Sequence record: SRR31156797_8894
DNA: 34,835 nucleotides
Direction: 5' to 3' (one strand)
In this document: piece after piece, positions 1-34,835 of the stretch
How the letters are laid out: each line of letters starts with the position of its first letter
How positions within the stretch are numbered: the first letter of the stretch is position 1
Program-made: the position numbers and the translations under genes
The notes under the pieces: model-generated
Seen by the model: the letters and a program-made list of their open reading frames with translations, nothing else
The model's database searches: none
Told to the model about the DNA's origin: nothing

Positions 1-111
1 CAAAAATGACTCTCGCCGAAGGCGCATCTTTCAAAGAAATAGCCGCCCGTAGGTGGCATCATTACTTTTTATTTCCCGTCGGGATTTAAACCCGACTTCT
101 TCAAGTCAAGC

Positions 112-151
112 AATGAAACGCCTCACCAACATAATGGTGAGGCGTTTCATT
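112..151. terminator. Intrinsic terminator-like hairpin downstream of dapF (possibly bidirectional)
   Basis: Perfect 17-bp inverted repeat AATGAAACGCCTCACCA-acataa-TGGTGAGGCGTTTCATT, 23 nt past the dapF stop. Confidence 0.7.
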
Positions 152-174
152 TGCTGAGGAACTCTGTGGAGGTC

Positions 175-1026
175 TTACAAAGTCAACCCCAGCGGCCCGA
201 GGAAAAAATCACCTTGGAAGGTCAATTCCGCTGCGCCTTGCAAGAAGACATTGCCGTCCTCCAAAAAGATAGTCAGCATCTCATCACTGGTCGTGGTCAG
301 ATTCGCGAAATTCCCGATCAAACCAAGGGCATTGGCCAACACCTGCGTTGCTGCTGCTCCAGTCCCGCAAGCATATGTCTCGGCTTCAACACCACGCTCA
401 TAGGTGCGCAATAACATGGTGTTTTCGTCGATGACCTGCGCAAAATTGACATTGGTACCAGCTGGAGAAAAAGCTTCATGGTAGCGAATCTTTGGACCGA
501 TCTCCATGATGTCGAGTGCTTTGACGTCATCCACGAAGACAACGGCATGGGGGACGCCCGTGTCTGAAAAATGGACGGTCAACGATTCTCCGTCGAGGTC
601 CAATGTGATGTTGGTTTTTGTTTCTTTGGGCGGAGTAAGTTGAACCTTGACGCGACCCGCGTCGGGGCCGTCAAGAAGGACGGATGCCTTGATGGGACCG
701 GCGTCCGTGCCGAACGTATGCTCGGCCGGGGCCAAGCCGATGGCATGGGCGAGCTTCCCCGCACAGCGGGAGGCATTGCCGCACATCTCGGCGCGGGACC
801 CATCTGAATTGTAGAAATGCCAGCGGTAGTCCAGGTTTGCATCTTCCGAATTTTCAAGGAAAAAAAGGCCGTCGGCATAAATGCCAAAAGCGCGGGCGCA
901 GAGGGCCTTTGCCCATGCTTCCATGGAAGACTCAGGGACGCCAAGTTCCCGGTTGTCGATGACGACGAAATCGTTGCCGCAACCCTGCATTTTATAAAAA
1001 GGAACGGACTTGGTGAATATATTCAT
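175..1026 (-). CDS. dapF: Diaminopimelate epimerase
   Basis: FYKMQGCGNDF N-terminal motif and both catalytic Cys motifs (NSDGSRAEMCGNA; ERGVEAETYACGTGA). Start reassigned to ATG at 1026 (MNIFTK), which has GGAG upstream. Confidence 0.97.
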   Translation of the reverse strand: MNIFTKSVPFYKMQGCGNDFVVIDNRELGVPESSMEAWAKALCARAFGIYADGLFFLENSEDANLDYRWHFYNSDGSRAEMCGNASRCAGKLAHAIGLAPAEHTFGTDAGPIKASVLLDGPDAGRVKVQLTPPKETKTNITLDLDGESLTVHFSDTGVPHAVVFVDDVKALDIMEIGPKIRYHEAFSPAGTNVNFAQVIDENTMLLRTYERGVEAETYACGTGAAATQVLANALGLIGNFANLTTTSDEMLTIFLEDGNVFLQGAAELTFQGDFFLGPLGLTL

Positions 1027-1106
1027 GGTGTGTGACTCCATTTTTAATACCGGTAAGCCGTGTTTTACATATGGTCCAATTCTTTTTGGATATGGATGAA
1101 AAAAAG

Positions 1107-1346
1107 TCAGGATGTAAGCCATTGTATGGCTTGTTCTTTCTCTATGAAAGTCTTGCAGTTGAGCGATCGGTTGAAGAGTGCGTTCTCATATGTGATGGCG
1201 ATGGAATACCCTTCTTGCTTGACAACATTGGCTACTCGTATACCCAGAATTGCGGCAACATATAGTTGCATTTCTTCGTGTGTGGTCACTGTCCCGGCAG
1301 TGGTAACGAGCAAATGATTTTCTTTGAGTTTGAATGTAAAGTGCAT
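1107..1346 (-). CDS. Small STAS/SpoIIAA-like protein, apparently shortened by an internal in-frame deletion
   Basis: GAGG RBS. The N-terminal 'HLLVTTAG' strand and C-terminal 'GIRVANV…YENALFNRSLNCKTF…EQAIQWL' resemble STAS/SEC14-like small proteins. Only 79 aa. Confidence 0.55.
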   Translation of the reverse strand: MHFTFKLKENHLLVTTAGTVTTHEEMQLYVAAILGIRVANVVKQEGYSIAITYENALFNRSLNCKTFIEKEQAIQWLTS

Positions 1347-1489
1347 GAATGGGGAGCCTCAATATGTGGTACGATTCTTGATGATTTAAAGATTCAAGCA
1401 AGTGAGAAAAAAGTCAAGTTCACTTTCTTGCCATTTGCAACTCCCAAAGGTATCGCTGGTCTTATTAAGAATCAGGAGAATGAAAAGAC

Positions 1490-1744
1490 ATGTCCAAGCC
1501 GTGTGTTGGATGTGGGTGGTGTTGTCTGCAAGACCCCTGCATGGAATCTCATAGACGATATGGTTATATGCGCCGTTGCCCGGATCTTTTTTGGGATGAA
1601 GAGAAGAAACGATACATGTGCGGCCTCATGCTTGATCCTGAAATGAGTGAGCAGGTGCGTCAATCGCAACATGAGGGGCAGGGCTGTTATGCCCCGCTCA
1701 ATTCCTGGCGGGATGATGTCAGGAACAGAGACAACGAAAAATAG
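1490..1744 (+). CDS. Small cysteine-rich protein (CxxCxxCC, YkgJ-like putative Fe-S/Zn cluster protein)
   Basis: CVGCGWCC plus four more Cys (8 in 84 aa); AGGAG upstream; possible TTGCCA-17-TATCGC promoter at 1428-1456. Confidence 0.75.
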   Translation: MSKPCVGCGWCCLQDPCMESHRRYGYMRRCPDLFWDEEKKRYMCGLMLDPEMSEQVRQSQHEGQGCYAPLNSWRDDVRNRDNEK

Positions 1745-1824
1745 GGCTTCCCCCTATTGCCCTAATTTGTTTTTCAGGCGATAGTCCGTCGCATGTTCAA
1801 AATTTCAGATACGGAGTTTTCCCC

Positions 1825-2577
1825 ATGCGAGTGACCTTTGCCGGTGTCGGCGAAGCTTTTGATGACAAGTTGCCCAATACGTCCTTATTGGTACACGCTG
1901 GTTCTTCCACGGTTTTGCTTGATTGCGGCTTTACTGCCGCCTGTGTCTTTTGGGGCATGGCCGCGAACCCCCTTAAACTGGATGCAGTATATATTTCACA
2001 TTTTCATGGTGACCATTACTTTGGTTTGCCCGCATTGCTTGTCCGTTCCATTGAGGAAGAGCGCACAAAGCGTTTAACCATTCTTGGACCTTCGGGTATT
2101 GAATCCCGTGTGACCCGCCTTATGGAAATGGCGTATTCCAATGCCTTGGCTCGGGCAAAATTCAGTATATTTTTTATCGAATGTGATCCCGGTCAGGATT
2201 TTAAACACGCTGGTTTCCGGTTTCGTTTTGCCATGAGTGACCACGCCATGCCCTGTCAGGCTATTCGGCTTGATACAGCAGATAAATCATTGTTTTACTC
2301 TGGTGACGGGCAGCCCACTGATGATACTTTGGAGCTGGCCTTGGGATGCGATCTCGTGGTCCACGAATCCTATTCTTTGGATCAGGAAAAAACCGGACAC
2401 GGAAGTGTTGAATCCTCTGTCGATTTTGCTCGTAAGGCAAATGCCAAAGCTTGTGCTTTGGTTCATGTGAAACGAACAGTTCGACGGGAAAGAAAAGATG
2501 TGATTCTTGCACGGGCAAACGCCATCACTGATATGAAGGTCTTCCTGCCTGAGCCAGGAGATGTCCATATTTTGTAG
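1825..2577 (+). CDS. Metallo-beta-lactamase-fold hydrolase, RNase Z/BN-like
   Basis: LLDCG, SHFHGDH (HxHxDH), YSGD, VHES and LVH motifs; GGAG RBS. Confidence 0.85.
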   Translation: MRVTFAGVGEAFDDKLPNTSLLVHAGSSTVLLDCGFTAACVFWGMAANPLKLDAVYISHFHGDHYFGLPALLVRSIEEERTKRLTILGPSGIESRVTRLMEMAYSNALARAKFSIFFIECDPGQDFKHAGFRFRFAMSDHAMPCQAIRLDTADKSLFYSGDGQPTDDTLELALGCDLVVHESYSLDQEKTGHGSVESSVDFARKANAKACALVHVKRTVRRERKDVILARANAITDMKVFLPEPGDVHIL

Positions 2578-2702
2578 AGTCTTATTCCCTTATTTATCAT
2601 TCCCAACGAAGACTTTTTATGCCATCGTGCGCAATACTTAACGTTGTGAAACGGGCGTTTGATTGGCTTAATTGATCATTTGTTTTTGTTTCAGAGGGGA
2701 TT

Positions 2703-4037
2703 ATGGCGGGAAAATACGACTCTATCGTTTACGATTATTTTGAGAAATCAAATGGAAATGTGGTTCTTGTCAGTGAAGACCAGCTGTTCAAGAAGACTTT
2801 GGCTACCACGCTTTTCAAAGTTATAGGGACCAAGCGAAATTGTTTCTTTGCCTTTGAGAGTGTGCAACAAGGGCTCAAAAAAATTCAGGAATTGGATAAA
2901 CGGTCTTTAGAAACAACTGTTTTTATTGAGCGAATTTTGGGTGGGCATCCAAGTACGGATACCATTATCACTCTCAAACGATTGTTGCCGGATCTGAAGA
3001 TTGTCGTTCTGGCAGGCGAAACCAAGCGGGAAAACATCGCCTATTTTTATGAGCTTGGCGTGAATAATGTCATCTCCAAGCCTGCTTCCATCAATAATAT
3101 CATCGAAAAAATGGCGTTCACTGTGCAGCCTCAGGGCAAGCTCAGTGAATATATGTCCATTGGAAAGCGGTGTCTTGCTGCTGGCAAATTCATGGAAGCC
3201 ATGAAGATTGCGGATAAGATATTACAGCTTAAGCCTGAAAGTCCTGCTGGCCTTATGCTCAAGGGAGATATCTATTCGTTGCAAGGTGATCTGGATAAGG
3301 CATTGACCTGTTTCCATCGTGCTCATGATAGCTCAAAATTATATCTGGAACCCCTCAAGAAGCTGGTAGGAGCGTATAGGGAAGTGGACGAGGAGAAAGC
3401 CCTTGTTTACATGAAGAAACTGGATAAATTGAGTCCGCTTAATGCTGAACGAAAAACGGATATCGGCAAGATTTTTGTTCATCAGAAGAAAATGGAGATG
3501 GCGGAAAAGTATTTTGATCAAGCCATTGATGCTGCGACGCACGAAGCGATGAGCCTGATCAGTTCTGTTGCCGAAAATATTTCTGAAGCAGTCCAACAGA
3601 CCTCACCCCGTATGGCCGAGAAATACTTGAGCAAAGTTTTGGAGGCAAAAGGATCACGCCTTGGGCCGGGAGATATTACGCTTTTCAACAAGCTTGGTAT
3701 CGCTTTGCGCGGACAGGGCAAGTGGAAGGAAGCTATTGAAAATTACATTCAGGCATTACGGATATCTCCAGACGACGAAGGACTACATTACAATATGGGG
3801 ATGGCCTATATTGATGGTGGAGAGCGTCGGTTGGCGGGGAAGTGCTTTGAAAATGCACTGAAGCGGAATCCTGGTTTTTATAAAATAAGCGAAGCTGTTT
3901 CCATGAATGTCGGCATGCTTTTCAGTGAACTCAGAGAGAATGAGAAAGCGATACCCTGTTTTAAAAATGCGATAGAACTAAATCCGAATAATACCACTGC
4001 TCTGCGGAAGTTGGCTGCGCTCGAAGAAAAGTCGTAG
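2703..4037 (+). CDS. Atypical receiver-domain + TPR-repeat protein
   Basis: N-terminal REC-like fold (VVLVSED…VFIE…IVVLAG…ISKP) followed by TPR helices (FNKLGIALRGQGKWKEAIENYIQALRISPDDEGLHYNMGMAY). Confidence 0.85.
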   Translation: MAGKYDSIVYDYFEKSNGNVVLVSEDQLFKKTLATTLFKVIGTKRNCFFAFESVQQGLKKIQELDKRSLETTVFIERILGGHPSTDTIITLKRLLPDLKIVVLAGETKRENIAYFYELGVNNVISKPASINNIIEKMAFTVQPQGKLSEYMSIGKRCLAAGKFMEAMKIADKILQLKPESPAGLMLKGDIYSLQGDLDKALTCFHRAHDSSKLYLEPLKKLVGAYREVDEEKALVYMKKLDKLSPLNAERKTDIGKIFVHQKKMEMAEKYFDQAIDAATHEAMSLISSVAENISEAVQQTSPRMAEKYLSKVLEAKGSRLGPGDITLFNKLGIALRGQGKWKEAIENYIQALRISPDDEGLHYNMGMAYIDGGERRLAGKCFENALKRNPGFYKISEAVSMNVGMLFSELRENEKAIPCFKNAIELNPNNTTALRKLAALEEKS

Positions 4038-4065
4038 ACGGCTTTCGTATTTCTCAAATTATCGT

Positions 4066-4100
4066 ACCCCGGTTGTCCTTGCTGACAGCCGGGGTTTTTT
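4066..4100 (+). terminator. Rho-independent terminator
   Basis: ACCCCGGTTGTC-cttgct-GACAGCCGGGGT stem followed by a T tract, just after the 4037 stop. Confidence 0.8.
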
Positions 4101-4108
4101 ATGTTGGG

Positions 4109-4138
4109 TTGACCCATTTCCCCCACATCACGTAGTAT
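4109..4138 (+). promoter_or_regulatory. Putative sigma70 promoter for the second REC-TPR gene
   Basis: TTGACC-18 nt-TAGTAT between the terminator and the GGAG-preceded ATG at 4190. Confidence 0.5.
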
Positions 4139-4189
4139 GGAATTGGTGAGGATCAGCCGCAGTGTACTGAGTCAAAAATTGGAGAGAGC

Positions 4190-5647
4190 ATGCCTGGAGA
4201 ATCCGCTGACACCATCGTTCTTGATTTTATCAGGAAAGAGGGAGGAGTCATCGTCTATTTGTCCGATGATTTCGTCTTTACTCGTGCTTTGCGGAATATA
4301 GTTTCACGGGTTATCGGTCTGAGTGGGGACTCCTTACTTGCATTTTCTTCCATGAGCTCGGCCATGAAGAAATGTCTGGAATTGCAGGATCAAGGAATTC
4401 CCTGCGTTATTTTTATCGAAAGAATGCTCGACAACCGGCCTTCTACGGATTTTATCATCACACTTAAACGGGAATTTCCGGATGTGAAGATGGTTGTTTT
4501 GACGTGGGAGGCCACGCAGGAAACCGTGGCTTACTTTTTTGAACTGGGAGTGAGTCGCGTTTTGGTCAAGCCTGCATCTGCCAACATGGTCATTGAGGCC
4601 TTGGCAGAAGTTATTTCTCCTCCCATGGAGCTTAAACAGCAGATATTGTTGTGTGAAGAGCTTTTGGGAAAAGGGGAATATGCCGCAGCATTGGATGCGT
4701 CGGATCGCATTCTTATGACGAGGCCGGATAGTGCTCGTGGGTTGGTGCTGCGAGGGAATGCCCTCATGGGGGTGGAGGAGACCGACAAAGCCGTGCAGTG
4801 CTATATGGCTGCCCATGAAGTCCAGCCGATTTTTATGGCTCCGCTGATCAAGCTTGCGGAAGCCTTTAGGGAAATGGACGATGAACGAGCTCTTGCCTAT
4901 ATGAAGGAGTTGGACGATATCAGCCCATTGAATCCTGAGCGTAAAATCGACATTGCCGAGGAGCATTTGCGCAAGGGTGAGCATGAAGAGGCGGAAAGAT
5001 ATCTTGATCGAGGTATGGCTGTCGCGGAAAAGGAAGTCAGCAGCATGGTTGGCGATTTGACACAGCGCATTGTGGACGCAGTGACGGCCATTGCTCCCAA
5101 TCTGGCGGTAAAATATCTGAACCGTGTCATCGATACCAAACGGGTTTTGGGTCGGGATGACCTTGTTCATTTCAACCGTCTTGGCATTATTTTGCGAGGC
5201 GAAGGGCGATGGGCCGAGGCCGTCGAAGTCTATGGCAAGGCCGTGACCATTGCCCCGGAAGATCCGGTCATTCATTACAATATGGGGTTGGCTCATTGGG
5301 AAGGCAATAAGCGTATCGTTGCGTTGGAATGTTTTGAACAGGCCTTGAGCATTGATCCGCATTTTTACGCAGGCAGTGTCGGGGCGGCTTTGAATATTGG
5401 GTCGTTGTATCTGGATCTGCGGCGATATAGAGATTCCTTGCCGTTTTTTGCTCATGTTTTGGATTTGGACCCGGAAAATTCTTTGGCGCAAGTGAAGCTT
5501 GCTGAAGCGAAAACCAAAGCCGAAACCGAACCTGATCCAGTCCGGTCAGCCTTAGGGTCAGAGGGCGATGTCGATCTTAATCTGTCTTCGTCGGACTCAA
5601 GAAAAAAGGCGAAGAAACGAAAGCCTTTTACTAATCTGGAGTTGTAA
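4190..5647 (+). CDS. Atypical receiver-domain + TPR-repeat protein (paralog of 2703..4037)
   Basis: Same architecture and shared motifs (IFIER…PSTD.IITLKR…VVL…AYF.ELGV…KPAS; LD..SPLN.ERK.DI; FNRLGI.LRG.G.W.EA). Confidence 0.85.
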   Translation: MPGESADTIVLDFIRKEGGVIVYLSDDFVFTRALRNIVSRVIGLSGDSLLAFSSMSSAMKKCLELQDQGIPCVIFIERMLDNRPSTDFIITLKREFPDVKMVVLTWEATQETVAYFFELGVSRVLVKPASANMVIEALAEVISPPMELKQQILLCEELLGKGEYAAALDASDRILMTRPDSARGLVLRGNALMGVEETDKAVQCYMAAHEVQPIFMAPLIKLAEAFREMDDERALAYMKELDDISPLNPERKIDIAEEHLRKGEHEEAERYLDRGMAVAEKEVSSMVGDLTQRIVDAVTAIAPNLAVKYLNRVIDTKRVLGRDDLVHFNRLGIILRGEGRWAEAVEVYGKAVTIAPEDPVIHYNMGLAHWEGNKRIVALECFEQALSIDPHFYAGSVGAALNIGSLYLDLRRYRDSLPFFAHVLDLDPENSLAQVKLAEAKTKAETEPDPVRSALGSEGDVDLNLSSSDSRKKAKKRKPFTNLEL

Positions 5648-5775
5648 AGGGGCTGGGTCTTGAGTTTGAGAGATTTTCCACCGTATAAACTCAGAAGTGA
5701 AAGTCGTTTGCGTATATACATGGTGACATGTTTTACGTACTCTGCCCCGGAAGATTCTTGTCGGGAAGGAGTATC

Positions 5776-6810
5776 ATGAAATTTACGATGAAAGATCTTG
5801 ATTGGGCGGCGGATACAAAGGTTATCACGGTAGAGGTTCGTGACGCATTGGCTGATGCATTTCAGCAGAAATATGCGGACAAGCCGTCGTTGTCATTTGC
5901 CAATGTCCTTTATTATTTGGGTGGACTTATCGTTATCGGTTCCATGACGTTTTACGTTACTTCGGCATGGGAGACCCTTGGCGGTGGCGGCCATTTGGCT
6001 GTGGCACTTCTTTACGCCTGTACCTTCCTACTGGTGGGCCGGTGGCTCTGGAAAAGGAAGGGGCAGCGTATTCCCGGAGGAATTCTGGTCACGGCAGCGG
6101 TCTGCATGACGCCCATGGCGGTTTTTGGGGTTCAGGAAATGACCGGTTGGTGGGGCTGGCATGAACCGGGAAGTTATTCAGATTTTTATCTATGGGTCAA
6201 AAGTGGTTGGTTCCTTATGGAAGTATTCACCATAGTGGCTGGGGTTGTCGCTCTTCGGTGGTGCAGATTCCCCTTTATCATGCTGCCTGTGGCGTTCAGT
6301 TTGTGGTTTATGTCCATGGATTTAACCGTTGTTATATATGGGACTGATTTTTCATGGGAACAACGCAAATTGGTTTCCGTATGGTTTGGTCTGGTTATGT
6401 TGATCGGAAGTTTTATGGTGGATCGGCGAACCGAGCAGGATTTTGCCTTCTGGGGTTATTTGTTTGGCATGTTTGCCTTTTGGGGTGGATTGACCAGCAT
6501 GGACAGTGACACGGAACTTGGTAAACTTGTTTATTGTTGTATCAACGTCATTTTGATGGGTGTGTCGGTGTTGTTGCAACGTCGTGTGTTTATCGTTTTC
6601 GGTGGCATTGGAGTCAGCATATATCTCAGCCATCTGGCCTACGATATCTTTGAGAGCGAATTGCTTTTCGCATTTGCCTTGAGCGGGGTTGGATTGGCAG
6701 TTATCATTTTGGGATTGCAGTACCATCGGCATAAGGACTTCATAGAACAAAAGATGATGGGAATGCTCCCCGAGGTGTTAAGACGGATATTGCCGCAGTT
6801 CAGAGTATAG
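5776..6810 (+). CDS. Polytopic membrane protein (DUF2157-like)
   Basis: About 10-11 hydrophobic segments; 'NVLYYLGGLIVIGSMT' N-terminal motif; start reassigned to ATG 5776 behind AGGAG. Confidence 0.7.
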   Translation: MKFTMKDLDWAADTKVITVEVRDALADAFQQKYADKPSLSFANVLYYLGGLIVIGSMTFYVTSAWETLGGGGHLAVALLYACTFLLVGRWLWKRKGQRIPGGILVTAAVCMTPMAVFGVQEMTGWWGWHEPGSYSDFYLWVKSGWFLMEVFTIVAGVVALRWCRFPFIMLPVAFSLWFMSMDLTVVIYGTDFSWEQRKLVSVWFGLVMLIGSFMVDRRTEQDFAFWGYLFGMFAFWGGLTSMDSDTELGKLVYCCINVILMGVSVLLQRRVFIVFGGIGVSIYLSHLAYDIFESELLFAFALSGVGLAVIILGLQYHRHKDFIEQKMMGMLPEVLRRILPQFRV

Positions 6811-6919
6811 GGCCAACCCTGTATTTCAGCCGGGATTGGTCGTCTTTCTCCTCTTGGATTGCGGCACCAAACGTGCTAGTGCCTGCCCGACAAGCTTTGT
6901 TTAAGGAGAATATATACTC

Positions 6920-8563
6920 ATGAGAGCGAAAATACATTTGGAAGAAGCACTGAGAAAGGTGCTGGACGGATTTGGTTGGGAATGGCCGGAGAAAACGGTT
7001 ATTGAACCTCCCAAGGATAAGAAATTCGGCGACATGTCGGTCAACGTGGCCATGATGCTCGCCAAGCAGGCCAAGAAGGCTCCGCGTGCCGTGGCCGAAG
7101 ATATTCAGGCAGCCTTTGAAGGGGATGCCCTGATTGAGAAGGTCGATATCGCTGGCCCCGGTTTCCTGAATTTCACCTTTGCCCCGAGTTTTTGGCAGGA
7201 CACCGTGGGGGTTATCACCGAAGTCGGTGAGGCATACGGCACGTCCACCATGGGCAACGGCACCAAGGTGCAGGTGGAGTACGTCTCTGCCAACCCCACA
7301 GGCCCACTGCACATCGGGCATGGCCGTGGTGCTGCGCTGGGTGATTCTCTGACCCGTATTCTGGAAAAAGCAGGATACGACGTCGAAGCCGAATATTACA
7401 TCAATGACGCTGGTCGTCAGATGCTCATTTTGGGTGGTTCCATTCTGTATCGTGCTCGCGAGATCGCTGGTCAGGATGTGACTGAACCTGAGAATTTTTA
7501 TAAGGGTGACTACATTGCCGACATCGCTCGAGATGTCATGGCGAAGTACCCCGACCTGCTGGACATGGACGAAGCTGAAGCCACTGAGTTGTGTAAGGTT
7601 TACGGAAAGGACGTGATTCTTGAAGGGATCAAGGTCGATCTGGCCGCTTTCGGTGTCCGTCACGATGTTTGGTTTTCGGAAAAGTCTTTGGTCACCGATG
7701 GCAAGGTTGATGAGACCTTTGCCGACATGACCGCGTCCGGCATGGGATATGAAGCTGATGGCGCGTTTTGGTTCAAGTCCACCGAGTTGGGCGACGACAA
7801 GGACCGTGTCTTGCGCAAGTCCAATGGCGACACCACGTATTTCGCATCTGACATCGCCTACCATGACAACAAGTTCAAACGTGGTTTTGACCTCGTTGTC
7901 GACATCTGGGGTGCGGATCATCACGGATATATCCCGCGCATGATGGCGGCCTGTGAAGCCCTCGGTAAGAAGGGTGGGCTGCACGTCATTCTGGTTAATC
8001 TGGTCAACCTGCTTCGGGATGGACAGCCTATCGCCATGTCTACACGTGCAGGTCAGTTCGAGACACTTAAGGATGTGGTGGACGAGGTCGGTTCAGACGC
8101 TGCACGGTTTATGTTCCTGTCTCGTAAGTCCGATTCCAAGCTCGATTTTGATTTGGAGTTGGTCAAGCAGAAGTCCATGGATAACCCTGTGTACTATGTG
8201 CAGTACGCCCATGCCCGCATTTGTTCATTGAATAAGAAAGCAGCTGAGGCCGGCATCAATGTCGCCGCTGTTGGGCCGGATTCCTTAGCTCTGCTTGATA
8301 CAAAGTATGATATGGAAATTCTTCAACATCTTGACCTTTACCCGGATTTCGTGGAAGTGGCTGCACGGACACAGAGCCCGAACATGATCTCCATGTATTT
8401 GCAGGAGCTTGCATCAAAGCTCCACAGATACTATACCAATTGTCATGTACTCTCTGCTGATGCCGATATTGCTTCGGCCAGACTCATGTTATTGAGCTGT
8501 GTGGCCGTTGTGGTCAAAAATGGATTGAGTCTGCTCGGAGTGAACGCACCGGAATCGATGTAG
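6920..8563 (+). CDS. argS: Arginine--tRNA ligase
   Basis: [20 protein letters not shown] (HIGH motif), [36 protein letters not shown]. Confidence 0.99.
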
Positions 8564-8567
8564 GATC

Positions 8568-9254
8568 ATGGCGGAAAAAAAAGAACCGAAATACAAGATC
8601 AAAGTTCCCAAGCTCAATGCGAGCAAGAAGACCTATGATTTCTCCCTCTCCCTGCCGGGCATGATTAGCGCGGTTGGGGCAGGCGTACTCGCACTGACTT
8701 TCTTTTTTGTTATGGGAATACTCATTGGTCGAGGGTATCGACCGGAGGCAGATGTGCCGCCCCTTGAGCAGATTATGCCTTCCAGTGAGCATGGTCAGGC
8801 AGAGGAGCAGGCTAAGCCTCAAGTTCTTAAGCTTGAGGAGTTGGAATACGCGGATCGTTTGTCTGCGCCGACTCAACAGGTTATGGATCAACCCGCAGTC
8901 ACGCCGAAGCCGGTCAAGCCAGCGGTAAAGAAGCCCGAAGTCAAAGCCGAGGCCCCGTCTGTCAAACCAGAAGTCTTTGATCCTACGGTAGTTAAGCCGG
9001 GTGATCCAGTCTTTGATTATGTTTATCAGGTGGCTTCGTTCAAGAAGGCCGAGATGGCAGACGCCTTGCGGGACAAGTTGGTCGCTTCAGGCTTGCGTGC
9101 TCAAGTGGCATCGGGAGAAGCGAAAGGATCGACATGGCATCGTGTTCAAGTGCTTTATCATGGATCGCCAGCCTCGACGGATGAGATGAAGGCGGTGCTT
9201 GCTAAGCATGGCATCAAGAAACCACTTTTGAAGAAAAAGACACCTGCACAATAA
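8568..9254 (+). CDS. SPOR-domain membrane-anchored cell-division protein (FtsN/DedD-like)
   Basis: Single N-terminal TM, Pro/Lys-rich linker and C-terminal YQVASFK…A..L…L…WHRVQV SPOR motif; classic position after argS. Confidence 0.88.
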   Translation: MAEKKEPKYKIKVPKLNASKKTYDFSLSLPGMISAVGAGVLALTFFFVMGILIGRGYRPEADVPPLEQIMPSSEHGQAEEQAKPQVLKLEELEYADRLSAPTQQVMDQPAVTPKPVKPAVKKPEVKAEAPSVKPEVFDPTVVKPGDPVFDYVYQVASFKKAEMADALRDKLVASGLRAQVASGEAKGSTWHRVQVLYHGSPASTDEMKAVLAKHGIKKPLLKKKTPAQ

Positions 9255-9262
9255 TGAGAATG

Positions 9263-9292
9263 AAAAGGCGGACCACATGGTCCGCCTTTTTT
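9263..9292 (+). terminator. Rho-independent terminator of argS-SPOR
   Basis: AAAAGGCGGACCA-ca-TGGTCCGCCTTTT followed by further Ts. Confidence 0.85.
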
Positions 9293-9299
9293 ATTTCCC

Positions 9300-9327
9300 A
9301 AAAAAGCCCCTGCCGAGGCAGGGGCTT
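9300..9327 (-). terminator. Rho-independent terminator of the yhhQ-like gene
   Basis: AAGCCCCTGCC-ga-GGCAGGGGCTT with an A tract on the + strand left side (U tract on the - strand). Confidence 0.8.
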
Positions 9328-9350
9328 AATAATTTTAATATCATTGCGCG

Positions 9351-10043
9351 TTATGCTTCTTTGGGAGTGTGAGTCCGATCTGTAAAGATTCGTTTGGCCA
9401 GATAGATAAACGGCGTGTCCAACCCGGCTACCACGATCTTGATGACGTAGGTGGAAAGTAGAATTTCCATAAAGACTTCTGTCGGGAACAGACCCCAGAA
9501 AGCGACGAAACAGAAGATGGCCGAGTCGAGCAACTGGCTGAGCATGGTGGAAGCATTGTTGCGCAGCCACAGATATTTTTCGCCGGTCCGTTGCTTGATG
9601 GCGTGAAAAGCCCAGACGTCATGGAGTTGAGATATAAGGTAAGCCATCATGCTTGCCAGAGCAATGCGCGGCATGAAACCGAACAGGGCAGACAGGTGGG
9701 GCTGGGCAAAATCATCGGCGGCAGGCTGGAAATAAAGTGCGATCTGCATATATCCGACCATCATGACCAGAGCCACAAATCCGAGGAGAACGCCTTTACG
9801 CGCTTCTTTTTTGCCGTAGAATTCGCTGAGTAGGTCCGTGGACAAGAATACACTGGCATACAGCACGTTGCCCAACGTCGTAGTCAAACCAAAAAGCTCA
9901 ACGGTTTTGAGCACCTGTATATTGCACAGCAATAAATTGAAGACCATGAGGCCAAACAGGCCAACTCGACCAAAGAGCCGGTAGACCACCAGGACCATAC
10001 ACAGGTCCACCAATGCGAAGAGAATCCATAACGTTTCGTTCAT
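9351..10043 (-). CDS. yhhQ: Queuosine precursor (preQ0/preQ1) transporter, Vut_1/YhhQ family
   Basis: TDLLSEFYGKKEARKGV, PRIALAS..AYL.SQL.DV..F, LWLRNNASTMLSQLLDS and DTPF motifs. Confidence 0.88.
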   Translation of the reverse strand: MNETLWILFALVDLCMVLVVYRLFGRVGLFGLMVFNLLLCNIQVLKTVELFGLTTTLGNVLYASVFLSTDLLSEFYGKKEARKGVLLGFVALVMMVGYMQIALYFQPAADDFAQPHLSALFGFMPRIALASMMAYLISQLHDVWAFHAIKQRTGEKYLWLRNNASTMLSQLLDSAIFCFVAFWGLFPTEVFMEILLSTYVIKIVVAGLDTPFIYLAKRIFTDRTHTPKEA

Positions 10044-10102
10044 GCGCGTGGGTTTGCCCGTTATCGGGGATTAGGTCAAGTGCAAACCTTTTAGTCCACG
10101 GT

Positions 10103-12196
10103 TTAAAAATCCCATTTCACTCGTAGCCATGCTCCGTGCTCCACGGTGGTCTCAGCATATTCTCCCGCATACCCGAGTTGGCAGGACCAGTCATCTTTGG
10201 CAAAGGAAATGAATGTCTCGAAGTTTGCGGCCGTGAGGTCGCTTTTGGAGTCAACGCTGACAGGTTGTGCTCCCGGTACGGACTGGGATGTTGAAACCGA
10301 ACCATCTGTGAGGGTTTGCCGAAGTCCGGCATATACGGATGGAACAACAGTGAATTCTCCGGTTTTCATGGTCCGCATCCATCGCAAGCCTGCATTGGCC
10401 TGTAACTCATGGTCGTCCAGTGTGGAATAGGTGGTGTCCCACGTGCCATTGGCTTTGGAAGAGTATTTATCGCGATGAATCCATAAGTGGGTCAAACCTG
10501 CAGTGGGCATGAGTATGTCGTCACCCAGAATGAAACGATATCCGCCTATGGCGCGGCTGACAGCGCCGAAGCTCGTGTAGTCGGCCTTTTCGGACACATC
10601 CAATGCTGCCCCGGTTTTCCCATCATATTCGTGCAGGGTAAAATATGGCGTGACGCTTCCGCCGAGTACCCAGTCATCAATGACCGTTCCCCCGTGAACG
10701 CCCAGCGTGAACATTGTCTGATTTTCGTTGTTGTCGGTGTATCCTGATCCTGTGAAGTCGATGACAGCATGTCCGAAACCGCCGTGGACGCCAAGTACAG
10801 AGCCGTTGTCTTGATATTCAAAGCCTAAGGTTACACCACCTGTTCGTGCTTCATATCCCATGGGTGAACGGGTGCTTTTTGCCCATGATCCATACGGCAT
10901 GGCAAATATATCGGTTGTCGGCTCGTCGTTGTGTGCCAGTGAACTGCTCCCGACATCAGTCATCGTGCTCCGGGCGTCGGCAACCATGATAGATTCATCA
11001 TTTTCTGCGAACAGGGTTTGTCCGAGGGATTGCATCATGGCATTGGTGGCCATGCGATTATGGACCACATTGACGGAATTCATGATTGAAAGCTCTGCTA
11101 CATCTGCAGCAACGTTGGCCGGAGAAGCCGGAGGAGCATACTCAAGCCTGACGGTATCGTCGTGATGTGTTGCTCCGGGTGTGTATACGGCAGTGACATT
11201 GGGGTTCACGGCTTCGACCGAGGAAAAAGTGCCGTGTGTTTTGTTGATCGGGTCGTCAAAAAGTTTGTAATCGGTGTTCCACTGAGTGTCGCCTTCGAGG
11301 CTGGTGAGAAGCAGTTTTGCGTCATTGAGGTCCAAATCGGGAGAGCCCCAACCCATGACCCTAATAGATGCATGGTTGGGATCGCCATCCAAAACCATGT
11401 TGTAAGTGTCGACCAGTTTGACGCTACCGTTTTGGATGTAGATTTCGTAAGATTGTCCAGTGGTGTGGATTTCTCCGGTGTTGGTGACTTTTATACCACT
11501 TCCAGCCAGGTGCATGCCTGCAGTATCCGGATCGTCTGCCAGCACATACATTTTACCTGTATTGACAACTGTTGCGTTTGTTGCGCTAGTGTCTGTTTTT
11601 ATCAGTCTTGCACCTTGTCTTGGACTGCCGGGGTCGATGTATTCCTTGAGGACCATGGTACCGTTATTGATTGCTGTCGTGTTTGCTGCGGCAAGATAAA
11701 AAGCGGCGTCTTCGGTTCCCCAGTGGTAAGTAATATCCATGGTGCCGTTGTTGATAAGTTTTACATTTGGTGCAGCCGCGACAGCACCATTTGATTGACC
11801 ATAGGCATCGATGATTATGGTACCGTTATTCGTAAACGTGCCAGGTGTTGCGCTTGGATTGAATCTGACACCACAAAATGATCTGAAGTTCGGCATCACG
11901 GTGTCGTGATACAGAGCTTCGAGTGTTCCTTTATAGACAAGGTCTGTGGCATACGTATCTAATGAAAAAAGTGTGTTGTAGAATATCGGGAGTCCATCGT
12001 CGTTTGGAAATTCGGCGTCGTCACCATCGGAAAAATTGAAATCGTCAGTAATGATTTCGGTAGAGTCTGTTGTAAATCTGTATTTGTATCTTGCGAGTGA
12101 TGGTGAGACTGTGGACAGCAAAAAAAGAACAGCTAAAATCGGAATGAGACTAACAATGAAACCGGAAAATGTGGATGCGGGCGAGTGTTTGAGCAT
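10103..12196 (-). CDS. Autotransporter (type Va) outer-membrane beta-barrel protein with beta-helical passenger
   Basis: N-terminal signal peptide (…SPSLA), repeated (I/V)xN(N/T)Gx(I/M) passenger motifs, amphipathic C-terminal strands ending WLRVKWDF. Confidence 0.85.
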   Translation of the reverse strand: MLKHSPASTFSGFIVSLIPILAVLFLLSTVSPSLARYKYRFTTDSTEIITDDFNFSDGDDAEFPNDDGLPIFYNTLFSLDTYATDLVYKGTLEALYHDTVMPNFRSFCGVRFNPSATPGTFTNNGTIIIDAYGQSNGAVAAAPNVKLINNGTMDITYHWGTEDAAFYLAAANTTAINNGTMVLKEYIDPGSPRQGARLIKTDTSATNATVVNTGKMYVLADDPDTAGMHLAGSGIKVTNTGEIHTTGQSYEIYIQNGSVKLVDTYNMVLDGDPNHASIRVMGWGSPDLDLNDAKLLLTSLEGDTQWNTDYKLFDDPINKTHGTFSSVEAVNPNVTAVYTPGATHHDDTVRLEYAPPASPANVAADVAELSIMNSVNVVHNRMATNAMMQSLGQTLFAENDESIMVADARSTMTDVGSSSLAHNDEPTTDIFAMPYGSWAKSTRSPMGYEARTGGVTLGFEYQDNGSVLGVHGGFGHAVIDFTGSGYTDNNENQTMFTLGVHGGTVIDDWVLGGSVTPYFTLHEYDGKTGAALDVSEKADYTSFGAVSRAIGGYRFILGDDILMPTAGLTHLWIHRDKYSSKANGTWDTTYSTLDDHELQANAGLRWMRTMKTGEFTVVPSVYAGLRQTLTDGSVSTSQSVPGAQPVSVDSKSDLTAANFETFISFAKDDWSCQLGYAGEYAETTVEHGAWLRVKWDF

Positions 12197-12341
12197 GAGT
12201 AGTCGTGTGTATGTATAGGTGTGAGTATGGAGTTTTATAATAATATATGAACATGTGTTTAAATGAATAGACGAATAGATGTAAAGTGTATTTTTTGTTT
12301 AAAGCAAGTTAGTTACATGCGGCTCGTGTGGGTGGGCATAC

Positions 12342-12390
12342 AAAAAAAGCCGGAGAAAAGACTCTCAAAGAGTATCTTTTCTCCGGCCTT
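12342..12390 (-). terminator. Rho-independent terminator of tyrS
   Basis: GCCGGAGAAAAGA…TCTTTTCTCCGGC long stem with an A tract on the + strand left side. Confidence 0.8.
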
Positions 12391-12421
12391 GCATAAGCGG
12401 TGGCCAAGATGGCTGGTTGAA

Positions 12422-13702
12422 TTATCCTCTGGTGATCAATCCGTAATTTTTTTTGCCTTTGCGGATGACCAGTAGTTCGCCTGCTATGAAGTCGGAGTCC
12501 GTGATCGTATGGTCTTCTTCAACGCGTTCGCCGTTGATATAGACGCCGCCACCTTTGAGGTCCTTTCGGGCCTGACCTTTGGATTTGACCAATCCGAGGT
12601 CAACGAACATCTGAGGCAGGTCGGGAACATCCCCGGGGGCGTAGCGGAATGTCGGTGCGGATTCCAGAGCGGATCTGAGAGTGACCGGATCAATGGCCTT
12701 GAGATCCCCTTTGCCAAACAATGCCTCGGTGGCTGCCAAGACGCGATCCAGTTCCATCTGGCCGTGAATCATGCGAGTGACTTCTGCGGCCAGTTTTTTC
12801 TGGGCGGCACGTTGATGTGGTGCTTCCTCAAGCTGCTTTTCCATTTCCGCGATTTCGTCTTGGTCAAGGAAAGTGAAGATTTTGAGGAACTTGATGACGT
12901 CAGCGTCGTCAGTGTTCACGAAGTATTGATAGAAGGCATACGGCGAGGTCATTTCGGCGTTCATGTACACCGCATTACCTTCGGATTTGCCGAATTTTTT
13001 GCCGGATGCTGTAGTAATTAGGGGGAAAGTCAGCGCAAAGACTTCGGCTTGTTCGCCTTCATGGGCAGAACGACGACGAGTGAATTCACATCCTGCGGTA
13101 ATGTTGCCCCATTGGTCTCCACCACCGATCTGCAGTTTGCAGTTGCGGGTCTTGAAGAGATGATAAAAGTCGTAGCTCTGGAGGATCATGTAGGAAAATT
13201 CGGTGTAGGAAATACCGGTTTCTTCGCGACCAATACGACCCTTGACCGATTCTTTCTGCAACATCCAGTTGATGGTGAAATGTTTGCCCACGTCGCGCAG
13301 CAACTCGATGGCCGTCAAATCTTTGGTCCAGTCGTAGTTGTTGACGATATCCGGGCGATCACCTGTATTGCGTTCTACAAAGCGGCGGACCTGCCCCTTA
13401 ATTTTTTCAAGGCGCTCTTCCATAATGTCGGTGTTGGACAGTTCGCGTTCCTTGTCCTTACCGGATGGGTCACCGATGCGGCCAGTGGCTCCACCCATGA
13501 GGTAGAGTGGGTTATGGCCTGCGCGTTTCATTCGCACAAGGCAAAGCAGGGGCACCAGATTGCCAATATGCAGGGATTCCGCGGTGGGGTCGAAGCCGCA
13601 ATACATGGAGGCTCCGGGGGTGGCGAGATATTCCCGCACCTTGTCTTCGTCGGATACCTGATTAATGAGCCCTCGCCACTTTAATTCGTCGAAAATATTC
13701 AC
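12422..13702 (-). CDS. tyrS: Tyrosine--tRNA ligase
   Basis: YCGFDPTAESLHIGN, QIGGGDQWGNI, KFGKS and a C-terminal S4-like domain; GTG start. Confidence 0.99.
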   Translation of the reverse strand: MNIFDELKWRGLINQVSDEDKVREYLATPGASMYCGFDPTAESLHIGNLVPLLCLVRMKRAGHNPLYLMGGATGRIGDPSGKDKERELSNTDIMEERLEKIKGQVRRFVERNTGDRPDIVNNYDWTKDLTAIELLRDVGKHFTINWMLQKESVKGRIGREETGISYTEFSYMILQSYDFYHLFKTRNCKLQIGGGDQWGNITAGCEFTRRRSAHEGEQAEVFALTFPLITTASGKKFGKSEGNAVYMNAEMTSPYAFYQYFVNTDDADVIKFLKIFTFLDQDEIAEMEKQLEEAPHQRAAQKKLAAEVTRMIHGQMELDRVLAATEALFGKGDLKAIDPVTLRSALESAPTFRYAPGDVPDLPQMFVDLGLVKSKGQARKDLKGGGVYINGERVEEDHTITDSDFIAGELLVIRKGKKNYGLITRG

Positions 13703-13737
13703 TTTAGTCCCCGTTATTGCCGTACGATTTTGTTTCG

Positions 13738-14523
13738 TTACGGTCTGTCATTTTGCTTGAACGTGGTAATGGAAACCGCGTTGCCGGTTGTATCCTCTAT
13801 GTCAAAAATCGCGCCTTGTAAAATCCCGGGGCCCGCAGCGGCTTCAAGTTGTCTGGGCAATCCGGTCAGGTATCTGTCCAATATGATTTCCGGTTTCATG
13901 CCAAGGCATGAATCCACGGCACCACACATGCCCAAATCTGTCAGATATGCTGTGCCACCCGGCAGGATTTTGGCATCATTCGTTTGAACATGGGTGTGGG
14001 TGCCGACAACTGCTGAAACTTTGCCTTCCAAAAAATACCCCATGGCGATTTTTTCACCAGTGGCCTCGGCATGGAAATCAACGAGTTGGACCGGGATATC
14101 GGCAGGCAATGCGTCGAGAGCGGATTCCATGGCTGCGAACGGGCAGTCTATAGGCGGCATGAAGGTGCGCCCAATGACATTGAATACGGCTACGGGTGGC
14201 AAGCCTTTCTTTTCAAAGATGCGCAATCCGGTTCCGGGAAGGTGGTCGGCATAGTTGAGCGGTCGTAAAATTCGTTTGTCTGAATCGAGCATGGAGTACA
14301 GGTCCTTGTACTTCCATATATGATTGCCGCCGGTGATTCCGTCGACCCCGGCTTTGAAAAATTCTTTGGCATGTTTGGCCTTGAGGCCATAGCCCCCACT
14401 CGCGTTTTCACCGTTGGCAAAAACAAGGTCGATGGACTCTTGTTCCCTGATGCGGGAAAGGTTGTCCTTGATCGCCTTGCGACCGGGGATGCCGACGATA
14501 TCGCCGAGAAACAGAATGCGCAT
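13738..14523 (-). CDS. ymdB: YmdB-family (TIGR00282-type) metallophosphoesterase
   Basis: MRILFLGDIVG..GR, ANGEN, TGGNH, VDFHAEATGEK, GTHTHVQT, TDLGMCG; AGGAG RBS. Confidence 0.95.
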   Translation of the reverse strand: MRILFLGDIVGIPGRKAIKDNLSRIREQESIDLVFANGENASGGYGLKAKHAKEFFKAGVDGITGGNHIWKYKDLYSMLDSDKRILRPLNYADHLPGTGLRIFEKKGLPPVAVFNVIGRTFMPPIDCPFAAMESALDALPADIPVQLVDFHAEATGEKIAMGYFLEGKVSAVVGTHTHVQTNDAKILPGGTAYLTDLGMCGAVDSCLGMKPEIILDRYLTGLPRQLEAAAGPGILQGAIFDIEDTTGNAVSITTFKQNDRP

Positions 14524-14597
14524 GATACTCCTGTGAATAAAGGGCCGTCAAAAAACGGCGGATGTGAAAGAGAAGAGTGTGGACTGGTCGGGGCTGA

Positions 14598-15524
14598 TTA
14601 CAAACGTTGGAACACCGTGGGAGCAACCTGTCTGATGGGCAAGGTCAAGCCTGACAGACTTTCCGAGTGTCCGATGAAGAGATACCCACCAGACTTCAGG
14701 TTGTTGCAGAATTTGGCGAACAGGGTGGCTTGGGTCGCCCTGTCAAAATAGATGACCACGTTGCGGCAGAAAATGATGTCCTGATGATTTGGGAGCTTGA
14801 AATCTTCCATGAAGTTGAGCCGCTGGAATGACACTTTATTGCGGAGGCTCGAATCCATCTTGACCAGTTTCTTATCCTTTGACTTGAGCATGTACTTCTT
14901 TTTGTACTGCATGGGCACGTCCTCCACCTTATCCATGGAATAGACGGCGTTGCTCGCTTCGGTCAGGATTTTTTGGGAAATATCGGTGGCAAGGACGGAA
15001 AATTTGAAGCCGTGATGTGTGGAGGCCCATTCGTGGAGAACCATTCCGAGAGTGTATGGTTCTTCTCCACTGGAACAGCCGGCAGACCATATGCGCAAAT
15101 CGCTATTTCGGCCAATACCCCGACTCCATAATTCAGGCAACACGGAATTGTTCATGATGTCCCAATGCTTGGGCTCACGGAAAAAGTGGGTTGTGTTGGT
15201 GGTCACCACGTCAATGAGGTGTGATCGTTCTTCTTCGCGGCCTTTGTCGGAAAAGACGTAGTCGCAATATTCTTTGTAAGAAGACATACCCAGAACACGG
15301 AGACGCTTTTGAAAGCGGCTTTGCAGTAATACGCGTTTTGTCGGCGGCATCTTGATGCCGAATTCCGTGTGGATGAGTTCGCTAAACCGTTTGAATTCGG
15401 TATCGCCCATCTGGGACTGATTGACCTGCATGGCTTTATTCATTGTCTGCCTGGTGTCGACCCCGTTTTGTGGCGCGGTGTTCCGACGAGCCGTCGCCCT
15501 GTTGTCTTCATGTTTACCGAGCAT
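14598..15524 (-). CDS. cheR: Chemotaxis protein-glutamate O-methyltransferase (start codon uncertain)
   Basis: TTNTTHFFRE, RIWSAGCSSGEEPYTL, ATDIS, DIIFCRNVVIYFD, GYLFIGHSESL. Confidence 0.95.
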   Translation of the reverse strand: MLGKHEDNRATARRNTAPQNGVDTRQTMNKAMQVNQSQMGDTEFKRFSELIHTEFGIKMPPTKRVLLQSRFQKRLRVLGMSSYKEYCDYVFSDKGREEERSHLIDVVTTNTTHFFREPKHWDIMNNSVLPELWSRGIGRNSDLRIWSAGCSSGEEPYTLGMVLHEWASTHHGFKFSVLATDISQKILTEASNAVYSMDKVEDVPMQYKKKYMLKSKDKKLVKMDSSLRNKVSFQRLNFMEDFKLPNHQDIIFCRNVVIYFDRATQATLFAKFCNNLKSGGYLFIGHSESLSGLTLPIRQVAPTVFQRL

Positions 15525-15637
15525 TCGTGAAACCCGGTTTTACCAATCCATGATGGCATCATACGATAAATGTCCTATTATGCCATGATAATTTGCATCA
15601 ATGTGGTGAAAAGCATCAATGTACAAGCCTAATACAA

Positions 15638-15672
15638 ACACACCCGAACTTCTTGTGAAATCCGGGTGTGTT
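15638..15672 (-). terminator. Terminator-like hairpin after rny
   Basis: AACACACCCG…CGGGTGTGTT inverted repeat 11 nt past the rny stop. Confidence 0.6.
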
Positions 15673-15683
15673 ATTAAGTTCTG

Positions 15684-17240
15684 TTATTTGGCGTAGCCAA
15701 CCGCCCGTTTTTCCCGAATTACTGTCACTCGGATCTGGCCGGGGTAGGTCATGTTGTTTTCGATCTTTTCGGCAATGTCCTTACAGAGAACATATGTGTT
15801 CTCGTCGCCGACTTTCTCTGAATCTACCATGACACGAATTTCTCGTCCGGCTTGAATTGCGTAAGCTTTCTGTACGCCTTCGAACCCTGTGGCCAAACCT
15901 TCCAGCTCTTCAAGTCGCTTGACATAATTTTCAAGCAGTTCTTTGCGGGCACCGGGACGTGCGCCGGACAGCGAGTCCGCAGCCTGAACCAGATTGGCCA
16001 GGATGGACATGGGCGGCGTGTCTTCGTGGTGAGCTGCGATGGAGTGGATAATCTCTTTGGATTCGCCGTGCTTTTTGGCCAAATCCGCACCGATGATGGC
16101 GTGAGGGCCTTCGATTTCGTGGTCAACGGCCTTACCAATATCGTGCAGCAAGCCCGCGCGCTTGGCTTCTTTTTCGTTGAGGCCCAACTCGGCGGCCATG
16201 ACACCACACAGGAATGCGACTTCCATGGAGTGCTGGAGCACGTTCTGGGAGAAGCTGGTGCGGTAATGAAGGCGTCCAAGAAGGTTGATAACTTCCGGAT
16301 GGATGCCGTGAACACCAACGTCAAAGGTGGCCTGTTCGCCAATTTCCTTGAGCTTGGTATCCATTTCGCTCTCAACCTTGCGCACAATTTCTTCAATGCG
16401 GGCAGGGTGGATGCGACCATCGTGGATGAGACGTTCCAAAGCCTGCTTGGCGACTTCGCGTTTGAGCGGACTGAATGCCGACAGGACCACGGTTTCCGGT
16501 GTGTCATCGATGATCAGATCAACGCCGGTCGCAGCTTCCAGAGCGCGAATGTTACGACCTTCGCGGCCGATTATGCGACCTTTCATATCTTCGGAAGGCA
16601 AGGCGACAGCGGTGACAGTTTGTTCACCTGCGTAGTCTCCCGCATAGCGTTGTAAAGCCAGGGAAAGAACTTCCTTGGCCTTTTTGCTGGCGGTTTCCTT
16701 GGCTTCCATTTCAATATTGCGGATCATTTTAGCGGCTTCGTGGCGGGTGCGGGATTCGATTTCGCTAAGAAGATTTTCTTTTGCCTCTTCAACTGTCAGG
16801 CCGGAAATTTCCTGAAGCTTGCGTTCATGTTCATCCGCTTTATGCTCCAGTTCTTCCTCAAGGTCGCCCAATTGCTTTTCTTGCTTGATGAGCTGCTTTT
16901 CCAGCTCCATGGCCTGAGCTTCCTTATCAGCGACTTTCTCTCGCTTGGTATCCAGACGCTCCTCTTTGGAGTGGAGTCTTCTTTCTTCGTTTTTGAGTTG
17001 GCTTTCGCGGTCTTTGAATTCCCGTTCCAGCTCTTTTTTCTGGTTATAAATTTCATCCTGAGCCTGGAGGCGGGTTTCCTTTTTCAAGGCCTCGCTCTCC
17101 TTCCTGGCTTCTGAGACTATGCGCTCCGCCAGGCCCCTGGAGTCTGAAACCTGCTTGTCGGATATATATTTGAAGAGGATGAAGCCAGTTCCAAGACCGA
17201 CTGCTATCCCTCCACCGACCATGGCGATTTCGGTTAACAT
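15684..17240 (-). CDS. rny: Ribonuclease Y
   Basis: N-terminal TM, coiled coil, KH domain ([14 protein letters not shown]) and HD domain (GLLHDIGK); AAGGAG RBS. Confidence 0.98.
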
Positions 17241-17430
17241 GGGGTTACTCCTTTATTGTATGTTGACAGACTTGGGCGGTCTGTTGACGCCGTAATGCAA
17301 CCTGAAGAGTACAGAAAAAGGTACTCTTTATGCGAAGAGAAGGGGGGAAGGGATGGATTGGACGGAAGGGTAGTGTATATATATTACCGTCTGAAAATGC
17401 CGATCTTTGTCGGTCAGACAGTCTTATTAA

Positions 17431-17608
17431 TCCCCGGGGTGCCGTGTCGTCTGTTTGTTTTGAACCTGGCATTTCCAGGTGGGCATGACTCGTGAACCTT
17501 TAGGCTTCCCGGTTAAACCGGGCTTGCTCACCAGCTCACTGGAGTCGTCGCCCTTTTACAGAGTATTGGCTCAATAACACTCCAGACAATCACGCACGCC
17601 CCAGGGGT
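17431..17608 (-). ncRNA. ssrS: 6S RNA
   Basis: About 178-nt rod whose ends pair (CCCCUGGGGCGUGCGUG…GUCUG / CAGACGACACGGCACCCCGGGG), with UGAGCC…GGUUCA stem elements flanking a central bubble; canonical position downstream of zapA. Confidence 0.88.
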
Positions 17609-17653
17609 AATTCCTTTCCGACCTCGGCCCCGTCCAATTATCGGCACAGGCGC

Positions 17654-17908
17654 CTATGAGGTCTTTTCCAAAATCTCTTCAATCTTCTCTTCCAGCCGCT
17701 GCAGCTTATCTGTGGCGACCAGATAGTCGTCCGCCAGACTGAGAAGCAGGTAGGTCAGCAATTTCTCTTTGCTGATATCACCGGCTCCGGCAACAAGCTC
17801 CTTGTGCTTGTTTTCAATAAACGCCTGGGCGGCCTCAATGCGGGGGTTATCCGCATCTGTCTTGAAGGATATTTCGAGTCCCAGCAGAGTCAACGTGTAT
17901 CGTGGCAT
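17654..17908 (-). CDS. zapA: Cell division protein ZapA
   Basis: 84 aa with an N-terminal beta-hairpin and C-terminal coiled coil (LLSLADDYL…LEEKIEEIL); lies between zapB and 6S RNA. Confidence 0.85.
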   Translation of the reverse strand: MPRYTLTLLGLEISFKTDADNPRIEAAQAFIENKHKELVAGAGDISKEKLLTYLLLSLADDYLVATDKLQRLEEKIEEILEKTS

Positions 17909-17920
17909 CGTAACGCACTA

Positions 17921-18097
17921 TTATTCCAGCTCGTTCTGAATCTTCTCGAGCAAAATGTCGATGCGAGATTCGATGTCGTGACGCGTTTGTCTCTCGGTCT
18001 CGACTTCCTCCCTCAAGCGCTGGTTATCTTCTTTCAATTCATTGATCTTGTTCAACAATTTGCTGAATCTTTCTTCAAGTTGGGCAACAAGTTCCAT
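17921..18097 (-). CDS. zapB: Cell division protein ZapB-like coiled-coil protein (58 aa, absent from the ORF track)
   Basis: Manual translation MELVAQLEERFSKLLNKINELKEDNQRLREEVETERQTRHDIESRIDILLEKIQNELE*; heptad pattern; directly upstream of zapA. Confidence 0.8.
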   Translation of the reverse strand: MELVAQLEERFSKLLNKINELKEDNQRLREEVETERQTRHDIESRIDILLEKIQNELE

Positions 18098-18128
18098 ATA
18101 ATATATCTAGTCCTTTTTTTTTAACAAA

Positions 18129-19505
18129 TCAAGACTTCTTGAGTCTGCGTTTTATGTTTACCTGCTTGCCTCGAGCCACGGCTCCCTGACCTTCCGGTAC
18201 GTCTTTCGTGATGGTCGAACCGGCCCCGACGAGGGCATCCTTTCCGATGGTGACCGGAGCTACCAGAGCGGTGTTGGAACCGATGAATGCACCTTCACCA
18301 ATGGTGGTGGTGAATTTGTTCTTGCCGTCGTAGTTGCAGGTGATGGTTCCAGCTCCGATGTTGGAACCGGCTCCGACGTTTGCATCTCCCAGATATGTTA
18401 GGTGGTTGGCTTTGGCGCCTTCTCCGAGGGTTGCCTTTTTCATTTCCACGAAATTGCCGACGCGGGCATCATTTTTCATGACAGCACCGGGACGTAACCG
18501 TGCATACGGTCCTACCCAGCAATCTTCACCGACAGTGGCTCCTTCGATGTGATTGAACTGACGTACATCGCATCCGCCTTCGAAGGTCGAATCGAGAATA
18601 TAGTTGTACGACCCCAGTCGAGCACCGGCTTTCACTGTGGAATTCCCGTAAATTTCGCAGTGTCCGAATATTTCTGCGCCTGGTTCCACTTCGACTTTGG
18701 GGCCGAGGATAACGGTATCAGGGTTGTGAATGAGCACGCCGGAATCCAACTTTTCATCCACGATTTGTCGGCGCAGGGTGTTCTCGGCGGTGATCAGTTC
18801 TCGTGGGGAGTTGATGCCCATGAGGCTGATATCGTCGCCGCACTGCACGCCGTCGATGGTCAGGCCTTCGTTGACGGCCAGCTCCACGATGTCGGTGATG
18901 TAGTATTCGCCTGATTTGTTTTCGTTTTTCAGTTTTGAAAGCAATGGGCCGATGGTGTCCATCTTGAGCAGGTAGACCCCTGCATTGACTTCGCCTGTGA
19001 CCGGTCCGTGGACGTTTAGGTCATAGTCCTTAGCTTCCACAATGGCCGTAATCCTGCGTTCAGGATCACGCACAACTCGACCAAAAGCTCCGGTATCACG
19101 AGGGGTGATGGTCATGAAAGCGAGGTCACAGCAACCGACGACATTGGTAATTCGGTGCAGTGCCTCAACCGTGACCAGCGGGGTGTCGCCGTTAATAACG
19201 AGGCAATGGGTTGCTCCGGTTTTTTCTACGGCATCCCATGACACTTGCAGTGCATGGCCAGTACCAAGCTGTTCGTCCTGCGTAATGAATCGGTCGGCCT
19301 TGTCCGGGAACGCGGCTTCGACCCCTTCTGCATCATGCCCAACAACCGTCAGGATATCTTCCTGCATGATCGGTTTGAGCGCGGCATAAACATAGTAAAG
19401 CATTGGCTCGTTCAAAAGTGTCTGCAACACTTTTGCCTTGGCGGAATGCATACGTGTACCCTTGCCTGCGGCCAGGACCAGGGCGGTAATTTTTGTGTCA
19501 GGCAT
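18129..19505 (-). CDS. glmU: Bifunctional UDP-GlcNAc pyrophosphorylase / GlcN-1-P acetyltransferase
   Basis: LAAGKGTRMHS, QLGTGHA, GEYYITD, hexapeptide repeats, HLTYLGD and NIGAGTITCNYDG. Start reassigned to ATG 19505 behind GGAG. Confidence 0.98.
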   Translation of the reverse strand: MPDTKITALVLAAGKGTRMHSAKAKVLQTLLNEPMLYYVYAALKPIMQEDILTVVGHDAEGVEAAFPDKADRFITQDEQLGTGHALQVSWDAVEKTGATHCLVINGDTPLVTVEALHRITNVVGCCDLAFMTITPRDTGAFGRVVRDPERRITAIVEAKDYDLNVHGPVTGEVNAGVYLLKMDTIGPLLSKLKNENKSGEYYITDIVELAVNEGLTIDGVQCGDDISLMGINSPRELITAENTLRRQIVDEKLDSGVLIHNPDTVILGPKVEVEPGAEIFGHCEIYGNSTVKAGARLGSYNYILDSTFEGGCDVRQFNHIEGATVGEDCWVGPYARLRPGAVMKNDARVGNFVEMKKATLGEGAKANHLTYLGDANVGAGSNIGAGTITCNYDGKNKFTTTIGEGAFIGSNTALVAPVTIGKDALVGAGSTITKDVPEGQGAVARGKQVNIKRRLKKS

Positions 19506-19718
19506 TATTTTCTCCGTGTCTTTTGTTTCAGGCACGATCACTCTCAGTGCAATCAATCGGAGGATAATTTACCTGCTAGAAGTGAAAAGGACAAGAACCG
19601 TTTGCGAAATCCCATCAAGTTGTTTTTTTATGAAGAAACAGTCAACAAAAGTGATAAATCGAAGCCATTCAATATTTTGTCTATGAATCAAGAGGGGCTT
19701 GAATTGCCGGAGGTATTG

Positions 19719-21677
19719 CTAGTACGCCAATCGTCCCAGAGATTTCATGATGAGCGTGCATCCCATGGCGAACATACCGGTCAGTCCCATACCGCAGGAA
19801 AATCCGGCTAGCAGGACTGGCGCGTAATGCCGCCACTCTTTCCCGTATTTTTTTAAGAAATAGAATCGCCCAAGCAGCGCGCCGATCACTTCAAGCAACA
19901 TGCCGTGCGGCGTTGATTGCCCCAGACCACGCACCACACCGTAGACGAGTAGCACAGGGAGTCCGAGTACGTTCAGCACCGAGTACATGATGAGTCCCAA
20001 ACCAAGACCTGACAGTACAATAGGACCGGACAACGCCTCGAAAAAGAGTGAATTGCCTTCCAAGGTCGAGGTCTGCATGAGCAGGGTGTTCAGTGCCTGC
20101 AAGTGCCATAATTCTTGAGCAAACGGATATTCCGGAGACGGGATGGGTGCCAATTGCCACAGAAATTGTGAAAATAACAGTGATGACACCATGACGATAG
20201 GGAAGACGATGATTTCCGCTTTGATGATTCCGCGCAGGCTTGTTCCGGTCAGTTCGATCTGACGGAATTGAACCGTGGCCTCTCCATAGTTGTGAATGGG
20301 AATGGGCGCGTACCAGATTTCAAGACCTTGATAGCCGAAGAATTTGGCGCCGGCGATGAATGAGAATTCTCGCACCATGGGCAGTGCGATGAACTGACCG
20401 GCTACACCTTCCATTCGGGCTGTGATGTACGAGATTATTGGCGTGTAGATGAAACCGTACAGCACGAAGAAAATCCATGGGAACGATGGCACCAGCCAGA
20501 CGCAGAATGCGATGTAACAGAGTGTTGAAAAAACATAGATGCCGATGGATACCCAGAAGTTGATGTCACCACGGCCTTCAGGTGGATTGAACAGGGCTGA
20601 GAAATCCAGCCCTTTACCATCCGTATTTCGGAATGATTTGACCACATAATAGATACCCACCGCGCCAATGGCCAGCCCCAGTCCGATACCGAAGCTCATG
20701 TAAAAATCGAAGTTGTTGGCGAACACTGTCTCAACGGTTGCCATGCCCGGATGCCAACGGTGCAGGACTCCATGTGAATACAGGATCGGGTTGGCGATGA
20801 TGGTAATGATCAGACCAACCAGCCCGCCAATGACCGCCCAGAACGGCAGGACCATGCCGATAAACACCAGTCCCAGATCGAACTGTATACCCGTTGCCAC
20901 TGCGGGCAAAAGGTCTTCGGTATGCATGGTCAATTCAATCCATGGAATGGGAATCAGCCGGATTGGTTCACTGAACAGCAGCCCTGAGAGTGCAGGCAAT
21001 AAGACATAGAAAAATCCGAACGCCAGTCCGATGACTCCGCCGATGGAAAACACCCGCCATTTCCAACCGGTCTTTTTATCTTCGGTGGATTCGGCCAGAG
21101 CCATGGTACCGAGTGCGCCAACCGGGGCCATGGGAAAGGGCAGCTTTTCCACGTCCGAAGTGATGCGATACAGAGAATATCCCAGCCCGAAGTGGTCGAT
21201 GCGCTGCACCAGTTGTGCGCCAACCAGCAGCATGATTGGCACCAGCCAGTCCGGGTGCATGAATGTGCGTTCCAGATATGACCCTGACCCCAGAGCCGGG
21301 GCTATCCAGTGCGGAATGAATTCGGTCAGTCCCAACATTCTCGCTGCGTCCGACTGCACGAGATACTGGTTCCACAAAAGGCCTTGGAATGGCGAAGCCA
21401 GTGCTGCGCCAGCCATATAATAAAGAAGGAAAATTTCTTGTTGTTTTAGGTGGGTGTATGAGCGTTTTGCAATCTCTGCAAAGAGGATGATCGTTACCCA
21501 GCGGGCTGCAGGACCGATGCCTTGACCAATGACGAGTTGCAAATACATAGACCCCGGCATCATCAGGAATCCTATGAAAATGGCACCAACTATCGTCTTC
21601 CAATCAAACCCCTCCTCGAACTTGTCGGGGGGCTTCATTAAGTCACGATACTCTTTCAGTTCTTTGTCGTCATACAT
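19719..21677 (-). CDS. OPT-like (oligopeptide transporter superfamily) polytopic membrane protein
   Basis: About 16 hydrophobic segments; EKLPFPMAPVGA motif; C-terminal APVLLAGFSCGMGL resembling OPT 'ASGL.aG' ends; start at ATG 21677 behind GGAGG. Confidence 0.65.
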   Translation of the reverse strand: MYDDKELKEYRDLMKPPDKFEEGFDWKTIVGAIFIGFLMMPGSMYLQLVIGQGIGPAARWVTIILFAEIAKRSYTHLKQQEIFLLYYMAGAALASPFQGLLWNQYLVQSDAARMLGLTEFIPHWIAPALGSGSYLERTFMHPDWLVPIMLLVGAQLVQRIDHFGLGYSLYRITSDVEKLPFPMAPVGALGTMALAESTEDKKTGWKWRVFSIGGVIGLAFGFFYVLLPALSGLLFSEPIRLIPIPWIELTMHTEDLLPAVATGIQFDLGLVFIGMVLPFWAVIGGLVGLIITIIANPILYSHGVLHRWHPGMATVETVFANNFDFYMSFGIGLGLAIGAVGIYYVVKSFRNTDGKGLDFSALFNPPEGRGDINFWVSIGIYVFSTLCYIAFCVWLVPSFPWIFFVLYGFIYTPIISYITARMEGVAGQFIALPMVREFSFIAGAKFFGYQGLEIWYAPIPIHNYGEATVQFRQIELTGTSLRGIIKAEIIVFPIVMVSSLLFSQFLWQLAPIPSPEYPFAQELWHLQALNTLLMQTSTLEGNSLFFEALSGPIVLSGLGLGLIMYSVLNVLGLPVLLVYGVVRGLGQSTPHGMLLEVIGALLGRFYFLKKYGKEWRHYAPVLLAGFSCGMGLTGMFAMGCTLIMKSLGRLAY

Positions 21678-21916
21678 CCAAGATGCCTCCGGCCCCCCCA
21701 TCCCTCTATTTTCCTGAACTTTATATCGCGCCTTTGGCGAAATTTGGTTGAGGCGGGGAGCCGTGCTTTATATCGTTTAAGTAATCTTTATCTTATTTAT
21801 TACATCTGCGCGAAATCGTACACGAACTTCTTAAGGCCCTCGGCCTTAAGCCGCCAGAGGCGAAATCACCTATCAAATCCGCCGACAGGCGGTCTTACCT
21901 TTCCTCATTCCCGCCA

Positions 21917-23923
21917 CTACAACGGGAATACATTATAACTTTGTTCGTTGAACAATCCGATCATGGCCCAGAAACCACCCATCAGGAAATCGCCGAGTAT
22001 GAGTCCTATGAACAGGAAACGGACTCGATTGAACAGACTGGTCCCGCCGTAATGCAAGACTAGATGGTTACACATCCAGCCGAGGAAGAATGGGAACCAG
22101 AGTATCTTCATACCAGCCGAATAAGCGGCCAGGTAGCCGAGCGGATGCAATGGCCACCATGGGAATTTATAATAGCAGAAAATCAAGATGAACATGGCGA
22201 GCGCGCCGAATCCGGCATAGGTGATGAGCCATTCGTTGGGGCCGGTGGGTTGGTCCACGAGTCGCTGTGCATTTTCGTAGTTGGCGAGCACAGTCTGTGT
22301 AGCCCAATCAAGATTGAGTTCTCTCAGGCCGTATTTGTAGCCGAGATAGAGCATGGTCACGAACGCGGTGACGAGTGCGAGCACCAGAGATAGGCCGATG
22401 GCAACGAGTACGAGGTTGCGTTTCGGGGTTTCCTGTCGAATCTTTGAGCCGTGGAAAAGTGTTGGCGCAATGGCCTCACGCACGTCGAGGAACAGGACTT
22501 TTTGCATGACAGCGGTGGCTGCCACACCCACGGAACCGAAAAAGCCGGTGCCGAACAGTCCCATAAGACCATCAGATGGCGCGGCAGTGAGTGTGAAATA
22601 TGGCAGTCCACCCTGACAGACCAGACGGCTGGTCACCAGTGTGACGATAAGAAATGCGCAGGGCAGGAGTACGGCGGCCAGAAGCGGGAGGCCGAACCAC
22701 CAGCCCCAGGCCATGAGAAAGATCATGCCGATAAAAAGTCCCCAAAGCGGCCATATGGGCGGTCCCCATTCGTCGGGGATCGTGTCGAATTTACCTTTTC
22801 CTTCCAATTCAGTGCTGTGGCAGGTCGGGCGCAGGAAACAGATGAAGGTTTCCTTGAGGTGATGTCGAGCCAGCCAGATGAGGAAGATGAAAAAGATGGC
22901 GTATGCGCCGATCACCTGTGCACCTTCGGGGCGGGCAAGGTCTGGACCGAAGGTGGTGCCGAGCGCGGCTTCGGGAAGCTGCCACCCGAGGATGTAGAGG
23001 AGTCCGAAAAGCAGTCCGGCCATGAGATGAAACACCCACATGGAAAAGGATATCTGGCGGGTTGTCAGGAAAGCGAATCCGATAAACGCCGGGATGATGT
23101 AGAGTTTGAGTTTGTAGAAACCGGAAAAAAGACCGAATTTGGGGAAATATGACCCGGCCAAAATGAGTGTCGGTATCTGCGGGACGGATGGGTAATAGAA
23201 TTGCAGCCCGTTGATGAGGTGCAACGCTCCGGCCATGGTCAGTCCGATGAGCAGATAGTTGTTGGACCACCATGAAATGAATTGTTTCTGGTCCAATGCG
23301 TCTCCCATGATTATGGGGACGCTCACCATCGGGAAGTGGACCCGTTCGTTAACAACCCACTGGCGGCCGAAAAGGGTCATCAGGCAGATCATGACGAAGA
23401 AGGAGCCGAGAATGAACAGTGACCAGACGAGCAAAGTGGGCAACCAGACACCCCATGGGATGGCTGACAGAACTGCGGCGACACCCATTTCGTTGCCGCC
23501 GTCCAGTCCTTCGAAAAACAGGCTGACCGCTTCGGTTGATTGCGGGAACCATGATTGCGGCAGAAGCGGCGTCAGGACTTCGGTCCAACGATAGGCATCC
23601 TTGGCAAACCGTTCTGGGGCCGTGATGTTGATGAAAAAGGTTTCGGTGAGACCGGCAAAGCCGATAGCCGTGAACAGGGCCATCATCAGCCATATAACGA
23701 GCAGTTCAACCCCGGAAAAGAATGGCGGACGTTTGCTGAGTCTGGAGGAAAAGGCATCGAACACGAACAACCATGTTACGATGAAGAATGGGGCCATGGG
23801 GAAATGCCCGCCGCCCATGGGCGTGTTGTGCAGGACCGTGTTGTTCAGCGGCGTGAAAATACACAAGGTTAGGCCAAGGAGCAGGCCGGTCAGGAGCGCG
23901 CGGAGGCGGAGTCGTCCGTTCAT
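21917..23923 (-). CDS. Large polytopic membrane protein (DUF6785/DUF6784-like, OPT-related)
   Basis: About 16-17 TM segments; QW…ERVHFPMV, FPWWPLHPLGY, Y.G..L…R.LFIGLILGDF motifs; ATGA overlap with the upstream giant gene. Confidence 0.65.
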   Translation of the reverse strand: MNGRLRLRALLTGLLLGLTLCIFTPLNNTVLHNTPMGGGHFPMAPFFIVTWLFVFDAFSSRLSKRPPFFSGVELLVIWLMMALFTAIGFAGLTETFFINITAPERFAKDAYRWTEVLTPLLPQSWFPQSTEAVSLFFEGLDGGNEMGVAAVLSAIPWGVWLPTLLVWSLFILGSFFVMICLMTLFGRQWVVNERVHFPMVSVPIIMGDALDQKQFISWWSNNYLLIGLTMAGALHLINGLQFYYPSVPQIPTLILAGSYFPKFGLFSGFYKLKLYIIPAFIGFAFLTTRQISFSMWVFHLMAGLLFGLLYILGWQLPEAALGTTFGPDLARPEGAQVIGAYAIFFIFLIWLARHHLKETFICFLRPTCHSTELEGKGKFDTIPDEWGPPIWPLWGLFIGMIFLMAWGWWFGLPLLAAVLLPCAFLIVTLVTSRLVCQGGLPYFTLTAAPSDGLMGLFGTGFFGSVGVAATAVMQKVLFLDVREAIAPTLFHGSKIRQETPKRNLVLVAIGLSLVLALVTAFVTMLYLGYKYGLRELNLDWATQTVLANYENAQRLVDQPTGPNEWLITYAGFGALAMFILIFCYYKFPWWPLHPLGYLAAYSAGMKILWFPFFLGWMCNHLVLHYGGTSLFNRVRFLFIGLILGDFLMGGFWAMIGLFNEQSYNVFPL

Positions 23924-26900
23924 GCTGCCCCCTCTTCGTCGTTCAGTTCTTTTGCAATGGTTCGGTTCATGTCTTTAGCGTAACTGTCCACGGCTTGGTC
24001 ATCCAGAGAACGCCATGCCAGCAGTTGTTTGCGGAGGTCATTGAGGAAGTTCCTGTTCAGGTTTTCCCACGCCTTGTGCTCCCCAGCCTCACGGTGAAGG
24101 ATGACTTTGATCTGCCGGAATCCGGTGTAGAGGTCAGACGGGCAGAATACGAGTTTCACTTTTTGGCGTACCCCGAAATCGAACGGAGCAAGCCAGACGC
24201 GCAAGTCCATGGAAAAGCAGAGATCATCAGGGATGGGAATATCTTCGGACACACCGCTGACAAGGCCGGTGTTGGCCTCGACTTGTTCGAGGTCCAGGAA
24301 GTTGCATTGCATGTCATCGGTACAGAACGCGCCATGCGAGACATCGTGATGGGCCATGTAATATTCGTGCAGGAATCCACCTGCGGAGTTGATTTCACGG
24401 AGTTTGATAAGGAAAGGCAGGATTACAACCAGTTCGTTGCCTTTGGCTTTGGGCATGCTCCATGATTTGTTCACGTCCGGGATGGCGATATTGGCCGCGA
24501 CTTTAGCCGGATAGATGGCTGAGATGAGTACCACGCCGATGACCAGAATCATGGCGGCTACACCGGCGGTTGAAGAATAGTTGGCGGTCATGCCAGCCCA
24601 GAGCGGTGTTCCGGCGAGGAATGCCGAAGATATCTGGGCCAGAAGATAGCCGACCACCACAGAAATGACAGCAAAGGCGAGTGCTTCTGCAATGAACAGG
24701 AAGGCTACGTGCGGTGGAGCCAATCCGACCGATGTGTAGACTGCGATTTCCGGTTTGCGCTCATAGACTGAACCGATCATGGTGTTGAGTACGATCAATA
24801 TGGAGATGCCGAGGGGGATCAGGATGTTGGCCATGCCTGAATAGTTGACGGCGTCGGATGCGAAATAGAGCGAGGTGCCGTTTGGACCGCCCCGGAACAA
24901 GAGCATGCCGAATCGGTCGCCCATGTCGTCGGTTTGAGCAAGAGTGGCGTTGTCCGGTTTGACGGCGATACCTTTGAGTCTGCCAGCCCTGAGAGACAGC
25001 AGCATTTCGGCTGGCATGAGTATGGTTTCCGAACCGGGGATGTGTTGGTAGCGGGATTCGGTAGTGACCACATCTTCGCCGTTTTCAATGGCTTCGGCTT
25101 CAACTTCGGACAATTGGGTGGCTGCCTGATTGGGGAAGATGATGGGCGTTATGGGCTCGCCGTCGAGGTCCGGGTGATCGTTCAACCCTTCATCGCTGAA
25201 AACGCCGACAAGGGTGATTTTGGCTCCCCACGTTATGAGCGTATTGCGTTCGGGGTCGAGCGGGTCTGCGCCTAACTGATTCGCCATGCGTTCGGACAGC
25301 ATGACGACATTACGTTCGCCTTCCTTGAACCAGCGCCCCTTGATCAGAATGCGATCCAGTCCACTGACTTGCGGTTCGAGATAAGAGAGCCCCACCAGAC
25401 CACGAGCCTGTGCGGTTTTGTCGCCAAGGGAAATCGGGATGAGCGGTGCGCGGGATTTGTCCGCCGTGAAGCCGGTGTCATACCATGCACGGGGAGCGAC
25501 AACGCCCTTTCCGGCAAAGGCTGTTTCCACCACAGATAAGGCTTCTGCGGGGACATCCTGCCAGTTGAGATATTTGAGCATCAGGCCGGAGTAGGAGGCT
25601 TTGTCGCTGAACTGTGCCCACCCTGCCTGTCGCACGGATTTAACCGTGGTGAAGTTCATGATGGTGAAGGTAAGGATAACCAGCGTGGCAAAGGTCAGGA
25701 ACGTGCGTACCGGGCGGCGTTTCAGGTTGCCCACACCGAGCACAAAGGCCGCACCGAATGCAGCGGCAGGGCTAATGCCAGTCAGCTTGATATGGGCTGA
25801 TCGCTTCTGGAGTTCCACCATTTCACGCTCGAATCGGAAGAATATGATGAGCGACACCAAAAGTGATAGCGCGAGAATGAAGAACGCGAGTATGACCACC
25901 ATTGGTGAATAGGTCAGCTGGAAAGCGGGGTGGACGAAATAGACCACACCGATGATCAGCGTCAGGAACCCGAGGAAAGCGACAATTCGTTTTTTGATAT
26001 CCACGAATGAGAAAAAGAGTCGCTCCATGCAATAGGCGAACGGCACAAACAGGGCAACATAGAAGAGTACGCCGATGAGGACGTCTTTTTGGGTCTTGTC
26101 CACATCGTTGTACACCCGGCTTGCCTTGGATAGGGAGGCTCTCGCTGCTTCAACAAATTTATCCCATTGCTTTTCGGTTTTGAACTTTCTGGCTTGAGCC
26201 AGTTCTTCATCTCCTTGTCTGCGCAGGTCCCGGATGCGTTCGTTGATGATGCCTTTCTGTTCCAGATTGTCGATGCGCGGACCGATCAGTCCCCACATGT
26301 CTATGGCTGCCTGAAATTCTGTCATGGGTATCACCGGCCACTGACGAGCAATGAAGCCGAGTCCCTGCGGATGGTCTTCATCCGTGTTCAGAAGCAGGAC
26401 CTTTTTATCCAGTACCGTGTCGGATAATGTAAGTTTGATGGGAGTATCCGGCTCAAGGAACAACGTACCCAATGTGGATTTGCGTGTGTCCATGCGGCTG
26501 TACCAATAGCTGACCGGCGGGGCTTCGGTGCGGCCATCAATAAGTGTGGGCCGATAAAGAAATTTGAAGGTCCGCGGGTCGAACATATTGAACAGCGTGG
26601 TCTGGGTACAACTGAAAAGGATAAGATCCGTTGCCTGCACGTCCCGTTTCAGCTTGATACGATACGCGGACTTGCCGGTTTTGGGCTTGTCGATGGCCCA
26701 ATCCGCCAGCCCTGACAGTTCATTGAATTTGAACGCTTCAACAACAGCCTTGTGATAGCTGACTTTCTTGTTGGCGAGGCCGGGAATGCGGAAATTCCCT
26801 TGCGTGTCGACCATGCCGTAGTTGCGGGTTTGCCATTGGAAGGCGAGAACGACCATGCCTGTTCCGGGCCTGTCCGGGAATATTTCACCTTTTCTGAGGA

Positions 26901-28797
26901 GATTGGCGCGTCCTTCAATGGTGACGAAGCGGTTTTTGTTCCGTTTGCCTGCATCGGCGATTGGGTCATTGGCCAGAGCGTCGAGCAGGGATGTCACAAG
27001 TGTGGTCTGTTGAGCCAGAAAGTCGAAATCAACACGGTCAACCGTGTCATAGGGCGTACCCCAGGCGGGACGGACATCGTGCACTGTTGCCAGAGTCAGT
27101 CCGGGGAATCCGGCCAGTGCCATGGGTTCACCACCCAGTTCCGGGGTGTCGGGCAAGTAACTTTGCCATGCGCGTTTTCCCGGACGCAAGGTGTCGCTGA
27201 AAAGTTTTGCGACATCGTTGTTTGATATTTCAAGTTTTTTGACGGCATCCTTCATGACCGTATCCAAAGGGCGGAAAAATGCGGTTCGATTGATGGACGG
27301 TTTGAGGTCGATGAGCCATCCCTTGTCGAATCCGCCAACACCGTTACCGTGGCTGGACAAGAAGAGTGACACATGGGCGGCAATGGGAGATTCGCCGATG
27401 GTTTTACGCAGTTTCAGGGCTGAGTTGACGTCTTTGAGTTGACCAGTGACGTCTTTAAAAATGGCTGTTTCATGGGCAGTAGCCGGTTGGATGAAGTTTT
27501 TTAACGCTGTGCGCTCCATGTCGGAGAGCGGGAAGTCGGCAGTACTGGAATTGATCCAGTTGAGCCGCTTTAATGTCATGCGTTCATGGGCCAGATATTT
27601 GATACGCTGCTGGTGTTTTTCTTTGGTGTCTTGCTGGGCAAGCAACCGCAGTCGCATCAGTTCTTTGGTTATATCATCTTCCTGATTGCGAACTACAGCC
27701 TTGAAAGCGGCCTTGAGCAGAAAACGATCACTCTCGTCTGCCAGATTTGTTTCGGAGAGAGGGACATCACTGCCGAGCATTTGCAGGGTGCGGTCCGTGT
27801 CGTGAACCAACTTTTCCAGTGATTCTTTGCGCTTGTTGAGGTGTTTTTCTTCGGTGGCTAGTGCCCATGTGAATTCACGCATGCCGGCCTGTGCCGAAGC
27901 CTTGCCGGCAGTGGCAACGAGAAGAACGGACCGTTTGGGTGTGTGTGTCGCGAATCCTTGAGCCGTATCCATGAGCGCGGTGATTGAGGATGCTTCGTCA
28001 GCCCCCGGCGCATGGCCGTCCACCAATGCGGTGGAGTCATAGAAAGTTTCAATGATGATGGTTTGCTTGGAAAGATCGGGGTCGCTGCCTTGAATATGGC
28101 AATATATCGTGTCTGCGGCGACATTGCGCCATGCCGCTTTTGCCGTCAGCCGTGTGGTGCCGAGGTGTTTGGGACCTTTTTGAGTGAATCCGGTGCCGAA
28201 CAGGGATTCGGCCTTTTCACGGGAGAGCCAAAATGTAGGAAAGTCTATTGGAGTTTGCTCGAATTTGTATTCGAACAAAGGCTTGGGTGCGTGTCCGCCA
28301 TCTCCACCGCGCCCGATGAATACCAGACCTCGTGCGCCGAGCATGGCTGCATTATTCCAGTTTTTACCGGAATCCATGTCCATGAGAACAATGGAACCTT
28401 GCACACTTAGTCCGTTGAAGTCAGAAACTCGGCCTTGTCCGACATAGATGAGCGGGCCGTTGATGCCGGGTGGCATGACGGCTCCAGGAGAGAGCGCATT
28501 GATTTGTAATTGCCTGAGTTCTACAGTCTGCCCAGATTCTTCAAAGGTCAGATGTGCTCCCATTTTGACGGGAACAGGGATGTGGAATGACTGGCGTCCT
28601 ACAGTTGCGTTGGGCAAAATCTTTTTGAATTCGGCTTCCACCATGTCTGCGGCTTTGGCAGCACCGGGGGTGCCGAGAGATCGGTCTTCAAGAGAGCTGA
28701 GCTGGCGCAGGAAATCCACGCCGTTGGCACGGGCCGGGAGCACTGTCGCCATAATCATGGCGAGACAGAGCAGGAAACGCAGTCCGATACGCGCCAT
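23920..28797 (-). CDS. 1625-aa fusion: signal peptide, PA domain, degenerate M28-peptidase-like domain, beta-sandwich, TM bundle, MacB-type periplasmic domain and FtsX permease
   Basis: Signal peptide …PARA; PA 'GPLIYVGQG…GSIVLM…AAMLGARGLVF'; M28-like 'FYDS…APGADEASS'; MacB 'GRWF…VVMLSERMANQLG'; FtsX 'LNTMIGSVYERKPEIAVYTSVGL…FIAEAL'. Confidence 0.8.
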   Translation of the reverse strand: MARIGLRFLLCLAMIMATVLPARANGVDFLRQLSSLEDRSLGTPGAAKAADMVEAEFKKILPNATVGRQSFHIPVPVKMGAHLTFEESGQTVELRQLQINALSPGAVMPPGINGPLIYVGQGRVSDFNGLSVQGSIVLMDMDSGKNWNNAAMLGARGLVFIGRGGDGGHAPKPLFEYKFEQTPIDFPTFWLSREKAESLFGTGFTQKGPKHLGTTRLTAKAAWRNVAADTIYCHIQGSDPDLSKQTIIIETFYDSTALVDGHAPGADEASSITALMDTAQGFATHTPKRSVLLVATAGKASAQAGMREFTWALATEEKHLNKRKESLEKLVHDTDRTLQMLGSDVPLSETNLADESDRFLLKAAFKAVVRNQEDDITKELMRLRLLAQQDTKEKHQQRIKYLAHERMTLKRLNWINSSTADFPLSDMERTALKNFIQPATAHETAIFKDVTGQLKDVNSALKLRKTIGESPIAAHVSLFLSSHGNGVGGFDKGWLIDLKPSINRTAFFRPLDTVMKDAVKKLEISNNDVAKLFSDTLRPGKRAWQSYLPDTPELGGEPMALAGFPGLTLATVHDVRPAWGTPYDTVDRVDFDFLAQQTTLVTSLLDALANDPIADAGKRNKNRFVTIEGRANLLRKGEIFPDRPGTGMVVLAFQWQTRNYGMVDTQGNFRIPGLANKKVSYHKAVVEAFKFNELSGLADWAIDKPKTGKSAYRIKLKRDVQATDLILFSCTQTTLFNMFDPRTFKFLYRPTLIDGRTEAPPVSYWYSRMDTRKSTLGTLFLEPDTPIKLTLSDTVLDKKVLLLNTDEDHPQGLGFIARQWPVIPMTEFQAAIDMWGLIGPRIDNLEQKGIINERIRDLRRQGDEELAQARKFKTEKQWDKFVEAARASLSKASRVYNDVDKTQKDVLIGVLFYVALFVPFAYCMERLFFSFVDIKKRIVAFLGFLTLIIGVVYFVHPAFQLTYSPMVVILAFFILALSLLVSLIIFFRFEREMVELQKRSAHIKLTGISPAAAFGAAFVLGVGNLKRRPVRTFLTFATLVILTFTIMNFTTVKSVRQAGWAQFSDKASYSGLMLKYLNWQDVPAEALSVVETAFAGKGVVAPRAWYDTGFTADKSRAPLIPISLGDKTAQARGLVGLSYLEPQVSGLDRILIKGRWFKEGERNVVMLSERMANQLGADPLDPERNTLITWGAKITLVGVFSDEGLNDHPDLDGEPITPIIFPNQAATQLSEVEAEAIENGEDVVTTESRYQHIPGSETILMPAEMLLSLRAGRLKGIAVKPDNATLAQTDDMGDRFGMLLFRGGPNGTSLYFASDAVNYSGMANILIPLGISILIVLNTMIGSVYERKPEIAVYTSVGLAPPHVAFLFIAEALAFAVISVVVGYLLAQISSAFLAGTPLWAGMTANYSSTAGVAAMILVIGVVLISAIYPAKVAANIAIPDVNKSWSMPKAKGNELVVILPFLIKLREINSAGGFLHEYYMAHHDVSHGAFCTDDMQCNFLDLEQVEANTGLVSGVSEDIPIPDDLCFSMDLRVWLAPFDFGVRQKVKLVFCPSDLYTGFRQIKVILHREAGEHKAWENLNRNFLNDLRKQLLAWRSLDDQAVDSYAKDMNRTIAKELNDEEGAA

Positions 28798-28800
28798 GGG

Positions 28801-29571
28801 TTAGGCCTTTTCCTTGCCGTTTGTCCGGCCAGTGAGTTTGTCGTCGATACCGCCGACGGTGATATCCAGTTCTTCACGCCGCTCCACGCGATCCACTTGG
28901 CCGTCGCGTACCCAGATTACCCGGTCAGAGACATTGAGCATCTTATAGTCATGGGTGGCGGAAATGATGGTCACGCCACGTTCCACTGAGAGCATCTGCA
29001 GCAGTTCGATGATTTCTTCACCCGTGGACAAATCGAGGTTGCCGGTCGGTTCATCCGCCAGAATGATGGATGGATCATTGGCCAGCGAACGAGCGACGGC
29101 CACACGTTGTTGTTGTCCGCCGGATAATTCCAGCGGCTTGTGTTGAAAGCGTTTTCCCAGTCCGACCAGTTTGAGCAGTTCAATACCCTTGTCTTGCGCA
29201 TCGTCCGCATTCATCCCGGCAAAGGTCATGGGCAGGGTGACGTTTTCAAGCGCGGTCATGACCGGGATGAGATTGAAGGTCTGAAATATGTAGCCGATCT
29301 TGCGGTTGCGGAGCCATGCCAATTCAAAGGCGTCCAGTTGGGAAATGTCCACTTCATCAATGAACACCTTGCCGTCTGTGGGTTTGTCCAGCCCGCCGAT
29401 CATGTTGAACAGGGTGGATTTCCCTGAGCCTGACGGACCCATGATGGAGATATATTCTCCGGCGAATATTTCCAGATCCACGCCTTTGAGCGCCTGCAAT
29501 TCGACCTTTCCCATGGTGAAGGTCTTTGTGACGCCGATGACGCGGACAATGGTACGTTTTTCTTCGCTCAT
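28801..29571 (-). CDS. ABC transporter ATP-binding protein, LolD/MacB/FtsE type
   Basis: Walker A GPSGSGKST, FQTFNL, LSGGQQQR, Walker B IILADEPT, ATHD. Start reassigned to ATG 29571 (MSEEKRT) behind AGGA. Confidence 0.95.
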   Translation of the reverse strand: MSEEKRTIVRVIGVTKTFTMGKVELQALKGVDLEIFAGEYISIMGPSGSGKSTLFNMIGGLDKPTDGKVFIDEVDISQLDAFELAWLRNRKIGYIFQTFNLIPVMTALENVTLPMTFAGMNADDAQDKGIELLKLVGLGKRFQHKPLELSGGQQQRVAVARSLANDPSIILADEPTGNLDLSTGEEIIELLQMLSVERGVTIISATHDYKMLNVSDRVIWVRDGQVDRVERREELDITVGGIDDKLTGRTNGKEKA

Positions 29572-29579
29572 ACTATTCC

Positions 29580-30251
29580 TTAATGTTCTGCGCGTATCGC
29601 ATTGATCGGTTCCATACGTGCCGCCAGCAGGGCTGGATACAGGACACCAAGCAGGCTCAGGAGACAACCGGCCAAAGTGGCAATGCCTACCGAACCGAGC
29701 ATGGAAAGAATGGAAAGGTCGTGAATTGCCGTGAATCCGAAACGAATACTGTTTGTCAGGAGAGAGACAATGCCTCCGAGAAGTGCGCCGACACTTGCCC
29801 CGGCCAACCCTTGCATGGCTGCTTCGAGCAGAAAGATGCGCAGGATCATTGAATCCAGTGCGCCGAGACATTTCATGACACCGATTTCAGAAAATCGCTC
29901 AGTGACGGACATGAGTTGGGCGTTAATAATGCCTACAGTACACACCAAGAGGGAAAGAATGACGATCCATCGTTCCTTGGCAGACATTGTGACCACACTC
30001 TGCGCCGCATCCACATCGTATCCCGCCTGAAGCAATGCTCGGGCTGCGTGTTTTCCACCGTGTTCAAGCAGTCCTGCCGCTATATCTAAATTAACCAGCA
30101 CGAAACTCAGGAATGAAACGGCAAGCACCAGGCTTGAGACCGTGATCATGGAACGGAAGAACCGAACCTTCAGGCTCTTGAAGCTGATCTCCACCGATTT
30201 GGAGAAGGGAAGCGAGATAAGGCGGTCAACCTTTCCTGCGGGAATGTTCAT
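29580..30251 (-). CDS. Minimal FtsX-like ABC permease (4 TM)
   Basis: RFFRSMIT N-terminal helix/TM1, GIINAQLMSVTERFSEIGVMKCLGA, YPALLAARMEPINAIR; very short periplasmic loop. Confidence 0.88.
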   Translation of the reverse strand: MNIPAGKVDRLISLPFSKSVEISFKSLKVRFFRSMITVSSLVLAVSFLSFVLVNLDIAAGLLEHGGKHAARALLQAGYDVDAAQSVVTMSAKERWIVILSLLVCTVGIINAQLMSVTERFSEIGVMKCLGALDSMILRIFLLEAAMQGLAGASVGALLGGIVSLLTNSIRFGFTAIHDLSILSMLGSVGIATLAGCLLSLLGVLYPALLAARMEPINAIRAEH

Positions 30252-30366
30252 GCGTATCCTTCGAATTCACTGATAAATATTCAATTCCTCCCATAGTAGG
30301 CCCAACCCGCATCCATGACAAGGATAAATGGACCGCAAGGGGGTGATTTTACGGAAAAGACTGATT

Positions 30367-31140
30367 TTATGGGGTATCGAATCGGCGAAGTTTTACGGTG
30401 GGGTGGTTTGCCACATGCGAAAGGCAGGTGTCGAGAAAGTCCATGGCCGCCTGATTCATGCGTTGATGATGGAGCATGACCCCGACACGTCCTGTCTGGA
30501 TGGCTTTCTCGAATTCTTTGGTAAGCGCGTCCCATCCTTGGGCTGGATCAGCTTCGTTTCGGGTGTGCAGGTCAACGTTGATGGGGATGTCCGGTAAGGT
30601 ATCGGGAAGTGGAACTTTGCGTTGCTCTCCGGCAGAACGGGAGACGCAGGCGTAGCTGAGTTCGATCAGAGCCTCGCCTGTTTGTGCGTCGAATCGATTC
30701 CACGGTGGAGTGAATGCCGGGTAGAAGGATTCCCCCATGATCGAGTTTAACCGGTCGCGTCCCCTTTTCAGGGCCTGTTTCTTTTTGGAGGCAGGACGCT
30801 GATCGCCGAATTCCGAGTTCTTGCCCGAGGTTTGGTGGCTGCGATGCTGCCAGCCGTGTTGATGCCAACAGAAGACCGGGCTGTTTCCGGCCCAATGTAT
30901 GAGGATATCCCAACGGGCCTGCGTGAGCCATGCCGGAGTGACGGCCATGTGGAGGGGGATGTTATACTTAACGAACAGGTCCATCATTTGATGGCAGTTG
31001 TTACTGGGAACGGCTACGTCATCGGCACGAAAGAATATTTCCGTTCCGGCCGGGGCTGTGTCGAGCAAATGGCCTATTCTTTGTATTCCGTCCGTAGACG
31101 GGGTGAGCCATAGCGATGAGATATGTGTTTTGACGATCAT
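30367..31140 (-). CDS. Polysaccharide deacetylase (CE4/NodB-like) family protein
   Basis: FFRADD, HQHGWQH, FTPPWN and VMLHH motifs of the CE4 fold; no signal peptide. Confidence 0.82.
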   Translation of the reverse strand: MIVKTHISSLWLTPSTDGIQRIGHLLDTAPAGTEIFFRADDVAVPSNNCHQMMDLFVKYNIPLHMAVTPAWLTQARWDILIHWAGNSPVFCWHQHGWQHRSHQTSGKNSEFGDQRPASKKKQALKRGRDRLNSIMGESFYPAFTPPWNRFDAQTGEALIELSYACVSRSAGEQRKVPLPDTLPDIPINVDLHTRNEADPAQGWDALTKEFEKAIQTGRVGVMLHHQRMNQAAMDFLDTCLSHVANHPTVKLRRFDTP

Positions 31141-31146
31141 GAGGGA

Positions 31147-32706
31147 TCAGGACTCCACGCCTTTGATGACCACCAGTGTGAGGTCGTCCTCGCGAAAGTC
31201 CGACCCGGAGAATTCAAGTACCGCGTCACAGAGTTCTTTCATGATGGTTTGTGCGTCTTTGTCATTGTTTTTTCGAATGATTTCACGGATGCGGTCGCCG
31301 CCGAACATTTCTCCGGCGGGGCTGTGCGCTTCCCATATGCCGTCAGTACAAATGAAAATGATTTCACCTGGCCCAGGCAGGTTCATGGTTTTTTCGTGGA
31401 ATTCCCACTCTGATTCGACTCCCAGAGGGATGTCTGCGCCTCTCAGTTCCGTGAACGTGTCGGTTGCCGGGGCATAAACCAAGGGTTGTTGATGACCTGC
31501 GTTGACCCACGTTGCGGTTTGTAATGTCGGGTCCATGACCATAAAAAATAAGGTCATGAATCGGCCTGTTTCACCGATGTCATGCGTTAAATGTTTGTTG
31601 GCCCGCGCGATGTTTTCCGTGGCCGATCCTGGCGTTGCTGCATTCTGTCGGATCACGGCCCGCCCTGCTGTCATGAGCAGGGCTGCGCCGATACCATGAC
31701 CGGATACGTCGCCTACGGCAACAGCCAACTGTCCGCATGAATCCAGATCGCATTGGATGAAATCGTAAAAATCACCGCCGGTTTCGTCCGAGAAAAGACT
31801 GACACCCGCGATATCCAGTCCCGGAAAATTGGGTTGCTCGGACGGCAGGAAATGTTGCTGGACCTCCTTGGCGATGAGGAGTCCTTCGCGCATACGGACA
31901 CCTTCACGCAGTGCGCCGATCATGGCGTTTGTATGCCCGGCGATAACGCCGAGTTCATCCGAAGTGGTCACGGGGACGCGGCGGGTCAGATCGCCTTGTG
32001 CTATGTTTTCAAGGACCATGGTTTCCGTGTTGAACAACAGCCGAAGGTTTTTGGTATAGGAAAAGATCAGGTTGACCACCATGATGAGCAGAAAGGCCAT
32101 GATGAAGATTATTTCAAGCAGGACCGAGCGGTTTAAAAAGCCCACGGCTGACATGGTGAGTTCCTGATTCGCCAGCCATTGCACGTCACGGATGATAACC
32201 AACAGAAGAATGGAAGTGATTAAACAAATGGTCAGGGTGGCCACAAAGGAAAATTTGCGTGTCATGGGTTTCAGTTTATGCGGAGGATCATAGTTGGCTT
32301 GACCCGCTAATGCGGTGTTGATGACAGTACGCTCTCGCTCAAGAGCGAGGTCCAGCCCAGCGAAGAAGCCGATGGTGAAAATCCCTAGCGCCAGTTTAAG
32401 ACCACTTTGCAGGATGGGAAAGCGGTAGCCGAATTGCAGGATAAGGGCGGCCACCAGCCCCGCGCAAAGGAACAGGAGTAGGTCCAACCGAAATTGGAGA
32501 AAGGCCTGCCGGATTTGCGGGGCGGTTTCGATCATCCTTTTTTGGATGATTTCGCGGACAAGATAGGCTGTTGCCATGGGGACAAGAATGACCAAACCAA
32601 GCTCCCAGACCGGGAGCCGTATCATGAAAGGTCAGACCCGGCCGCCATATATGGCCCCGCCAAGCACGGCGAGCAGGTAATAGGCCAAAGGCCGGATGGC
32701 GGACAT
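31147..32706 (-). CDS. Membrane-bound HAMP + PP2C/SpoIIE (RsbU-like) phosphatase; candidate selenoprotein (Sec25, TGA at 32634-32632), 519 aa with read-through
   Basis: Intact PP2C motifs (GGDFYD, GDVSGHG, NAGH, TDGIWEA, DDLT) and HAMP domain. The frame continues upstream of ATG 32625 through TGA to ATG 32706 (MSAIRPLAYYLLAVLGGAIYGGRV-U-PF), which has an AAGGGA RBS. A SECIS-like hairpin follows the TGA. Confidence 0.85.
32589..32634 (-). promoter_or_regulatory. Putative bacterial SECIS element
   Basis: mRNA UGACCUUUCAUGAUACG-GCUCCC-GGUCU-GGGAGC-UUGGUUUGGUCA: 6-bp GC stem with a G-first GGUCU loop 20 nt after UGA; UGACC/GGUCA can form a lower stem. Confidence 0.75.
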
Positions 32707-32842
32707 TGTCTTTCCCTTCTGCATTCAAACCGGTCCTTTTTTGTCTTCTATCCCTTTGCCAAGAGGCACGATCTTGTTTAATCATAAGTCAGTGTCCACC
32801 TCGTGGACAAGTCTTAATTCTGAAAAAGGCAGCGTCAAACCG

Positions 32843-33460
32843 ATGAAAAAAAAGTGCATGATTATTTGGGCAGCAATGATTTGCTCCGTACTGTTCTTTG
32901 GAACACCGGCTGTGGCCGGAGATGATTTCCCTACATCCCTTGCGGGGTTTTCTTTGGGGGATAATGTAAAAAAATATGCTGACTATTGCCACTTGGAGAA
33001 GGCTGTTCCCGGTTCTGACGCACCGTTTTTGAGTGAAGCCGTCATTAAGTCCGATGTCCTTCCGGGTGTTCGGGGGGGGAGCCTGATCTTTGGTAATTGC
33101 GACCACAAAGATGAACTTGTCGGTATCAAGTTGAAATTTCATGACCGCGGTAAAGGACTTTTTGACAAGTTGTACAAACAGTATGAGAAGAAATTTGGTG
33201 AGCCTGACAACTATGTGGGTGATGCTTTTAAGAATGTCATCGCATGGCAGTGGGTGTTCAAGAATGACAGCAAGGAAGAAGTCGCTCTGGTGCTTATGTG
33301 GAGTCGTAGCCAGCAGATGCGCCCCGGCGTTTCGATCAAGCTGACGCACAAAACTCGCGTGAAGCAGGAGTTGGATTGCTATTTGGCGATGGATAACGAC
33401 AAGAGTATGAACGGAAAGAAAAGCCGTATCAAGTCTCTCGATCAATACATCCCTCACTAG
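32843..33460 (+). CDS. Secreted/periplasmic protein of unknown function
   Basis: Start reassigned to MKKKCMIIWAAMICSVLFFGTPAVA/G (classical signal peptide); soluble mature part with three Cys; 2 nt from the next gene. Confidence 0.75.
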   Translation: MKKKCMIIWAAMICSVLFFGTPAVAGDDFPTSLAGFSLGDNVKKYADYCHLEKAVPGSDAPFLSEAVIKSDVLPGVRGGSLIFGNCDHKDELVGIKLKFHDRGKGLFDKLYKQYEKKFGEPDNYVGDAFKNVIAWQWVFKNDSKEEVALVLMWSRSQQMRPGVSIKLTHKTRVKQELDCYLAMDNDKSMNGKKSRIKSLDQYIPH

Positions 33461-33462
33461 GC

Positions 33463-34380
33463 ATGGCTGAATATCTTTGGAATGGTCTGGGTGTCGTCGC
33501 GCCTGACGAATGGGAACCTGCCGCCATCGAGCGGGACGGGTTGACTCTTGCCGAGGGTGGGCAGCCAGTATGCGAACTTAAGTGGAACCGCATTCGCGGT
33601 TCCTTTTCTTTTGAAAAACATATCAAGAAGCTCACCAAAGGCCACAAAGGAGCGGCCATAAGCGGTGTGGCCGATGAGGAAACTCCTCCAGCTTGGAATG
33701 ACGCCCTGAAAATATTAGCTGAATCCGGTCTCCGTTCTCAGAGCTTTATTTGGCAGGCTTCCGGTGTACGAGGCATTGGCGCAACCTTGCATAATCCCGG
33801 TACCGGACTGGCCGCGCTGGTGCAGTTTTTTATCCGTGCCGAGTCCGATGAAGATCGGGCCGCCAAGGTGTTGGCTTCACTTCGTGATTATTCGAGCGGC
33901 AAAAGTCTGCCATGGACCATGTTTGGCGTCACAGCACGAGTTCCGGCAGAGTTCATTCTCGACACATTTTCGTTTCAGCCTGGGCATTATCGTGTTCAAT
34001 ATTGGCGGCCAAAATCCGGTAAAATGTCAGAGCGTGTTCCGCCGGGGAAAGGGCCGGGAACCCAGCTTACGTTTGAACGATTTGCACCGGCTTCGGTTCT
34101 GCTGCGACACACCGGTCTGGCTGAATGGATAGCCGAGACCGTAAAAGAAACACCTGAAGTCGAGGCTTTTGCCGGTCAATCGTCGAGAGTCGCGTGGAAC
34201 AGTGCCCTCAAGACATCGTTACTTCGCAAGACATTACGGCGTGAGGTATATTCTCAAGGGCGGGCTTGGACGACTGAAACAGGGAACGCCATCCTTTCTG
34301 TGTGTGCGTCGGGGACAGTCCCTGCACCTGAAATTTTGTTTGCCGATATTTGTGGGAGTTACGCTCTTGTTCAAGAATAA
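33463..34380 (+). CDS. Hypothetical cytoplasmic protein with a probable internal two-fold repeat
   Basis: 305-aa ORF tightly coupled to both neighbours; 'WNGLGVVAPDEW' and 'MFGVTARVPAEF' open two similar halves. Confidence 0.7.
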   Translation: MAEYLWNGLGVVAPDEWEPAAIERDGLTLAEGGQPVCELKWNRIRGSFSFEKHIKKLTKGHKGAAISGVADEETPPAWNDALKILAESGLRSQSFIWQASGVRGIGATLHNPGTGLAALVQFFIRAESDEDRAAKVLASLRDYSSGKSLPWTMFGVTARVPAEFILDTFSFQPGHYRVQYWRPKSGKMSERVPPGKGPGTQLTFERFAPASVLLRHTGLAEWIAETVKETPEVEAFAGQSSRVAWNSALKTSLLRKTLRREVYSQGRAWTTETGNAILSVCASGTVPAPEILFADICGSYALVQE

Positions 34381-34744
34381 ATCGACAGAGCCTGTCATTT
34401 CGCGCGCCGAGGCCCTGAATATGGTCCCGGTGAAGAATAGGGCCGTGGAAGAGACTGCTTTGCCTGATGGTTTGGTGCGGTTGGCATATCCCTTGGCGAT
34501 AAAACCGTGGTTTGGACGGTTGGCTGAAAAGGTCGGTATGTGGGACAAGAAACCCATGATCAAACAGGTTGAACTCGATGAACTGGGAGCGTTTGTTTGG
34601 GAACGAATCGATGGCGAACGTTCTGTTCAACAGATTGCCGCAGAGTTGGCATCATTTTATGAAGTGCAACCACGCGAGGCCGAGTTGAGTGTGACTGCGT
34701 TTATTAAAACGATTGGTCAACGAGGGATTATTGGGTTGAAATAG
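34367..34744 (+). CDS. PqqD-family / RiPP recognition element (RRE) winged-helix protein
   Basis: ELDELGAFVWERIDGERSVQQIAAEL…AELSVTAFIKTIGQRGII is the PqqD pattern; TTG start at 34367 behind GGGAG, overlapping the previous stop. Confidence 0.85.
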   Translation: MFKNKSTEPVISRAEALNMVPVKNRAVEETALPDGLVRLAYPLAIKPWFGRLAEKVGMWDKKPMIKQVELDELGAFVWERIDGERSVQQIAAELASFYEVQPREAELSVTAFIKTIGQRGIIGLK

Positions 34745-34761
34745 TTTTTTTTGGACGTCTC

Positions 34762-34798
34762 CCAATCAGCCTTTGGCTGATTGGTCATCTCTTTTTTT
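34762..34798 (+). terminator. Terminator-like hairpin after the PqqD gene
   Basis: CCAATCAGCC-ttt-GGCTGATTGG followed by a pyrimidine/T-rich run. Confidence 0.6.
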
Positions 34799-34835
34799 AT
34801 AGAATGCGTTGCGTGCATCCGCAGTGAAAATGCAA

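Follow-up and report, generated by a model that had tools for sequence, protein, structure and literature searches.

The locus described here raises the question of what is handled, and in which direction, by an ABC motor of the MacB/FtsX type whose genes lie beside those of two large membrane carriers. Its five-gene core encodes a small FtsX permease, a LolD-like ATPase, a 1625-residue fusion of an M28 pseudo-peptidase to a MacB-type permease (hereafter the giant), a DUF6785/DUF6784 protein, and an OPT-like protein. The window, meaning the whole stretch of DNA analyzed, comprises 34,835 nucleotides of sequence record SRR31156797_8894. All genes named from it are intact open reading frames:

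19719..21677, minus strand: OPT-like polytopic carrier 1, 652 residues (660 if the start is at 21701), assigned from OPT matches in its family
21917..23923, minus strand: OPT-like carrier 2, DUF6785 plus DUF6784, 668 residues (Pfam E-values 4e-139 and 9e-34)
23920..28797, minus strand: giant fusion, 1625 residues (Pfam PA and FtsX; profile, model, and hydropathy)
28801..29571, minus strand: LolD/MacB-type ABC ATPase, 256 residues (motifs in the translation)
29580..30251, minus strand: small FtsX-type permease, 223 residues, four transmembrane (TM) helices (Pfam FtsX, E-value 4e-15)
30367..31140, minus strand: polysaccharide deacetylase-like protein, 257 residues (Pfam DUF2334 and Polysacc_deac_1)
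31147..32625, minus strand: MASE10-HAMP-PP2C (SpoIIE) membrane phosphatase, 492 residues (Pfam)
32843..33460, plus strand: accessory A, secreted, 205 residues from its likely start (hydrophobic N-terminus)
33463..34380, plus strand: accessory B, cytoplasmic, two tandem PsbP/Mog1/DcrB-fold domains, 305 residues (structure model)
34367..34744, plus strand: stand-alone PqqD/RRE-fold protein, 125 residues (Pfam PqqD, E-value 2e-12)

The tight coupling reported in the first-pass annotation is borne out: 8 nucleotides separate the FtsX stop from the ATPase start (set at 29571), 3 separate the ATPase gene from that of the giant, and the giant and DUF6785 genes overlap by 4. The OPT-like gene follows, as had been stated; the gap before it is 239 nucleotides (likely start 21677; 215 if the start is at 21701). 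On the plus strand, A is followed by B after 2 nucleotides, and B overlaps the RRE gene, with its TTG start at 34367, by 14. The two divergent arms that had been described are present but not adjacent, as the minus-strand deacetylase and MASE10-HAMP-PP2C genes, both part of the conserved neighborhood, lie between them; moreover, the divergent layout of the window is confined to Pseudodesulfovibrio, while elsewhere the A-B-RRE trio is usually found 3' of the OPT-like gene and co-oriented with it. The nearest genome to the window, G001, matches the region at 98%, and one independent contig covers positions 19688-34835; the region is therefore no assembly artifact. An Rfam scan of the window found 6S RNA only, outside the core and accessory region, and scans for promoters (10 vs. 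10.9) and terminators (24 vs. 17.1 +/- 4.3) were near chance. The genes of the giant and DUF6785 are covered in part by contigs of a single metatranscriptome, most of them alike at about 90%, a weak signal from which strand, level, and operon structure cannot be read.

The ATPase retains intact Walker A, signature, Walker B, and H-loop motifs and matches Pfam ABC_tran with an E-value of 2e-33. Type VII ABC systems (MacB, LolCDE, YtrEF, YbbAP, FtsEX, BceAB) share with the core a LolD-like ATPase and a permease of four TM helices whose periplasmic domain lies between TM1 and TM2, and LolCE, like the core, pairs two unlike FtsX-type subunits. The core differs from them in that one subunit has no periplasmic domain (hydropathy takes the small FtsX directly from TM1, residues 31-63, to TM2, residues 91-117), the other is enlarged by about 900 residues on the periplasmic side, by three additional TM helices, and by a tail in the cytoplasm, and both are linked to two OPT-fold proteins. 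Identity with LolCDE was rejected, given the small FtsX and NCBIfam scores below cut-off (LolD, the best match of the ATPase, 230 bits vs. 307.75; LolC/E 51 bits vs. 362.45), as was identity with MacAB-TolC, for which the periplasmic adaptor gene is absent from the window genes and recurrent neighbors. To our knowledge, no described MacB/FtsX system powers uptake via a separate carrier; those characterized work outward or act upon the envelope, a point against an uptake role for the core.

The giant begins with a signal peptide, followed by the M28 pseudo-peptidase domain with a PA insert (about residues 25-615), a transthyretin-like beta domain (about 625-730), a second beta domain, a helical bundle, the three extra TM helices (about 903-991), which are among its best-conserved parts, a MacB-type permease, complete with its periplasmic domain (about 1010-1440), and a cytoplasmic alpha/beta tail. 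Its M28 fold matches aminopeptidase 2ek8 over profile residues 4-291 (E-value 9e-14), and also 6hc6. The metal ligands are lost (His to F252, Glu-Glu to K299-A300, the fourth ligand to F479, the last His to G580), as is the catalytic Glu; the bridging Asp, D267, is the only ligand retained, and losses are similar in 30 relatives. Judged from these substitutions, the domain is catalytically dead, so that the earlier identification of a pseudo-peptidase stands. Transferrin receptor, nicastrin, and nicalin likewise use a dead M28 fold as a membrane-tethered ectodomain (weak profile matches, E-values 0.003-0.02), and transferrin receptor shares the PA insert; the giant, unlike all three, is nearer to active bacterial aminopeptidases and is fused to an ABC permease. 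Catalysis was probably lost independently. A model of residues 615-1625 (pLDDT 78.8) matches MacB, LolCE, and YtrF (Foldseek E-value 1.5e-11 against MacB 5gko; Z 16.0 against VIA YtrF), and model and structural match agree in making residues 1010-1440 a four-TM permease with its periplasmic domain between TM1 and TM2. The tail, modeled as part of this segment, shows a middling KA1-like match (Z 8.5), and a PDB profile search with the tail alignment returned nothing significant.

Both large membrane proteins appear to be OPT-related, as had been proposed, and paralogs of each other. Carrier 1 has no Pfam match itself, but PF03169 is matched by 21 of 61 aligned family members (best E-value 1.3e-17, counting E-values up to 0.01), its Atlas neighbors carry OPT, and one DUF6785 relative also matches OPT (E-value 9e-6). 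Full-length profile comparison aligns the two carriers, just 15% identical, over 561 columns (probability 94%, E-value 1e-7). Carrier 1 is the most conserved component, with a median identity to metagenome relatives of 79% vs. 47% for the giant. PDB profile searches with the carrier 1 and DUF6785 alignments found no solved relative and nothing significant. The resemblance to the OPT/YSL family (TC 2.A.67) consists of the PF03169 matches in about a third of relatives together with similar size and polytopic hydropathy; the differences are that the window proteins miss the Pfam model, form two diverged paralogs rather than one gene, and are locked to an ATP motor. Characterized OPT/YSL proteins are importers, in line with an inward role for the pair.

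Phylogenetic profiling was performed on 301 Desulfobacterota genomes. One and the same set of 19 genomes is singled out by the giant and by the OPT-like gene, and metagenome loci agree; the core is inherited as one unit. Co-occurrence of the components across genomes, expected from the first-pass annotation, is borne out; B and the RRE protein were found in only 9 of the 19. What that annotation overlooked is a partner always present in this phylum, a module for glycan synthesis and export. Two COG4671-type glycosyltransferase genes occur in 19 of 19 core genomes; among the remaining 282 the pair is absent throughout, and three genomes have a single such gene. An 840-residue ABC exporter is likewise present in all 19, and in a second, hand-picked set is found in 22/22 core vs. 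0/42 non-core genomes. Within the Desulfovibrionaceae, a RedA-like gene occurs in 53 of 53 core genomes vs. 1 of 98 others; these counts come from related, and so not independent, genomes. The association holds where the genes lie far apart, as in G001 (at 3.26, 3.44, 3.57, and 3.61 Mb), while in G037, G372, and G327 the order RedA-RedB-GT4-phosphatase-COG4671-deacetylase-FtsX-ATPase-giant-DUF6785-OPT forms one co-directional run. Inheritance of the core with enzymes of an envelope glycan is more readily understood if the core handles glycan than if it processes peptides. In five divergent metagenome loci (47-50% identity to the OPT-like protein), the core is present and flanks of up to 10 kb contain no COG4671 gene, so the tie to glycan may be limited to Desulfobacterota.

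The module resembles the protective polysaccharide (PPP) cluster of Sinorhizobium meliloti, SMb21252-SMb21271 (redA/redB), whose product is itself chemically uncharacterized (PMC10128002). Counterparts of six of nine genes, SMb21264 (RedA), SMb21265 (RedB), SMb21266, SMb21252, SMb21253, and SMb21269, are found in core genomes at 24-40% identity, with a cNMP-binding protein and a membrane signaling enzyme nearby in both. G001 encodes RedA, RedB, a second COG4671 protein, a second GT4, deacetylase, and the exporter; the window itself holds the deacetylase only. According to Data Set S1 of that study, protection depends on the genes for synthesis and export (log2FC about -3.5 to -5.4) but not on SMb21260-62 (log2FC -0.41 to +0.43, adjusted p 1) (PMC10128002), the pattern expected of a salvage importer. 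Embedded in rhizobial PPP-type clusters that share this exporter are genes for an Opp-type importer, a lyase, and an adenylate cyclase; core genomes carry instead those of the FtsX/OPT core, along with a histidine phosphatase and the PP2C/RsbW/STAS switch. No full-length relative of the rhizobial importer's binding protein was found in the 19 core genomes, nor was the core found on the plasmids of rhizobia bearing same-exporter clusters. Genes for the lyase, nucleotide-sugar dehydrogenase, and FkbM-like protein of PPP were unseen in 20 glycosyltransferase loci, which suggests a product different from PPP; one weak dehydrogenase match came from L221. Going by gene content, a PPP-like glycan is probably made by about a third of the sampled Desulfovibrionaceae (53/151).

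The deacetylase of the window is a member of this module. It matches the S. meliloti gene directly after SMb21252 (SMb21253 by position) with an E-value of 3e-19, a second paralog in G001 being closer (2e-46), and its gene lies between those for COG4671 and FtsX in G037, G372, and several metagenome loci. Relatives of the MASE10-HAMP-PP2C protein with identical architecture stand beside the cluster in six metagenome loci, with STAS, RsbW-like, and cNMP proteins. By analogy with the rhizobial cluster, we propose, at somewhat less than even confidence, that the core is a periplasmic capture-and-uptake (recycling) machine for envelope glycan made by the same cells. Uptake of PPP by the Opp-type importer, on which the direction leans, is itself putative.

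The plus-strand trio bears on the peptide question. Accessory A, with two invariant cysteines in its alignment and no family match in Pfam, NCBIfam, or PDB, occurs in 18 of 35 metagenome loci with at least 7 kb downstream. The model of B (pLDDT 90.2) resembles PsbP 2xb3 in its first half (Z 12.0, rmsd 2.8, 131 residues aligned) and Mog1 1jhs in its second (Z 10.8, rmsd 4.3, 142 aligned); a PDB profile search with its alignment found nothing significant. The RRE protein scores 47.9 bits to Pfam PqqD (cut-off 23.4) and falls under every NCBIfam RiPP-class cut-off. Full-length relatives occur in the same nine core genomes as B, a count that omits a marginal B match in G126 (E-value 6e-4, with a stop), and in another 20 genomes the match is confined to the generic part. 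No RiPP-modifying enzyme (radical SAM, YcaO, or similar) recurs among neighbors, single cases being L048 and L177, which weighs against an RRE-dependent RiPP cluster.

Capture and uptake of peptides, glycopeptides, or proteins was the original interpretation, drawn from three supposedly independent peptide modules; the sugar genes would then merely share an island. The OPT superfamily, the peptidase-derived receptor, and the presence of the RRE protein and B also in divergent lineages, where the flanks covered contain no COG4671 gene, speak for it. It is weakened by the dead peptidase site, by the missing RiPP enzyme, and by the failure to find the RRE protein and B in 10 of 19 core genomes; in addition, genomes with the core keep the sugar genes even where these are dispersed over the chromosome, which hitch-hiking does not account for, and we consider the peptide model rather unlikely. 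An outward role, though also unlikely, deserves more weight: the core would take exported or lipid-linked glycan and place it by inner-membrane extraction or envelope attachment, as LolCDE does, with the OPT-fold pair returning a carrier or by-product. The same co-inheritance data and the LolCDE-like heterodimeric motor speak for it, and so does G323, which keeps the sugar enzymes but has, in place of the core, an HlyD-type adaptor and two other ABC exporters, and suits an outward role of the core equally well. GT-C-type genes beside some clusters (PMT in G135 and G271, YfhO in L070) fit too, but are sporadic. Against it, S. meliloti makes protective PPP by way of a homologous exporter, and the replicon concerned, which the search covered, lacks the core; moreover, no MacA/TolC, LolA, or outer-membrane partner recurs among the neighbors.

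The regulatory genes suggest another possibility, that motor and OPT-fold pair watch the glycan and signal through the PP2C/RsbW/STAS switch or the cNMP protein, as in BceAB-BceS. STAS, RsbW-like, and cNMP genes recur in 20-22 metagenome loci and PP2C genes in 5-6, RsbW-STAS lies directly 3' of the OPT-like gene in G372 and G327, and the rhizobial cluster has its adenylate cyclase at the corresponding place; however, the switch has membrane sensors of its own (MASE10, dCache), and two complete carriers and 79% conservation appear more than sensing needs, making this quite improbable. We give slightly less credence to a pathway served by two units that form no physical machine, the receptor-bearing FtsX-type motor on the one hand and an OPT heterodimer acting independently on the other. 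Separation of the OPT-like gene from that of the giant in G195 and G075, and the 239-nucleotide gap, with a dispersed repeat, before it in the window, would agree with this, but the giant and DUF6785 genes overlap and both occur in 30 of 30 metagenome loci with at least 9 kb upstream, and the strong conservation of the extra TM helices counts against it. A prediction of carrier 1 in complex with the tail and extra TM bundle of the giant, alignments unused, scored 0.01 and is evidence neither way. Least probable is a membrane-protein biogenesis or quality-control complex like nicalin-NOMO (BOS). The giant does place a transthyretin-like domain (Z 8.7, rmsd 2.2, 83 residues aligned to BOS chain 9c7v_B) after an M28 pseudo-peptidase (nicalin E-value 0.003), and chaperones use the fold of B; yet active aminopeptidases score far better, carboxypeptidase D fits the beta domain equally (Z 9.1), the distribution is patchy and dispensable (19/301), and the sugar enzymes are left unexplained.

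For the recycling of self-made glycan, a cycle can be outlined. The two COG4671 GT-B enzymes, two GT4s, phosphatase, and deacetylase, all encoded in these genomes, would assemble the equivalent of PPP, a glycan or glycoconjugate of small size, which the 840-residue exporter, with no membrane-fusion partner adjoining, would move to the periplasm to form a barrier, a role suggested by SMb21269. The dead M28/PA domain may then serve as a tethered glycan receptor, after the fashion of transferrin receptor or nicastrin. An ATPase dimer with a heterodimer of giant and small FtsX would free or pass on the ligand by a periplasmic mechanical stroke, as known from MacB and LolCDE, and the two OPT paralogs, probably a heterodimer, would take it inward. 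A, B, and the RRE protein would be optional adaptors, and the PP2C/RsbW/STAS and cNMP proteins would regulate the cycle. In origin, the core is probably a general device for oligomer uptake, older than its recruitment to glycan in Desulfobacterota. Substrate and direction are argued here by analogy, and we infer the physical coupling. Possible, though doubtful, is the larger proposal of a new transporter class, in which a MacB-type motor moves a tethered pseudo-peptidase receptor feeding an attached OPT-fold heterodimer, replacing the rhizobial binding-protein ABC importer and closing a synthesis-export-recapture cycle for a widespread protective envelope glycan.

The five-gene core is an unstudied membrane machine of sulfate-reducing bacteria, in keeping with the earlier statement that no described pathway was recognized. 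Searches of freely readable text on DUF6785, COG4671, Desulfovibrio with OPT, FtsX, and PqqD, FtsX with M28, OPT, DUF6784, and type VII, and redA/redB gave no matches, and the available RRE-Finder passages hold nothing on OPT-linked RREs. We found no earlier description of secondary-carrier folds attached to a type VII ABC motor, as the putative coupling would have it; such a machine, if real, widens the range of both superfamilies. The tie to the PPP cluster gives the core a candidate ligand and phenotype, an envelope barrier against antimicrobials, and DUF6785/DUF6784 a first functional lead. A tractable host probably exists in Oleidesulfovibrio alaskensis G20, to which a protein sharing 83% identity with carrier 1 is attributed by name; Dde_0728 of G20 corresponds to carrier 1 by name only, and the gene tags of this strain appear in the literature in omics tables only. 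Among minor observations, 'DUF2064/GT2' labels overlapping the OPT-like gene are a shadow-frame artifact of the reference set and were disregarded except in L091 and L139, and gamma-PGA hydrolase and DUF2064 neighbors are limited to a few families.

The OPT-like gene (carrier 1) and the gene for the giant, a 1625-residue fusion of an M28 pseudo-peptidase to a MacB-type permease, occur in an identical set of 19 of 301 Desulfobacterota genomes, spread over 11 families, and the DUF6785 protein (carrier 2) is present in all 19 of these core genomes (14 and 5, in two separate checks). Among metagenome loci, taken as the best 80 of 559 matches, mostly of the type found in this phylum and partly redundant, the giant and DUF6785 were found in all 30 with 9 kb of upstream sequence, and all four core partners in 28. 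The first-pass annotation had proposed a single machine, and this co-occurrence bears out the claim of one unit. Within the plus-strand trio, protein B and the full-length RRE protein share the same nine core genomes and are absent from the rest of the 301-genome sample, except for one marginal match to B; this distribution marks both as genuine parts of the system, though dispensable ones. Thirty-five loci from the same best 80 of 559 had 7 kb of downstream sequence, with B in 23, RRE in 24 and A in 18. Look-alikes in the Atlas, few of them with a taxon, are most frequent in Planctomycetota, Lentisphaerota and Armatimonadota, and for DUF6785 also in archaea.

No description of the core was found in the literature searched. 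Dde_0728 of Oleidesulfovibrio alaskensis G20, annotated as carrier 1 is, appears only in expression tables in the portions available of PMC10533852; excerpts of the literature list neighboring G20 tags with no comment on a system, and excerpts on RRE-Finder add nothing on the core-linked RRE. The core is a real envelope system, widespread and undescribed. A RiPP cluster was considered and rejected by the tests run.

The ATPase has a complete motif set and is nearest to LolD, though it scores under the LolD cut-off, and the small FtsX protein has four transmembrane helices and no periplasmic domain. By fold this motor is a type VII ABC system, and it is neither MacAB-TolC nor LolCDE. The N-terminal part of the giant has the fold of an M28 aminopeptidase, PA insert included (profile match to 2ek8, E 9e-14), in which alignment to 2ek8 places F252 at the first His, K299-A300 at the Glu-Glu pair, F479 at the fourth ligand and G580 at the last His; comparable losses are found in 30 relatives. 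A structure model of residues 615-1625 (pLDDT 78.8, pTM 0.63) predicts a transthyretin-like domain followed by another beta domain and a helical bundle; three additional transmembrane helices, a complete MacB-type permease and an alpha/beta tail come after these. The two carriers are paralogs (profile comparison, probability 94% over 561 columns) and distant relatives of OPT; in the carrier 1 family, 21 of 61 proteins match Pfam OPT, with no match for carrier 1 of the window. Five relatives of carrier 1 (P0242, P0246, P0252, P0265 and P0266; 860-1080 residues) have a large beta-propeller or PDZ insertion near the C-terminus, which suggests added ligand-binding domains. B consists of two domains of PsbP/Mog1 fold, and A is secreted and assigned to no family.

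Genes that recur beside the core encode a pair of COG4671-type glycosyltransferases, two GT4s, a deacetylase, a histidine phosphatase and an 840-residue ABC exporter, along with a cNMP-binding protein and a PP2C/RsbW/STAS set. Each of the 19 core genomes gave two matches to a COG4671 profile, itself built partly from six of them, and three other genomes gave one. The exporter is found in all 19 and in none of those three; in a second set, hand-picked from Desulfovibrionaceae lists, it is found in 22 of 22 core and 0 of 42 non-core genomes. Carrier 1 occurs in 53 of 151 Desulfovibrionaceae, and a RedA-like gene (red, resistance to detergents) in those 53 plus genome G323. Sugar genes and core form a single co-directional run in G037, G372 and G327, and are scattered, yet retained, in G001, the genome with a 98% match to the region under study.

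For the core-linked glycosyltransferases, matches lie in a cluster present on 265 plasmid records, chiefly rhizobial. In Sinorhizobium meliloti 1021 the match begins at 837144, the start of SMb21264 redA in the part consulted of Data Set S1 of PMC10128002. As described in the portions available of that paper, nine genes from smb21252 to smb21271 are required for PPP, an uncharacterized surface polysaccharide protective against phazolicin, and orthologs of PPP genes emerged from an Agrobacterium pyocyanin screen cited there. Six of the nine have counterparts among the proteins of G001 or the window (for SMb21253 the assignment is positional); the other three, for a lyase, a nucleotide-sugar dehydrogenase and an FkbM-like protein, were not seen in 20 glycosyltransferase loci. 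The rhizobial cluster has an Opp-type ABC importer embedded between lyase and redA (by position SMb21260-63), whose binding protein gave no more than two matches, both short, in a set of 22 genomes including the 19 core genomes. Carrier 1 and the giant had no match on any record in a search of plasmids. The companion of the 840-residue-type exporter is an Opp-kind receptor with two permeases and an ATPase in rhizobia, or a dead-peptidase receptor with two OPT-fold carriers and a MacB motor in core genomes.

The FtsX/OPT core would be a functional stand-in for the rhizobial importer, and we tentatively favor a role in capturing a glycan, whole or in fragments, from the periplasm and re-importing it. 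What we observe is the gene content, the folds, the dead active site and the co-inheritance; ligand, direction and physical contact we infer. Several results speak against glycan re-uptake: five divergent loci have the core, in part with B and RRE, and no COG4671 gene in the flanks fetched; the three PPP genes were not seen in the 20 glycosyltransferase loci; and G323 has an HlyD adaptor and other exporters in place of the core. That replacement also suits an outward role, as an assembly or export machine, which we consider rather unlikely. In the portions available of PMC10128002, SMb21260-62 have no fitness effect, in contrast to the synthesis and export genes (SMb21263 lies outside the comparison).

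Three peptide-related modules had led the first-pass annotation to propose capture, processing and translocation of peptides, glycopeptides or proteins. It missed the glycan module as a partner, and its peptide claim is probably wrong, at least in Desulfobacterota; peptide uptake by the core is doubtful, and a sensing function more doubtful still. The giant and OPT-like gene are unlinked in G195 and G075. Two separate units are very improbable, and a machine for membrane-protein biogenesis is the least probable of these readings.

Among variants of the sugar module, L216/L217 (G323:C1:1535000-1547000) carries a complete RedA-RedB-phosphatase-COG4671-deacetylase run, behind which lie the HlyD-type adaptor, a pair of ABC exporters and a methyltransferase; adaptor and exporters make up a third kind of transport arrangement for this module. 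Manganitrophus records (L055 11890-26198) combine the module's glycosyltransferase set with APH-type kinases, an alginate lyase and an alginate-export porin, and L190-L192 are related variants with a single COG4671 plus APH or GT4-ABC fusions. Radical SAM genes occur as single cases, adjoining the RedA-like gene in G001 (L177 8180-9394) and, with SPASM, divergent from RRE in G025 (L048 2828-3769). One family has a gamma-PGA hydrolase-like gene 5' of the cluster (L042 17125-17760, L044 2709-3323, L045 2644-3306) and a DUF2064-GT2 gene 3'.

The window derives from a Pseudodesulfovibrio-like genome, and the gene calls and spacings first proposed hold: the genes are intact, both the five on the minus strand and the trio on the plus strand, with a deacetylase gene and a MASE10-HAMP-PP2C gene between the two arms. 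A single contig from an independent run covers 19688-34835 end to end. Short intergenic stretches at 21820-21893 and 34741-34835 have many matches in G001 at 80-100% and are dispersed palindromic (REP-like) repeats, one copy of which sits between DUF6785 and the OPT-like gene. Two Pseudodesulfovibrio-type genomes have an insertion of about 1.6 kb in that same interval (L003 16881-18538, L009 16832-18512), and the giant of L009 has a frameshift near residue 175. Other features of the window are as follows.

2703-5647, plus strand: two receiver-TPR proteins in tandem, their receiver domains degenerate
10103-12196, minus strand: autotransporter lying between a Vut_1 gene and tyrS, its passenger domain short
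17427-17610, minus strand: 6S RNA, ordinary, between zapA and rny

Follow-up and report, generated by a model that had tools for sequence, protein, structure and literature searches.

A UGA in the MASE10 sensor region of a membrane PP2C phosphatase gene, very probably decoded as selenocysteine

Does an in-frame UGA near the beginning of a gene for a membrane-bound phosphatase end translation, or is it decoded as selenocysteine (Sec) within a longer protein? We address this question for a gene on the minus strand of a 34,835-nucleotide stretch of DNA from sequence record SRR31156797_8894, the whole of which is referred to here as the window. The initial annotation observed that the start codon in a mechanical ORF list, the ATG at 32625, has no purine-rich ribosome-binding site before it, and that the same frame runs upstream through a TGA to an ATG at 32706; both observations are borne out by the sequence. 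On the comparative evidence set out below, we conclude that this is very probably a genuine and so far unannotated selenoprotein gene of a sulfate-reducing bacterium, with Sec inserted at the UGA.

Reading frame and domain architecture

The features of the frame are as follows.

31147..32706, minus strand: full coding sequence of the MASE10-HAMP-PP2C protein, 519 aa from the ATG at 32706 with the UGA as Sec residue 25 (translation)
31149-31147, minus strand: stop codon TGA of the MASE10-HAMP-PP2C gene (sequence)
31147-32625, minus strand: ORF of 492 aa, the sole form in the mechanical ORF list
32706-32704, minus strand: start ATG of the extended frame, with GAAGGGAAAGACA directly upstream
32722..32724, minus strand: alternative start ATG, which would give 525 aa, with AAGGA upstream
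32727-32725, minus strand: in-frame TGA stop directly before the alternative ATG at 32724
32632..32634, minus strand: in-frame UGA, by our reading the codon for Sec, residue 25 (sequence and comparison with orthologs)
32625-32623, minus strand: ATG of the ORF list, with no purine-rich stretch upstream

Read along the minus strand, the ATG at 32706-32704 is followed by 23 codons, the TGA at 32634-32632, CCT TTC and the ATG at 32625-32623, and downstream of the UGA the frame stays open as far as 31149-31147. The alternative ATG, 30 codons ahead of the Sec codon, is kept in the eight closest orthologs (L001-L008). The context and conservation of this codon leave the start undecided between 32706 and 32724, and with it the number of the Sec residue, 25 or 31. 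Thus, of the initial proposal that Sec is residue 25, the Sec reading gains support from the comparisons that follow, while the number depends on the start used; we number from 32706 here.

Orthologs are collinear with the extended protein across residues 1-519. When the 492-aa ORF was compared with the Pfam MASE10 profile, it scored 103 bits and matched profile positions 28-186 only; with the 27 upstream residues added, and the UGA treated as a residue, the score rose to 131.4 bits and the match to positions 2-186. By this measure the upstream extension restores the beginning of MASE10 that was previously missing, and the upstream helix, whose conservation had been put forward as a check on the Sec reading, proves to be part of the domain profile. 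Over the eight codons that lead up to the UGA, the mean column entropy of Sec-type orthologs is 1.07 at third positions, compared with 0.41 at first and 0.21 at second positions, which, judged from the alignment, is the pattern of a translated frame. Three domains are recognised in the extended protein.

32104..32679, minus strand: MASE10 integral-membrane sensor, residues 10-201 (Pfam PF20970, 131.4 bits, cut-off 27)
31903..32013, minus strand: HAMP signal-transfer domain, residues 232-268 matched (Pfam PF00672, 27.1 bits, cut-off 25)
31162..31734, minus strand: PP2C serine phosphatase of SpoIIE/RsbU type, residues 325-515 (Pfam PF07228, 146 bits, cut-off 25)

An AlphaFold2 model (36-row alignment, mean pLDDT 87.8) has helices at residues 4-23, 33-59, 64-94, 98-133, 148-180 and 185-236, then 251-285, followed by the alpha/beta PP2C domain; the membrane part thus consists of six long helices, succeeded by the HAMP helices. 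Because HAMP must be cytoplasmic and the number of membrane helices is even, the N-terminus would lie inside and loop 1 outside. Residue 25 falls in a short loop (24-26) after helix 1, the least confident part of the model being residues 21-30 (pLDDT 64), and from this model we infer that Sec25 sits at the periplasmic end of helix 1.

The PP2C domain matches solved structures by sequence as well as by fold. Foldseek returned RsbU, RssB, SiaA and SpoIIE domains at a probability of 1.00, among them the Rv1364c RsbU domain (E 1.1e-12) and SiaA-PP2C (6k4e, TM 0.83 by target length). The stretches GGDFYD, GDVSGHG, TDG and EDDLT occur in its sequence; we take these to be the PP2C metal-binding motifs, and phosphatase activity is a prediction. 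Pfam did not find an RsbU N-terminal domain in the extended protein, and no NCBIfam model reached its cut-off. Orthology with SiaA was considered and rejected, the score against the equivalog model NF038263 being 46.7 bits for a cut-off of 700.

Sec and Cys at a single column

The genome nearest to the window, G001, has 73% of sampled words in common with it and carries an ortholog that is 99% identical. Among the 20 best loci out of 41 related genomes (Pseudodesulfovibrio), 13 orthologs have TGA and seven have Cys (TGY), always at the U/C position of the motif G-G-Q/R-V-[U/C]-P. When 401 genomes sampled from the phylum were searched with the Pfam MASE10 profile, 12 matches were obtained in 11 genomes, and eight of these matches contain one TGA. 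Eleven loci lie outside G001; seven have TGA at that column and four have Cys. The outputs of the seven TGA loci are PP2C (four) and class III cyclase (three), and those of the four Cys loci are HD-GYP or cyclase. In a sample of 401 genomes from the order Desulfovibrionales, MASE10 was found in 90 genomes with 100 matches, of which, counted from the listing, 56 contain one TGA and 44 contain none (one of these 44 falls short of the site). The TGA occupies the same column in all 40 of the 56 that were fetched; the other 16 include loci already seen, with G548, G547, G030 and G006 left out. Distinct Sec-type sequences number 64 in total and come from many genera, and the predicted Sec forms are widespread, with PP2C and cyclase outputs alike.

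The initial annotation expected homologs to carry Cys aligned with the UGA, and relatives to conserve the TGA. This is what the samples hold: the homologs have Cys, never Trp, Arg or Gly, at this column (seven of 20 in the genus, four of 11 in the phylum, and all seven full-length database proteins), and TGA recurs in 13 of the 20 genus orthologs and in every TGA-bearing order match fetched. In an alignment of 36 sequences with all three output types (A1), column C25 is invariant, and the only other invariant columns within MASE10 are G113 and L122. A tree from which the columns of the trait itself were excluded requires at least eight Sec/Cys switches, four of them forced by well-supported branches, and Sec and Cys forms appear in it as sister pairs (L017/P0021, L018/L019 and L008/L007). 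L007 is a Cys form nested among Sec forms, in which the hairpin described below is still present with one loop change; we read it as a probable recent change from Sec to Cys. A search for related loci keyed on PP2C motifs recovered the Sec/Cys motif in six of 80 loci (five TGA, one TGC), and the locus of the Olavius delta-1 symbiont (L080) is a Sec-type gene.

A pseudogene, nonsense mutation or sequencing error, which a lone in-frame stop near a gene start in a single sequence would resemble, can be dismissed almost outright, since the same TGA recurs across many genera, in 64 distinct sequences whose frame is intact and is conserved to either side of it, and since contigs from four public runs of one sample, which differ at nine of 401 bases across the stretch, have none of their five listed differences on the TGA or the hairpin.

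How these genes appear in databases bears on a second alternative. Of 30 hits in public databases, 23 are Sec-type orthologs that begin after the Sec column; these shortened entries are mostly 490-492 aa long (range 481-511) and bear the names PP2C family, SpoIIE family or RsbU. The remaining seven hits are full-length and all have Cys. The UGA could then be a real stop that closes a short upstream ORF of 24-30 codons, with a 492-aa protein restarted at the ATG at 32625. Every database entry of a Sec-type ortholog is annotated in this form, and an ATG three codons past the UGA is found in 33 of the 64 distinct Sec-type sequences. However, 15 of the 64 have no ATG within 59 codons, so the restart codon is not conserved, and the ATG at 32625 has no ribosome-binding stretch. 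Moreover, the supposed upstream ORF is MASE10 helix 1, continuous with the remainder of the protein in every Cys form, and a protein deprived of it would, according to the model, have five helices, which would leave HAMP and PP2C facing away from the cytoplasm. We regard such a restart as very improbable.

The reading with Sec at the UGA accounts for the shortened entries as an artefact: gene callers start past the UGA, so that Sec and the N-terminal segment are missing from databases. HgcA, in which Sec lies N-terminal to the predicted start (Haft and Gwadz, bioRxiv 10.1101/2022.07.06.499078), exhibits the same artefact of a start called after the UGA. The two families nevertheless differ, HgcA having a CU dipeptide where the present family has a V-U-P motif, and the HgcA work concerns organometallic chemistry and not signal transduction. 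In the present family, gene annotation has most likely missed the predicted Sec feature in dozens of species.

The downstream hairpin and the decoding of UGA

If the UGA is decoded as Sec, a SECIS element is expected just downstream. The initial annotation described a GCUCCC/GGGAGC stem with a GGUCU loop 20 nt past the UGA, and the sequence agrees, the spacing from the UGA to the first loop base being exactly 20 nt.

32601..32617, minus strand: SECIS-like hairpin with a 6-bp stem, overlapping the codons L-P-V-W-E-L (folding and comparison)
32617-32612, minus strand: 5' arm of the hairpin, GCUCCC (sequence)
32611-32607, minus strand: apical loop, GGUCU (sequence)
32606-32601, minus strand: 3' arm of the hairpin, GGGAGC (sequence)

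Taken alone, the hairpin is within chance, with a folding z-score of -2.17 and 8 of 200 shuffles folding equally well. Folding energy was also rejected as a means of telling Sec from Cys forms because the ranges overlap, the z-scores of Sec forms running from +0.44 to -2.97 and that of the Cys form L013 being -3.39. When 32400-32800 was scanned against Rfam at E up to 10, the four matches obtained were weak and unrelated, and none was to a SECIS family. The significance of the hairpin therefore comes from comparison with other genomes and not from folding energy.

That comparison has two parts, the first of which concerns synonymous sites. In the 13 Sec-type genus sequences, third-position entropy over codons +6 to +10 (L-P-V-W-E) is 0-0.39, whereas fourfold codons flanking the hairpin in the Sec-type genus sequences reach 1.4-2.0. 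Over the same five codons the seven Cys-type sequences have third-position entropies of 0-1.84, with a mean of 0.97. By this comparison the synonymous sites of the hairpin are frozen in the predicted Sec forms only.

The second part concerns pairing. For the hairpin of type A, a set of 36 sequences (34 distinct) gave 99.0% of 204 cells paired, compared with just 26-66% when the register was slid, and none of 500 shuffles matched the observed paired fraction or covariation score. Pair 21-31 is CG in 20 sequences, UA in 12, and GC and UG in one each. One partner in this pair is the third, synonymous position of a Leu codon and the other is the first position of a Glu, Lys or Gln codon, so that here the protein sequence follows the RNA. 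A hairpin of type B (GCCCCC, a 9-nt loop and GGGGGC; 21 sequences) is 100% paired, with a covarying pair that is CG in 18 sequences and UA in two; the three cyclase genes have a hairpin of yet another type. Within the loop, type A keeps G25 and U26 without exception, and type B keeps G28. The hairpin is thus retained in relatives, as the initial annotation had anticipated, with a covariation that amounts to one pair in each of types A and B, in counts that kinship inflates.

We compared the hairpin with those of known-type selenoprotein genes in G001, namely selD (CUCCAG-GGGAC-CUGGAG), three fdhA genes and one molybdopterin oxidoreductase gene. Like the hairpin described here, these SECIS elements have a GC-rich stem of 6-8 bp that starts 12-16 nt past the UGA and an apical loop that begins with G. 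The molybdopterin oxidoreductase gene comes closest, with a 6-bp stem and an identical GGUCU loop, placed 18 nt after its UGA. The stem sequences differ, and the binding of SelB to the present hairpin is a prediction. The loop presumably also resembles that of the E. coli fdhF SECIS.

The machinery that would read such an element is in place in the nearest genome and other relatives. The initial annotation called for the Sec genes to be confirmed, and selA, selB, selD and tRNA-Sec are all found in the nearest genome, G001, which stands in here for the window's own assembly. Across the relatives, tRNA-Sec is found in 41 of 41 (73.8-85.1 bits, for a gathering score of 47) and SelB above cut-off in 38 of 41, and selA and selD are present in all three genomes examined for them, selD being itself a TGA gene. 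It would appear, then, that the family uses the ordinary bacterial mechanism of Sec decoding.

The alternative is that the UGA is read through by an ordinary tRNA (near-cognate for Trp, Cys or Arg), or under a reassigned code, and not by Sec-tRNA. A UGA followed by C is a leaky context, and the base after the UGA is C in 64 of 64 distinct Sec-type sequences, but the Pro codon that follows is conserved and itself requires this C. Against this alternative, the homologs have Cys, the chemical analogue of Sec, and no other residue at the UGA column, the hairpin resembles those of the known-type genes in G001, and the Sec machinery is complete in G001 and the relatives. Nor does the code appear altered: TGA terminates three of the 24 long ORFs of the window, this gene and two others, and is a normal stop in this DNA. 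We accordingly give ordinary read-through scarcely any credence.

A sensing residue in a signalling receptor

With the decoding of the UGA as Sec very probable, what would Sec do at this position? To our knowledge, Sec replaces only reactive cysteines, and residue 25 is therefore most likely the sensing residue of MASE10. Across the three output classes, no other residue of helices 1 and 2 or of the loop between them is invariant, and the nearly invariant S-G-x-K (101-104) and D174 lie at the same face as residue 25.

The MASE10 domain (PF20970) was defined by Galperin and Chou (bioRxiv 10.1101/2021.11.05.467447), who list PP2C, HD-GYP or class III cyclase as its outputs, note a conserved Cys in a periplasmic loop and state that no member has been characterised; neither 'seleno' nor 'TGA' occurs in the main text. 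The present protein is like that family in matching the whole profile and then HAMP, and its loop 1, placed in the periplasm by the helix count and the cytoplasmic HAMP, agrees with the position given for the conserved Cys in that description. We infer that this Cys is the UGA column described here, a column that, in contrast to that description, is Sec in most members from Desulfovibrionales.

The proposed sequence of events is as follows. With a ribosome at the UGA (32634-32632), the hairpin at 32617-32601 would recruit SelB with Sec-tRNA(Sec), and Sec would be inserted in place of termination to yield the 519-aa (or 525-aa) MASE10-HAMP-PP2C protein with its six membrane helices. The selenol of Sec25 would be the reactive sensing group of MASE10, with a redox change, a Se-S or Se-Se bond, or the binding of a soft metal or sulfur species as candidate chemistries. 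The state of Sec25 would then pass through helix 6 and HAMP to switch the PP2C phosphatase, which would dephosphorylate a phosphoserine partner in a partner-switching pathway. The window contains no STAS or anti-sigma gene, and no partner common to distant loci was found, as neighbours differ from locus to locus (an ABC transporter, a response regulator, a GAF-cyclase, a histidine kinase, and a PP2C fused to a kinase-like ATPase). Two genus-wide neighbour genes belong to no Pfam family and fall in the protein Atlas into 'hypothetical' clusters only.

Another way to view the UGA is as a mainly regulatory element, with Sec inserted to tie receptor synthesis to selenium supply and the selenol having no special sensing chemistry. 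The UGA is very early in the gene, so that failed decoding leaves no receptor, and the frequent exchange of Sec and Cys in the tree means that Cys can do the job. However, Cys forms would be unable to gauge selenium, and the fact that all three output classes keep residue 25, and no other residue of helices 1-2 and their loop, without exception points to a chemical role of the Sec/Cys side chain itself. A mainly regulatory Sec is, in our view, unlikely.

A sensing role for Sec25 can be taken one step further, in a proposal that we make tentatively and hold to be possible but some way short of probable. MASE10 may be a sensor built on a selenium or sulfur atom. At the periplasmic face of the membrane, the paired Sec25 residues of a receptor dimer would either be joined reversibly by a diselenide or else capture a soft metal or a reactive sulfur species, and would in this way switch PP2C, cyclase or HD-GYP. 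Since there would be no receptor without decoding of the UGA at codon 25, selenium supply would be reported through that pathway as well.

Whether the family had already been catalogued was a question that the initial annotation raised, and it is absent from the sources that could be searched. Table 1 of a 2026 review (PMC13188914) comprises 119 prokaryotic selenoprotein families or subfamilies, with no phosphatase, cyclase, sensor or signalling receptor among them, and the terms phosphatase, PP2C, sensor, signal transduction and transmembrane each occur zero times in its main text. Nor is such a protein mentioned in the main text of the deep-Sep paper, of the 2016 survey, of the Haft preprint (bioRxiv 10.1101/2022.07.06.499078) or of the paper on the Olavius symbiont. 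A wider literature search gave no description of this selenoprotein; the supplements of PMC12013277, PMC5029168 and PMC1976440 and subscription journals lay beyond its reach.

The closest precedent is a fusion of a selenoprotein peroxiredoxin to a distant PP2C-type phosphatase in the ocean-sampling metagenome (PMC2398784). As in the present protein, Sec is combined there with a PP2C output and a redox input is suggested; in that fusion Sec lies in a soluble peroxiredoxin domain, whereas here it would belong to a sensor embedded in the membrane and separated from the phosphatase by HAMP. In overall plan the protein is also like SiaA of Pseudomonas aeruginosa, with a membrane part, then HAMP, then PP2C, and its PP2C fold is close to those of SiaA, the Rv1364c RsbU domain, RssB and SpoIIE. 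We know of no Sec in SiaA or in partner-switching phosphatases of the RsbU/SpoIIE type.

Catalogued bacterial selenoproteins are mostly redox enzymes, together with some transporters and metal-binding proteins. This family would place Sec in the sensor domain of a signalling protein, and no listed selenoprotein belongs to its functional class, that of membrane signal receptors. Nor is the Sec type rare, as in the Desulfovibrionales sample it would account for over half of all MASE10 genes. For annotation, the finding would correct a systematic error by which the first membrane helix is cut off in many genomes, and it would add to the selenoproteins counted in the Olavius delta-1 symbiont and other well-studied organisms rich in them. 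A selenium-dependent hydrogenase switch operates in Desulfovibrio. If the tentative view of MASE10 as a selenium- or sulfur-atom sensor is true, this receptor would be a candidate for the missing link through which sulfate reducers match their gene expression to selenium.

Selenoprotein genes of the nearest genome and a hairpin in a Cys-type ortholog

The genome nearest to the source of the window, G001, contains at least five genes that belong to known selenoprotein families, each with one in-frame TGA:

L033, selD, which is itself of the Sec type
L034-L036, three fdhA genes
L037, one molybdopterin oxidoreductase gene

Among the orthologs of the phosphatase gene that carry a Cys codon at the Sec position, L013 (genome G004) has a 10-bp hairpin immediately 3' of its TGC codon, with z = -3.39 when the 50 nt from the Cys codon were examined, and this hairpin exceeds in strength every hairpin found in the Sec-type loci.

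The downstream cluster and its gene boundaries

The phosphatase gene is followed on its own strand by a gene cluster, in which the mechanical ORFs of two genes overlap:

19719-31140, minus strand, gene cluster 3' of the phosphatase gene
29580-30251, minus strand, FtsX permease ORF
28801-29871, minus strand, ABC ATPase ORF

The first gene of the cluster, which begins 6 nt past the phosphatase stop, is DUF2334/polysaccharide-deacetylase-like, and is found next to the phosphatase gene in the four closest orthologs only. Further along lie the FtsX-like permease and the ABC ATPase, then a protein of 1625 aa that combines PA and FtsX domains, a protein of the DUF6785/DUF6784 type, and one of 660 aa with no family assignment. 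The permease and ATPase ORFs have approximately 290 nt in common. In the ATPase ORF the ABC domain does not start until residue 128, so the real start of the ATPase is probably downstream of the one listed.

Other neighbouring genes and candidate partners of the sensor

On the other side of the phosphatase gene, two genes are transcribed divergently from it, with a third at the end of the window:

32843-33460, plus strand, secreted 205-aa protein
33463-34380, plus strand, 305-aa protein
34169-34744, plus strand, small PqqD-family protein

Because the listed PqqD-family ORF runs over the 3' end of the 305-aa gene, its true start is probably later. The 205-aa protein has a signal peptide, three conserved Cys residues and the motifs RGGS, NVIAWxW and RPGVSIKMT. 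Both divergent genes adjoin the phosphatase gene at all 20 Pseudodesulfovibrio loci, equally for Sec and Cys forms, and are absent beside the MASE10 gene in the distant loci. Neither protein has a Pfam family, and their matches in the protein Atlas are 'hypothetical' clusters only, from Thermodesulfobacteriota. Together, the two proteins may serve the sensor as a partner in the periplasm.

Some species encode a second PP2C phosphatase that is fused to a kinase-type ATPase domain resembling RsbW; its gene and the MASE10 gene are convergent, with similar placement in genomes G025 (orthologous locus L017), G020 and G016:

3402-4430 of L017, minus strand, PP2C-RsbW-like ATPase fusion

The position of this fusion gene beside the MASE10 gene hints at a partner-switching network.
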